Source: Lytechinus pictus (lineage: Eukaryota). Taken from it: 64,000 nucleotides of DNA. The stretch covers positions 1,612,001 through 1,676,000 of the forward strand of contig NC_087251.1 of the NCBI RefSeq assembly GCF_037042905.1. Direction: 5' to 3'. The position numbers and the translations under genes are program-made. Shown piece by piece: positions 1-64,000 of the stretch; within the stretch, counting starts at the first letter, position 1; each line of letters starts with the position of its first letter. The notes under the pieces are model-generated. The model saw only the letters and a list, made by a program, of their open reading frames with translations, ran no database searches and had not been told where the DNA came from.

Positions 1-882
1 ATTTAGCTTACTTGTATTGAGTAGTTTTCAATTTTATATGGTATAACATTGTTAAGAGTAAGCAGTTTTAGTGAGTTTGGCTTCCAAAAGTATTCAAAAT
101 TGAGTTCAATACTTGAAAATTGTCTTTTGCATATGAGTTAATAGCAATCAGAGGGGGGACGCGCGATTGACCAACCAGCCAATAACAGTGGGTGTAACGT
201 GAAAGTTGTATCTTTTATGCGGCGCCACTCACCCATGTTAATACCCCTCTTCAGCAAATTTTGAAAATGTCCAAATGTCCATTCTTAGATTTGAGAAGAA
301 AGCATTGCGAACAAGGATGAATAAATGTTTTCCATTGTTAATAAATGAAAGACATGGACATACACGTATATTCGCAGATTGATTTTCTTCATTACGAAAT
401 TATTGCAAATCAATCCCAATTAGATTAGGTTTAATAGACTCCGAACCCCTCCCTCCGAAGTTGCATATTTTTGGATTTTATTGCGGTTACATCACTGGGT
501 TCGTATCTATTAAACTGAGATTTTATCCAAAGATTGAATTAAAATTTAACAAAAGTGATAGGCCCTATTACTTTAACCAGAAAGGTCTACTTTCGTAAAT
601 AAACTATAGTGGGGAAAATTATACGGAGACTCGAACAACAATAAGAGTTGGGTGGGATCATATTTCATTCCACCTGTGACTCACTACACTACCAACCGAT
701 ACAACGGACGCCATTCCATTGCTAGCGTCCCTTGTTACGAGGATTACCATGTTCGTGTGCAGGCCAGGATCGGCTGTTTGAATTTCAGGATGTAACGTGT
801 CAATAATCGACATTTTCCCAACCGTTTTTACTGATCGCTTTCATTTCATGTGAATAATGTTCGTCATTTAGTGATCTAGGAG

Positions 883-1373
883 ATGGAATTTACCAGAGTA
901 AACAAAATGGAGCCATTTGTAACGTTTATTTCATGGATGTTCGTTTGTGTTGTTGGCCGAGCAGCCGCACAGGGATCCTTCCCGGATTTGTTCAACGCCG
1001 GGGAGGGCCGGACGATTTCGACCGAGCCTCCGGTGGGTACGTGCGGCTACAACCCCAACACGGGTGATGCTGCTCGTAGTGGATTTTGTAGGAGTTCAAC
1101 AATATCTTCCTCTGTTTCATCGTGTACAATAGCTTTATGTGATCAGTCTTGCCCAGGTAGAACTAATTTGCCATCACCAATTGGTCTTTTAAGTTCCGGT
1201 AGTTGTATAACAGAAGATTTCTCAAGTACAAGACCAAACTCTGAACCAAATGAGCCATCATATATTTTTAGAAACACTCCAGATTGTTTTTCTGCTCCTG
1301 CTGTACCAACTGTTGGTAATGATGGAAGATTAACCCTTTCTGTTTGGATTCGACCTGATGTCACCACTGATGG
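883..1373 (+). CDS. USH2A: Exon 1: signal peptide (FVTFISWMFVCVVGRAAA), N-terminal Cys region, start of LamG-like domain
   Basis: ORF from ATG 883 (alternative in-frame ATG 907); donor GG|gtaagc, phase 2. Confidence 0.88.
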
Positions 1374-1749
1374 GTAAGCATCAGAAATGGTCTTTTGAAG
1401 TCAACATGGTTTTTATGGGGGATGTGAAATCAAACCATATACATGTAGACCATAACCTTGTTCATTGAATTCCTTGAGTCCCACAATCCGATTTCAACAT
1501 TATGTCATTAATATTATCAAGCATGGTTTATAAAGATTGAGAGAGATGATTAAAAAGGAAGGTTTTAGGTACATGTATGCAACCTTTTTATTGGTCCCCA
1601 AAATACAAATTCAGCTAATGTTATATGGTAAGAAAAAACAAAATATTTTGTTTTATTTTTTGTATCTGTCACCTTGCGAGGCCTGATGTGCCACAAGTGG
1701 TTTGTGAGCCGTTAATTGAGAACAACTGAACTAGTGTATAGTACTCTTT

Positions 1750-2420
1750 TACCCTTTTTACACAGGATTTTCTTAGCCCCGGAATATTGCTAACCCCGTA
1801 CTATTCTTAACCCCGTACTATTTTTTTTTCCTTTTCACACATGCCAAATTGTTATTGCTAACCCCGGATAAGGAATGCTTGCTTTTCACACACGAAACTC
1901 GCTAACCCCGGACTAGTGGTAGCTCATGAATATTCATGAGCGCACTGAGGGGTCATTCTGGTCATATCCAAAATCGCACGCGCTTTAAATACATTTGCCG
2001 ATCATTCGTAGTACAAGTACTTCACTCGGAATTGTTTACCGGCTATACGACAGACCTAATTATTTGCTTGATTCTCATCACCTTTTCGCTGTTCATGAAT
2101 ATTCATTATGCTGACCTCTGATTGGACAACAGGGCCGGCACTGTTGCGGGGCATGAATGGGAGCGCTTAGCCCACTTTCGTTTTACACTAGCGATCTTAA
2201 CCCCGTACTATCGCTCTTAGCACCGCAATTACTGGGATAACCCTGCTTTTTGCAGGGCTAAATAATCCCGTACTAAAGGTGGGATTAGCCCACTTTGCAA
2301 AAATGCTGTGTAAAAAGAAAGTGGGCTAAGCTTAACCCGTACTATGGGTGGGGCTAAATGGCAATTTAGCCCCACCTATAGTACGGGGTTAAGGAAATTT
2401 TAGCATGTGTAAAAAGGGTA
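1750..2420. mobile_element. Non-autonomous DNA element (MITE) with internal TAACCCCGTACTA-type repeats
   Basis: Perfect 15-bp TIR TACCCTTTTTACACA / TGTGTAAAAAGGGTA; TTT on both flanks (or TA TSD); no transposase ORF. Confidence 0.8.
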
Positions 2421-4095
2421 TTTAAGTATTCTTTTTTTTATGCTGCAGAAGTGTTTAATTTTAATTTGATTTGTAATAATTTGATTTAGCCTAACTAAAT
2501 ATCTTATTTAATTCAGTTGTAATTTGATTTCTAAAATAATGCTCAGAGTTTCCATTCTTAGTGTACAGTGTATGAATATTTAACTTGTTTGTATTCTTTT
2601 ATTAGTTTGCTTTCTCCAGGGTATTTTAGCCATCAATGTATTTTATTAATATAGATGTACATGTAATACTGTGTGAATCTTTCAAATTGGTTATTTTGTG
2701 TTTATTTGATGGTAGAATATCTTGATGGAAGTGCATTTGAATTAATTTTAAATCTTAAGAAAGAGGAGAAGTTCAATTTTGCGTAAAATTTTGTTGACAC
2801 CAATGACTTGCACATGGATATATGCACATATTCACTTTAAATCTCACTCTTCTGAGATTTAAAAAGTGGATAAATGTACCTGAAGCAAAGTAAATCATTG
2901 TCATGTGGCTGTCAAAGTATATGAAAGAGAGTATTTCTTGAGATTTGCCCTTTGTCCCTGTGACTGTGTGAGCAGTTGCCGTGGAACCAGATAGCCACCA
3001 GGCTTCAGATAGCCACCAGGCTAAGACCACACATATATTCATCTGGATTTCAAAATGGGATTATACTTGTCTATTGATGTCAGATGTTAAACCACACTTT
3101 CTTTCATAATTTGTAGCATTTTAAACAGTAAAAAAAGAATATATAGCTCTGTGTCTAAAATTTCAAGTGAATATAGGGTGGGAAATGGGAATATGAAAAA
3201 ATTTGATAAAATTGCAAACCTTTTTAGCAAAGAGGACTTGATGAAGTATTATAAATCTATTGGGAAATAAAGGCATTCACACATGTGACTTTGATCAGAA
3301 TTCAATTGACCTATGTAACCGATATAGAAAACAGATTATATTACAGATACTGTAGGTTGTGAAAATAAAAAAAAAGTCTCGTTCTGCACCCATACTTGTG
3401 AAGAATCCATCAATTTGAGAATTAATATATTTTCAGTCCTATGATAATTTGTTGTAAATCATGGATTGAGACTAAATCCATGTACAGTGTACTGTCACAG
3501 ATCTGAAAGCAATGTATACCTTGGGTTTGTATATATCACTTAGACTGTACTTATTCTTTCTCTGCAAATTAATATTTGTCCCGTACACCAACGCAAAATA
3601 TGAAGTTTTCAACCTTACATCCATCTGTCCTGTAGCTTTGTTGAAAATATGTTTTTAAGTCTCCACACGAGATTTTATCTCTCAGATCAGAGGGAACTTC
3701 ATGTAGTTCAGTGGCAAATGAGACTGTTGACAGTTAAGAGTGATGTCCTATCAAATTTGCTGAGTTGGACTTTCCTCCAAATTTGTACGCTGTGTTTTAC
3801 TACCCGGTACTCATATTCTAGGCCTATATTATTTCTTTTAAAAAAAATATATAATTCAAAATAATAAAAACAAGCAGAGAGTATTTACATAGAATACTCA
3901 CAATTGTACATATGTATGTTGACGTTAAAAAAATGAACATCTCTGTCTTCTTTTTGAAAAATTCACTTTAAGGTGATGCTGTGAATTAGCAAAGACTGTT
4001 CTGTTTTATAATGAAGAAATTTTACAACATGCCACAGAAATAGCCAAAGTTATACATATTCGTAGGGTGCTAGGGGCATTAACCTTGTTGGCTTT

Positions 4096-4696
4096 TTAAA
4101 GGTCAAGTCCACCCCAGAAAAATGTTGATTTGAATAGAGAAAAATCAAACTAGCAAAACGCTGAAGCTTTCATCAAAATCGGATGTAAACTAAGAAAGTT
4201 ATGACATTTTAAAGTTTTCGCTTTTTTTTTTACAAAACAGTGATATGCGCAACTCAAATGAGACAGTCGATGATGTCCCTCACTCACTATTTCTTTTGTT
4301 TTTTATTGTTTGAATTATGAAATATTTCATTTTTTTATAGATTTGACAATAAGGACCAACTTGACTGAATCATATAGTATTAAACAATACTCATTCCACA
4401 TGTTCAGGGTGGAATCAATCGTTGTTTTACTTGACAATGAGGAGAAAAATAGAATATTCCCTATTTCATATAATAAAATACAAAAGAAATAGTGAGTGGA
4501 TGACGTCATCAGCCTCCTCATTTGCATATCCACCAGGATGTGTATATTTAATTGTTTGTTAAATTAAGCAAAACTTTAAAATGTCATAGCTTTCTTATTT
4601 TAAATCCGATTTTGATGAAATTTTCAGTGTTATGCTTGTTGGATTTTTTTCTTTTTATTAAAATCAACTTTTTGTTGTGGTGGACTTGTCTTTTAA
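4096..4696. mobile_element. Kolobok-type (TTAA/AGG) MITE with long inverted arms
   Basis: TTAA-AGGTCAAGTCCAC ... GTGGACTTGTCTT-TTAA; arms of about 200 bp; second copy at 40403. Confidence 0.85.
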
Positions 4697-4868
4697 TTTA
4701 AACCTTGACATACATGTATATTTCTCAACATACACTACACCTCACATTCTAACTAAACTGTACCTGTACATGTAGGTCACAATGCTCTTTGCCCAAATGC
4801 TACCTTTAATTTAAAAACAGTAGGAAATATCAGTTTGAGGATTTTTATCATTTTGAAAAGGTAATTTA

Positions 4869-5361
4869 TATGCTTTTCACACTGCACTTTTTTCCCTTAA
4901 CCCCAGGAAATTGGTAGGGCTAAGGGGGGGTCTTAGCCCCACCAATTTCCCGGGGTTAAGCTTAGCCCACTTTGTTTTCACACTACGTTTAAATAGCAAA
5001 GTGGGCTAGCACGGTAAATAGAACGGTACTATCTGGCCCTGCAAAAAAGCAGGGTTAGCCGGCTTATTGTGGTGCTAGCACCACAATTGCAGTGCTAAGA
5101 GGTGCAGTGTGAAATGAAACAGGGCTAAGCAAAAGTGGGGCTATAAGCATTAGCCAATCACAGAAGTCGAAATTGCATGTTAATCGCGCTCTGTATGGTA
5201 AAATCATCAATATTTATGAGCTGTGTGATTGCCCGGGGTTAAGGCGTTAACCCAGGCAAAGCAAATAGTACGGGGTTAAGAAAGACAGTGTGAATCGGAA
5301 AAAAATATATTATGGGTTTAAGGGTAGTCCAGGGTTAAGGAAATGCAGTGTGAAAAGCATA
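4869..5361. mobile_element. MITE related to 1750-2420, opposite orientation
   Basis: TIR TATGCTTTTCACACTGCA / TGCAGTGTGAAAAGCATA; shares TTAGCCCACTTT and TAGTACGGGGTTAAG motifs. Confidence 0.8.
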
Positions 5362-5378
5362 TTGGACAACCATCTGAT

Positions 5379-5670
5379 AATAATAATAATAATACAGGTA
5401 TATTTACCCAGGGAAGCCGCTTCAGTTCCGAAAACTGTTCTCCCAGCGGGCCCTGCTATTATTATTACCCCGGCTTTAGCTGGGCTACCTAGGCGCTCAA
5501 AGCATTGAAGGAATTTCTTCCTACCGGGTACCCATTCATCTCACCTGGGTTGAGTGCAGCACAGTGTGGATAAATTTCTTGCTGAAGGAAATTACGCCAT
5601 GGCTGGGATTCGAACCCATGACCCTCTGTTTCAAAGTCCGAAGACTAATCCACTGGGCCACAACGCTCCA
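5379..5670 (-). mobile_element. Full-length tRNA-derived SINE
   Basis: Minus strand shows A box TGGCCCAGTGG, B box GGTTCGAATCC, (TTA)n tail; CTGAT TSD at 5374 and 5671. Confidence 0.88.
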
Positions 5671-6345
5671 CTGATGGTTGTCATCAAGTTCTCTTGAGTC
5701 AACACTCAAGTCAAATGGGTTTGTTGAGATGGTTGATGGATGATAACTGTAAAACCAATGTGTGTTTAATATTGTAGAGCTATAAATCATCTTATATCAC
5801 TTCTATTGCTGAAAGGGAATGTCACTGTAGTAAGTAGAGCGTGGAATCTTGTAGACATTACAACCATGAAGGAATGTTCTGGTGAAATGATGTGATTTTG
5901 CACCACAATGGCTTCATGAGAAATATATTTGAATAAATATTGACTTGTATTATTTTCTCTATCTGAGAATGTCAATCAGTCTGATGTCTCCCATGATGAT
6001 GATCTCTAATACCCCTTTTTTTGGTAATTTTTTTTATTTATTTGAAACTTTATAAGGGTTATGGTAATAATTTTATTCCTTCTGTATTTGTAATGTAAAA
6101 TACAATGTACAGTGTACAGTACATCCTCTAAAGCACATTTTTATGTCATCCATAAGGTTTTAGGACATACAAATTAATGCACTGTAGTATTGTAAATGTA
6201 GTAAAGAAAAGTAGTGAAAAAACACTTTTTGGGAATTACCAAAATTAAGAAAAGATTTAAAATGATGATACTGTATGAGTACAATATGATGATAGGGATC
6301 CTCATGCGGTTGGCGCTTCTTTGTTTTTTTATATTTTTAATACAG

Positions 6346-6505
6346 TACTATAATTGAGCGAAGGTCGCCAAATAATGACATCATCTATGCACTTGTTGTA
6401 TCTTCGGCTTCTATCACATTTGATTATCGAACTGCAGAGGGCGCTAAATTTCTCCAAATTCAAACTGGCCTTCAGGTCAGTGAATGGCAGCACATTGCCG
6501 TACAG
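6346..6505 (+). CDS. USH2A: Exon 2: LamG-like (TIIERRSPNNDIIYAL...EWQHIAVQ)
   Basis: tacag| acceptor, CAG|gtaag donor, phase 2 to 0; not in the ORF track. Confidence 0.88.
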
Positions 6506-6518
6506 GTAAGTTGAATTT

Positions 6519-6604
6519 AATAATAATAATTATAACGGTATATTTACCCAGGGTGGCCACTTCAGTTCCGAAAACTGTTCTCCCAGCAGGCCCTGCTATT
6601 ATTA
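6519..6604 (-). mobile_element. 5'-truncated copy (tail only) of the SINE at 5379
   Basis: Near-identical to 5380-5465 (ggtatatttacccaggg...cttcagttccgaaaactgttctcccagc.ggccctgctattatta). Confidence 0.8.
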
Positions 6605-7458
6605 AGTTACATGTATATATTAAACATAAAAAAGTGATATCTGTTGGGTATTTAAGATTTGTGCCATTGTTAATGATAATCTCATTTTAGTTTTACTTTG
6701 GATTAATTTACAATTTTTGACTGCAAGGATATCTTTTGCCAGTGGGTTAAAGAAAATATTGGTTATGATATCCGAATCTGAGAATCTTTCCATGATACTG
6801 TTTACAAATTTTCTGAGAAAGTACTTTTCATTTATTACAAAAATATATTGCTAATACATGTATGGCATATGCATCATGAACAATTAAATTAATGCTTAAG
6901 TGCATTTAAAATAAGTTACTATTTACATGTAGGTACATGTATCTTTTTGATTGGCACAAAATAATTATAAATATGCTGGGAATCTGGTGCATGAACTGCT
7001 TTAATCAATTCTATGTACCATTTGTTGTTTAGGGAGAGCTATAGTGGAATCTGTAATTTCTGTTGTTTACTTTGACTGCTGGCGACAGCTGGGATGTTAG
7101 AATGCATGACTTTCTTTTTCTATAGTACTATTTGAATGGGTATCAGAACACTGTACACATGGGAGAAAATGTAAGCCTTGCAGGGGAAATGTACAAAAGG
7201 ATGTATTTCTACCTTTATGCAGTCAATTGCAAATAATGGGGAGATTTTCCTTTCTTTGTTAGAATGCTATCATTTTCCATAATTTTATTTAGATTAATTG
7301 TTAGAAGGAATTGTGCATACATTTAAATGCTGAATTTGCACTTGTATCAGTTGTATGCAATGGTTTAGGCCTACATCTGGTTTTCCACTCTGAACCATCA
7401 CATTTATAGCATGTACACTGTACAGTATTGACTTACCGTATTGCTTTTGTTCATGTAG

Positions 7459-7591
7459 GTGTTTGGAACAAAGGCTAGTATTTTCATTGATGGTTTAGAG
7501 GTAGATGGTACACCGTTTGAAACCATGAACCTCCAAGGTGAAATCATTGATGACAGCAACGGTCAGACAAGGACTGGTCAGAGAATATCAG
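7459..7591 (+). CDS. USH2A: Exon 3: LamG-like (VFGTKASIFIDGLEVDGTPF...)
   Basis: tgtag| ... G|gtaaaa, phase 0 to 1. Confidence 0.9.
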
Positions 7592-9999
7592 GTAAAATCT
7601 TTTTTTTTTAAGACAAGTTCTGGTCATATGATTGAAATGAAACTGTTTCTTTAATTCACTCATGAATCACATTCACGAAATCAAATTCAACTCCAGAGGT
7701 GAATTCCAGTTAAGTTTCACTCAAATTACGGTACAAATTTTGCGTCTGAAAGGCTTTACCTCCAAAACATCTTTTGAGGGGGCGGAGATTACATGACCTT
7801 TCAAGCACTTCCGTATTGTCATGCACTCATCATAGTTTGTATTTGCGATACAGTGCTTTGATTGACAAGTCACCAAGGACATATACTGCCTTCGCTCAGG
7901 GAATTCGAATTCAAATCACAGTTTTCAAGTGAGCATATGAAAGGTCTGATGATTCTAAAGATGAATTGCAATCATTATTACAATGATGATTCAAGATTCA
8001 CATGTGAAAAGACCCCTAGTGAAATGCAAACTAAAATACATCCACGGGATTATCCACTAAAATTTGGTTGCAGCGGACCTTTGTTCATATATTTATTTAT
8101 TTATATATTCATATTCCACAAATCCTCAAAGTACATTTCGTAATGAATCATTTTTACAATGAAAAGAAGATGCATCAACTGCATAACACATGCAGGATTG
8201 AAACGTACCAATGAAATGATTAAAGTGGAGGGGCCTACTGAAAAGCAAAGCTTCATATGTACTAGTGTAGATCATGGTGTTCCCCATGGATATTATCTTT
8301 CACCCTTCATATTCACTTGACTAATTGTGAATAGGCCTACAATATGTTCACAATAAAACATAGTTTCGTAACATAGTGTATGTACATATTGTACATGTAA
8401 ATATGGGGAGCAATTAATGCTAGGTCAATGCAGGGAGGTACCATGTGGTCACACTCATTCACAAATTTTGACTTTCAGGGGGCTCATGAAAAATCTTAAT
8501 AAGCAAAGTTTTTGTGAAATAATCACTTTTAGTATTCCAACACTTGTTTAGTTGATACGTGTACCTTTAATAACACACTTCTTACATGTATATCCATCAT
8601 TGTCTATTTCAAGTTGTGCAAAGTTGATACATGTGTGCATTGTAACTTGAATAGTACCATGTGAACATGGCTGTCAGCAGTCTACCCCCTGGGTGTACAG
8701 ATTGCATAGATGAAGTGATGAAGAATATATTATCCATTCATCATTCATCTACATGTACTAAGCCATTGGTGTCTACAGTGTCTACCTTACATTTCCTTGG
8801 AGAAAAGAATGATGAGAATGGAAATACTCCCACTTACTATATTTCTTTGTCTGCCAGATCATGCCAGTTTATTCCAACATTTACTAAAGAATGATATACT
8901 TCCACCCACTCTCTTTCCTTTTTTGGTCTGTGTATAAGTACATGGATTTCTTGCCAGAGTGGGTTGATAGGGATTTTTATTTTCAGTTGGATGGGCAAAA
9001 TGTTTCCATCTCATCATGCATGTATTTTTATAAAAAGAAGGAATTTAATAAGAATGGGAAACTTTCACCCACTTTCTGACTTTTTCTGCCAGTATAGGCC
9101 TAATGTGAAGTACTTTTCTTGACAAAGTGGACCAAGTATTTATAATAGCTTTATCTTACTCTATATTAATGAAAATATAATTGGCCTAGTTAGTTACTGA
9201 CCAATACTAAGTCACTTTGATGAATGAATTCTTACAAGATAATAATATTTGGTGAAACTTAAAAAAAAATACAATGCATGCAAACTTTGACAAATCAGAT
9301 TGATAGGAAAAAAATTACCTTTTCTGATTTTATTTGTAGATCTAAATTATATCAAACATTCAATAGGCCTTATTACACGATGCAGATGTTTTGCTTATGT
9401 TCATACATAATCTTTTATGTATCAAATTCTGGTTTGAATTTGAGCATAAATATCTAAAATCGAAAAGAAAAATTGAAAGTTGACATGTCTTTGAATTGCC
9501 TGCCTATTATGGCATAGGCAGCTATTGTTCACTCTCTCAGAGTCAGTATCTCTTGGGGATAAGCTGTCTAGTCCAATTTGCTTTGTACTATGACTATCAG
9601 TGCTTACAATCTCAAGTCCTAGTGATGAAGCACAGTAAGCCCCGTGTAAGACATAAACCTGTGTTGCATATCATTTGAGGAGAAAAACATGATCTTTAAA
9701 AGACCTGGAATTTCCACCTTCGAAATGCCTTGATGTTACTTTAAAGAAAATTTAATAAAAAACAAAACAAAACAAGAGATTACTCCCGAAAGAATAGAAT
9801 TTGTAAATTGAAAATGTATCCCTATGAAGACAGAATGCACAATACAAAGTACATCTGAACACTACAGTACATTATACTAATTATATTAAGAAGCTTTTGT
9901 TTCTGCGAATTGGTGTCAGATCTTGTAATTTACATATGTAGGCAACCGAAAAAAATACATTTATTTTTTGAATATCTTGAATGTGTCACTATTTCACAG

Positions 10000-10165
10000 G
10001 AACGGATCAGTTTGTTGGCAGGATGCAAGATCTGAATTTCTATCAGGTAACTTTGACCAATCGTGAAATAGAGGAACTAGCAACAGGAACATTCCCTCAG
10101 CTCCATGTCCAATCGAACTGTAGGTGTCCAGACAGTCATCCAAGAGTGAATCCACTAGAGGAAAG
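10000..10165 (+). CDS. USH2A: Exon 4: end of LamG-like, start of laminin N-terminal domain
   Basis: cacag| TDQFVGRMQD...NPLEER AG|gtatg. Confidence 0.93.
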
Positions 10166-10398
10166 GTATGATTGGAACTGTACATCAATAGATAGGCCTT
10201 CTTCTTAAAATTGATATTTATGTCCAGTTGGACTCTAGGTCAGACGTGCCTGAATTTTCTGATCAGGTAAAGGTTTGGATGGGTGAACCGTTGTAATTAC
10301 ACAATGATTTGTCTCTCAAATCTTATGTCCGATTAGAATATCCTGGCCCCTCTGCCCTAGGTTTCCATGTATGTCTTGACGATCATCATAAGATGAAC

Positions 10399-11143
10399 CA
10401 TGGACCTATGAAGAGATGGACATTCATCGCTTACTTAATGAATTCACTAACAGGTGACTGTAATTGTCCTCTGAATAACATTCTCTTCATACTAGTCTTC
10501 TTTGGTTCAATGATCGTCACCGTGAGAAGGGACGGAAGCAGTTCGTGACTGGACATTTATATTTCACAAATTATATGCGCAATAGACAACAAATCACTTA
10601 AATCATGGAAAATCGATGTGCAGTTCTTTTTTACATTTGGTAATCTTAGTTCCATGTGTTTTATTTGGGGAAATGTCTTCATATTGTAATATAGAGGCAA
10701 TACTGTATTGTGATTGATTGTTTACCATTTAAAATTTAATTTTCCGAAGTTTCTCCATAATATTCCAGATATACGTGGTACATAACATTTATAGATCGTG
10801 TATCTCTCAATGTTATTGAGGTCCTTATGTGTGAGCGGTAGTTAGCGGATCGAATAATATCATATTTTATATCATAAAGATCGTCTGCTTTTCAAGTTTG
10901 CTGCTCCAAATATGAAGCATGTTGACTGAAAGGCACATGCTGAAACAGGGTATCAGCCAACAAAAATCAAGACCGGGAAACTGTTCCGTCTTTGGGTGAT
11001 CAGATACGTCTTGGTAGTCATGGTAATTGCTATTGTTACAACACCTGTATGTTCTCATTAAGATGCGCATAACCAGGCGACGGTGACTATCATTGGACCA
11101 AAGAATTGCTCGCGTTAATCGTCCATCTCTTCATAGGTCCATG
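10399..11143. mobile_element. P-element-like non-autonomous DNA transposon
   Basis: Perfect 23-bp TIR CATGGACCTATGAAGAGATGGAC; 7-bp TSD GATGAAC at 10392 and 11144. Confidence 0.85.
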
Positions 11144-11633
11144 GATGAACCCACTGAGTTCTTGATGTATGTTGAAAGGTGTATTAATGTTGAATCCTGA
11201 CTGTAGGTGTCCTTGCAGTCATCATGAGGTGAAATTGTTGGGATGAGTAGGACCCTAACCATGTGCTTTCATACCAATGTCCTATTAGCCATCTTAACGC
11301 GAAGCCACTGGAGCCACAATGAAGCAACATGCTTTTTGATATTCTTTAAAAGAATACAAAGGGTCCAAGTCTGGTCTTACTATGGGACAATCATTTTTTT
11401 TTCAACTGGAACCTAGGGTACAGAGCCTAGAAATTGCATCCTTCAGCGGTCAATATGTGAGTGTTGTGAAGAAAAAAAAATGGCAGAAGTCCTTACACTA
11501 TCACTCCATATATGAGAAATCATCAGGAAACTTATGAATAATTAACAAGTTTGTAATATACTGTAAGTATTATTTGATTACTTGTAATTTCCATCTCAAG
11601 CACTTTGATCATCTTTACCTCCTTCATGTATAG

Positions 11634-11811
11634 GTATTGCTTAAAGAACGGAGAGCCAGATACATCAGCAGATCAGATCAGTCGTCTGAATCAAGACAGT
11701 CATCCCTTAGAGTTTGCTAATGATGGTGATTTAGGAAGTTACTGGGTATCTACTCTGACCAATGGTAGAAGTATCACAGTGGACATTGATCTAGGGAGCA
11801 GAGAGTATCAG
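11634..11811 (+). CDS. USH2A: Exon 5: laminin N-terminal domain
   Basis: tatag| YCLKNGEPD...SREYQ |gtagg. Confidence 0.93.
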
Positions 11812-12243
11812 GTAGGTGTGATTTGAGTCCATCCACCCTTCCTGAGTTTTCCACTTTTTATTATTTCACGTTGTTATTAGTCCATACAATGCATGATGGC
11901 TTGGTGGTAGAGTGCCTTCCTCTTGAATGGAAGTTCTTAGGTTCATTCCTTTACTAAGTTATACAAAATACTTTCCATAGGTAAATATGCACATTCTCAC
12001 TAGAAGTGTGCAATAGGGCTCGATAGGGAAGAGTTGTTATTTTATTTACTCTTGTCTTGATGGATAAAACTTCAAATGTTGACTTGAATTGAGGATTGGC
12101 TGTTGATCCTTTGCAGTATGTGATAGTTTGATGATGCAGTCCCAGCACTCTGGGCACAATATAATTACTCTAATCCGCAAGTTTCAAAGATATGCATAAC
12201 AAGTAAACTTTCTTTCTTATCTTTATCTTTGATATTCTCCCAG

Positions 12244-12431
12244 GTGTTCTATGTAGTGCTACAGTTCTACAGCCCTCAGCCTATAAATCTGACCATCTCT
12301 CATCGCAGCGATAGCTCGTCTCCTTGGCAGGTTTGGCAATACTATGCCCAAGACTGTCAGAGTGGGTTTGGATTGGATAATAATGGAGACCTGGACACAC
12401 CAACATCAGTCAACTGCATTCAGTTTCCAAG
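12244..12431 (+). CDS. USH2A: Exon 6: laminin N-terminal domain
   Basis: cccag| VFYVVLQFYSPQP...WQYYAQDC AG|gtaat. Confidence 0.93.
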
Positions 12432-13346
12432 GTAATGAAGCATTTTTACACTATGTTGTTTGTTTGTATTTATTTCCATATAAAAAATAATAAGATACAC
12501 ACATGATCAAATTTAACAAATTATAAAGAATATGGAGGATGGCCCATTTCAGCAGTATTAACAGAACACCACTGTTGAGGTCCCATGTTGATGTTGATGT
12601 GATGAGATATAACCCTCCAATTATTGGTGAACATTTTGAAAATAGCTCTTTCACTTCTGTTTCCCTTTATTTCTCCTCAAGAGATCAGATAAAAATACAA
12701 AATACATAAAATAGACGATGAATAACGATGTATAAATAACAATTGTTCATCAAACAAATTAAAGAAAATGAGGAGAGAAATTGCCTAAAATGAAAATATC
12801 TTCTAATGCTGTGAGATACAATGTGTCATATTTGAATATATATTTGAAATTGTATGTCTAGAACAGGGACCTATTTTGTAAAACTGTTCAATATGTAATG
12901 CAACACTTTACCATTTAAGACTGGAATTCGCTAGGATGACAACCTTGTGTTCTTCCTGCCTGTTTTTAAAAGAACACATAATTTTGTAAATTTTTAATAT
13001 CACAAAATATACCTTGGCATTAAATGAAGTTTTGATAGTATTCGTATCATTAAAAAAAACCTCCCCATATTTTTATTGTAGCCAATGCAATATTTAAAAA
13101 CCAAGAAACCCATGAAGCTTGTTATATCATACTGTATTCTAGTTGTTTGTAAAGGCCTGCATAAATTACTGAAAAATTTTATGAACCCCATACCCCATTT
13201 AAGTAAATGAGTTGATTTTAAGTTTTTATGCATTATAACCATAATATGGTGGAATTGAAATATAAGAAAAATCTATGTGCTTCCATCTCTCAGATACCAT
13301 GTTGGTATATAATGAGCTTAATGATATTTATTCACTTTCATTTTAG

Positions 13347-13562
13347 TGACATTCCATACTCCAAGGGGAACATCACCTTCCAGTTACTAGCCCCAGAGCC
13401 AGTAGCCCGACCAGGTTACAATGATTTCTATAATACACCTGATCTTTTGGAGTTTGTAAGAGCTAAAGAGGTTCGCGTTGTGATGGAAGGTCATTATCAT
13501 ATCAACCCCAACTCTGTGAGACATATGTACTACGGCATTGAGGAACTTACAATCAGTGCAAG
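13347..13562 (+). CDS. USH2A: Exon 7: laminin N-terminal domain
   Basis: tttag| DIPYSKGNITF...EELTISAR AG|gtaag. Confidence 0.93.
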
Positions 13563-14230
13563 GTAAGTTTCTCACATTTCATAATAATTCTTCATTTTTA
13601 CCCTCTTTCAGGAAGCGTATATTGGGGAAGAAATTTATTTTCCATAGTGTTCAATTTGTACATTGTGAGACAAATTGCCCCACAGGTCCTCCAATAATAG
13701 TGACTCAATTATGTCATAAAATACATAAATGTATGTTATATGATGTCATAAGAATCATGTTTTTTATGCTTGGTCTGTGCAACTGTAGAAAAGTTGTTTT
13801 GTGCAAGCTTTTTAATAGAATTTGAGCGGTCATATCCCACTGACTTTGTACACAAAAAAATGATGCTTATTGTTGTTGCTGATCTCTTTTGCACCTTGTC
13901 TGAATGAGCATTTCTTAAATGAGGGCTATCTCACATGAGCTATGCAATTCCATAGAACTTTGAATCTTATTATTTCTGTCAGCATTAGTTGAAGCAACCA
14001 TAATATTTTGTGCACTCAAAATAAATTCTTACCAGGTTCATTTCGCCTTGGTCAAGTGCAGTGTAATATGGATTTACTATAAAGAAATTCAACTCTAATA
14101 TAGAAATGCTACCTTGAGATAAAACAAAACAAAAAACAGGAGAGTCTGTCTGAATCACTACCCTCTGATAATTTGTTGAATTGATTTTATTGAGTGATTG
14201 ATTTTTATTTCTTTTATGTGTATAATTCAG

Positions 14231-14324
14231 ATGTGATTGTAATGGGCATGCTGATACCTGTGATATCACATTAGATCCATACGTCTGCAACTGTCTTGAT
14301 TCAAGCTTTACAACAGGAATTGAT
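14231..14324 (+). CDS. USH2A: Exon 8: laminin-EGF
   Basis: ttcag| CDCNGHADTCDITLDPYVCNC...GID |gtaagt. Confidence 0.92.
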
Positions 14325-17099
14325 GTAAGTTTCATCTTCTGTGTGTTTTTATGGTTTTATTTAATACTTTTTACCCAATTAACAGGATTTGATTACAGTT
14401 TTAAATACATTTTTTCCCTAGCCTATGTTATCTTGGGATGGTGGCTCTATAGAGTAATTTCAATTTGTCACTTATTCTTTATTTGGTAGATGTTTGTTTA
14501 ATTTCTTTTATAGTTTTGGTGATAAGCGGCCTAAAGCAAACAGTTTTTCATTTTTATACAAATTAAAGGTCAAGTCATCGTACTAAGACAAAGTTGGTTT
14601 GAATCAATTAGAAACAAAGTTTTGATAAGATGTAATGCTGAGTTCGTCACTTATTCTGTATTTTGTAGATTTTCGTTTACCGTAATTTCCTTTATAGTTT
14701 GATGATGAGTTGGATAAAAAAATTGTTGCTGAGACATTTTTTTTCACCTGGCTACAAAAGAGTGGAACAATGAAATTTTATACAAATTATTGTTTAAAAA
14801 ATTAGTTTAATTCCAAATTGAACAGACACATATCTTCTTAATTGTCATGACATTATGAGCTTGTTCATGTAAAAATTTGTATACAGTATACATTAGATGG
14901 TTTTTGGAAAGTGAGAAATGTTTTAATTTCTATGCTTTTTACCATGTCTGAATGAGGACTTACTTAGACAAAATTATGTGTAATTTCTTTGAAAGTTCTT
15001 TGCTTTACGTCTACAGCCATACATGTATACTTGTTAGATATTTAATATTTATTTTATACTCTATTTAATCAATTTGAAGTTTCAAAGAATTGCAATGAAG
15101 TCATATCACCTATTTATTCAACATATTTAACTCTATGAAAAGTTCAAGTGCTACTTCAGAATCTCAAGTACTATAGCTATGGCTTTATAGTGATGTATTG
15201 CTTGAAGTCAGATTTTGGCAAGTATTCTAATAATGGTTGCCATCAATTTGCAAGATTGTCAGTTAGTGGGCGTCCTGTCTAGATTGGGGGCAGGAGTCAA
15301 AATCATTTACAAACACACATTCTAAAAGAATAAAAAATGAAGAGAGATAAATGTGTCTCATCTTCAACTGTTTCTAAGGAATACTAGTTTCGAAAACAAG
15401 TGAAAATATGGATGAAGCAACACATTAAAGAGTCAATTTACCTCTACATATTTGTGAATAGTTCCCTGTGGGACTCTCTAAAGATAATAAACATATTCAT
15501 CAATGAAAGTTATCTATCAATATTGTGTGCATTACCCTACTGAACTTAGAATCTTTTTTGGAGAGATAGAGAGACATATTCAATAAATTCTTTCCTTATT
15601 GGTAATTTATGAGTTAGTACAGAAAAAATAAAGAACAAGATTGGAGATAACAGATGAAGTGTTGTAGTGGTGGCAATAATAAGTGGGCATCAATATTGTT
15701 TATATAATTTGTTGATTTTGAAGCTAAAAAATAAGAAGAAAATAATGATAGAGACAGATTATTAAGTGGAAATAATTAAAGCATAAAGCACTTAAAAAAA
15801 AAATCATATATACAGAAGGATAGGATGAGCGAGAGAGATAGAGAAAGAGAGGCGGTGGGGGTGTAATATATAGTTTGTGATAGAAATACATGTAGATGAA
15901 TAGAAACATTTACTAGTGATCGAAAGAGAAAAAATAGAGTAAATTGAATCTGAGAAAAAGAATAAAATAGAAGACATGTACAGTTGTAAGAGATGTAAAA
16001 GAAAAAGAGATTCATGGGAAAAAGTATTTTAAAAATATATATGTGCAAATTGTGCATTATCCAAAGCGAGTGTGTGTAAGAGAGAGGGAGAGAGAGTGAG
16101 AGAAAGATTTAGAGTGAGAAAGAGAATGATTTCATTTGTTGACACGATCCATAATATATTTTTGTGAAATATTAGAATATCACACAAAAACCACATTCAT
16201 ATACAAATTAAAAACAGACACATACATGTACGTGCAGAATCACATGTTATTCATCAAGGTCAAAAGTTCACAACTTGTTATTTTCCTACTTGGAAATGTA
16301 GTGTTTTTATGCTTGTTATGTTCATAACTGATCAGAGTGTACATCATTTTTTATAGTGTCTGTGTGTTGTGGAAAGAAATAAATATAGGATCAAGGAGAA
16401 TGCTACGATTGTTCATAGTTTGCTTATTCATGTAAATTTGAATATATGTTTAGCTATAGACATCAGTGTTGGGTGTTATTTTGAATGTCATAAGTCTCAG
16501 AAATTAAAGAGCTATTCATTAAAAATGTATTTCACCACTCTTTTTAAAAATATACACTTGCTCCTGGCATATTTATGATTGTCTTGAAATTCATCTTAAA
16601 GGATGAAAGTTCATACTCTCTGATTTACAGATGGAAACTGGATGAAAGATGAATTATGGAAAAAATCTGGTTTAAGTTGTCACTGAGGAGTGTGGGGGTG
16701 GGGCACTGTGGGAGGCTAGTGGTATGGGATTTATGAGGGTGCCATGTTATTATAGACAGATGGACCATGTGTTTATAGGATTTGTCATTTGTTTGGAGTA
16801 GTTTATGAGTGGTTTAGGATGGGATCAAATCTCATATGGAGTTGATTGATGATGCTTGGCTGACCATAGGAAACCAGGGACCAAATGCACAAAACCCACC
16901 ACAAATGCTCGCTTGAACTCCCCAAAAATGTCCTCAACTGGTATTCAAAATACACCTGAATAAGAGTAAAATTGAAGGATTGACAATGTGTTATTTTTAG
17001 AAATTATACACACAAAAAAATGTTATCAAAGCATTTGTAAAATTAAAGCAATCTCAGTGAGGATTCGAGGTAACCATCTTGTATTCTTTGTTCAAGTGA

Positions 17100-17477
17100 T
17101 TGGTTAACATTGGTTTGACTTTTTAAAATATCTGAGCTAGAAGGTCACACTTGTCACCTGTGTCTGTGATATGTTACAAAAATGAAGCCCAGAAAAAATT
17201 GCGTGCGAAAATAATTATTTAGTGCTTCATAAATTGAAATATAAAGTGACAGAAAACACCATCTTAATTTCATCCCATACACTTATGTGTACTATTTAGG
17301 CGTCTATAAGACACCTATTTACAAAATCGGGGTTCGCCTTGTAGTTTTAGCTTTTCATTCTCAATAATGGTTGTTTTCAGGGTTTATTAGTTCTAATACA
17401 TGCACTTGTACACATGTATCATCTTGGTTTGAGAATTTTTTAAATCGGCTGCTCACAAAGTTAAACAATACCTTTAA
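17100..17477. mobile_element. Probable partial TTAA-type element (right end only)
   Basis: Ends ...AACAATACCT-TTAA like the other Kolobok-type ends here; no matching left TIR found, start approximate. Confidence 0.3.
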
Positions 17478-17833
17478 CTTCATCAAATAAGAAATTGCTT
17501 GAAGTATCTGATGGGAAATGATACTACTGCAGTTGCTATTGAGTACAGAGGTCATCATCAAGGTGACACAAATATATGAATCAATATAAAATTAGTAATA
17601 AATACTGTGAATTTTCTGTGCTCTTTTTAGTGTGTTTATGGGAAAAGGATATGTTCAAAACACATGCTCATCAATGATTTTGAATTATTTATAATAACAA
17701 GAAAATAATTTGGTTCTTGAATATACCTTATTGATTGATTTGAAATTGAATACATTATATCAGTATGTGATACTAACCGCTCTCTGGTGAATGGATTAAT
17801 TGATATCTTATTTTTATCTTGTTTTGATTACAG

Positions 17834-17985
17834 TGTGGCCAGTGCTTACCTCTGTACAATGACAAACCTTTTCGTCATGGTGATCAAATCAATGCATATA
17901 ACTGTAAACCCTGTCAGTGCTATGGACATGCCTCAAGTTGTTTCTATAACCAAACCCTTGATGATTCACCTGACAGACATGACAG
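17834..17985 (+). CDS. USH2A: Exon 9: laminin-EGF
   Basis: tacag| CGQCLPLYNDKPFRHGDQ... AG|gtaag. Confidence 0.93.
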
Positions 17986-18223
17986 GTAAGAATGTCTTGT
18001 TCCTGCATTTCTGCTTTAATTGTTTGGTCTTTGGTGACTTATGGAAAAACTTGATGTAGCAAGTACATGTATGGTAAATAGCAAAAAGAGATGCCAACTG
18101 TTGAGTGTTTTGTAAAGCATTTTGTCAGTATTAATATGAACTGAAAAATTTGCTCTTAACCAATCAGACACAGAGATTTTAGTAGCTTATAACAAAATAA
18201 TTTGACATTCCTTATCATTGTAG

Positions 18224-18398
18224 GGGTGGCGGAGGGGTGTGTTTCAACTGCCAAGATAACACACAAGGTCAACATTGTGATGAATGCATAGAAGGGTTCT
18301 TCAGACTTGATGGTGTACCATTGGACTCTACTGATATCTGTGACCCGTGTGAATGTTCTCTCAATGGCACAGTAGCAGGGAATCCCATGTGTGAAGAG
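18224..18398 (+). CDS. USH2A: Exon 10: laminin-EGF
   Basis: tgtag| GGGGVCFNCQDNTQG...CEE |gtaaag. Confidence 0.93.
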
Positions 18399-18401
18399 GT
18401 A

Positions 18402-18476
18402 AAGTAGTATTAGTACAGTGGTGATGGTGGCGGTAGTGGTAATGATGGTGGTGGTGGTAGTAGTTGTAGTTGTAGC

Positions 18477-18555
<79 letters not shown>

Positions 18556-18646
18556 TTGTTGGTTGTGATGGTAGTAGTAGTAGTTCTTGTAATAGCAGTA
18601 GTGGTAGTGGTGGTTGTGGTGGTGGTGGTGGTCATAGTAGTAGTTT
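18402..18646. repeat. (GTA)n/(GTG)n microsatellite directly after the exon 10 donor
   Basis: Pure GTA run at about 18478-18552 with degenerate GTG/GTT flanks. Confidence 0.95.
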
Positions 18647-19184
18647 ATATATAGTGTGAATCAGAAATATATGAATGAAGGAGGAGGATGCCCTAGAAGT
18701 GAGCATCATAGTGCAAGTCAGTATCTGTAACCCTTCATAAGAGGGGGAAATGCTGACTGAAATAGATGATGCTAATGATGATCATGGAAGCCCTTAGGAT
18801 CCAGCAGATAAGGTAAGATTTAAGGTAAGCACCTGATCAGAGCAGCTGTGCTAAATCCAAGGTAATAATACACACTGCTCAGAAACATTGTATCAGCTTT
18901 TATTAAGTGGATGGTGGGGGGGGGGTGAGGTCTCCTAGGTCCCTCTGAACACATGATGAGTTCAACTCATAAGAATTTGACATGATGTTTTCTGATTTTT
19001 CCAAACCGAATTAATTTAAATCATTTACATCCACAACAGAATAAAAACCTTACAAATATATACAAAGTAGAATGTAAGAAAAATTAACAGAGCTGGTTTT
19101 TGCAGATTTTTCTTCAAAATCTTGCACAACTTTTAAGACCAAAAAATCATGATGCCAGTGTAAGGTGTTTTGAATTTACACTGA

Positions 19185-22100
19185 GGTGCTCCAAGAAGTA
19201 GTGGTTTTCACTGCAATTATAGATCACAAGGTTATGAGTTCAAATCATATTTAGGTGCTAAAAGGAGTAGTGGTTTTGTACTGCTGTCTTGAATTACAAG
19301 GTTATGAGTTCAAATCCTATTTAGGTACTCCAAGGAATAGTGTTTTTTCACTGTTGCCTTGAATTACAAGGTTATGAGCTCAAATTTAGGTACTCCAAGG
19401 AATAGTGGTTTTTCACTGTAATTATAGATAACAAGGTTATGAGTTCAAATCATATTTAGGTGCTAAAAGGAGTAGTGTTTTGTACTGTTGCCTTGAATTA
19501 CAAGGTTATGAGTTCAAATCCTATTTAGGTGCTATTTTATAAGGAGTAGTGGTTATGTACTGCTGCCTTGAATGACAAGTTTATGAGTTCAAATCCTATT
19601 TAGGTGCTATAAGGAGTAGTGGTTATGTACTGCTGCCTTGAATTACAAGGTTATGAGTTCAAATCATATTAAGGTGCTAAAGGAGTAGTGGTTTTGTACT
19701 GTTGCCTTGAATTACAAGGTTATGAGTTCAAATCCTGCATTGGTGCTCCAAAGTGTAGTGGTGTTGTGCTGTAATCTTGAATTACAAGGTTATGAGTTTA
19801 AATCCTATTTTGGTACTCCACAGATTAGTGGCTTTGCTTTTTTACCCTGAATCATAAGGTTATTAGTTCAAATCCTATTTAGGTTATATAAGGAGTAGTG
19901 GTTTTGTACTGTCGCCTTGAATTACAAGATTATGAGTTCAAATCCTATTTTGGTGCTAAAAGGAGTAGTGGTTTTGCACTGCAACCTTGAATTACAAGGT
20001 TATGAGTTTAAATCCTACTTTGGTGCTCTACGGAATAGTGGTTTTGCACTGCAACCTTGAATTACGAGGTTATGAGTTCAAATCCTACTTTGGTGCTCTA
20101 CGGAATAGTGGTTTTGCACTGCAACCTTGAATTACAAGGTTATGAGTTCAAATCCTACTTTGGTGCTCTACGGAATAGTGGTTTTGCACTGCAACCATGA
20201 ATTGCAAGGTTATGAGTTTAAATCCTACTTTGGTGCTCTACGGAATAGTGGTTTTGCACTGCAACCTTGAATTGCAAGGTTATGAGTTCAAATCCTACTT
20301 TGGTGCTCTACGGAATAGTGGTTTTGCACTGCAACCTTGAATTACAAGGTTATGAGTTTAAATCCTACTTTGGTGCTCTACGGAATAGTGGTTTTGCACT
20401 GCAACCTTGAATTACAAGGTTATGAGTTCAAATCCTACTTTGGTGCTCTACGGAATAGTGGTTTTGCACTGCAACCTTGAATTACAAGGTTATGAGTTCA
20501 AATCCTACTTTGGTGCTCTACGGAATAGTGGTTTTGCACTGCAACCTTGAATTACAAGGTTATGAGTTCAAATCCTACTTTGGTGCTCTACGGAATAGTG
20601 GTTTTGCACTGCAACCATGAATTGCAAGGTTATGAGTTTAAATCCTACTTTGGTGCTCTACGGAATAGTGGTTTTGCACTGCAACCTTGAATTGCAAGGT
20701 TATGAGTTCAAATCCTACTTTGGTGCTCTACGGAATAGTGGTTTTGCACTGCAACCTTGAATTACAAGGTTATGAGTTTAAATCCTACTTTGGTGCTCTA
20801 CGGAATAGTGGTTTTGCACTGCAACCTTGAATTACAAGGTTATGAGTTCAAATCCTACTTTGGTGCTCTACGGAATAGTGGTTTTGCACTGCAACCTTGA
20901 ATTACAAGGTTATGAGTTCAAATCCTACTTTGGTGCTCTACGGAATAGTGGTTTTGCACTGCAACCTTGAATTACAAGGTTATGAGTTCAAATCCTACTT
21001 TGGTGCTCTACGGAATAGTGGTTTTGCACTGCAACCTTGAATTACAAGGTTATGAGTTCAAATCCTACTTTGGTGCTCTACGGAATAGTGGTTTTGCACT
21101 GCAACCTTGAATTACAAGGTTATGAGTTCAAATCCTACTTTGGTGCTCTACGGAATAGTGGTTTTGCACTGCAACCTTGAATTACAAGGTTATGAGTTTA
21201 AATCCTACTTTGGTGCTCTACAGAATAGTGGTTTTGCACTGCAACCTTGAATTACAAGGTTATGAGTTTAAATCCTACTTTGGTGCTCTACGGAATAGTG
21301 GTTTTGCACTGCAACCTTGAATTACAAGGTTATGAGTTCAAATCCTACTTTGGTGCTCTACGGAATAGTGGTTTTGCACTGCAACCTTGAATTACAAGGT
21401 TATGAGTTCAAATCCTACTTTGGTGCTCTACGGAATAGTGGTTTTGCACTGCAACCTTGAATTACAAGGTTATGAGTTCAAATCCTACTTTGGTGCTCTA
21501 CGGAATAGTGGTTTTGCACTGCAACCTTGAATTGCAAGGTTATGAGTTCAAATCCTGCCTTGGTACTTGAAGGAGTAGTGGTTTTGAACTGTAGCCTTTA
21601 GTTACAAGGTTATGAGTTTAAATCCTACTTTGGTGCTCTACGGAATAGTGGTTTTGCACTGCAACCTTGAATTACAAGGTTATGAGTTCAAATCCTACTT
21701 TGGTGCTCTACAGAATAGTGGTTTTGCACTGCAACCTTGAATTACAAGGTTATGAGTTTAAATCCTACTTTGGTGCTCTACGGAATAGTGGTTTTGCACT
21801 GCAACCTTGAATTACAAGGTTATGAGTTCAAATCCTACTTTGGTGCTCTACGGAATAGTGGTTTTGCACTGCAACCTTGAATTACAAGGTTATGAGTTTA
21901 AATCCTACTTTGGTGCTCTACGGAATAGTGGTTTTGCAATGCCACCTTGAATTACAAGGTTATGAGTTTAAATCCTACTTTGGTGCTCTACGGAATAGTG
22001 GTTTTGCAATGCCACCTTGAATTACAAGGTTATGAGTTTAAATCCTACTTTGGTGCTCTACGGAATAGTGGTTTTGCACTGCAACCTTGAATTACAAGGT

Positions 22101-22450
22101 TATGAGTTTAAATCCTACTTTGGTGCTCTACGGAATAGTGGTTTTGCACTGTAATCTTGAATTACAAGGTTATGAGTTCAAATCCTACTTTGGTGCTCTA
22201 CGGAATAGTGGTTTTGCACTGCAACCTTGAATTGCAAGGTTATGAGTTTAAATCCTACTTTGGTGCTCTACGGAATAGTGGTTTTGCACTGCAACCTTGA
22301 ATTACAAGGTTATGAGTTTAAATCCTACTTTGGTGCTCTACGGAATAGTGGTTTTGCACTGTAATCTTGAATTACAAGGTTATGAGTTCAAATCCTACTT
22401 TGGTGCTCTACGGAATAGTGGTTTTGCAATGCCACCTTGAATTACAAGTT
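19185..22450 (+). repeat. 70-bp tRNA-like tandem array, main block (about 47 units)
   Basis: Consensus GGTGCTCTACGGAATAGTGGTTTTGCACTGCAACCTTGAATTACAAGGTTATGAGTTCAAATCCTACTTT repeated head to tail. Confidence 0.95.
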
Positions 22451-22889
22451 ATAGACATTTAAAAGGTCTTGTACTTTCTATGGGGATCCTCAAATTGGCA
22501 AACATGGTTCAAAATTGCTGATTTTGTGGACAACTCTCCATTTGTTTTGTACACAATTTTTCAGATTTTCCCCATTATCTTTCAAATTGCATATTGCCTC
22601 ATTCTGAGCATAATATATATCATAGGAAAATATAATTCACATCACATATGTTAAGGTCAGGAGAAAATAATGTGAAATATATATAAATATAGGGTTGTCC
22701 ACAAAATCAGCCATTTTGAAACACATTTGCCAATTTGAGGATCCCAATAGAAAGTACAAGAAGACTTTTTAAATGTCTATAACTTGCTTATTTCACAACC
22801 GATTTTGATGAAACTTGTTTTAAATTGTTCCTCTCGTTTTACTCTTTCCAATAAGTTTGCTTCTCTTCTTGAGTTTTGGTTTCCTTTAA
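22445..22889. mobile_element. TTAA-type MITE inserted in the array, left terminus deleted
   Basis: About 95-bp inverted arms (22445-22540 vs 22690-22787); CCGATTTTGATGAAA subterminal motif shared with the 4096 family; ends CCT-TTAA. Confidence 0.75.
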
Positions 22890-23362
22890 GAGTTAAAATC
22901 CTACTTAGGTGTTCCAAGGAGTAGTGGTTGTGCAATGTAACCTTGAATTACAAGGTTATGAGTTCAAATCCTACCTTGGTGCTCTACGGAATAGTGGTTT
23001 TGCACTGCAACCTTGAATTACAAGGTTATAAGTTCAAATCCTGCCTTGGTGCTACAAGGAGAAGTGGTTTTGCAATGTAACCTTGAATCACAAGGTTATA
23101 AGTTCAAATCCTGCCTTGGTGCTTTAAGGAGTAGTGGTTTTGAAATGTAATCTTGAATTACAAGGTTATGGGTTCAAATCCTGCCTTGGTGCTATAAGGA
23201 GTAGTGGTTTTGCAATGTAACCTTGAATCACAAGGTCATAAGTTAAAACCTTGTCATGGTGTTCCAAGGAATAGTGTTTTGGCACTGATATTTGAATCAC
23301 AAGGTTGTGAGTTCAAATCCTGCCTTGATGATCAAAGGAGTCATGGTTTTGCACTGTTACCT
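22890..23362 (+). repeat. 70-bp tRNA-like tandem array, second more diverged block (about 6.5 units)
   Basis: Units start at 22908, 22978, 23048, 23118, 23188, 23258, 23328. Confidence 0.92.
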
Positions 23363-23639
23363 TTTGCTTCAATCATTCGTTTTAAGTCGATTTGGCAGGG
23401 GGGAACTGGGTGATGATAGAGATATATTGAAATTCCAAAATGTATTGGCCCCTCAAAAATCAAGCACATTTTCTCATAACAGTTACTGTACGTAATAAGT
23501 TACGTGTAAGTATTTGTAGCATTATCATTTCTGTGGTGCTAGTTTACTCCCAGGTGTTTCTCAATCGATCTTTTGCTATTCATAATATACTATTAACATA
23601 AGAATATTTACAATTCACATCAATTATGAATATTTTCAG

Positions 23640-23835
23640 GTGAATGGTCAATGTAACTGCAAGCAGTATACATCGGGTCGTACATGTGATACCTGTCAGA
23701 ATGGTTACTACAATCTAGATGCTATAAACCCTGATGGCTGTGAGCCATGTCAATGCATCTCAGCTGGTACAATCAACTCAGATATCTCATGCCATCAACA
23801 GACTGGAGTGTGTAACTGCAAACCTAATGTCATAG
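23640..23835 (+). CDS. USH2A: Exon 11: laminin-EGF
   Basis: ttcag| VNGQCNCKQY...KPNVI G|gttag. Confidence 0.93.
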
Positions 23836-24469
23836 GTTAGTATATCTCAAAGTGTTACTCTTTAACAGAGTCTTTTTAATTGATGTTACATGTCCATGTA
23901 CCATTGTACTTTGTTTAAATAACAAAATAGAAGTTTTTGTTTCTATTATCATGTCAGAAAGATGTGTTTGAGATCGGACTTAAGAGCAATACACGTTAAC
24001 ATGCATACGTGACGCAGTGGTAATCTGATCTTAATTGAGCAATAAAAGTTGATTGATTTAACGTGCAATCAGCTACTGTATGATTTTGTTTTCTCAAGCT
24101 GTCGTTAGTTTTACGCCTTACAATGAATTTCTATAAGCTTGAATGTCTTTTTTTATTATGTTTGTAAGGAGGATGACATGATGTGGGGGGGGGGGGGTAG
24201 ATGCTTGGTGGTGATTGTGGAGGAAAAAGGATTGTGAGATAAGAAGGTACATGTATATCATCCACTTTCAATGGAAGATCCTCCATGGATAAGTGTTTCA
24301 GTTTGTGTGTGTTTCAACTTATAATTTGCACACTGTTTTTCTAGATATTTTTTGTACTGTAACATGTGTAGTGTTCTTTTATGTTGCTTGCTTCTGACTG
24401 TGATACTTCTATTGCTCTTTAATACTTAAGGGAATTACTTAGAAACAAACTGTTTTCACCCTTCTTTAG

Positions 24470-24768
24470 GTGACAAGTGTGACCGTTGTAACTATGGTTT
24501 CTATGACCTTGCTGCTTCTAACCCATTTGGTTGCCTGCCATGTGGTTGTGATCCTGATGGTTCAAGTAGTATCTACTGTGACCCTACCAACGGTCAATGC
24601 CAGTGTAGACCATCCACCCAGGGTAGGACGTGTGCTGAATGCCGTGATGGGTTCTATGGCTTGGCATTAGGTGGATGCTCTGAATGTGATTGTGATGATG
24701 CTGGGACGGAGCCAGGAGCACCATGTAACAAGGCTACAGGACAGTGTGTCTGCAAGGCTAATGTTCAG
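24470..24768 (+). CDS. USH2A: Exon 12: laminin-EGF
   Basis: tttag| DKCDRCNYGF...KANVQ |gttag. Confidence 0.93.
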
Positions 24769-25281
24769 GTTAGAATTATACCACCTAATGGTAGTCTAGA
24801 AAAAAATTGGGATTTTGACCATATAAAGCCACACTGTATGGCTCTGATTCTCAAAGGTGTATTTTTTAATGTGTTAAGTGCATTAGTTTTATTTCATTGG
24901 GGCCTATCAAGCGTGAATTTAGCCCTCTGTGACGAAAACATTCATTTTTTTTACCCTTTCTCAGTACATGCCCTAAATTAAGACATGAAATCTTCATAAA
25001 GTATGGTTTCAAACCAATGATTCAAAACCACCCATTCCTGTGAGAATACAGGACTGTGTATTGAATTTAATAGCAATTATTTGTTTTGGAATTTAGATTA
25101 AGACTCCTATGGCCGCACTGCCCAATCTTGACAGATACCAAATTTACAGACTTTTCTATTGCATCAAATATTCTATAACCAAATCCATGCAATTGAACAG
25201 TAGTGATATTTGCAATGAATTGAAGTTAAATGTTCATTTTTGATTCCTTAATTGTAGAGTTAATATTGATCTTGATTGTAG

Positions 25282-25639
25282 GGTGTACGATGTGACCAGT
25301 GTGCCCCATCCTATTACAATCTCCAAGCTTCCAATTCTCAAGGTTGTTCACCATGCTCCTGTAACACCGATGGCACAGTCAATGGCTCGACCTCCTGTGA
25401 GGCCGTCACTGGTCAGTGTGAATGCAAGACCAATGTCCTTGGACGGACCTGTAATTCCTGCGCTCCAAACACCTTTGGTCTTGATGCAGACAATGTAGAT
25501 GGTTGTGAGTCTTGTGGATGTGATGCTACTGGTACACAGACAGGATCAAATGGAGAAGTGTTGGTCTGTGATCAGAATTCTGGACAATGCTCTTGTCTGA
25601 CAAACAGACTTGGAAGAATATGTGATGTCTGTGATGAAG
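25282..25639 (+). CDS. USH2A: Exon 13: laminin-EGF
   Basis: tgtag| GVRCDQCAPSYY...CDVCDE G|gtagg. Confidence 0.93.
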
Positions 25640-26142
25640 GTAGGTTCATGGTTTGACTCTCCATCACAAATTGATCAATACTTTGTAATGGGAATTTTGA
25701 ATAGTCAAAATAGGACAGGTGGGGGAGAGGTGAGGGTTTTTTTTAAGAAAGATGATGAATTTCTCTACTATAGGTCATATTTTGAGGTTAAATGTCTAAA
25801 GTTGACCTTGAAATGTTTCCAGCCTTGCCGTTAGGTATTGTCATTCAATATGTGTCCCACTTCAGTACGCAGCATGTTATGAATCATTTTAGAGCTGAGA
25901 TTCTGTTCTTTTAAACTATTGGCTCACCAGAGGTGGAGCAATTTATTTTTGTTGCCTTAGAAGCGCCGATTTCAAACATTGTCAGAGCCTTATCTCCCTT
26001 TGGTAAACCATTTATTCCTATGAATAATTTAGGAATCAGTCCCCTCGTGTCTATAAAGATTTCTCTGAACCCGGGTCAAAACAAAGCTGTCTTTATTCTT
26101 AAAAAGATGAATCACTTACCTGTACCTTCTGCTCTATTACAG

Positions 26143-26335
26143 GGTTTTATGTTCCCCCCTCTGATGGGCGTGGCTGTCTGTCGTGTGACTGTGAACCATT
26201 GAGTACAGAGCCTAATTCATTCTGTAATTCATTGACCGGTCAATGTCAGTGTCGACAAGGAAACCCAGGTGTAACAGGGAGAAGATGTGATAGCTGTCTG
26301 GAAGAGTACTTCAACTTTAACCCTAATACAGGAAT
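26143..26335 (+). CDS. USH2A: Exon 14: laminin-EGF
   Basis: tacag| FYVPPSDGRGCLSCDC... AT|gtaag. Confidence 0.92.
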
Positions 26336-26831
26336 GTAAGTTACATCTCTTCATTCACTGCAATGTTTAACTTTACTTATTATTGTTGTTTTCATATTTT
26401 AAAAATTTCTTTTCACCAGGAGTTTATTATAGCTTTGCAGTCTCCAGTTCAGATAATCTTTAGAATGTCATTATTGTTATTACATGTATTGTAACAAAAT
26501 GTGTTCTAGATGCGAAGTATACACATTGTGCAATGGTGATTATGGCAAGAAGCTGTGATATGTTGTCGACCATTTGATCTTCTGACTCTCTCCCCTCTTA
26601 TTCAAATTCCTGTCTACTACAAATTTATAAAAAATAATAAATCTACCTTTTTTTGGTAAAACCGAATGCATGAAATACATCCATTATTGTATTTGAGCAT
26701 AAACATTTTATGAAATAAATGGCAATAGTACCATGATCTCCCTACTTGAGACTTACTAATAAGCCAAAATTGATCACATACATTTATTACTAGACTGGAT
26801 GCATTCTCATCCATTTTGTTTGATCTTATAG

Positions 26832-26995
26832 GTGTTCACCATGTGACTGTGACCCTAGAGGTAGTGTGAACACAACATGTGATTCTAACACTGGTCAGTG
26901 TGAATGCAAGGATCTTGTGACTGGTAGACGGTGTGATACATGTCAGACATCATCAAGTAATCTACAGGCTTCTAATCCTCAAGGATGCTCAAAGA
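26832..26995 (+). CDS. USH2A: Exon 15: last laminin-EGF
   Basis: tatag| CSPCDCDPRG...NPQGCSK A|gtaag. Confidence 0.92.
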
Positions 26996-27492
26996 GTAAG
27001 GATAAGCTACAGGCAAATCAGATTGTAACCCAATGATGATAGTAGTCAAACAAAAGGCAAACATTTCTAATATGGGTTTAAACTTGATTGTAAATGCCAA
27101 TTATTTGTAGTAGGACATTTCTCTGTTCAAAAGAAAAATCATTATCTTTTTAAAAAATGAGCATATTTTGCCTACTTTGTGATATTTCTGCATACTTTAT
27201 GATATTTCATTTTGTTATTTGTCCTAATGTATCATGTTTTTACACATTTTGCTGATACATGTATTTCTTTGCATGTATGTGATAAATCTCATCTGGTGCC
27301 CATTGACTTCACCTGACCTGAGTGCATTACTCAATTTTGACAGCATGAACCTTGATAACATACACTATTTCATCAAACTCTCTTTAAAACTTTGTACATT
27401 GTACTAAAAATATAATGGTGATATAATGAAAGTCTAGTTATATTGTAATCGGTTTAATTGATCTATTTGTGTGTTTATTGTTGATCATCCAG

Positions 27493-27651
27493 CTCCCGCC
27501 CAGCAGCCTCCTCCAGTGTGGCAAGCAGTGAATCCATTCTCTATCTTACTAACCTGGGGTCCTCCTGATGAACCCAATGGTAACATCCTAACCTACTTGG
27601 TCTTCAGGAATAACACTCTCGTCTATAATGGATCAGCTGCCAATCCTCTAG
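27493..27651 (+). CDS. USH2A: Exon 16: FN3
   Basis: tccag| PAQQPPPVW...ANPL G|gtaag. Confidence 0.92.
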
Positions 27652-28007
27652 GTAAGGAATCTCTTTATTACATTAATCTACTACATGTATATCAACACTG
27701 CCTAGAAGGTGATTTAAAGTGATCTTTATTAGCAGGTGGTCATTATGAACAGGTACCTGTACCATAGGAACTGCTTTTCAGCCAATCACAATAAATTAAA
27801 GTTGACAGATCTGACAAGTTTTTGGACAACAAATTTTGATGAATAGCCCTCTTTACTTTACTTTACCCATATCCACCAAGGTAATGCATGCTCACTGGAA
27901 ATTTTTTCATTATATCCACATTATCAGCATTGAGCTCCTAATTTACCTGAAGTGGTTTATAAGCCGGGGATGTTTTACAAAAGTTTAAGTTTGACTAAAA
28001 ATCACAC

Positions 28008-30733
28008 TTAAGGACGTTCCACAGTTAAAATGAAGTCCATGTCATTTTCACCAAATTTTGCACAGAGTTACTTTGGTATCTATGCATTATGAAAATGCAA
28101 AAACTAATATAGGTTCATGTGCTTATTTTTTTTCTACGGGACTTCAAAGTTGCGGTATTTGAATGATATGAAATGTTGCGCAATCATGAGAATTATGCCT
28201 CTCTTAGACCTCACGAATTCACCAAATGAGTTTAAATCATCTTTACCCAGTGGATACCGCATCAAACTTCATCAAATTTTCAAGATATATAACAAAGTGT
28301 ATTACAAAGTAAGAAAAAGTCTTTTAATTGGTAAAACTATATCTATTTGGAGTCAGCAGCGCCCTCATTTGGCAAGAATGGTGCAAAAGCTAGGAAAAAA
28401 CAAATCTTCAAAGACGTGAATCTACTCAAAAATAAAAAAAAAGTATTTTATAAGCTGCACTTTTTCAAAATCCATGTCATTTTTATCAACTTCGGCTAAA
28501 CTGTAGAGGAATGTATATGGAAGATGTAGGGAAATTAAAAATATGGGGTCCATGTGCTCGTTCTTTAACTATGAGTGTCAAAAGTGTTGCGACTTTGCAT
28601 GAAAATTGCCTAAAATGCGCCGAAAACATGCAAAAGTCTCATAATACCGTCTGAAATGAAAAGGGTTCCCGTATTTCGCTCCCAAACATTCAAAATCCAT
28701 GTCGTTTTCATTATACTCTCTAAATTTATAGAGGAATATATTCTAAAGCTGTTAAAATATTAAAAATATGGGGTCCATGTGCTCATTTTTCCAAAGTATT
28801 GCGAGTTGGCTTGAAAATATTGAAATCCACCTAAAGTGCGCCGAAAACTTGCAAAAGTCTAATAATACCGTCTAAAATGCGAATGGTTCCGTAGTTTTGC
28901 TCCCAAACATTCAAAATCCATGTCATTTTCATCATAATTTCTAAATTTGTAGAGGAATATATTCTAAAGCCGTTAAAATATTAGAAATATGACGTCCATG
29001 TGCTCGTTTTTAAGTTACCAGTGTCCAAAATATTCCGAGTTGGCTTGGAAATCGCCTAAAATGCGCCGAAAACATGCAAAAGTCTCTTAATACCCTTAAC
29101 AATGCAAATGGTTCTATATTTCGTTCCCAAACATTCAAAATCCATGTCATTTTCATCATACTCTCTAGATTTATAGAGGAATATTTTCTGAAGGCGTTAA
29201 AATATTAAAAATATGGGGTTCATTTGCTCGTTTTTAAACTATCAGTGTCCAAAGTATTGCGAGTTGGCTTGAAAATATTGAAATCCTCCTTAAGTGCAAC
29301 GAAAACGTGCAAAAGTCAAATAATACCGTCTAAAATGCGAATGGTTCCGTAGTTTTGCTCCCAAACATTCAAAATCCATGTCATTTTCATCATACTCTCT
29401 AGATTTGTAGAGAAATGTATTCTAAAGACGTCAAAACATTAAAAATATGGGGTCCATGTGCTCGTTTTTAACTATCACTGTCTAAACTGTTGCGAGTTGG
29501 TTTGAAACGGCCAAAAATGCGCCCGCGAAAACAAGCAAAAGTCTGAAAATACCGTCCAAAATGTCTAAAATACGAATGGTTCCTGAGTCCTGCTCCCAAA
29601 CATTCAAAATCCATGTCATTTTCATCATACTCTCTAGATTTGTAGAGGAATATATTCTAAAGAAGTTCAGACATTTAAACTATGGGGTCCATGTGCTCGT
29701 TTTCAAATTATCAGTGTCCAAAGTATTGCAAGTTGGCTTGAAACAGCCAAAAATGCGCCGAAAAACAAGCAAAAGTCTGTTAATACCGCCTAAAATGCGA
29801 ATGGTTCCGTAGTCTTGCTCCCAAACATTGAAAATCCATGTCATTTTCGTCATACTTTGCACATAGATATCATAGCACCTGAATATTTCAAATATGCAAA
29901 AATCAACATGGGTTCATGTGCTTAATATTTTGCTATAGAGCTTCAAAGTTAACCGAAATGGATGTTCTTAAGAATTGCGCATTCAAAAGAATTTGGCATT
30001 TTTAGACCTCACGAGATCACAACAATGAGTTTAATGCTTTATTACTCAGTCAAAATCCATAAAAATTTCATCAAATTTTGCAACATGATTAAAATTGTAT
30101 CCTTAAGATGGATAATCTATTTATATTGCTTTCAATATTGTTTGCTCATGTAAGTCTAACAGTACTCTCAGTTCTTAGAAATTGTGGGAAAGATATCAAA
30201 AATGTGAAATTTCAATAACAAACTTGAGCAGTAAAAGAAATGCTGCACTTTATTCAAAACCCATGTCATTTTCACCAAACTTTGCAAAGTTGTAGAGGAA
30301 GGTATACCTAAGAGGTGCAAACATTAAAAGATATGGGTTCATGTGCTTGTTTTCAAACTATCAGCACTCTTATTAGAGCAAATGTGCTTCTTAAAACACT
30401 CCCAAAATGCGCTAAAACTTTGTATCCATGTGAGGAAAAATTCCGAACCACTCTACCATTTATTCAAATATTTCATCATACTTTGCAGCACTACAGAGAA
30501 AAGTATTTTGACATTTTAGAGGAATAAAAAAAAATGGTCAATGAAATAACTCCAGTTTATTAGCTTCATAAAATAACACATCGGATCTGCAGTTAGTGCA
30601 GATAAGGAGAAAATTCAGCTCACAATACCTAATGCTGATTAATCACCAGTTCATCCATTGTGACGTCAGCGCGCAGAGTGTAAAATATGCGCAGATCATG
30701 ATGCGCACAAACATAACTGTGGAACGTCCTTAA
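28008..30733. mobile_element. 2.7-kb Kolobok-type non-autonomous element with internal ~225-235-bp tandem subunits
   Basis: TTAA-GGACGTTCCACAGTTA ... TAACTGTGGAACGTCC-TTAA (perfect 16-bp TIR); TCCATGTCATTTTC motif recurs about 9 times. Confidence 0.9.
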
Positions 30734-31003
30734 ATTCCCAGTTGTGTATGATATATGATGCATCACTGCAGATTATGCACAGTAGATATGTGATACTGTT
30801 TGCACCTAAACATGACTTAAGTGAATATTTGTTAAACACCCCTTTGTTATGAATGGTCACTGTATTCTTCTTATAGTTATGCACCATAGTAATCAGTACA
30901 TTGAAGGAATTAGATCCTACAACTTACCTCATCACTTTACCATGGTAAAATACTTTTTGAGTATAGATTAATGTTTGTCTCTTCATTCTCTTTCTTTCAT
31001 CAG

Positions 31004-31204
31004 GTATCCAGCAGTTTGAGGATCAGAACGTTTCTCCCTTCACATTCTACAGCTACTATGTCCAGTCAGTAAATGAAGCTGGTCGGGCTACTAGCCCCAC
31101 GGTCATCGCCCAGACACCTGATGCTATTCCTGCTGGTTTTGATGTCTTGGTCATCACCAACATCCAGGCACGGTCAGCAGACTTCTCTTGGTCTCAACCC
31201 GCAG
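31004..31204 (+). CDS. USH2A: Exon 17: FN3
   Basis: atcag| IQQFEDQNVSPFTFYSYY...WSQPA G|gtcag. Confidence 0.9.
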
Positions 31205-31458
31205 GTCAGTGTTTAGTATCATCATTATTGATGCTGTTAAATTCATTTATTGATGATTTAAACTGATGATATGTGATAGAATCTCTTAAAAAAGAGTCGC
31301 AATCCCAAGCCAAATTCCTGTACTAAATTACAGATAATTGAAACACTACGCTATTCAGTTTAAATCTCCTGGATTCACACATTTAGACTGCCAAACATAC
31401 AAGATAGAAAGTAATGGATCAGGAAAATACCTTTATTATCTTTCTCCATTTCTCAACC

Positions 31459-31510
31459 TCTCTCTCTCTCTCTCTCTCCCTTTCTAACTCTCTATCTGTC
31501 TCTTTCTCTC
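31459..31510. repeat. (TC)n microsatellite
   Basis: tctctctctc run with degenerate extension. Confidence 0.85.
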
Positions 31511-31723
31511 AGGTTCTTCTCTTTTTCTCTCAATGTGGTTTTATTAAAAAAAAAGCCCTTGAATGCTATTGATACCTTACCACAGCTGAATGAAAACACG
31601 AGTAAAACATCTTTTTTTATGTTCTTTCATTATGCATTGTTAGTTTGTATGGTATTAGAAGAAAATCTGTGTTATTATACAGGTATTCCTGATTCATAAT
31701 ATCTACCATTGTAATCCATACAG

Positions 31724-32017
31724 ATATATCAGCTACTGTGACCCAGTACATCTTGACCTCAGTGACCCCTAGCAAGCCAGACCCTCCAACACAACACTTC
31801 AGTGGTCTAGCAACCAGCTACCAGGCTATAGACCTCATTCCATTCACCAACTACACCTTCTATCTGACTGTGTGTACCCCTGGATCCTGTGGACAGGGGC
31901 GACCCACCCTAGCTTACACCCCTATGGCACCCCCTCAAGGAGTCATGGATCCTAATGCTACTGCTCTAAGCCGGAGTTCTGTCTTTGTGAGCTGGGACCA
32001 TCCTACAGAAGCTAATG
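31724..32017 (+). CDS. USH2A: Exon 18: FN3
   Basis: tacag| ISATVTQYIL...PTEAN G|gtaag. Confidence 0.9.
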
Positions 32018-32278
32018 GTAAGCGTTAAAACTGTGCGTTCAACGTGATAACTTGGCCCGTTCTGATTAATAGTTGTGATTGATCCACATAATCTCAACAA
32101 CAAAAAGACAGCGGCTCCAAAAGCTAGAGTGCATAAACATGTACGTCGATTCAAATTATTTTCTTTTTACATGCATCTTTGTCAAATCAGTGAGCTGCTT
32201 CTCATTTCCAAATGATATCTACATTTCCTAGAGGAAGAGTGATTGACTTTGATGGTTTTCAGAACTTGAGCTTGATCT

Positions 32279-32437
32279 GAGCCCCGTTTCATAAAGAACT
32301 TACAACTGTTGTAACTTTGCCATTATGGTAACTACCATGGAAACCTTGGTTCTGATTGGCTGCTGATGCCTGTTACCATGGTAGTCGCCATAATGGCAAA
32401 GTTACAACAGTTGCAAGTCAATTATGAAATGGGCCCC
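32279..32437. mobile_element. Small palindromic MITE (about 160 bp)
   Basis: About 60-bp inverted arms: cccgtttcataa..caactgttgtaactttgccattatgg / ccataatggcaaagttacaacagttg..ttatgaaatggg. Confidence 0.8.
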
Positions 32438-32592
32438 TGATCAGTCTTTTGTAAGACAGGGCTCTGTTCTATCCTAGGAAATAAGGCTCTGCCATTTTCT
32501 TTGAATAAGTATATTTGTAATGGCAAAGTGATATATTTACTTCGAATTCCACAAGTTCATGAACTGGTCCATTTTGTATTCACACTTACCAG

Positions 32593-32862
32593 GAATCATC
32601 ACTCACTATGAGCTGTTCTTCCGAGGCTATCCTGGACCAGATGGTATCATAGACCCATCAGAGACTAGGATCTTCTACCCTGCAGGATGGTACAACCCAA
32701 GACCGATCCTGACACCCCTAGAGGATCCTGCAGAGCCACCTGTTACTAACTTCACCCATACTGGTCTTGATGCATTCACTCGTTACCAGTACAGGGTGAC
32801 TGCTAGGAATCTAGCAGGAACAGGACATAGTGGTTGGACAACCGTTAGGACTGCTGAAGCTG
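32593..32862 (+). CDS. USH2A: Exon 19: FN3
   Basis: accag| IITHYELF...RTAEA G|gtaag. Confidence 0.92.
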
Positions 32863-33004
32863 GTAAGCTTGATTGTCCATTACCCAGGAGAATACTATTA
32901 TGCCTATTCGGAAGACAAGTAACTGTTGTATTTTTGCCTATTAACTAATTTGCGAAGTAAACAATAATTTTGCCAAATACTAGTAGGCACAGAAGTTGCG
33001 TCAA

Positions 33005-33230
33005 CAATGATAATGATAATAATAATAATCTGGTTATTTATTAGGCACTTAAGACATAAGTTGTAAGTATGTAAGCACTTAACAGATTTAATATTACCAT
33101 GGTCATCAGATTCAATCAATTATTTCTGCAAAAAGGTGTACACATCCTCCACTCCCTGGGGAGTAATCCAGCCCATTGCCAATGAGGTGCACACAATACC
33201 AAACTAGCTACAATGACTCTCGCATCTTAC
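33005..33230 (-). mobile_element. Probable decayed SINE 3' half
   Basis: (TAA)n tail followed by AAGCACTT-type tail and ATTACC motif resembling the 50142 SINE tail. Confidence 0.4.
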
Positions 33231-33409
33231 TAAAGCAAAGCAACTATTACACTTGTCCGAGTACGACACTCAAAAGATCAGAAGTTAGAAATACAAAAAA
33301 AGAAGTAGCAAAGAGGGAATGAAATACCAAATGCTTATTAGGGAGAAGAATATACATGTAGCAGTCATTACAAGCTAATCGTGTATGTTACTTTAATTTT
33401 GTTTTTCAG

Positions 33410-33576
33410 CCCCTCTATCCACACCAGCCCCATCTGTTCTTGGTGTATCTAGCTCAGAACTCAACATCAGCTGGTCTCAGCCTCAGGATAATGAGATTAG
33501 AGGTGTAGTCATCAGCTATAAGCTCTATCGTTACATTACATCAGATGATCCATTCGCTCCTCCAGAAATACAAGAG
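33410..33576 (+). CDS. USH2A: Exon 20: FN3
   Basis: ttcag| PLSTPAPSVLG...EIQE |gtaat. Confidence 0.9.
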
Positions 33577-33889
33577 GTAATCCTGTTCATGCTAGGGTTG
33601 GTTTCAGTCTGTTTTTCTTACTATTTTTATTAAATTAATTATGTATTTTTAGTTCTCCAATCTCTTATCAGTCTACATTGCATTGAAACTCCATATGACA
33701 TGACTTGTACTTATATATAATTGAATATTTTCTTGGATGATTCACAATTTCTTTTAGTTGATTCATTGACATATTTTTCCATTAGCCAGCTAAGTTACCA
33801 CTAGACAAGGAAAGTCCTCAACCTTATTGTGGTACAGTGTAATCTATTCACAAATAATAATCTTTTGTTTCCATGATATTTACCTACAG

Positions 33890-34034
33890 TTGGTATATTC
33901 TGGTGATGGCAATGGTAGGTTCTTTCTATTAGGAGGTCTTCAGCCCTACTCTATCCATTCATTCTCTGTGGAAGCCTGTAATAGCATTGGTTGTATCCTC
34001 AGTCCAAGGGCCAATGGGAGGACACTTCCAACTG
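33890..34034 (+). CDS. USH2A: Exon 21: FN3
   Basis: tacag| LVYSGDG...ACNSIGC...TLPT G|gtaag. Confidence 0.92.
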
Positions 34035-34375
34035 GTAAGTGTGCTGTAACACAAAACCTGTCAATTGATTGTAATGTATATTTACATGATTGATTGCATT
34101 GATAGTGATGGTTAATCATTTTTTAAATCAATCATATAATCAATCTGTAAGCTTTGAGTTACTCTTATAGGGTTTGAGCTTTGAAGGTTTGCATGGAGTT
34201 AAGACTGGATGGTGAGATTTGCGGTTTTATAGGGTTATTGAGAATGATATTAATATTGTGATTATAGTTGATGTTATGTTTTGTGTAAAGCTTTCATGAT
34301 TGGCTTATTGTGCAATTTTTCATTGTAACAACTCTCTGTCTTTGAACCTGTTCTTCATATAAGGAAATTAGATTG

Positions 34376-34480
34376 AATTCAATGCTAATAATATTTTGTA
34401 TAATTCAATGCCAATAATATTTTGTATAATTCAATGCTAATAATATTTTGTATAATTCAATGCTAATAATATTTTGTATA
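34376..34480. repeat. 26-bp minisatellite x4
   Basis: AATTCAATGCTAATAATATTTTGTAT x4, one substitution. Confidence 0.95.
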
Positions 34481-34518
34481 AAAGAAAGCAATTTTATTTC
34501 ATTGCTTTACTTTTACAG

Positions 34519-34746
34519 CTCCAGAAGGACAAGGACCTCCTTTGGTTGATGGTTTAAATTCCACTGTCATGCAAATCATATGGAACCCCCCTGTCATGCA
34601 AAATGGACCTGACCCATCTTATCAGGTTCAGCGTGTTGTAGCATCACTGAGCAGGACTCCTCCACGTGTGGAGAGGGGTGCTAGGTTCACTGGTGGAGGA
34701 TACTATCTCTTCTCAGGGAACATTCTTCCATTTTCATCATTTACTG
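34519..34746 (+). CDS. USH2A: Exon 22: FN3-like segment into LamG-1
   Basis: tacag| PEGQGPPLVDGLNST...GARFTGGGY...FT G|gtaat. Confidence 0.92.
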
Positions 34747-35076
34747 GTAATGACCACTTACTATTCTTTCTTAATTCGTAATATTCAAACAGTAAGTCAG
34801 AGTGAGAAACTTTCTCCTGAAGATATATTGATGCTTCATTTATGACAATCAAGGGAAATTGAAGTCTTTAAACAAAAGACACAAAGTTTGTTATTCAACA
34901 AATTGTGATTTCTTTTCTGGAATCGGTGTTGATGATTGATGAAACATACATTCTAACATATAGCACTGTGGGCAAAATTTTTCATTCAAATTTTGTTTAT
35001 GAAGGATATTATGTTGGACGCTAAATTTGAGTGACATGGACTTATTATCTGGTGTATACTGTATTGTTTCTTTCAG

Positions 35077-35352
35077 GTATTGAGTTTGAGTTCCGGGTGA
35101 CCCGCCCCAGTGATGCCCTATCCCCTGTCTCAGCCCTCCTGATGTTTGCTGCCTCCAATGGTGAACAGGAAGAGTTGATCATAGTCCAGTTGAGAGAGGG
35201 GCGACCATGGTTCATCTTTGACCCTCAAGGGGGTATAGCAGGTGCCACGCCCATGGATGAGGGAAGGACATATGATGATGGTCTGTGGCATAAAGTCAGT
35301 ATCTCTCGGGCCGGGAGTGTTGGAAGTATCACTGTGGATGATACATACACAG
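35077..35352 (+). CDS. USH2A: Exon 23: LamG-1
   Basis: ttcag| IEFEFR...FIFDPQG...DGLWHKV... G|gtaag. Confidence 0.93.
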
Positions 35353-36217
35353 GTAAGAATATGATATCATTAATGCTCTTCGTAGTTTGTTTGATTGTTT
35401 ATGCCATAATGTGTTAATTGACCACAGCGTTATGGAACCCTCGTTCTGTTGCTGTGTACCCGTGATGATGATGATGAATTGCTTTAAGCTTTAATTTGTA
35501 GATTGTTAGACTTCAGATGTGTGCAATTGTACACCTGGTATTTTATAATAACATCCAAGTGTCCGCTCTATCATAAGTCATCGGATTACATTACTGTCCA
35601 CTTTTATTCTGTAAATTTTCTGAAAGTAGATATTTTCAGATTGTATGTTACTTGCTGAAGTTCTTCAATAATGATAGCCTCATTTGATATAATGAAAGGT
35701 TTACAGTAGTCAATGCCCTCTTACGAAGTAAACAACTGTTGAAATATGGAACAAAAGAGAGCTTAGTCTGATAGCATGCTTTGTAGTACCAAATCAAACA
35801 GGATGTTCAATTGTTAAGAGCCCTTGTAATGAAGGGATTATTAGATTAGGCTAAATGTGGTACAGATTATTCTGCACTTTCCTGTCATAAGAATCTTCAT
35901 GATACTATGTGTTTTTATTCATGGGCATTGGATGGGGATACATGTATTACAATAGCTCTCATACTCCTTGTGAAAGAGGTTGAAAGGGCTATAATGACAC
36001 ATTTTTAAAGTAAATATGGTCTAGCAGAATAAATGATAAATTTTGATTGACTGCTGCCAAACAGAAAACTACCGACTAATTCCACCTAAATGATCATGGT
36101 TGCTCTGTTATGGATCAGGTAACCTACTAGTGTTTCTTGGCCTTTGGTATCAAATATTTAAATTCATCAACAAATGAACTGACTAGTAATCCTTGAACAT
36201 TTTATTCTCTGATGCAG

Positions 36218-36508
36218 GTACTGTCACAGCCCCTACAGCATCGACTATCATAGGAGAAACTACAGGCCTCTATGTGGGCGGTCTCCCTGTGAACTTTGAC
36301 CTCAGAAGATCAGAAACAGAAAATCTAGCTGTTATAAGGACCAACCTGATTGGGTGTTTGAGGAATATCCGAATTGAGACTGCACACGTACCCACCCCTG
36401 TTTGGAGAGATTTGGACTATTCCAGTGCTTTAGAGAGAGTACAGGTTCCAGGGGGTTGGCAGGGTTGTCCGACAGAGCTGGAGAGGGGTGTTCACTTTCT
36501 TGGCAAAG
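36218..36508 (+). CDS. USH2A: Exon 24: end of LamG-1
   Basis: tgcag| TVTAP...LYVGGLP...WQGCP...FLGK G|gtaaa. Confidence 0.93.
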
Positions 36509-37177
36509 GTAAAATAGATACCTATCATTAGACAATATCCATCCGTTTATCATAGTACTCTTTAATATTGAGTTTGCCAATTCAGTTTCTTAAACTCTTT
36601 GTTTTTACCTTGCTATAAATGTAGCTGTTCCTAAAAAATGCTGTAGTGAACAGGTTAGTGAACCAAAATTAAGCTTCTGAATTTCAAATCTGGTTTTTAT
36701 TTCAAAACTGTTCTAAAGTTTGAACTCCAGTTGGAGCAGATACCCTCTAGGAAACATTAAATGTTTAAGTAAAAATAATCTTGATTTCTATAAAGTTGGT
36801 AGCAATAATTTTACAGTCACAAAGACCACAGAAATAAGAAAAGGCCTGTTATGAAAACTAAAGAACTGAATAAATTTAACACTTATTTGCTTGATTTATG
36901 CAAAGTCATAACATTTGATGAAAAATATGTGTCACAGTTAAAGGATAATAAACATAATTTAGAGGGAGGATAACCTCTCACGATATATCTGAAATATTAT
37001 AGCCCTTTATCAAATCAAGGTGTCTGTTCTCCTCTCCTTTCCCATTTACTCTATATTATTCCTTTGATAATAATATTTTACAATCTTTCCCCATCATCTG
37101 ACTTGCATTCACATTTTTTCCCCTTTGCTCTGTTTTCATCAGTTTTCTGTCTCATTCCACACCTTTTTGCTTTACAG

Positions 37178-37332
37178 GATACCTTACATTGCCTGAAGGT
37201 ATTTTGAATGGAGGAAACAGCTTCACTCTAAGCCTTGATATAAGAACTCATTATCAGACTGGTCTAGTGTTGTTTGGATATCATCAGACTGGTAGCTACT
37301 TAATCATCCAAATTGTTGGTGGTAATTTGCAG
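37178..37332 (+). CDS. USH2A: Exon 25: LamG-2
   Basis: tacag| YLTLPEGILNGG...GGNLQ |gttag. Confidence 0.9.
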
Positions 37333-37978
37333 GTTAGTGAAAATAAATATATGAGCAGGACCATGTGACAATATATATTCAGTCAGCATTTATCATTGAA
37401 TTTAAATTGTTATTAAAAATGTTATAATTGAATGTATCTTTCTGTTCCTGAGTCTCACATTCACAATTTGTTCTTAGATCAACAGTAAACTGTGGTTTAT
37501 GTATAAAGAGTTGTATGTTACTACTTTGTCTTTTTGCATCTTTGTTTAACTGTCAAGAAAAATTATTGTTCGATTCTTCAATCGGTGTTTTCGATTAGCA
37601 AAACTACTGATAAATCAAACAACTGGATATGTAACAAAAGGAGTAACTGTTTGCATGCTTAAGCATAACTCTATTTTAATGTCAACCTATGTATAAATAA
37701 TTACTATCAAGAGTGAATATGATTTGAAACATATTTTGGCAAGTCATCAAAGTGTAGTTCCTTTAATTTTAATGTTGAACTTGTAATGCGAGTGTCATTT
37801 CTTAAATCTGCCCAGGGAGGGGATCTTTTGTAGTGTTATTGGTAAATGAAAGTGATTTAAGTACATTAGAAAGATATTAGAAGCAGATTAAGATGCAGAT
37901 TACAAAATTTGTACCATAATGAAAACAAAATGAATAGATAAATTAAAAGATAATGTTCCCTTGATTTGTTATTTATAG

Positions 37979-38234
37979 ATCAAAGTGTCTGTTGGTTCCG
38001 GTTTACCTGTTGTTCTTTCCATACCAAACACTGCCCTCTGTGATGGTTTATGGAAGAGTGTCATGATTACCAAGGTTGGTAACCAACTGTCAGCATCTAT
38101 CAATGGTGGAGTGTCTTCTGGTATCCAGCTTCCATCCTCATCTCTCATCCTTTTCTCTTCACTTCACCTTGGTGGTGTTAGAGATGAATCAGAAGCAGGA
38201 AGATTCCTTGATGGTATCAGTGTAAATGCACAAG
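37979..38234 (+). CDS. USH2A: Exon 26: LamG-2
   Basis: tatag| IKVSVG...LCDGLW...NAQ G|gtaga. Confidence 0.9.
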
Positions 38235-38701
38235 GTAGAACAAACTTACCAATTGTTGTTGAATTAAGAAATTTGTTTTTAGAAACATGAAATAAGTGTA
38301 ATGATCTAGAAATAGATGTTTTTTTTAAACCTAAACTTCATGTATTCCATTCTTATTTTTGCATTGGGTCTTGTTTTATTTTTCTTATTGTGAAATTTGA
38401 CACAACTTAGCCTGTAAAAGATCAATGATCTCATTAGAATGATAAAAGTGTTAAAACTTTAATATAATTATTTAATTCTCTAAGTCTTTTATAGGGACCA
38501 TCTGGTTCCAGTGAGAAACATGTTGAGTCTCTAGTGATGTTTTATTGAAGGATAAGGTTCTTTGGATGATATTCTTATTATTCTATGTATGAAAAAAAAG
38601 TCATGCCTGTATAGCATTCATCACTTACTTCCTGAGAAGTCTCTAAGAGCTCTAAAATAATGCATCATAATTACCTTGCCTTTATCAGAGCAGCTGCTAT
38701 G

Positions 38702-39768
38702 CATAATTCTTAATTATTCATGCTCCTTATTTTAATGTATTCTTTGATCATCCTTCCTTCATAGGATTTGGTGGTTGTATGATAGAGGTAACCATTGATA
38801 ACACTCCAGTAACCCTGACATCTGATAAGACAGACATCCATAATGTCTACCTAGATAATGCTAAAATGCTCATGTTCTCCATTTTACTGTACCCTTTAAT
38901 AATCTATCCCTTACAGGTTTTGGTGGCTGTATGAGAGAGTTGACCATTGATAGCATTCCAGTAAACCTTACATCTGATATGACAGGCATCCATAATGTCT
39001 ACCTAGATAATGCTAAAATGCTCTTGTTCTCCATTCTACTGTACCCTTTAATAATCTATCCCTTACAGGTTTTGGTGGCTGTATGAGAGAGTTGACCATT
39101 GATAGCATTCCAGTAACCCTGACATCTGATAAGACAGACATCCATAATGTCTACCTAGATAATGCTAAAATGCTCTTGTTCTCCATTCTACTGTACCCTT
39201 TAATAATCTATCCCTTACAGGTTTTGGTGGCTGTATGAGAGAGTTGACCATTGATAACACTCCAGTAAACCTGACATCTGATATGACAGGCATCCATAAT
39301 GTCTACCTAGATAATGCTAAAATGCTCATGTTCTCCATTCTACTGTACCCTTTAATAATCTATCCCTTACAGATTTTGGTGGCTGTATGAGAGAGTTGAC
39401 CATTGATAACACTCCGGTAAACCTGACATCTGATATGACAGGCATCCATAATGTCTACCTAGATAATGCTAAAATGCTCTTGTTCTCCATTCTACTGTAC
39501 CCTTTAATAATCTATCCCTTACAGGTTTTGGTGGCTGTATGAGAGAGTTGACCATTGATAACACTCCAGTAAACCTGACATCTGATATGACAGGCATCCA
39601 TAATGTCTACCTAGATAATGCTAAAATGCTCTTGTTCTCCATTCTACTGTACCCTTTAATAATCTATCCCTTACAGGTTTTGGTGGCTGTATGAGAGAGT
39701 TGACCATTGATAACACTCCAGTAAACCTGACATCTGATATGACCGACATTTATAATATCTACCTTGAT
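38702..39768 (+). repeat. 152-bp x7 tandem array of the intron 26 acceptor plus 5' half of exon 27
   Basis: AG| positions spaced exactly 152 nt; exon-like starts at 38765, 38917, 39069, 39221, 39373, 39525, 39677. Confidence 0.95.
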
Positions 39769-39880
39769 GGATGCCCTCCTGTCACAAGCGGTGCCATCCA
39801 ATGTTCTGATCCACAATCAGAATCCATCTATCTGGGAATCGGGAGGAATGTCACAGATAGTGGACTTAGTATATTTACAG
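39677..39880 (+). CDS. USH2A: Exon 27: end of LamG-2 (only complete copy in the 152-bp array)
   Basis: tacag| FGGCMRELTID...YLDGCPP...SIFT G|gtact; the only acceptor that keeps the frame open. Confidence 0.88.
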
Positions 39881-39942
39881 GTACTATTTATCTATTGACT
39901 GTATAGCAGTAGTGAAAGTATGTGCTTCTTTTCTGATGCTGA

Positions 39943-40185
39943 TGGGCTGATAAAACCTTGTATCTCAAAATTTAAATATTTTGATGACAGCTCAGAATAA
40001 GCTAGATTTTAGTGTTATAACATGGGTAGCAACCTTCTTTTGCCTCGAAAGAGTTCTTTACAAGTATCAGAAGACCGTTTTCAGACAGTATGAGATTGCC
40101 ACTATTGCTATAATCTTAAAATACAGCCTTTTCTAAGCTGACCTCAAAATTTTAAGATTTTGAGGTACAAGGTTTTATTAGCCCA
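39943..40185. mobile_element. Degenerate fold-back MITE
   Basis: TGGGCTGATAAAACCTTGTATCTCAAAAT... vs ...ATTTTGAGGTACAAGGTTTTATTAGCCCA. Confidence 0.75.
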
Positions 40186-40402
40186 GCCATGATATCTTGA
40201 CTTGAGATTTAACTTCAGGTTTCTCAATGAATACAGATAATGTGAGAAATTGTGAAATATCATTGAATTATTTGTTCAAACTTTGAATTTTGTACTGGTT
40301 TTCTTGAATTGGCATTAGCGCAATTAGTGATATTTCTAATTTTAATAAGAATGTGACAAGAATACAAGAGATCATTATTAGAAGATGGTATTGACCGAGA
40401 TC

Positions 40403-41012
40403 TTAAAGGTCAAGTCCACCTCAGGAAAATGTTGATTTGAATCAATAGAGAAAAATCAGACAAGCACAATGCTGAAAATTTCATCAAAATCGGATGTAAA
40501 ATAAGAAAGTTATGACATTTTAAAGTTTCGCTTATTTTTAACAAAATAATTATATGAACGAGCCAGTTACATCCAAATGAGAGAGTCGATGATGTCACTC
40601 ACTCACTATTTCTTTTGTTTTTTATTGTTTGAATTATACAATATTTCAATTTTTACGAATTTGACGATTAGGACCTCCTTGCCTGAAGCACAAAATGTTA
40701 AAATAATGGAATTCCACGTGTTCAGGGAGGAATGAAACTTCATTTCACATGACAATGACGAGAAAATCAAAATATTTCATATTTCATATAATAAAATACA
40801 AAAGAAATAGTGAGTGAGTGATGTCATCAGTTCCTCATTTGCATACCGACCGAGATGTGCATATAACTGTTTTGTGAAATGAAGCGAAACTTTAAAATGC
40901 CATAACTTCCTTATTTTACATCCGATTTTGATGAAATTTTCAGTGTTATGCTTGTTAAATTTTTCTCTTTTTATTCAAATCAAGTTTTTGTTGGGGTGGA
41001 CTTGTCCTTTAA
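40403..41012. mobile_element. Kolobok-type MITE, same family as 4096-4696
   Basis: TTAA-AGGTCAAGTCCACC ... GGTGGACTTGTCCT-TTAA. Confidence 0.88.
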
Positions 41013-41090
41013 ACATGTTGCACATGATAAGGAGATGAAATGAGCTGTTCTTTGATTTATCCTGTACTGTGTTTTTGTTATCTTTCACAG

Positions 41091-41171
41091 AGTATCTCTA
41101 CCAAGTAATAGCTACTAACATTGCTGGGTCTTCTGATGGTCCATGGGCTGCTGGAAGAACTAGAGAAGGAG
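41091..41171 (+). CDS. USH2A: Exon 28: FN3
   Basis: cacag| EYLYQVIATNIAG...RTREG G|gtttg. Confidence 0.9.
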
Positions 41172-41690
41172 GTTTGTCTTTCAAAACAAATTTTAGATGA
41201 CTCTTTAAGAGTTGTAAATTATAGAAAGACCTTTTATCTGTTAATTTCTCAACATTCATAAGAGCAATGAGATTATGTTTAGTCTTCAAAAATCTTAAAA
41301 AGTTAAAATTTCTATGCAACAGAATGATATTACAAATGATTGAATGAGAGACAAGTTAAAGAGTTGTGTTAATATTAAATCATGACAATTATATGATAAA
41401 TCCGCCAAATTCATGTGGTATTACAGTAGTATTTTATTTATCATATATGTTTTGTATTTATCATATGTTTTGTATTATCAGCCTTCAAATTTGCTCTCAG
41501 TATTTAGACAAATAAAAGCAAGGATATTACAAATTAGATGTGTTGAATGACAGAATATGTTGCTTTTCATTTGTCTGAATCCATGAGATCAGTTGATGAA
41601 TAATCATTGCTTAAAAAATACATTCAAATACATTCATATGCATATTAGAAATGTCACACTCATTGTTATATCTATCCTTGAATTTTTCAG

Positions 41691-41882
41691 CTCCTACTGG
41701 GCTGACCCAACCCATTGATCCAGTATCCATCACAGGCTTTGTTATTCAGCTGCAATGGCAGAGACCCTCAGGCAATACAGGTCTACTCACACAGTACATA
41801 TTATCAGCATATAATCAAGATCTACCTGACATAGCACCAGTTCAAGCTTTCTTCACAGATACTACGATGTCAGAGAACATAG
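41691..41882 (+). CDS. USH2A: Exon 29: FN3
   Basis: ttcag| PTGLTQP...SENI G|gtaaa. Confidence 0.9.
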
Positions 41883-42261
41883 GTAAAATCAAAAGCATCT
41901 TAAATGATTCCTTTTGCCTGCTTGACATTATCAGGCTTTATGTTTCAAAGTTTAGCAGAGGACATTTTAGTGAATGAGCATTAAATAGTTGATTACTAAT
42001 ACTCTTTAATCAGCATATGCTTTTTTATCCCCATTAGATCAAGTTTTTACAGAGGGATGAGAATTAAATTTTTAAATGTTTGTAACGTTGATCAGAAGGT
42101 ATTTGTTTGTATGTGCAAAGAACTTCTTGATGTCCTGTGGTCACAATTTCTCTCCTGGTATGAAATGGAAAAGGTAGTAAGTGCGGTGAGGTGATTTTGA
42201 CTATAGGTGGGGAAAAAACTCAATAAATCACAATATCTTATTTGTATTGTTTGCTTTCTAG

Positions 42262-42372
42262 GTAATATCACTAATGTTGTCCCATATACTGACTATGATG
42301 TGACTGTGACTGCATGTACAGCTGGAGGTTGCTCAGAAAGTACTTCAGTCAGTGTGAGAACTAGAGAAGAAG
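42262..42372 (+). CDS. USH2A: Exon 30: FN3
   Basis: tctag| NITNVVPYTDY...ACTAGGC...REE G|gtagg. Confidence 0.92.
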
Positions 42373-42833
42373 GTAGGTCTATCCTAAGGTACATGATACT
42401 TCCATTATTGTAAGTTTTACATCAGAATGAAACTGCTACTTTTTTTGCCCCGTATGTAAATTCTAAGAATATCTCAATTCATCATCTCTCTGTAACTGCA
42501 ATTTCATTATTAGGATAAACAAATCCTAGATTTTGTTCATCAGTTTATGAAGAATAAACTTAACTGAAATTTGAACTGATTTGAAATTTTATTTCATGGA
42601 AATAATATAGATATATATTCAGTAAATATAGCAACAGTTTAAAAAAAAGTAAAAAAAGTAATTCAATGTGTATATTATATTTTCCGGAAAATGTGTGGTT
42701 TTATTTTCATGAATAAAGTTGAGTGTAATTAAAAAATGAAAATACTTTTGACACCTGGCAAGTTAGAAAATTTTTGAGGTATTATAACTCATTTGCTGTT
42801 AATTTCTGAATTACTTGATTAATTTCATGATAG

Positions 42834-43037
42834 CTCCCTCTGGTGTCCAGTCACCTGAAGCGCTTTCCAAGACGGCCCGTAGCATCGTAGCAGGATGGGC
42901 ATTACCAGAGAGACCAAATGGTATCATTACATCCTACCAGCTTCAGCTTGATGGTGTTACAGTCTACACAGGCACAGCACGTAACTACACACTCACAGGA
43001 TTAAGTGTCTTCAACCCTTATAGACTCCTTGTTATAG
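42834..43037 (+). CDS. USH2A: Exon 31: FN3
   Basis: gatag| PSGVQSP...PNGIIT...LLVI G|gtaat. Confidence 0.92.
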
Positions 43038-43502
43038 GTAATTATATTTAGATTCTGTTTTTTAAACAAAATGATATAACCTGATAAGAGTTTGCCATAA
43101 AAAAATCAGTACACTCTTTTATGAGTCTCAAAATGGGTCTGATTCATCATTGTTCATCCATAATTATCAGAAATAGATTAATTAAAAACGTAACTTAACT
43201 CCATGCATTTACAATATTACTGTTTGAATTCTATTCACATAAATATTAAAATGATATCAGTTAATTTTATACTCTTGTTCTGTTTGGATTCTGTTTCATA
43301 TGCAAATTTAGTAACTAGGCAGCATCAACAGGACCTAAGAAAAACACTGACATATTAATGAGCTTGTTGCATTGCATTATCAGTTGAATGATCTTTTATT
43401 TATATTTTGATCCACCCTATTTTTAAAATAAGGTATTCTGAAACCAAATTCATCTATTTTGCAAGTAAGATAATCTTGATTCCATTTCTTCCTTATTTTC
43501 AG

Positions 43503-43789
43503 CTTGTACCCAAATAGGCTGTTCATCCAGTCCAGAGGTTACCATTACAACCTCTCAACTCCCTCCGTCTTTTGTCAACCCACCTACTCTATTCCCCCGC
43601 AGTCCAAGGTCTATTGAGGCACGATGGACAGCTCCATCTCAGCCTAATGGCATCCTACAACATTATGTTCTTTATTCATCAACTGTGAGTGGTGGAGTAG
43701 GGGATCCAGTCTTCAACACATCTGATCTATTCACTGACTTTCTACTTGATGACCTCACACCAGGAACAGTATATTATATGTCAGTAGCT
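43503..43789 (+). CDS. USH2A: Exon 32: FN3
   Basis: ttcag| CTQIGCSSS...YYMSVA |gtaagt. Confidence 0.92.
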
Positions 43790-44211
43790 GTAAGTATCAC
43801 TTGCTTTTTCTGCAGAAGTTCACCCTGATATCAATATATATCTTATTATTTCATTATTGTTCTATTCATTGCAAATTATTTTCACTATTAAATCATATAG
43901 TATTCTTCCTTATATATTTTTAGAAAAGCTTTTAAAAAACATCTTTTTTGTAGTTTGTAGATGTAGGATTGTGTAACTCTATTCAATTCAATGATTGTAA
44001 GCGAATTGGGCCTTGTGGGAAAAGCGCAGTATAAATAGTGAGTAATAATATATTATTCTTCCTTATATAGCACTTAAAATGTAAATTGAAAGAAATCTCT
44101 AAGCACTCATAAACAAAAGCAAGATAATTTAATGTGTCATTTCATCTTTGTAGTAGGATTGTAGGTAATAAGCATTTTCAAAGACACCATATATCTGCCT
44201 TTCTTCCACAG

Positions 44212-44359
44212 GCATGTACTGGTGGTGGATGTACAGTCAGTGATCAGAGCAGTGTAAGGACAGAAGAGAGTATTCCAGAGGGAGTACCAGCACCAATCAT
44301 AACAGCTACTAGCCCATTTGAGTTGGTTGTAACATGGACTCATCCAACACAGCCAAATG
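44212..44359 (+). CDS. USH2A: Exon 33: FN3
   Basis: cacag| ACTGGGCTVS...QPN G|gtagg. Confidence 0.93.
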
Positions 44360-44714
44360 GTAGGTCTAAAATAGTGCACTATATTTATGTCAACCAGTAT
44401 TACCACTAAGTGTAATTTTAATTCTTTTAGACAGTAATTGACCAAATGGGTAATCGGGAAGATGAGGAAAAAGTAATAATTTTACCGAAGTGGATGTTCG
44501 ACCAAGTGAATGTTGGACCAAAGGCAATTACACTAAGGAAATAGTATTTTCAAACTAGGTTAGCACTGACGATGTAAGATATACTAGAAAGTGTGATGAC
44601 TAGCTCTTATGGGCAAATTCTCCAATTAACACCACAGAATACACATAAATCCCACAAAGTAGCAATTTTTCTCACATCATTTCTCAAATCATTTGATTCT
44701 CATATCTCTGACAG

Positions 44715-45029
44715 GTGTAATCATCAGCTATGCCCTGGTGCAGAATGGCATTGTGATTCAAAACTCCACCGCCATGTCTTACTCCGCTTCCAATCTCGCT
44801 CCATGGAGTCTACATGTCTTCAGGGTAGAAGCATGTACCTCCAAGGGGTGTACGTTTGGGCCAGAGGCGTCTGGACGTACCCGTGAAGCCCCGCCCCAGG
44901 GTAGCATTGATCTTACTGTGTTTACAATGAATTCTAGGAGTGTGAGGGCTACCTGGACCTCACCAGCCCAGCCTAATGGTATGCTAGTCTATGAGGTTCT
45001 CTTCACTGGTCTGTTCTATATGGCACCAG
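44715..45029 (+). CDS. USH2A: Exon 34: FN3
   Basis: gacag| VIISYAL...APWSLHVFRVEACT...FYMAP G|gttag. Confidence 0.93.
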
Positions 45030-45539
45030 GTTAGTCAATTCAAACATTCATTAGTCGTGATATGAGGTAGGGTTGGTCCAGGATTTTGTCATAAGGGAAG
45101 TTGATCTATGGGAGGGGGAGGGTGGGATGATGGCAAGCTAAATGAAATGGGAGGAGGGGGAGGGGTTCATTTAAAAAAGAGGTAATACCAGTTGTGCAAA
45201 GAGTGTATTCCCTGTTACAGGCATGCAGTAAAGCAGCACTTCAATTTGTTGCCAAATAGGGCACATATCTCTTGTGCACTCTTGAATCTGCACCTGATCC
45301 AAGATAAATGGTTTCTTTTACCAGTCTGTTAAAATGATTAAAGACTGAGGAACTGGAACTAATTCAAATGTCTGACATTCAACTAATTTTGTTTATAAGA
45401 TATCACATAATGACTGCTTTGTTTCTTGATAGAATTTATTACCTTTCTGATTAAAAGCATACATTATTCTGTAATCCAGACATTACTGGTTATCATTAAC
45501 CTTTAACTTTTTATCTCCATCTTTTAAATATGCATACAG

Positions 45540-45719
45540 AAGCCAACAATTATGCTATTGTAACAGAGCAAAGAGCCCTGTATAATGGAACTATAGCCAA
45601 TGAGATCGTAGAAGTTACTGGTTTGATCCCACACTCAGCATACTCCATTCAGGTTAGAGCTTATAACACAGAGGGCAGCATTCTCAGCAATGAAAGGACC
45701 GTTACCATGCCAACTGGAA
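45540..45719 (+). CDS. USH2A: Exon 35: FN3
   Basis: tacag| ANNYAIV...MPTG A|gtaag. Confidence 0.9.
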
Positions 45720-45930
45720 GTAAGTCATGCTAGTAGGAAATATATTACATTGAAATTTAGTCCAGGATAGAAACGATGTGTGATATACTTTATCTCTGTG
45801 TTATTTGCATCGTTTTCATTGTCTTTACTTCATAAAGAACCTCTTTCCACAGACAATATAAGTAAAATAATGAATGAAACTTTACAAGTTGCTAGCTCTT
45901 ACTCAATGCTATGCCTTACTTTTCTTTTAG

Positions 45931-46081
45931 CACCTGATGGTGTCCTGCCTCCTATGTTAACTGCTACTGGACCTACATCGATCCAGGCTACATGGGATGA
46001 ACCCGCTAGGAACAATGCCCCAGGAGTACCTTCATTCCAACTCAGATATAGACCTGCAAACCAACCAGGAAACCAAATTGA
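45931..46081 (+). CDS. USH2A: Exon 36: FN3
   Basis: tttag| PDGVLPP...PARNNAPG... GA|gtgag. Confidence 0.93.
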
Positions 46082-46337
46082 GTGAGTGTCAGAGGTGTTA
46101 AATCATCTAAAAAAGGGTGTTATCAAAAGTTGAAGTGTAGTTGTCTTAATAAAAGGAGTTCATTGCTGAGTATCCAATTTATGATTACAATATTTAACAT
46201 GCTTTTGGAATCAGTAAGACAATTTTCACTCAATATGGGGTTGATAAAATTTATGTGTTGACACTCATAATGTATGAATTTAACAGTTTATCATGCAGCA
46301 AATCTGACATAACTGTTTGTTTCTCTTATATTTTCAG

Positions 46338-46480
46338 TGTGTTTAGCAACTCAGTACGAGTGATGAGCTATACATTGACCGGTCTACAGGCATTCAATGA
46401 GTATGAATTCAGAGTGATCGCTATTAATAATGCTGGGCAAACCCTCAGTGAATGGGCTTCAGTATTCACCAGGGAAGATG
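46338..46480 (+). CDS. USH2A: Exon 37: FN3
   Basis: ttcag| VFSNS...TRED G|gtaat. Confidence 0.92.
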
Positions 46481-46540
46481 GTAATTTTATTTTTTACTTG
46501 TTTTCCTTATTTTGGTCAAAGAATAGATTGCGCATTATGT

Positions 46541-46782
46541 AGAGGTGTTGTGGCTCAGTGGATAAGTCTCTGGACTTTCAACCACAAGGTCTGGTTCACT
46601 GCAGCACTTGCATCCTTTGGTAAAGCATTTATATACATTTGCCTCTCTCGACCTAGGAGTAAATTGGTACCCAGTAGGAAGAAATTCCTTGAATGCTTGA
46701 GCGCCCAATTAGAGTACTCATGCCAAAGCCAGGTAATAGTATGCAATGCTTAGAAACATTGTATTAAGCACTTTATAAATGT
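46541..46782 (+). mobile_element. Degenerate tRNA-derived SINE
   Basis: A box TGGCTCAGTGG; body GGTACCCAGTAGGAAGAAATTCCTTGAATGCTTGAGCGCC matches the 5379 SINE. Confidence 0.75.
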
Positions 46783-46902
46783 AAATCAGATTTAATCTTG
46801 GTTTATAAATTCATAAAGGAGCGACAATCTGATGCAATCATGATAGTTTCTGAAATTTTTGATGGAGGCATACATTTTTTTCTATGTTCAGCTGAGAATC
46901 TA

Positions 46903-47846
46903 TTAAGGACGTTCCACAGTTAAAATGAAATCCATGTCATTTTCACCAAACTTCGCACATAGATACTTTAGAACTTGAATATTCGAAATATGCAAAAATT
47001 AACATAGGTCCATGTGCTGGATTTTTTGCTATAGAACTTCAAAGTTCACCCAACTGGATGTTCTTACAAATTGCGCATTCAAAAGAATTTGGCATTTTTA
47101 AACTTCGCAAGATCACTACAATGAGTTTAAACCTCTATTAATCAGTCAAAATACATGAAAAAGTCATCAAATTTCGCACGTGAGTTAATAATTGTATCGT
47201 TAGAATGGAGAATCTATTTATAGTGCTATTTGTTTGCAATTTTAAGTCTAACAGCACTGTCAGTTCTTAAAAATGGCGTAAAACATAACAAAAACCCAAT
47301 CTCAAAAATGTGAAATATTAATAACAAACTACAAAAGTACAATAAATGCTGCACTTTATTCAAAATCCATGTCATTTTCACCAAAATTTGCAAAGTTGTA
47401 GAGAAAGGTATACCTAAGAGGTACAAACGTTAAAAAATAGGGGTTCATGTGCTTGTTTTCAAACTATCAGCATTTTAATTAGAGCAAATGTGCTTTTTAA
47501 AACACCAAAAATGTGCCAAATGTTTTGTATCTATGTGAAGAAAAAATCAAAACCACTCTACCATTTATTCCAACTCGGGGTCATATTCGTGATTTTTGGC
47601 AGCACTGAAGAGTACAGTATTTTGAAATTGCAGAGATATTTTTTTTAATGGTCCATGGAATAATAAAAGTTTTTTAGCTTCATAAAATAACGCATCGGAT
47701 ATGTAGTTAGAGTGCAGATGATGAGAAAAATCAGTTCATATCCACATCTAATTAATCACCTGTTCATCCATTGTGACGTCAGCGCGCAGAGTGTAAAATA
47801 TGCGCAGATCATAATGCGCACTAACATAACTGTGGAACGTCCTTAA
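46903..47846. mobile_element. Short (936-bp) copy of the 28008-30733 element lacking the internal array
   Basis: Identical 16-bp TIRs with TTAA flanks; interior aligns with 29835-30729. Confidence 0.9.
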
Positions 47847-48045
47847 GTTAAGATTTTACTCTTATTAACATAAGAAATATTAATAGAATAAAACGTTATT
47901 TCAAAATTTAACAAGAATTGTAAATTTTCAGACAGAAGTACATGTATTAAGACAAATCCTTCTTTCCCCTTGTAAACAAGAATAAGTAATGTGATCATAG
48001 GCCCACATATTGCTATTATATGTAATGTATTTTGTTTGTGTTTAG

Positions 48046-48182
48046 TACCTGGTCCCATAGACCCACCTATGGCTACTGATGTACAGGCCTATTCAACCAT
48101 TGTGACATGGGAGTTTCCTGATACACCTAATGGCATCATCACATCAATCAGACTCTATCAGAATAATGTCCTCAAAACTATG
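48046..48182 (+). CDS. USH2A: Exon 38: FN3
   Basis: tttag| PGPIDPP...LKTM |gtcag. Confidence 0.9.
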
Positions 48183-48643
48183 GTCAGTTATACATCTCCT
48201 GATTTATATCTTAGTAATGAAATAGTTGAGTTCACATGTCATAATTATGTTTGTCTAAAGATGTCAAAATTGTGGGTTTTTTCTCCACATTATTGCAGCA
48301 ATATGCAGTTAGAATTTATTACATCTATTAGCCCAAACAAGAAAAGAGAAAAATTGCTGTCTCAGATGCTGTAATCTGCATTCATATTGATTTTTCAAAG
48401 GGTTGGATCTAGTGTATATACATATATGATGCTTCATTCCACTTTTTGCCCTACATGTACCTCTCATATTTCCTTCACCTTTTAAATTTTTATTTATTTA
48501 CATTAGAATCATTCACTCTTCTTGTTCACAGTCATATTCCTAAACCAGGTAGTGTTACAGCTACACATACATGTATGTTTCATATTTATCTATGTGATGC
48601 TTGACTTGACATTGATTTCATATTTTTTCCCCTCCTATTTCAG

Positions 48644-48779
48644 CTTCCTGGTAACACTACCCAGTTGTTCATTGATGATCTTACACCTTTCACTGACTAC
48701 ATGTTTAGTGTTGAGATGTGTAATACTGTTGGATGTACAAGAAGTCCTGACTCAATCACTTACACTACTCCACAAGCTG
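48644..48779 (+). CDS. USH2A: Exon 39: FN3
   Basis: ttcag| LPGNTTQLF...TPQA G|gtaag. Confidence 0.92.
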
Positions 48780-49163
48780 GTAAGGCTCATTCAGGCATCA
48801 ACGTTTTGAGTTCATATTTGATGGGATATGAGGCACCCCTGAATAAAGAGATTAGTTAAGGAATACTTGTCTATTTTTTTTGTAATTTGACAGACACAGT
48901 AGAATTTGAATTTCATCCGTACATTATAAAATTGCAATTCTTTATATACAGCTGGACATAAGCAAAAAGTTAAATTTACATATTGGATTCTAACCTTTGT
49001 TTATTTATTATTGATAGTTTAGTTCAATTTAATACCTTATTATTACCTGTAGGTCTCCTGTATCATATTTCTATATCATGATTAACAGGCTTTAGTAATG
49101 AGTTTCAGCCAGGTTTGATTTCTAACATACAGGTAATTAATTACTTTTTTCTCTCTCTTTCAG

Positions 49164-49460
49164 CGCCTACGGGTCAGTCACCTCCAGCACTCTCTTCCCC
49201 TACACCCACCTCTGTCCAGCTCTCATGGTCACCCCCATCCATGCCTAATGGTATCCTAACAGGTTACCAGATTGAACGTCGTCATCAAGGTTTCACTGCT
49301 ATCTTCTCAGTGGTCTCCATAGCTCCTGGTGCTCCTAGAGTCTACTTAGATCTATCTGCTGCCATCACACCTTACACAGCGTATGAATACAGGGTCCGGG
49401 TGACCAATGCTGCTGGGAGCTCTACTAGTCAGTGGGCCAGTGTCATCACAAAGGAAGCAC
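49164..49460 (+). CDS. USH2A: Exon 40: FN3
   Basis: ttcag| PTGQSPP...TKEA C|gtaag. Confidence 0.92.
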
Positions 49461-49834
49461 GTAAGTTTATCTGTAGGAATAATGGGCTCTGAATGAAGAA
49501 TTTTGAACATCTCAAAGCACACAGCTAACTTCTAGAAATTCAAAATACTCTTTCTAGATAGAAGACATAATAGAAAGTCGGGAAATCATCACTCCCAATG
49601 AAGAAAAACAAATCATGGAACATCATAACATATTATTCATTAGTGTAATTAACTTTACTTGATTAGAAGAAAACTCACATGGAATAGCCCTCTCTCAGAT
49701 CTACTAGTCTTAGAAATGTTCAATTTTCTTCTGAGAAAACTCATGGAAGGTCTGGGATTTTTGAAAATGTTAAGGTATATGAACTTTACTAAATTTGGTA
49801 CTTCCAAATTGATATCTATTTTTATTTTTGTTAG

Positions 49835-50032
49835 CTCCTGGTGGTGTACGTGAGCCATCAGTGACAGTCCTTGGACCTGATTCAGTGATGGTCTCTTGGG
49901 AAGAACCAGCTCAGAGTAATGGAGAGATCTTGAGCTATACTATCAGGATGCCTGATCCTAGAATCTACCTAGACCAGACAAACCTCACATCATACACTGT
50001 CTACAACCTGGTTCCTTATACTCAATACTCAG
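49835..50032 (+). CDS. USH2A: Exon 41: FN3
   Basis: gttag| PGGVREP...RMPDP...TQYS G|gtgag. Confidence 0.92.
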
Positions 50033-50141
50033 GTGAGTCCTATATTATTGTTGGATTTCACTGAAAATGAAGTTATATCTATGGGTAATCAGAAGAGTAA
50101 CCACCAACTGGAAAAAATCATTTCTGAGGTCTCTCATACAT

Positions 50142-50441
50142 AATAATAATAATAATAATAACGTATTTCTTGTATAGCGCATATCACATTATGTCATAAC
50201 GTCCCTATGCGCTTCCAAAGGACTTGGATATTATTACCCTGGCTTTAGCCCCGCAGCCTTTTACAGCGCGGTGGCATTTCAAGAAATGAATTCCTGCCAG
50301 GTACCCATTCACCTCACCTGGGTTGAGTGCAGCACAATGTGGATGAATTTCTTGCTGAAGGAAATGACGCCATGGCTGGGATTCGAACCCACGACCCTCT
50401 GTTTCAAAGTCAGAAGACTAATCCACTGGGCCACAACGCTC
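50142..50441 (-). mobile_element. Full-length tRNA-derived SINE, same head as 5379 but a different tail
   Basis: A and B boxes on minus strand, (TTA)n tail, TACAT TSD at 50137 and 50442. Confidence 0.88.
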
Positions 50442-50522
50442 TACATGGGTCACATGTGCATGCTTTATGACATTGCTTTATAAATATTGTGATAATAGTA
50501 TAATGGGTCCTTTTCAATAATG

Positions 50523-50626
50523 TAGAGTTAATTAAATTAATGTGTAAATATAAAGTTAGAGTTAATTAAATTAATGTGTAAATATAAAGTTAGAGTTAAT
50601 TAAATTAATGTGTATAATATGAAGTT
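50523..50626. repeat. 34-bp minisatellite x3
   Basis: TAGAGTTAATTAAATTAATGTGTAAATATAAAGT x3, last copy degenerate. Confidence 0.92.
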
Positions 50627-50679
50627 AAAGCTTTTGTCTGTAATGAATCACTTTACATTGTATTGATGTGCTTTCACAG

Positions 50680-50895
50680 TGACTATTGAGGCATGTACTG
50701 CAGGTGGATGTACACAAAGTAATCCCACATCAGTGAGGACTGACCCCACCCTACCATTTGGGCAGATGTCTCCTAGAGGTGATGCTATCACACAGACTTA
50801 CATCTCTGTCATCTGGTCTCCTCCTATTAGACCAAATGGACCTAACATCCGTTATGAACTCCACAGACAGAAGCTTAGACAGCCACTGAGTACAG
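50680..50895 (+). CDS. USH2A: Exon 42: FN3
   Basis: cacag| VTIEACT...PNGPNIRYEL...PLST G|gtata. Confidence 0.92.
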
Positions 50896-51384
50896 GTATA
50901 TGTATATATTAAACACTTATTTTACCTCGAGACATCTATTGCATATTACTGAAATCTGATACAGAATGGCTGTTTCATAAAACTATTTGTAAAGTTATAC
51001 ATGATCCACTGAATGCAAAATTGATTGCATTTCCTGTCTTTTTGTTTATTTCAAGTCATGATATTGATGATTTTGTTTTACCTGATTACTAAGAAAGCCA
51101 CTAGCACTATAACCAGAAATCAGTGGGTCACTGGATTCAAGATCAATGCTCTACCCACTGAGTTATCAAGCCTCCTTAAATTTCTCCAGAATTTAATGTG
51201 CTTCAAAATCACTACAAATATTTGTATGCAGTTATTGAAAAAAAAATCAGCTTCTGTTGAATTACATTTATTCATTAGTAATTTACTTGTTATGTTGCAC
51301 TTTGTAATAATAATGGTTGCTTTTCAGGACTTTTCACACCAGTACATACATATATCTCCTGTATTTATTGTTCTTGTTGAGTAG

Positions 51385-51630
51385 GTCCAGTTCAAGGACT
51401 GAATTTCTGGGAGTTCATCTATGCTGGAGATGATACAACATTCCAGGACTTTGGATTGTCTACATTTACCACATACATCTATCGAATCACTGTCTACAAT
51501 GACATTGGGTCAGTGACCTCTGACCCTTCTGATGAGGTCACGACCTTAGCTGGTCAACCAACTGTAGCAGGAACAATCACTGCTGTGGCAATGGACCATA
51601 TATCAGTCTTACTCAATTGGACAACTCCTT
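51385..51630 (+). CDS. USH2A: Exon 43: FN3
   Basis: agtag| PVQGLNFW...NWTTP T|gtaag. Confidence 0.9.
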
Positions 51631-52035
51631 GTAAGTTTATTATTTCATTATACCTTTTGTGTTATGTAGACCAAATATGATTGATGCTTTAAAATCACAA
51701 GATTGAATTAAATGTGACTAATAAGCCCTTCTAACAAATCTTCATTTAATTCAAATTCATGGGCTTGTAAATTTTATGATATGCAATGCATTTACATAAT
51801 ATATTCATATAAAGAGGTGTTCTGCATATTTCAACAAACAAATTAGTGGAAGGATGGGGGAGCCCATCAGATGCTAGATTTTAGTAAATGGAAACAAAAA
51901 GTTTTCATTGAATTGAAAACCACTGACTATTTTTTCATGAAATATTTTTAAATGTGGCTTTCATTTACCCTCTTCCTCCAACATCAGAAGTTACTTTAAA
52001 TATTTTACATCTTTTCACTTTTTTTCTACATCCAG

Positions 52036-52245
52036 CTTTACTAGAGCTTCAGGGTGATGTTGTAAACTACTTCATCCTGGTGAGCTCTCCTTTTAGACAG
52101 TTTGAATTGACCTATGACCCCAGCGTGTCTGGTGATCTCTTGACCTCACTAATGCCAAACACAGAGTATGAGTTCCGACAAGTCATCTTCAATGGAGCAT
52201 TCAACATCACCAGTCTCCCAGCTGTGACTCAGACATTAGATGGAG
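52036..52245 (+). CDS. USH2A: Exon 44: FN3
   Basis: tccag| LLELQGDV...TLDG G|gttgg. Confidence 0.9.
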
Positions 52246-52630
52246 GTTGGTATTTAAAGAAAAATATCTAAAAAAGGAAAAAAATGATTAAATTCATTGT
52301 AGATATTGTCTTTGCACATTTCTTTATAAACACTACATTCTATGGGACCCACCACCTTTTCTTTAAAAATTATTTTGTCTATGTCTGTTTCCAGGGAAAC
52401 TGAATGACAGTACCCACACCACAGTCCATAATGTCTGAAAATACAGTTATACACTACCCCAACTTTTACTTTTTGTGGACTGTCCTTCTCTCTTATTGCT
52501 GAAAAGAGCACTTCACATTTATTTTATGTAATGGTGCTAAGAATTTTCCTTTCTTTTAAGTTGTATTTTAAGGGCAGGGTCGTATGTATTCCATCAAAAC
52601 ATGTTGATGCTTATCTCTCTTGCCTTGTAG

Positions 52631-52833
52631 CTCCTGAAGGTTTCGCTGCTCCCCTGATCAGTGTTCTAAGCCCATCAGCAGTCAATGTGATGTGGTTACC
52701 ACCGGATCAGCCAAATGGTGAGATCACACAGTATGTGATATATCTGGATGGTCAACCTCATGGTAGTGTTGAGAGCAATCAATTACTCTACATCATGGCT
52801 GGTCTACAACCTTACACTGTCTACTCTATACAG
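52631..52833 (+). CDS. USH2A: Exon 45: FN3
   Basis: tgtag| PEGFAAP...VYSIQ |gtgaa. Confidence 0.92.
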
Positions 52834-53220
52834 GTGAATATCATTCAAACTGCGGTCCTTATTCTCAAACAGGATCAATTTCAATTTACATTTGTAATAT
52901 ATGGTATATGAAAGTCTAATGAGATAAAGACAAGAAGATGTTTGATTCATCAGTTATTTTGTTATTCAAAGCTTTATTTAAAATTAAAATTAAAATTAAT
53001 CTTAGTAATCTTTAAGCCAAAATTTCCACCTCTCTAAAAGGCCATTGCTACAGTTGAATGCTAAATCCTTGTCATGGAGAAATTGCAAATAAGTAAAGAA
53101 AAAAAAATGGTTAATATCTAGTTTTATGGGACAAATCTGGAAAGAATTATATGATTAAGGGCTATATTTGTGTTAGCTTATTACCATATTCTAGTTTATA
53201 TTCCCTTTTTTCAAACTCAG

Positions 53221-53429
53221 GTTGAGGTATGCACAGTATACGATTGTCTGTTGAGTAACATTACCGTGGTAACGACCCTTGAGATCCCGCCAGCAGGGGT
53301 CACTGCTCCTAACCTACGTGTGCTAGGTCCTCGAGCAATGGAGGTATCTTGGGCCTCCCCTGCATCACCAAATGGAATCATCCTAGGATATGAGATACAG
53401 CGGAGGGAATATCAACCTTGTTCAGATGG
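53221..53429 (+). CDS. USH2A: Exon 46: FN3 leading into the Cys-rich region
   Basis: ctcag| VEVCTVYDC...PNGIILGY...PCSD GG|gtaat. Confidence 0.92.
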
Positions 53430-53450
53430 GTAATAATTCTTATAAACTCT

Positions 53451-53583
53451 TGGGTCCCAAAATACAAAGCTTAGCGACTGATCTTTCAATTGATTTTCAT
53501 GATTAATTGTACATTGTATTCAATGCCATCAATCATAAAAATTGGTTTACGATCAATTGTTAGGCTTTGTGCTTTGGGTCCCA
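53451..53583. mobile_element. Small degenerate MITE
   Basis: TGGGTCCCAAAATACAAAGCTTAGCGACTGATC vs GATCAATTGTTAGGCTTTGTGCTTTGGGTCCCA (imperfect inverted repeat). Confidence 0.65.
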
Positions 53584-53790
53584 TAAGATAAAGTTTAGTG
53601 CTTGTTCGTAGGGCTTATTGTTAAGGGTGATTGGGGGAAGTATGAGGGAAACATTACTTTCTACTGTTGACATTATTTCTGTGATAGAGGAATGTTTATT
53701 CATTACATTGCTTTCTCTTCTCTCCATAGGACACACATAATGATGAATAAAAGATAAAGTTTCCTTTCATATATCTCTGTATCATTACAG

Positions 53791-53890
53791 ACCTAGCACA
53801 CCTTCAGATGGCAGTGATTCAAGCTGTGGCTATGTGGAATGTTTACGTTCAGAGAGTGTCTGTGGCAGCCAGTGCTACTCAGGGCTACAG
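53791..53890 (+). CDS. USH2A: Exon 47: Cys-rich region
   Basis: tacag| PSTPS...CGYVECLRSESVCGSQCYSGLQ |gtcag. Confidence 0.9.
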
Positions 53891-54404
53891 GTCAGTATAA
53901 ACTTACTTCTTTTTAAAATGTTGTTTTAATAAATGAATAGCACACGTCATCATTCCTACATGCGTACATGTCAACTTGTATCATTTCATATGATTTATCA
54001 CCCTCAAATTCTCTGTCCATATTAACAAGATTTGCTGAAAAATGATTGATATATGCAGTAATATATCATAATAACTATGATTATGCTTGCTTGTTTCATA
54101 CCTAATGCGTACCTTTATCAGACGTCTCCAAGTGCTCTGCAATAATGTAGCATAACCCTGGATTCGTTTACAATTTTATTTCATTTTATTTGTAATAAAA
54201 TGAGATTAGTTACTTTTATTTGCTTTAAATTTGTAGCAATTGAGATTTCTCAAAGTGAATAAGGTCTGTTTTGTTGTTGTTGAGAAATATTAGAAATAGC
54301 CATATGAGGGATGATGGTATGCTGACACATGTTGAGCATCCAATTTATCATGGTAAGCAGTGAGGTGGTGATTCAGAGATGCTTATTTATTACTGTGTTG
54401 ACAG

Positions 54405-54690
54405 GCTTGTTGTGATGGCATACTACATGACACTCAGCCAGACTACCAATGCTGTGATACTAACTACCTGATGGCACCGGTCAATGCATCCACACCGTTC
54501 ATCTGCTGTGGTGGTCAGTTCCACACTGAACAGGTCAACTATGAATGTTGTAATGGTCAGTATGTCCAGGTATTCCCCGGTCAGATCTGTTGTCCAGACC
54601 CAGATGAGGATAGGGTAGCTGTAGGATCAGGTGATGCCTGCTGTGCTGGTGTGCCGTATGATTCAAGCGGCCCTCAGATCTGTTGCGCAG
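54405..54690 (+). CDS. USH2A: Exon 48: CC-repeat Cys-rich region
   Basis: gacag| ACCDGIL...QICCA G|gtaag. Confidence 0.93.
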
Positions 54691-57066
54691 GTAAGATAAT
54701 ATCAAGATTCTTAGAAGTTACAATGTTAAACGATACTCTATATTTTAATTTTCATAGAAATGGTAATGAATTTGTGTCAAGTTGAATTAGATATCAAAAG
54801 TAACATAATATTTTCCTGGTGCATTTTGGAGCATATCGTTCTGACAAATGCACCAAAGTCAATTGGGTTCAATAATCATGCTTTTGGCTTGTTTTTTTTT
54901 GGAAAGAAAATAAAACCATATGAATGTCAAAATTTCTCTCATAATAAAAGATAAGTGAGCACTTAACAATATACCTGGAATGTTGAAAAGGACTGTGTAC
55001 AGCATCATGTTTGGTATGTGGAATGTTTTCTATACAGACTTTGTTTGTTAGATAAAACACCCAGCCAAGGCTTTACACATCTGAAAGATAAGACATACAA
55101 ATGATAAAATTGCTGCTTGTACTATTGTTAAAGATCTGACATGATATTGTATTTATTGTACATTTTATTGTATTCATAAGATGATAATAAACACACCCAC
55201 ATTTATTTACAGGAGAGTTTTATGACAGGAGTCAAGGTCTTTGTTGCAGTAACGTCTTCCATTCTTATGAGGGTAAAATTAACCATGACCAATTTAAAAC
55301 TTGGATCACTAAATAACTCAAAACTTTCTACTACATAATTTCTCTCTTCACTAGATAACCCTTCTACTCTTTCAAACATTATGTAACCCGTGATGTAACC
55401 CCCTCTTGTCATATAACTGTATAATATTAAGTATGTGGGTTATTGATGGTTTTACTGAGCTGTTTGACATGTAACTATTTCTTACTAATTTTGTTTTCAT
55501 CTAGGAATCATAGTGCAAGGTAATCTCAGACATTGTCATGACTGATTGATGTGTTCTTGGCTGCTCTTTATTTAAAATTAGCATATAGTAGTTTCTGTTA
55601 TGTTATGCTTGAGTTTCTTTCATTATTCATTCTTTATTGAAGATATATATAAGCATTCATTTTAAATTTGTTGACACTTTTGTCATGCTGAGGATAGGTA
55701 CATGACTACAAAATATATATACATCAACTTTTCTATGAAAATTGTACAAGTACAATCCCACATGTTACTTTTTGTTAGACACATTTCAGTGCTAAAAATG
55801 TATACTAGTAATGTATATGTATATAGATGACATGTAATATAATTGTTTGAGATCCCCTACAATTTTTTTTGAATATCCAAGATTTACAATATTCCCAAAG
55901 TCTCAAATCCCCCACCTGAGATGTGATCATGGTGATATGGTAGCATTTCCATTGTATTTTGATCTATTTTGATGATCTATTATTTTTCAGTTAAAGCTCT
56001 CTCCTAATGCAACCTTATTTTCATATAATCATATAATTTTGCACTTCATATAGATATAGAGTCTTTATTCTGTATTTTCAATCTGTGGTTTCATTCTTTA
56101 CTACGTTGTATGTTATGTATCTTGTATTCTATCTTCACTTCACTAGATGTCCCAATGATATTCTTTTGTTTTGTCTTTAATGATTTTCCCCAGGTGGGTC
56201 TTTCATAAACCCTTTTAAACTTATGCAAACCTTTACCAACTATCATATGACAATTAAAAATTGTCTTTTTATAATGACATACATTAAACTTAACCATTTC
56301 CATTGTTATATTGGTGCTGATTTAGTTATGTGTTTTGTTTTAAGCACTGTGTATAATAGATTTCCATTGCTGTAGCTGTTATCACTTTGCACCAGACATT
56401 CATATATATTATTATGATTCAACTACATCAAACCAGAATTGGAATAGTTTAGCTCTGTATTGCCTTCTATTATATTTTTGTTTGTGTAGTCCTATTTTGT
56501 AAAGAACAACAACTTGATTTTCATATTAAAAAAATCATAAAACCAATGAATTTTCAAAGATCAAAATTTAAGTACAAATTCTTTTTGTCCTATCAACAGC
56601 CACTAACATTTTCAAAGTCTTTTAGAGGCAGAGGGGGGGGGGGGTGGTTTCAAGGTGACCAAGATTTACTGAATCAAAGATATCTGCTGTATACATGGAT
56701 GTAGACTATTTTCTGAAATAGTGATATTTTTAATGATCTGTTTAGGGGGCAACAACTGCATGACATTTATTTTTTACTACCTGAAGTTCTGAATAGCATA
56801 TGCAACCAAAGGGCAAAATGAGAACTAATGATTGTTTTTACATGTTACATGTAGATTTCATACAAAGATTCGAATGTATGCTCAACCAACTTACTTTTAG
56901 GACAAAGTTGAGATTATAAGGTGAAACACGGATAATGTCCATGTCCTGTGATATGATTAAACTTGGTGCAATTGGTCTTAACTAGAGTTACTTTAATTTA
57001 GAATGTATTTCATTACATAATCCAACCATTGTTGACCATTTGTTTTTCTATGATATTGTTGTACAG

Positions 57067-57254
57067 GTCAGTTTGCTGATGGGATGAGTGGTCAGTGTTG
57101 TGGTGGGATCATGGTGTCTGCTGCAATGACCTGCTGCTCTGAGAGAGACATGGGCGTGGCTTATCTACCAATAGAAGGCAATGTTTGCTGTGGTACGGAG
57201 TATGTTAATATGACAACATCATTGTGTTGCACAAGTGAGACTGGTGTAGCTGAG
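57067..57254 (+). CDS. USH2A: Exon 49: CC-repeat region
   Basis: tacag| QFADGMSGQCCGG...GVAE |gtatg. Confidence 0.92.
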
Positions 57255-57712
57255 GTATGTCAGGAATGAGGATATTATAGTGTTGACCTTTTGTCTATTA
57301 CAGTCATATAAGAAATAATGTTGAAAAGACATTGAAATTTTGGTTTGATTAAAAGATAAATGCAAATGGGATTTGTGTAAAAGACTATTATTGCTTGTTA
57401 TTTGCTTTTATTTTTCCATATCTTTGTGGATGGTAGATTTTTCTTTGATCAAACAGTGTAACATATTAGAATGAGATTTTTCATTATGATATTATATTTG
57501 TTTTTGAAGTATCTGTAATAATTATATTGAGTATTGTTTACTAACAGATGATTAGGATTTTGTGAGAAAATTAGACATGTAAAATTACTATGCATTAAAA
57601 ATACTTAAGTTTTTTGACTTTCAGTCTTTGTATCGCTGATATGTACCTATACATTTCATTAATATGTAAGTTATCAAGATTCATTTGCCTATAACCTCTG
57701 TATCTTTGACAG

Positions 57713-57924
57713 ACCTATACATACGACACCCCTGATGCTAAACAGCAATCAAATGACCAATGCTGTGGATCTCAGAGGATCTCTCCATCTCAGGCATGCT
57801 GTAATGAAGTTGGTTATCAACCTGGTACTAGGGTCTGTGCTGATCGTAGCTCATCGGCTCAGGGGCATTGTGGGATTGGAACGGTCTGTCCAATCAGTCA
57901 GGCTGTATCTTCATTCTGTGACAG
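57713..57924 (+). CDS. USH2A: Exon 50: CC-repeat region
   Basis: gacag| TYTYDTP...QACCNEVGY...FCD AG|gtagg. Confidence 0.9.
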
Positions 57925-58338
57925 GTAGGATTTATTAAAAAAATGATGGATATGTGGGCTGTATGAAAATTAAATTTTCAAAGAAAGTAGATTTAGTGTG
58001 TGCTTGTTTAAATATTCTATATCTGACCACCTCATTAGCCTTCTTTGGCATGACATCTATTAATTTGACTATTACAATCATATGTACTATTCTTATGTCA
58101 TAGTATGAAAGTTGGTGGCAGTTGGTGTCATAGTATTGTCATTGATCATACTTAGATGATTTTTTTTCAAAGTGTTCCAACATATTCATAAGTTGTTATA
58201 TTCATGACTGTAGTTTTGATTGTATTTTCTACCGTAAACCAAAACAGGTAAATTTAGAAAATATTGCACTGAGCAGAATTTGCAAAAAATATAAGAATTT
58301 TTTCATTCAGTTATGTTATTACATTTATATTCCAACAG

Positions 58339-58499
58339 GTGTGACTTTGATACCAACATACACACATGCTACTCGGTTGATGCCTCCTACATCACTTCAT
58401 CACCTAGTAATCCTGGTACTCCTAGTGGTTCTAATGGTCTGTGTCCTTCTGCTCTCATCTCTATCTATACATCAGGACCAAATATCTACTCCTATCTTG
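58339..58499 (+). CDS. USH2A: Exon 51: end of Cys-rich region
   Basis: aacag| CDFDTNIHTC...IYSYL G|gtaag. Confidence 0.92.
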
Positions 58500-58592
58500 G
58501 TAAGTAATTCCTGGACTGGGGTCTGAGAAATCAAAGTCATCTTTGGAAATCCAGCTTACATGTAGTGTGACTTCTATCCATTCACCGCCTAT

Positions 58593-58730
58593 GGAGGTGT
58601 TGTAATCTAGTGGTCATTTTTCTTTCCTATCAAACAGAGAATTGTGTGTAAGAATCCATCCATGATGTTAATTTCCTTTAGCAAGGAATTCATTAACATT
58701 ACTCAACCTAGTTGAGGTAGATCTGTACTA
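58593..58730 (+). mobile_element. Highly decayed SINE head and body
   Basis: GGAGGTGTTGTAATCTAGTGG...AATTTCCTTTAGCAAGGAATT...ACTCAACCTAG aligns with the 5379 SINE. Confidence 0.55.
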
Positions 58731-59132
58731 GTCTGCAGTTACAGACCCTGATCAACTTTGATCAACAAATGAGTCTCCTGTATAAAAGTCAGAGTAGGCT
58801 GCGCATTGAGACCACTTGACTCGGGTAAGGGTTTGCACAAAATACTAAATGGGTAGTGGCATGATATATTCCTTGAATGATGTCAAGACTATATGGCACC
58901 TCAGCTACAGCTATGGTAATGATATGATTTACCTTGTATGTTCAATAGAGTACAAGCGTGTAGTAGCTTCGCTGTGTAGATGGATCGATCCTATTAAACA
59001 AATAACAAGTATTGTAAGAGACCTGTCAATTCCACCTTTCCATGTCTCTATAGGCGGTTGCACACTCTGATATCTGCATATTTCATCCAGTATTCCATTG
59101 ACACTTTTTCCATTTGCTTTATCTATTTACAG

Positions 59133-59330
59133 ATCAAGGTTTATCACCCTATACAAGGTATGAGTACCTCATCTCTGCTATCAATGCAGCAGGAAGCTCA
59201 AACAGTGGTCTTTCTAATGCTACTACAGATGAAGACATACCATCTCAGGTCCAGGCTCCTGAATGGTTCGTTGAGATGGGTGTACTAGATACTATCCAAC
59301 TAGCATGGGATCCACCTCAACAACCTAGTG
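59133..59330 (+). CDS. USH2A: Exon 52: FN3
   Basis: tacag| DQGLSPYTRYEY...QQPS G|gtaag. Confidence 0.92.
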
Positions 59331-59678
59331 GTAAGATAAAAGTGGCTTCTGAGTAACAGCTTGTTCACAAAGCCCCTGCAAGATGAATAGTGTTCAGACG
59401 TGGCTTGATAAATATTTCTGTGGAATCCTAAAAGTCACGCCAACAAAGCAGACTAAAAAATGACTGATAGTATGTCTTTTGTAATAATAGATTTTGTCAT
59501 TGAGGAGTTGATGTGACTATGATGTAATGGCCAATGTTGGACATAATAGCTCATGATAGCATATTTTTCATTGACCTTTAAAGAAGTGATTGGTCCACTT
59601 ATTTTCTGCTCTTGATAATCTTATCATGTGAAGTCTTCATGATATTTTTGATATATTTCTGTTTTGTTTCTTTTTCAG

Positions 59679-59833
59679 GTATAATTGTGACATACATCTT
59701 GAGAAGAGATGGTATTGAGATATACAGAGGAGCAGATACATCTCATAATGATAATACAGGCATCCAACCATTCCAACATTACTCCTATATATTAAGTGCT
59801 TGTACTAGAGTTGGATGTGCTGCTAGCCAACCG
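59679..59833 (+). CDS. USH2A: Exon 53: FN3
   Basis: ttcag| IIVTYILRRDG...GIQPFQ...SQP |gtaag. Confidence 0.93.
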
Positions 59834-60249
59834 GTAAGTCAACAAACCGCAAACAAGTGATAATAGTTTTATTGAGAGATTGTGATTATTTCTTCATTTT
59901 TCCTGTATATTAATATTTCATTTGTTTATTATTCACGGTTTTTCACGTTTATTCATGTTATGCATATTATCACTCATGTAGTATTCATTGGTAAGTATGT
60001 TTTGCTTTAGCTTAGTTTTAGATTAGGATAATGCTTTTTGGGGGGGTTATTGCTGTCAGTTCAGGTCACAGTAAATCTACGTTATTTCTTTTTTGTATTA
60101 TGTAATTCTGCACACTGGTGCTCACTCTTATAAAACATAGAACCAAATTTTGTTTGGTTCTCGAGTATGGAGAGTGATAGAGGAATATCAAGAAGATATC
60201 ACATCATTCATTGTGTCAACTATTTGTTGTTTTTATATGAACATGACAG

Positions 60250-60451
60250 GTGGTAGCAGCTACCCTTCAGGCACCCCCTGAGAACTTGTTTAACCCTCTT
60301 CTAGCTGCTCTTAGTTCTGATAGCATTCAGATCTCATGGCAGGAGCCTGGTCTTCCTAATGGGGTAATACAGGGGTACAGTATCCTTCTAACAGGTGTGG
60401 CAGAACCTATCTATCAAGGTGGTCCGGAAGACTTTCAATTCACTCATACAG
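60250..60451 (+). CDS. USH2A: Exon 54: FN3
   Basis: gacag| VVAATLQAPP...FTHT G|gtggg. Confidence 0.92.
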
Positions 60452-60930
60452 GTGGGTATGATTGATTACAAAAAGAGAATCAGATGATATTTGCAGGCTT
60501 TATTGATGAATTATTTGATTGTTTGCCAGAGTAATGTAATAATAGTAATTGTGTAGATTTGAAGAGCGCACATACCATCCAAAAACGCTCATAGCACTAG
60601 CTCAGCAACTGTATATCTATGTACGAGCTACGAATATAAACAATTTTACATACCAATAATGTTCAGAACAACAGGTAAAATGTGGTTTGTATGGCACCAG
60701 ACCAGATATTTTGTGCACTTTTATGGAATAGGCAAAGTGTAATTATTTTTCAGTGTAGTTCTGAAAATATTTTTATTGGTTGGTATATGTATTGCAGAAA
60801 TTCAAATTAAATTACTACTTGTGTGTACGACTGAAGAACAACAATTTCAAGTATATGCACAGGTGGTGAAACACCATTACTAATTACATGACATATTATT
60901 AACGTAGTTATTGTGAATTTTTTTTTACAG

Positions 60931-61038
60931 ACTTGAATCCTTACACGGTGTATGAGTACAGACTTGAAGCCTGTACATCAGCTGGATGTTCACTGAGTGA
61001 TCCAGTATCAGTAAGGACAATGCAAGACGCACCGCAAG
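60931..61038 (+). CDS. USH2A: Exon 55: FN3
   Basis: tacag| LNPYTVYEYRLEACTSAGC...APQ G|gtggg. Confidence 0.92.
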
Positions 61039-61097
61039 GTGGGTCTCCATTTATGTTGTTGGATTGTCTCCACTATTTGATTTTATTATTTTCCTCA

Positions 61098-61300
61098 ACA
61101 TCATCATAATCAGCTTTATCACTATCTTCATTGCGATTGTCAATGTTGTCATAATCATTAGCACCATTCACAACTTGATCATCATCATCATCATCGTTGT
61201 CATCATCATCATCATCATCATCATTACATTACCATTATCTTCAGCATTGTCATAAAGTTAATCAGCATGCGTCATTATCCTCCTCTTCATCATAATAATC
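61098..61300. repeat. Degenerate (ATC)n microsatellite
   Basis: catcatcatcat runs at about 61178-61222. Confidence 0.9.
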
Positions 61301-61559
61301 ATTGTTGATTCATCATTTGCATTTAAAATCTGTAGTTCTTTCTTCCAAATATGACTTCATGACTTTTTGTGTTTTATCAGTTTTCAGAATTTTCAGCAAT
61401 GAGGAAAAAGTACACTAATTCATATGTGTTCACTCTCACTGAATAATAATTGCTTTATATCATATATGCATTTATAGAGCTGCTCTGTATTTGATAAATT
61501 CAGCTTTGTTTTGACATTAGAATGATTCTTTTTATCATTGTCTTATTTTTGTCTTGCAG

Positions 61560-64000
61560 GTCTTGTACAACCAACTCATGTTGTAGTTAGTTCAACAATC
61601 CTAGAATTATATTGGTTTGAGCCTTCACAGCCAAATGGAATCATCACTTCTTACATGCTTTACCGCAATAGTGAACTTGTCTACACTGGCAACAATTCTG
61701 TTTTGATGTATGTTGACACTGGCTTAACACCTAACACCAGGTATGAATATGTGGTGTCAGCTTTGACCATTGCAGGACAATCAAATAGCACCATCCATGT
61801 AGCACAGACACCATTTCTAACACCAGAGGGTATACCACCACCAACACTGACAGTGCTATCTGCAAGGTCAATCCGAGCAGTGTGGACTCAGCCGACTGTT
61901 CCTAATGGCGTCATAAGACAATATGGTATTGTTATCCTTAGTGGAACTCCAGATGAAAGAAGATTGGTATCCTCAGATGACACAACTCTAGTAGTGGACA
62001 ACTTGACACCATACACCCAGTATGATATGAGAGTTCAGGTTTGCATTGATACTGGATGTGGAGTAGGACCAAGAGCTTATGCAAGGACATTTGAAGCACC
62101 ACCAGAGGAACAGGGTGCCCCTGCCTTAGTATCCACAGGACCAAGTGTAGTAGAAGTCTCATGGGAACCCCCTGCTAAACCAAATGGTATCATCCAACAA
62201 TACTTTGTATATCGTAGGCAGTATGGAACAACTCAGGAACTTCTTGTGTTTCTTACTGAAACAGAGCAGAGTTTTGTGAATGCAGGAGGGGGATTGGCTG
62301 CATTCAATCTCTATGAATACAGAGTAAGAGCACAAAATTCACAAGGAACCACAGATAGTCCGTGGGCATCCATTAGAACTCAAGAATCTATTCCCATAGG
62401 TATTGCTGCACCAAATCTTGTAGCTGTCAGTCCATATGCAGTGCAAGGCACATGGTCACCACCCTCTTCACCGAATGGTATCATTGCCTACTACCGCATT
62501 GAGTACCAAGAACGACCAAATGACCCCACAGCCACACCTGCTGTTGTAGTAGCAGCAACAGTAGAAGCCACTGTCCTTCAAACTACATTTTATGGCCTTT
62601 TACCTTTCACATCATACCAGGTTCGCATTGTTGCTATCAATGGTGCAGGAGAGACGAGTGGTCCTTGGGGTCCTGTTACAACTCTTCAAGGTGTTCCGGG
62701 TGACATTGGACAGTTCTCAGTAGAGCAACAGTCCAATGGTTTAGCTCTGTTATTGAGGTGGGATGAACCTGGACAACCAAACGGTGTCATAACCAATTAC
62801 TTCATATATGAGGATGAGTACCTCATTGCACCAATATATACTGGACTCACAAGAGAATATCTCTTTAGGAGATTGACTCCTTACACTGAGTATGTGGTTG
62901 TTCTAGAAGCATGTACCAATGTTGGTTGTGGAAGAGGCAATCCACAGACTGTAAGGACTGCTGAAGTAGCCCCTGCTAATCAAGCTCCACCTACCCTTGG
63001 TTTTGTGAATTCCACAGCAGTTGTCCTGAACTGGAAGGCACCTGTGGATCCTAATGGGGCTATTACCCAGTATGATGTTATTAGAAGATCAGCAAGACCT
63101 GCTTCAACAGAGAGAAGGAAGAGGAACACAGATGATAGTGCCTTCACAGTTACAGTCGTCATTCATTCTGAGTACAACACTGATGACGAAGACTACACCT
63201 TCGTTGATAACTCTTTGCAACCATATCACATCTATGAGTATCGCATTCGCTCCATCAACTCTCAGGGTTCTGTAGACAGTGACTGGGTCCAGGTAGAGAC
63301 TGACCAGGCTGCTCCTCTTGGTGTAGCACCTCCCACTGTTAATCACATCACCAATACTCCCGGATCACTTGTTATTGGATGGACAGCTCCCACAGAAAGT
63401 AATGGCATCATCACTGGGTATCGACTGCAGAGGAATAGTAGCACTCCTTTCAGTTTTGAGGCAGATTATGGATTCCAGTTTACAGATATGAATCTTCAGG
63501 CATTCACCATATATGTCTATACCATCACAGTATGTACCCAGGGTGGCTGCACCACAAGCTCAGCCACCTCCATCAGAACTTTAGAGACAGCTCCCACATT
63601 TGTTGATCCACCAAGTCCAGTCGCTATCAGCTCTAGTCAGATCATGGTCAACTGGACAGTACCTTCCATTGCTAGTGGTGAGATCGTCCAGTATCGTCTA
63701 AAGGTTGATGATGAGGTACGATACAGTGGTTTAGGCCTTTCTACTACCATCAGTGGTCTGATTGCACACCAGGAGTACACATTTGTCCTTGAAGCTTGTA
63801 CTTCTGGTGGTTGTACTGACAGTCCAGAGGCTTTAGCTCGTCCATTTGAAGCACCCCCTATAGGAATGAATCCACCTTTGTTGAGGGTTCTTAGTGCTAC
63901 AGCCATTGAAGCAAGCTGGTCTGAACCCAATGAACCCAATGGTATCATATCACGTTATGAGTTACGTAGAGATGGAAAACTAGTATATGATGGTGATGCC
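61560..64000 (+). CDS. USH2A: Exon 56 (partial, at least 2,441 nt): about 8-9 consecutive FN3 domains
   Basis: tgcag| LVQPTHVVVSSTILELYW...YELRRDGKLVYDGDA, open to the window end; absent from the ORF track, presumably because it has no stop. Confidence 0.93.

What the first reader, a model, noticed from the sequence alone, without database searches (positions are those of the whole stretch)
19185..23362. About 53 spacerless tRNA(Gln)-like units in tandem inside intron 10
Seen: the 70-bp unit is tRNA-sized and tRNA-ordered: A-box-like AATAGTGG, a 5-bp stem with 7-nt loop TGCAA-CCTTGAA-TTACA with TTG at the anticodon position, then B box GAGTTCAAATCC. Two recurring variants (TGCAA..TTGCA and TGTAA..TTACA) each restore perfect pairing of that stem. 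An alternative hairpin AACCTTG-AATTA-CAAGGTT overlaps it. The unit aligns without gaps to the head of the local SINE (41/70 by my count). The acceptor stem does not pair, many units break the B box (GTTTAAA), and each has an internal T4. Established: B boxes bind TFIIIC, clustered TFIIIC sites can act as insulators, and T4 terminates Pol III. Inference: a satellite born from a tRNA or SINE head. It is not a set of functional tRNAs, but it could be a dense TFIIIC platform or a source of structured small RNAs from the sense pre-mRNA.
Basis: partly seen in the sequence, partly recalled or inferred. Interest (0 to 1): 0.8.

Follow-up and report, generated by a model that had tools for sequence, protein, structure and literature searches.

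The report
Intronic minisatellite from a SINE head
An intron of an usherin gene holds about 53 head-to-tail copies of a 70-base unit that matches the tRNA-like front end of a short mobile element (SINE); the copies look worn and are likely a neutral repeat of a kind already described in reptiles, not working tRNA genes.

Summary
The array is real: 52 near-full and 2 partial 70-bp units (19184-23363), split by a truncated MITE, in an intron that a transcript contig splices out. The unit matches two local SINE heads ungapped (42/70 and 40/70; 0 of 2000 shuffles; 27 of 50 outside the promoter boxes), and the array starts at the SINE's 5' end. It is not a tRNA set: no ARAGORN or Rfam hit, no covariation, strict A box in 0 of 54, internal T4 in 50 of 54. 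'Gln' is unsupported: TTG is inherited from the SINE head. The same array borders the same flank in a second, related organism, so it is old. Most likely a SINE head duplicated at a short microhomology, then expanded and homogenised neutrally, like reptile SINE-derived satellites. One hint for function remains: 34 of 54 units keep a B box, the least-changed 9-mer (6 changes against 15.5 expected, post hoc), though C56T has spread to 16 units. TFIIIC binding is untested. New member of a known kind; interest 0.27.

The parts
19184..22452 (+). Left block of the array: 47 units of about 70 bp (last one partial, 52 nt)
19184..19950 (+). Old left-edge units 1-11, mean pairwise identity 0.82; unit 1 begins at the phase of the SINE 5' end
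20021..22400 (+). Homogenised core, units 13-46 (33 units without the stray old unit 35: mean pairwise identity 0.98), with a repeated three-unit block
22445..22888 (.). TTAA-ended inverted-repeat element (MITE) inserted in the array; about 100 bp of its left arm are missing; the junction with unit 47 lies in a short shared word
22884..23363 (+). Right block: 23-nt scrap, 6 near-full units and a 38-nt partial unit; mean pairwise identity 0.84; its last units and flank are also present in organism B
18399..23639 (+). Host intron (GT..AG) of the usherin gene, spliced out in a 4162-nt contig of run X1
18224..18398 (+). Upstream usherin exon (laminin EGF region)
23640..23835 (+). Downstream usherin exon (laminin EGF region)
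5378..5670 (-). Dispersed tRNA-type SINE copy with intact A and B boxes; head 42/70 identical to the unit
50190..50443 (-). Second SINE copy; head 40/70 identical to the unit
46541..46790 (+). Third, more diverged SINE copy; shares the CACAAGGT word with edge units; weaker match overall (5 of 1000 shuffles)
18794..18906 (+). Decayed 3' half of a SINE, 280 bp upstream of the array, same orientation
   Evidence: score 74; 0 of 256 real-window controls reach it, maximum 70

Best explanation
The array is an intronic minisatellite whose 70-bp unit matches the whole tRNA-like head of a SINE, and it most likely arose by local duplication of one inserted SINE head and has since likely drifted without function. 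Shown: the tandem structure, the match to the SINE heads, the 5' boundary at the SINE's first bases, splicing of the intron, presence at the same site in a related organism, and decay of the Pol III signals. Inferred steps: (1) a SINE related to, but not identical with, the local family inserted here in sense orientation; (2) a ~5-nt microhomology between its first bases and the end of its acceptor-like arm gave a spacerless dimer; (3) unequal exchange expanded the array, with recent block duplications homogenising the middle and leaving old units at both edges; (4) a MITE inserted, and a deletion took its left arm and part of a unit; the SINE body was lost or decayed. The units are predicted not to yield tRNAs or full Pol III transcripts (no proper A box, T run in mid-unit); TFIIIC may bind the remaining B boxes incidentally.
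For: 42/70 and 40/70 ungapped identity, 0 of 2000 shuffles, best two matches in the window; 27 of 50 and 25 of 50 outside the two boxes against 25% expected, binomial P 1e-5 and 1e-4. Gapped alignment of unit 51 covers the head end to end, both the head's start and its acceptor-arm end falling on the unit junction (score 68 and 65; 0 of 1000 shuffles). Array 5' end at unit phase 1-2, as for the three SINE copies. In organism B, contigs match the 3' half of unit 51 and go on into SINE head or SINE body sequence (loose ends at 23153 and 23185). Edge-old, core-young pattern: identities 0.82 left, 0.84 right, 0.78 between, 0.98 core; repeated three-unit block. Decay: strict A box 0 of 54, T4 in 50 of 54, C56T in 16 units, CpG 3 in each head against 0-1 in the unit, no covariation, MITE insertion and deletion tolerated. 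Precedent: snake sSat3, a 67-nt unit holding box B, with homogeneity rising with array length (PMC10702118).
Against: Identity to the local heads is only 57-60%, so the true parent was not found; the edge consensus pairs its anticodon-like stem 5 of 5 against 3-4 of 5 in the heads, which would fit a more tRNA-like ancestor. No SINE body follows the array (38, 85 and 161 of 200 shuffles score as high) and no target-site duplication was found. Rfam similarity is at chance level for the unit (tRNA-Sec 14.2 bits, E 2.3) and for the SINE head (17 bits, E 0.81). The B box is the least-changed of 70 nine-base windows (6 changes against 15.5 expected, P 0.0085) and the array has lasted across a species split: neither is predicted by pure neutrality, though both are compatible with it.
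Confidence: 0.68

Rival explanations
1. Same origin, but the array is kept by selection as a dense cluster of TFIIIC sites without transcription (an extra-TFIIIC platform acting as barrier or tether inside the usherin gene).
For: 34 of 54 units keep G53-C61 intact; that window has the fewest parsimony changes of all 70 (P 0.0085 with base-type-matched permutation); unit fragments seen in organism B mostly keep the box while neighbouring bases differ (loose ends and joint letters; a handful of fragments, two of them with a change at or beside the box). The B box is the main TFIIIC site and ETC sites exist without Pol III (PMC12409998 passages); in C. elegans 214 extra-TFIIIC sites lie on the tRNA-like CeRep3 repeat (PMC6950938 passages).
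Against: The test was post hoc, one of 9 regions, on a tree of units that recombine; the non-box window at positions 45-53 is nearly as low (observed/expected 0.44 against 0.39); for the six key bases alone P is 0.064; 4 of the 6 changes hit C56, and C56T stands in 14 of the 34 units 13-46, the youngest part. C. elegans sites carry both boxes; here the strict A box fails in all 54. MITE insertion tolerated.
Confidence: 0.12
2. Neutral minisatellite, but copied directly from a tRNA gene or pseudogene, or from the tRNA module of another repeat of this genome, rather than from a SINE head.
For: The unit ends where the tRNA-like part ends and no SINE body follows; the anticodon-like stem pairs better in the edge consensus than in the SINE heads; earlier unchecked notes report 334-bp and 407-bp tRNA-bearing tandem elements in this genome.
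Against: The unit shares non-box sequence and two extra features with the SINE head: the same 5' start and the same shifted 5'/3' pairing register. SINE heads in organism B match the unit's 3' half at 80% or more. A SINE relic lies just upstream in the same orientation.
Confidence: 0.12
3. The array was inserted ready-made by rolling-circle reverse transcription of a circular 70-nt tRNA-like RNA (retrozyme-like).
For: The unit is almost exactly one tRNA-like domain with no spacer; similar mobile tandem elements are reported for this genome in earlier unchecked notes.
Against: No target-site duplication; the 5' end sits at the SINE start, not at a random phase; left and right edges form separate groups; no second array in the window.
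Confidence: 0.04
4. The array is a functional source of structured or phased 70-nt small RNAs cut from the excised intron or made by Pol III.
For: Sense orientation in a transcribed gene; a 7-8 bp hairpin forms in the fold and unit 51 folds better than shuffles (z -2.55, 5 of 200); run X1 has one 100-nt contig of array units at depth 2.8 against 22.9 for the spliced contig.
Against: Core unit z -1.13 and dimer z -0.58; no covariation for the hairpin (227 of 500) or the cloverleaf (156 of 500); the hairpin's 5' arm is among the most changed parts (24 changes against 16.2 expected); the low-depth contig is what pre-mRNA or DNA carry-over would give.
Confidence: 0.04

Closest known systems
SINE-derived satellites (sSat) of scaled reptiles, especially snake sSat3 and gecko sSat3Ppi2 (Vassetzky et al. 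2023, PMC10702118; abstract, Background, Squam3 section, Discussion read; supplements not read)
   Same: Head-to-tail copies of part of a tRNA-type SINE; snake unit is 67 nt and holds box B; the gecko minor variant matches the tRNA portion; long arrays are more homogeneous and carry alternating sub-variants.
   Different: Here the unit is the whole head with both box positions and no body; identity to the known SINE is only about 60%; no extended terminal unit runs into the SINE body; one intronic locus seen, in an invertebrate, against tens to thousands of mostly subtelomeric loci.
Amphibian tRNA-related tandem repeats: newt PolIII/TAN, Xenopus OAX/satellite I, Rana/polIII, Hy/polIII (as summarised in PMC10702118 Background and PMC12054243 passages; original papers not read)
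   Same: Tandem repeats that carry a tRNA-like Pol III promoter region.
   Different: Units of about 200-360 nt or more with non-tRNA sequence, no matching SINE known, and PolIII/TAN is transcribed in vitro; here the unit is 70 nt, tRNA-like throughout, with a T run in mid-unit and a SINE relative in the same window.
C. elegans extra-TFIIIC sites on CeRep3 (PMC6950938, passages read) and yeast/human ETC sites (PMC12409998, passages read)
   Same: tRNA-like repeats with B boxes that could bind TFIIIC without Pol III.
   Different: CeRep3 is interspersed and its sites carry both boxes, with binding shown by ChIP; here the copies are contiguous, the A box is degenerate and binding is untested.
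tRNA-derived SINE families of sea urchins (SURF1/SINE2-4c_SP, SINE2-1/2/3/8_SP; names seen in passages of PMC3747384 and PMC4824008)
   Same: The local SINE has a tRNA-like head with both boxes, a body and an (ATT)n tail.
   Different: No family consensus was available, so the family was not assigned; that the host is a sea urchin rests on earlier unchecked notes, not on a test here.

Membership tests
SINE-derived satellite (sSat) | At least four head-to-tail units | tested here: met
   52 near-full units
SINE-derived satellite (sSat) | Unit similar to part of a SINE present in the same genome | tested here: met
   42/70 and 40/70, 0 of 2000 shuffles; 27 of 50 outside the boxes; exact parent subfamily not found
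SINE-derived satellite (sSat) | Usually a longer terminal unit that runs on to a SINE terminus (minor variants lack it, per the paper) | tested here: inconclusive
   5' end coincides with the SINE 5' terminus; no SINE body in the 3' flank
SINE-derived satellite (sSat) | Homogenisation within long arrays | tested here: met
   core 0.98, edges 0.82-0.84
SINE-derived satellite (sSat) | Several loci per genome, subtelomeric preference | not testable with these tools
   no whole genome held; only this array in the window
Functional tRNA gene array | Cloverleaf recognised by tRNA finders | tested here: not met
   ARAGORN 0, Rfam gathering 0, best tRNA-clan score 14.2 bits at E 2.3
Functional tRNA gene array | Paired stems kept by compensatory change | tested here: not met
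   66.7% of cells paired; covariation reached by 156 of 500 shuffles
Functional tRNA gene array | A box and B box, no T run inside the gene | tested here: not met
   strict A box 0 of 54, B box 34 of 54, T4 inside 50 of 54 (consensus motifs recalled)
tRNA-Gln derivative | Closer to tRNA-Gln than to other isotypes | tested here: inconclusive
   only phage tRNAs could be searched: 0 Gln among 25 rows listed of 789 records for the head; unit matches have E 2 or worse; no eukaryotic tRNA set on hand
Extra-TFIIIC (ETC) cluster | B-box motifs | tested here: met
   34 of 54 units
Extra-TFIIIC (ETC) cluster | TFIIIC bound without TFIIIB/Pol III | not testable with these tools
   needs ChIP or CUT&RUN
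Retrozyme-like mobile tandem element | Target-site duplication and dispersed arrays | tested here: not met
   longest word shared by the two flanks is 8 nt, 100-200 nt from the end; dispersal not testable beyond the window

The most novel reading that the evidence does not exclude
A SINE head was amplified into a contiguous cluster of over 30 B boxes that has been kept across a species split as a transcription-independent TFIIIC platform inside the usherin gene: a promoter-only satellite in which the A box and the RNA structure decayed while the B box was spared.
Probability: 0.12. Interest if true: 0.62.

Novelty: new member of a known kind. Interest (0 to 1): 0.27.

Why it matters
If neutral, it is a clear invertebrate example of a SINE-to-satellite transition, a link described for squamates whose authors left its wider range open (PMC10702118 Discussion); my searches listed no echinoderm case, but the library lacks most subscription journals. 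The locus shows the whole life history in 4 kb: start at the SINE end, microhomology junction, old edges, young core, MITE insertion. If the B boxes are bound and selected, it would be a natural test of whether a dense TFIIIC cluster can act as a barrier within a transcribed gene.

Tried and rejected
No whole genome is held, so copy number of arrays and the parent element could not be searched. ARAGORN and Rfam at gathering level: nothing; Rfam by E-value on the array gave only a chance miRNA match on the MITE, and on 23100-23270 a bacterial sRNA match (E 0.79) that outranks the tRNA-clan match, so both are treated as chance. Exact unit patterns in metagenome and viral contigs: 0 hits. A SINE-head pattern in metagenome contigs gave 4 loci, none with a tRNA, 21-29/70 identical to the unit: unrelated. 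Sequencing-run search: 4 runs with 5-7% of 120 words; no RNA holder listed on record. Summed contig depth is not a copy number and was not used. The protein search confirmed usherin (best named match 47% identical) but did not resolve the taxon. A 35-bp sub-repeat origin of the unit was tested and rejected (104 of 300 shuffles score as high). A decayed extra head at 18905-18972 scored only 27-28 and is not claimed. Earlier-findings look-ups by sequence, relatives and words returned nothing. In one search the two partial units were dropped, identical units were collapsed to 29 and the misaligned tail of unit 52 was masked; alignment A3 holds 25 units and the 2 SINE heads. Only 23117-23840, not the whole array, was laid on the runs, so the left block and core are untested in organism B.
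Full report
Observation. Tandem Repeats Finder reports two 70-bp arrays, 19185-22452 (46.7 copies) and 22886-23363 (6.8 copies). Cut in register they give 54 segments, 52 near full length and 2 partial, plus a 23-nt scrap. No further copy occurs in the window. The gap between the blocks is an inverted-repeat element ending in TTAA, related to elements at 4096-4696 and 40403-41012; about 100 bp of its left arm are missing and the junction with unit 47 lies in a short shared word. The host is an usherin gene on the + strand (laminin N, laminin EGF, laminin G and fibronectin III domains; best named match a bird usherin at 47%). tblastn shows 9 exons upstream and one unmatched gap, so 'intron 10' is plausible. 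A 4162-nt contig of run X1 (RNA by guess) matches the downstream exon with 1 difference in 200 and continues directly into the upstream exon, so the array lies in a spliced-out intron. Earlier unchecked notes call the genome a sea urchin; I did not test that.

Relation to the SINE. Three copies of a tRNA-type SINE lie in the window. The unit consensus matches two heads without gaps at 42/70 and 40/70; 0 of 2000 dinucleotide shuffles, allowed any rotation and strand, reach these values (maximum 35), and the two heads are the best two matches outside the array (next 35). The match is not only the boxes: 27 of 50 and 25 of 50 other positions agree, against 25% expected (P 1e-5, 1e-4). The third copy matches more weakly (5 of 1000 shuffles). 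Unit 51 aligns to the head from end to end, with the head's first bases and the end of its acceptor-like arm both falling on the unit junction, which offers a ~5-nt microhomology for the first duplication (mechanism inferred). The array begins at unit phase 1-2, where the three SINE copies also begin, and breaks off at phase 38; no SINE body (38, 85, 161 of 200 shuffles as high) and no target-site duplication follow. A decayed SINE 3' half lies at 18794-18906 in the same orientation. At 57-60% identity the local family is a relative of the parent, not the parent.

It is not a tRNA set. ARAGORN finds 0 genes and Rfam 0 matches at gathering level. By E-value, unit 51 scores 14.2 bits against tRNA-Sec (E 2.3) and a SINE head 17 bits (E 0.81): chance level. 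The strict A box (consensus recalled) is met by 0 of 54 units but by both heads; a run of four or more T lies between the boxes in 50 of 54. The B box is intact in 34, C56T in 16, otherwise broken in 2 and absent in 2. The predicted fold of the core unit is the AACCUUG hairpin, not a cloverleaf, z -1.13; unit 51 reaches z -2.55. On 25 units plus 2 heads the cloverleaf has 66.7% of cells paired and a covariation score reached by 156 of 500 shuffles; the hairpin 227 of 500. The Gln label rests on TTG alone, which the SINE heads share; among 25 listed phage matches to a head (of 789 records) 8 are tRNA-Arg, 3 Glu, 2 Asn, 2 Lys, 2 mixed clusters, 8 unannotated and none Gln; these are bacterial-type tRNAs, so the isotype stays open.

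History. Mean pairwise identity is 0.82 among 11 left-edge units, 0.84 among 6 right-edge units, 0.78 between them and 0.98 among 33 core units; a three-unit block is repeated in the core. This is the pattern expected from unequal exchange (established knowledge of satellites; also described for sSats). Runs X2-X4 (organism B, one sample, DNA by guess) hold contigs that run from the last units into 64 nt of unique flank (23277-23427, 18-19 differences in 150), flank contigs with 14-15 differences in 171, and joints that go back by 119-187 nt; so a tandem array stands at the same site in a related organism about 8-12% diverged. Since edge units differ by 16-22%, the array likely predates that split. 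In B other contigs match the 3' half of unit 51 and go on into SINE head or body sequence (loose ends), further support for the SINE link. Only 23117-23840 was laid.

Function. Against a selected role: loss of the A box, spread of C56T (14 of the 34 units 13-46), CpG loss (3 per head, 0-1 per unit), no covariation, a tolerated MITE and deletion. For one: by parsimony on 29 distinct units the B-box window has 6 changes against 15.5 expected (P 0.0085) and ranks lowest of 70 windows. The test was post hoc, one of nine, on recombining units; positions 45-53 are nearly as quiet (0.44 against 0.39), the six key bases alone give P 0.064, and 4 of the 6 changes are at C56. The B box is the main TFIIIC site and ETC sites bind TFIIIC without Pol III (PMC12409998, passages); C. 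elegans extra-TFIIIC sites often lie on a tRNA-like repeat but carry both boxes (PMC6950938, passages). Incidental binding is therefore plausible and selection unproven. Run X1 holds one 100-nt contig of array units at depth 2.8 against 22.9 for the spliced contig, which cannot be told from pre-mRNA or DNA.

Comparison and verdict. The closest known kind is the SINE-derived satellite of squamates (PMC10702118; abstract, Background, Squam3 section and Discussion read, supplements not): snake sSat3 has a 67-nt unit with box B, gecko sSat3Ppi2 matches the tRNA portion. Amphibian tRNA-related tandem repeats have longer units. This array meets the core features (tandem units, SINE similarity, homogenisation), is inconclusive for the extended terminal unit, and differs in being the bare head with no body. 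Searches listed no echinoderm example; the library is incomplete. Verdict: real, SINE-head-derived, likely neutral (0.68); a selected TFIIIC platform is not excluded (0.12). New member of a known kind, interest 0.27.

Noticed in passing
window 38703-39768: 152-bp tandem repeat (6.6 copies, 96% matches) that repeats part of a laminin-G-region exon of usherin with the intron sequence before it; resembles the exon-edge repeats that earlier unchecked notes report for this genome.
   Followed up: no
window 22445-22888, 4096-4696, 40403-41012: Family of TTAA-ended inverted-repeat elements (MITEs); the copy in the array lacks about 100 bp of its left arm.
   Followed up: partly
window 18794-18972: Decayed SINE 3' half, possibly followed by a further decayed head (weak), just upstream of the array in the same orientation.
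   Followed up: partly
window 19157-19183: An 8-bp perfect inverted repeat (12-nt loop) ends exactly at the array's 5' boundary (read by eye).
   Followed up: no
window 21561-21630: A single old-type unit (11 differences from the core) sits inside the homogenised core, after a unit with a right-edge-type tail: a remnant that escaped homogenisation.
   Followed up: partly
window 28008-30736 and 46903-47849: A ~900-bp dispersed repeat, one copy of which has an internal ~225-bp tandem expansion (6 copies): a second repeat-derived tandem array in the same gene.
   Followed up: no
window 5378-5464 and 6518-6604: The 3' tail of the SINE at 5378-5670 recurs alone, 92% identical, about 1.1 kb away (5'-truncated copy).
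   Followed up: no
window 18457-18644: (GTA)n microsatellite of about 63 copies just after the upstream exon.
   Followed up: no

What the first reader, a model, noticed from the sequence alone, without database searches (positions are those of the whole stretch)
38702..39880. Seven tandem 3' splice sites: six decoy half-exons precede the real exon 27
Seen: each 152-bp unit is ~60 nt of intron end (…CCCTTACAG) plus ~92 nt of exon 27. Only the last copy continues to DGCPP and a donor. Splicing to any upstream acceptor reads GFGGCM…VYLD-NAKML(M/L)FSILLYPLIIYPLQ(V/I)LVAV-stop (first TGA at 38932). That gives a ~1,920-aa protein ending at LamG-2 with a ~22-residue hydrophobic tail and lacking the second Cys of the LamG pair. 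Four decoys are AG|GT junctions, the form of recursive splice sites, though GTTTTG is a weak donor. Inference, three options: exon definition ignores five acceptors nearly identical to the real one; mis-splicing feeds NMD and tunes dosage with copy number; or a short membrane- or GPI-anchored isoform is made. The hydrophobicity may simply reflect T-rich intron sequence.
Basis: partly seen in the sequence, partly recalled or inferred. Interest (0 to 1): 0.8.

Follow-up and report, generated by a model that had tools for sequence, protein, structure and literature searches.

The report
Silent splice-acceptor repeat in usherin intron
The end of one intron plus the first 92 bases of the next exon of an echinoderm usherin gene is copied head to tail seven times, and the RNA examined joins the upstream exon to the last, genuine copy, so this is likely a tolerated repeat of a kind already known from lancelets ("mirages") and not a splicing switch.

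Summary
A 152-bp tandem array (6.6 copies, 96% matches) puts seven AG acceptors 152 nt apart in front of the exon that ends LamG-2 of a usherin (USH2A-type) gene. RNA shows which copy is used. A spliced RNA contig with 0 mismatches over four exons joins 38234 to 39677, and so do 9 raw junction reads from three runs. Another 13 junction reads were placed on decoys 2 and 3. Those animals' real exon carries the two bases that, in the reference, only decoys 2 and 3 have. No coverage continues behind those decoys, so I read the placements as a mapping effect. A related organism's DNA contig holds two copies. Inner units are homogenised and both array edges are diverged. This matches the amphioxus "mirages": minisatellite-like duplications of intron-exon boundaries that do not disturb splicing (PMC3087553 and PMC3902484, passages read). 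This scan has already reported the same kind of array at other loci of this genome. Nothing supports a short isoform, recursive splicing or dosage control. Low-level decoy use followed by NMD cannot be excluded. Verdict: a real, ordinary member of a known kind, of low interest.

The parts
37979..38234 (+). Exon before the array ('exon 26'), middle of LamG-2; ends in phase 1 (…CAAG)
   Evidence: Joints 37332>37979 and 38234>39677 in RNA reads and in an RNA contig. Laminin_G_2 hit, E 2.2e-7.
38235..39676 (+). Intron 26 (1,442 nt, GT..AG). Its last 912 nt are the six decoy units.
   Evidence: Joint 'skips 1442, GT..AG'.
38703..38764 (+). Old intron end in front of copy 1: a diverged homologue of the 60-nt intron part of the unit. 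This is the left edge of the ancestral duplication.
   Evidence: 41 of 62 ungapped identities to the unit's intron part; 0 of 20,000 shuffles reach this. Identity falls to background (26 of 92) further upstream.
38765..38916 (+). Decoy unit 1 (AG|GA), the most diverged copy: 8 differences in the 92-nt exon part, 5 of them in the first 26 nt
38917..39068 (+). Decoy unit 2 (AG|GT). Carries G at unit position 37 and T at 40.
39069..39220 (+). Decoy unit 3 (AG|GT). A mosaic: positions 37 and 40 as in unit 2; positions 49, 64 and 70 as in unit 1.
39221..39372 (+). Decoy unit 4 (AG|GT). Its 92-nt exon part is identical to that of unit 6; the 60-nt intron part that closes the unit differs from unit 6's by one base.
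39373..39524 (+). Decoy unit 5 (AG|AT), 2 differences in the exon part
39525..39676 (+). Decoy unit 6 (AG|GT), equal to the array's majority sequence
39677..39880 (+). Real exon 27 (204 nt), the end of LamG-2. Its first 92 nt (39677-39768) are the seventh, partial repeat copy. The first 67 nt are identical to units 4 and 6; positions 68-92 carry 6 differences (right edge of the array).
   Evidence: Joints 38234>39677 and 39880>41091; translation; alignment to usherins over residues 1-67
41091..41171 (+). Start of the next exon (FN3 region), joined to exon 27 in RNA. The end coordinate is only as far as the RNA contig was laid.
   Evidence: tables 5 and 8

Best explanation
A 152-base minisatellite, made of the last 60 bases of intron 26 and the first 92 bases of exon 27 of an echinoderm usherin gene, lies inside intron 26, and the mRNA joins exon 26 to the last copy. 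The six upstream copies are likely neutral passengers removed with the intron, probably because only the last acceptor is followed by the rest of the exon and a donor (exon definition, inferred). Shown: the array exists, the last acceptor is used, a relative has a shorter form, and the copies follow a concerted-evolution pattern. Inferred history: an old tandem duplication of about 152-154 bp across the boundary, which is the two-copy state still seen in the relative. Unequal crossing-over then amplified and homogenised the inner units and also overwrote the first 67 nt of the live exon. Each added copy only lengthens the intron by 152 nt. Any transcript spliced to a decoy would carry a stop 186 nt or more before the next exon junction and would be predicted to be cleared by NMD. 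This is the 'mirage' type of repeat described in amphioxus.
For: Array: 152 x 6.6, 96%; pairwise differences. Gene: Laminin_N, laminin EGF, fn3, two Laminin_G regions and many fn3, in usherin order; the best named hits are 'putative usherin' of a sea cucumber (58%) and 'usherin-like' of a brittle star (51%). Splicing: the X1 contig of 3,208 nt lies on 37176-37330, 37977-38232, 39675-39876 and 41087-41171 with 0 other letters. Joint 38234>39677 has 2, 6 and 1 reads in X22, X23 and X24. Behind decoys 2 and 3, the bins that hold the intron-like part have depth 0-0.74, and bins 39221-39676 have 0-0.18 in X23 and X24. Exon 27 has depth 3.9-22.3. Only the last copy is conserved: real exon residues 1-67 align to usherins (best E 3.6e-11), the decoy read-through only residues 1-30. 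Age and dynamics: the organism B contig (763 nt) lies on 38443-38775 and then directly on 39536-39966, skipping 760 nt or 5 units, which gives two copies. The left edge is 65% identical and the right edge has 6 differences in 25 nt, against 0-5 differences per 152 nt inside. Decoys 2 and 3 carry G37/T40, which is the state of the real exon in all reads of X22-X24 (4 of 4, 7 of 7, 3 of 3) and in the organism B contig. Precedent: amphioxus mirages, including a globin gene with 150-160-bp units of intron end plus exon start, 3 and 6 units in two haplotypes, normal splicing, and homogenisation that spares the cluster edges (PMC3087553, passages; PMC3902484, passage).
Against: At 90% likeness, 13 of 22 junction reads were placed on decoy acceptors: 38917 got 3, 3 and 3 reads, and 39069 got 4 reads in X23. 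I explain this by the alleles of those animals, but I could not see the reads themselves. In one search, at 95% likeness, 13 joint rows were not shown. Run X22 has about two reads' worth of depth (1.3-2.0) across decoy 1 and its intron part (38765-38916). One read starts 3 nt before the acceptor, which fits unspliced RNA, but use of the first acceptor is not excluded. Junction reads number only 22, the RNA comes from untreated animals, and NMD would hide decoy products. The copy number of seven rests on the assembly alone, because no DNA run of the same organism was listed. Exon definition as the reason for the choice is inference. The 50-55-nt NMD rule is recalled from mammals and was not checked for echinoderms.
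Confidence: 0.8

Rival explanations
1. The decoy acceptors are used at a low rate, the resulting stop-codon transcripts are destroyed by NMD, and array length would thereby tune usherin output.
For: All six decoys share 60 nt upstream with the real acceptor (decoys 2 and 5 differ there by 1-2 bases). Decoys 4 and 6 also share at least 67 nt downstream with it. Every decoy gives a TGA 186 nt or more before the donor. Copy number differs between the reference (7) and a relative (2). X22 shows a little coverage inside the array.
Against: No read continues from a decoy's exon part into its intron part in X23 or X24. The X22 coverage is about two reads, one starting in the intron, and X22 also has intronic reads in intron 25. 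There is no sign of selection for the array, and the same kind of array sits in unrelated genes of this genome (earlier notes, not re-tested).
Confidence: 0.1
2. A short usherin isoform of about 1,900 residues ends in the decoy-encoded hydrophobic tail and is anchored in the membrane or by GPI.
For: The tail of 22 residues has mean hydropathy 2.2. Each decoy has an open frame of 56 residues.
Against: The array has no polyadenylation hexamer and no donor, so such a transcript would run on through exon 27 and be an NMD target. Coverage of the tail-coding parts is near zero. The tail has no match in usherins. The tail is a translation of a pyrimidine-rich intron end, and it lacks the second LamG cysteine.
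Confidence: 0.02
3. The AG|GT decoys act as recursive splice sites: exon 26 is spliced to one copy after another, and each step regenerates a donor.
For: Four decoys and the real site are AG|GT. The regenerated site matches 5 of 9 consensus positions, against 6 of 9 for the real donors of exons 26 and 27.
Against: The regenerated donor has T at +3, +4 and +5, and decoys 1 and 5 regenerate no GT. The intron is only 1.4 kb, whereas known recursive sites (recalled) lie in very long introns and have strong donors. No intermediates with decoy parts were seen beyond the allele-explained placements.
Confidence: 0.03
4. The count of seven copies is an assembly artefact, and the true haplotype has fewer copies, for example two.
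For: No independent DNA reads of the same organism were available. The relative's contig has two copies. The amphioxus paper notes one mis-assembled mirage in a draft genome (PMC3087553, supplementary legend seen).
Against: The units carry their own substitutions in a mosaic pattern, which a collapse or stutter would not create. The array is 1 kb, well inside a long read, and the assembly has 812 Mb in 368 contigs. The duplication as such is confirmed by the relative's contig and by X22 reads across a decoy's exon-to-intron junction.
Confidence: 0.05

Closest known systems
[quoted passage not shown]
   Same: Head-to-tail copies of an intron end plus an exon start, lying in the intron in front of the authentic exon. 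In BflGb6 the units are 150-160 bp, with 3 and 6 units in two haplotypes. Many copies keep AG/GT signals, yet regular splicing is not disturbed. Concerted evolution inside the cluster spares its edges (PMC3087553, passages read; PMC3902484, passage read). The founding paper (Canestro et al. 2002, Nucleic Acids Res 30:2871) is known to me only from the reference list and is not held.
   Different: The host is an echinoderm, not a cephalochordate, and the gene is usherin. Length variation within the species, and somatic instability, were not tested here; only a relative with two copies was seen.
Intron birth or growth by tandem genomic duplication (Rogers model; Hellsten et al. 2011, PMC3265369; Lehmann et al. 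2010, PMC2891723)
   Same: A short intragenic tandem duplication carrying splice signals is spliced out, leaving the peptide unchanged. NMD is invoked for the unspliced forms (passages read).
   Different: In those cases an AGGT inside coding sequence creates a new intron. Here an existing intron simply grows by 152 nt per copy and no new intron position arises.
Tandem acceptors of the NAGNAG type
   Same: Several acceptors in a row at one exon start (search listing only).
   Different: NAGNAG sites lie 3 nt apart, share one branch point and tract, and are both used. Here the sites are 152 nt apart, each with its own tract, and only the last is seen in use.
Recursive splice sites (ratchet points) of long Drosophila and vertebrate introns (recalled, no call)
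   Same: An acceptor juxtaposed with GT (AG|GT).
   Different: The regenerated donor is weak (GTTTTG), the intron is short, and two of the six decoys lack GT. No supporting reads were found.

Membership tests
Mirage-type boundary minisatellite | Head-to-tail tandem repeats of minisatellite size | tested here: met
   Period 152, 6.6 copies, 96% matches, no indels
Mirage-type boundary minisatellite | The unit spans an intron-exon boundary of a real, transcribed exon | tested here: met
   The unit is 60 nt of intron end plus 92 nt of exon start. The boundary at 39676/39677 is confirmed by RNA joints and by homology.
Mirage-type boundary minisatellite | Regular splicing is not disturbed: the authentic copy at the array's edge is used | tested here: met
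   An RNA contig with 0 mismatches and 9 reads join 38234 to 39677. The 13 reads placed on decoys 2 and 3 are explained by alleles and by the lack of read-through. Low-level decoy use is not excluded.
Mirage-type boundary minisatellite | Concerted evolution inside the cluster, with the edges excluded | tested here: met
   Inner units differ by 0-5 nt. The left edge has 21 of 60 differences and the right edge 6 of 25.
Mirage-type boundary minisatellite | Length instability between haplotypes or individuals | tested here: inconclusive
   A related organism's contig holds two copies, against seven in the reference. No DNA of other individuals of the same organism was available.
Usherin (USH2A-type) gene | Domain order: laminin N-terminal, laminin EGF repeats, FN3, two LamG, many FN3 | tested here: met
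   Pfam hits occur in this order along the + strand from 12127 to 64000. The architecture of usherin itself is recalled. Named usherin hits come from many phyla, the best at 58%. The transmembrane and C-terminal end lies outside the window and was not seen.
Recursive splice site | An acceptor directly followed by a strong regenerated donor, with splicing intermediates or lariats at the site | tested here: not met
   The regenerated site AAG|GTTTTG matches 5 of 9 consensus positions, with T at +3 to +5. Decoys 1 and 5 have no GT. No intermediates were seen, though depth is low.
Regulated unproductive splicing (poison exon or NMD switch) | A PTC-carrying isoform is detectably made, rises on NMD block, and the element is conserved | not testable with these tools
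   The PTCs are present, but no NMD-blocked RNA was available. Copy number is not conserved: 2 against 7.

The most novel reading that the evidence does not exclude
The decoy acceptors are used now and then. The stop-codon transcripts are destroyed by NMD. Usherin output then falls as the array grows (two copies in a relative, seven here), which would make a heritable, copy-number-set dosage dial in a sensory-cell gene.
Probability: 0.08. Interest if true: 0.55.

Novelty: new member of a known kind. Interest (0 to 1): 0.2.

Why it matters
The array is a clean natural competition experiment. Decoys 4 and 6 share with the real acceptor the 60 nt upstream (identical for decoy 6, one base different for decoy 4) and at least 67 nt downstream, yet the mature RNA shows the last one. 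The deciding information must therefore lie more than 67 nt into the exon: the rest of the exon and its donor, or quality control after splicing. It also shows a live coding exon taking part in the concerted evolution of its own intronic copies, because amino-acid-changing variants (N/S and T/I at unit positions 37 and 40) are shared between the decoys and alleles of the real exon. Together with the earlier notes of this scan, it adds a case outside lancelets for 'mirage' repeats. In the library searched, no paper describing mirages in sea urchins turned up. Two papers held all of the terms mirages, intron, tandem and sea urchin, and neither is about that. For the usherin gene itself nothing unusual follows.

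Tried and rejected
The search with the 67-residue exon among longer proteins found nothing at E 0.001 or below; only proteins of 119-2000 residues were searched. It was replaced by the 825-residue FN3 exon.

No RNA holder was listed on record in the run search. X1, labelled 'RNA?', proved to hold a spliced contig.

Rfam at E 0.1 or below on 38000-41300 gave 0 matches.

Earlier notes near this place: none.

The paper search for 'tandem duplication' + 'acceptor site' + 'intron-exon boundary' + 'duplicated' returned 1 paper, on myopathy diagnostics, which I did not use.

The founding mirage paper (PMC117041) is not held.

A self-comparison of the window for other local direct duplications within 4 kb gave six alignment rows at three places. 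None of them lies at a coding-exon boundary that tblastn found, so this is the only boundary-spanning array seen in the window.

Selection on the decoys' exon parts: about 8 synonymous and 10 non-synonymous differences, counted by eye. These are too few, and some are shared with real-exon alleles, so I dropped this line.

Antisense transcription was rejected: RNA depth on the opposite orientation is 0 across 38005-39904 in all three stranded runs.

Full report
**What is there.** The region 38763-39768 is a single tandem array of period 152, with 6.6 copies, 96% matches and no indels. In register, the exon-like parts start at 38765, 38917, 39069, 39221, 39373, 39525 and 39677. Each is preceded by a pyrimidine-rich tract ending in AG. 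A unit is 92 nt equal to the start of the downstream exon plus 60 nt of intron end. Only the seventh copy runs on into the rest of the exon and to a GT donor after 39880. The array occurs once in the 812-Mb, 368-contig assembly.

**The gene.** Along the + strand, Pfam finds these domains in order:
- Laminin_N at 12127-13563
- laminin EGF repeats at 18201-27033
- fn3 at 30967-32945
- Laminin_G at 35031-36528 and at 37979-38287
- fn3 from 42803 to the window's end, including one open frame of at least 825 residues with 8 fn3 stretches

That is the domain order I recall for usherin (USH2A). The 825-residue frame finds 616 proteins at E 1e-20 or below. The best named ones are 'putative usherin' of a sea cucumber (58% identity) and 'usherin-like' of a brittle star (51%). 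The genome is therefore an echinoderm's. Earlier notes of this scan call it a sea urchin's, which I did not test further. The exon at 39677-39880 encodes the end of the second LamG domain. It aligns over all 67 residues to usherins of two molluscs, an annelid and vertebrates (best E 3.6e-11). The decoy read-through aligns only over its first 30 residues, and its tail matches nothing. The exon corresponds to residues 1774-1998 of three usherins. The number 'exon 27' was not verified; tblastn sees about 24 coding pieces before it.

**Consequences of using a decoy.** Each of the six upstream acceptors would give 56 residues and then TGA. The first TGA is at 38932. The stops lie 186-946 nt before the exon's donor. 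The array holds no AATAAA or ATTAAA, and no GT site with 7 or more of 9 consensus matches. A decoy-spliced RNA would therefore run on through the array and exon 27. By the exon-junction rule I recall from mammals, it would be an NMD target. The 22-residue tail is hydrophobic (mean 2.2), but it is simply the translation of a T- and C-rich intron end.

**RNA: the canonical junction.** Of the 24 runs listed, I laid three stranded, rRNA-depleted raw-read runs with the same species label (X22-X24) and one contig run (X1). At 95% likeness, three GT..AG joints appear: 37332>37979, 38234>39677 and 39880>41091. The middle joint has 2, 6 and 1 reads. One X1 contig of 3,208 nt lies on all four exons with 0 other letters. 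X1 matches the reference perfectly, while the other animals differ at 8 or more of the 204 positions of exon 27. X1 therefore probably has the reference's own haplotype, and it splices to the last copy.

**RNA: the reads placed on decoys.** At 90% likeness, on a stretch cut so that the depth bins fall in register with the units, two more joints appear: 38234>38917 (3, 3 and 3 reads) and 38234>39069 (4 reads in X23). Thus 13 of 22 junction reads were placed on decoys 2 and 3. I do not take these as decoy use, for three reasons:
- **Alleles.** All reads of these animals over 39713 and 39716 of the real exon show G and T (4 of 4, 7 of 7, 3 of 3). In the reference, only decoys 2 and 3 have that state. 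A junction read with fewer than about 68 nt in the exon therefore fits those decoys better than the real copy.
- **Short overhangs.** The largest short side among these reads is 50-69 nt.
- **No read-through.** A true decoy transcript must continue through the intron-like part, because there is no donor. The bins holding those parts have depth 0-0.2 behind decoy 2 and 0-0.74 behind decoy 3. In X23 and X24 the bins from 39221 to 39676 have 0-0.18. Exon 27 has 3.9-22.3.

**RNA: coverage inside the array.** The only coverage there is in X22: about two reads' worth over 38765-38992. One read starts at 38762, that is, in the intron. X22 also has reads in intron 25. I read this as unspliced RNA but cannot exclude use of the first acceptor. 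No antisense RNA covers the array.

**History.** Inner units differ by 0-5 nt, and both edges are old.
- **Left edge.** The 62 nt before copy 1 match the unit's intron part at 41 of 62 positions (0 of 20,000 shuffles reach this). The likeness stops exactly at about -60. Five of copy 1's 8 differences lie in its first 26 nt.
- **Right edge.** The real exon is identical to units 4 and 6 over 60 nt upstream and 67 nt downstream of the AG. It then has 6 differences in the last 25 nt of the homology.
- **Mosaic.** Unit 3 combines variants of units 1 and 2.

A DNA contig of a related organism (X5, 763 nt, depth 38.6) lies on 38443-38775 and then directly on 39536-39966, skipping 760 nt or five units. 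It thus holds one decoy and the real copy. As a short-read contig this is a minimum, but a longer identical array would normally break the contig.

The simplest history is an old duplication of about 152 bp across the boundary. Recent amplification and homogenisation by unequal exchange followed in the reference's lineage, and this also overwrote the first 67 nt of the live exon. Variants that change amino acids (N/S and T/I at unit positions 37 and 40) are shared between the decoys and alleles of the real exon.

**Comparison with what is known.** After my own reading was fixed, a look-up showed that this scan has noted the same kind of array at several other loci of this genome. Some of those reports name the amphioxus 'mirages'. 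I checked that claim in the literature. [quoted passage not shown]
- BflGb6 has the 3' end of an intron plus the 5' part of exon 2 in units of 150-160 bp.
- It has 6 and 3 units in two haplotypes.
- Many units keep AG/GT signals.
- RT-PCR shows regular splicing.
- There is concerted evolution inside the cluster, with the boundaries excluded.

PMC3902484 (passage read) says the same of Adh, troponin C and PGBD5. The founding paper (Canestro et al. 2002) I know only from the reference list; it is not held. Every feature I could test matches. Only length variation within the species remains untested. The idea that duplicated splice signals are spliced out and leave the peptide unchanged is the Rogers model, tested by Hellsten et al. 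(PMC3265369, passages) and discussed by Lehmann et al. (PMC2891723, passages). Here no new intron is made; an existing one grows.

**How it most likely works.** Shown: the mature RNA uses the last acceptor. Inferred: the choice is made by exon definition, since only the last acceptor is followed within 204 nt by the rest of the exon and a donor. Decoy 6 would give a 356-nt exon and decoy 1 a 1,116-nt exon. Classic duplicated-site experiments that I recall (Reed and Maniatis 1986, not looked up) point the same way. Rare decoy products would be predicted to be removed by NMD. The present RNA (22 junction reads, untreated animals) cannot bound that below a few percent.

**Verdict.** The regulatory and isoform readings are unsupported. 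This is a new member of a known kind, already met repeatedly by this scan in this genome. It is of low interest apart from its value as a natural splice-site competition experiment.

Noticed in passing
window 19185-22452 and 22886-23363: A 70-bp tandem array of 46.7 copies (92% matches) and a second stretch of 6.8 copies (82%) fill an intron between laminin-EGF exons. By eye the unit contains a tRNA T-arm-like motif, but ARAGORN finds no tRNA in 19000-23500.
   Followed up: partly
window 40300-41010 (intron 27): A dispersed repeat with very high RNA depth in both orientations: up to 364 in raw-read runs against 5-25 on the exons, and summed contig depth above 100,000 in X1. By eye, peptide motifs on the minus strand suggest two adjacent related copies. 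Rfam finds nothing there.
   Followed up: partly
window 39938-40157 (intron 27): Another repeated element: summed DNA-contig depth of 2,000-3,000 in the relative's run against about 39 on the flanking unique sequence. Many contigs end here.
   Followed up: no
window 54402-54782 and 57054-57266, + strand: Pfam Galaxin_repeat hits lie inside the FN3 part of the gene. The usherin relatives carry the same family (PF24748), so this looks like a regular part of usherin and not a nested gene.
   Followed up: partly
window 61526-64000, + strand: One open frame of at least 825 residues with 8 fn3 stretches runs off the window's end. It is a giant exon of the usherin gene.
   Followed up: partly
window 39677-39880: There is high allelic divergence. 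RNA animals with the same species label differ from the reference at 8-9 of 204 exon positions. Most of those alleles are shared with the related organism's contig, so the reference haplotype is the odd one out here.
   Followed up: partly
window 28464-29858: An intronic tandem array with periods of 221-458 bp, 3-6 copies and 76-82% matches. Related sequence lies at 28033-28280 and 29832-30079.
   Followed up: no
window 34376-34481: A 26-bp x 4.1 array (97% matches) ends about 35 nt before the exon that starts near 34518. It does not include exon sequence.
   Followed up: no
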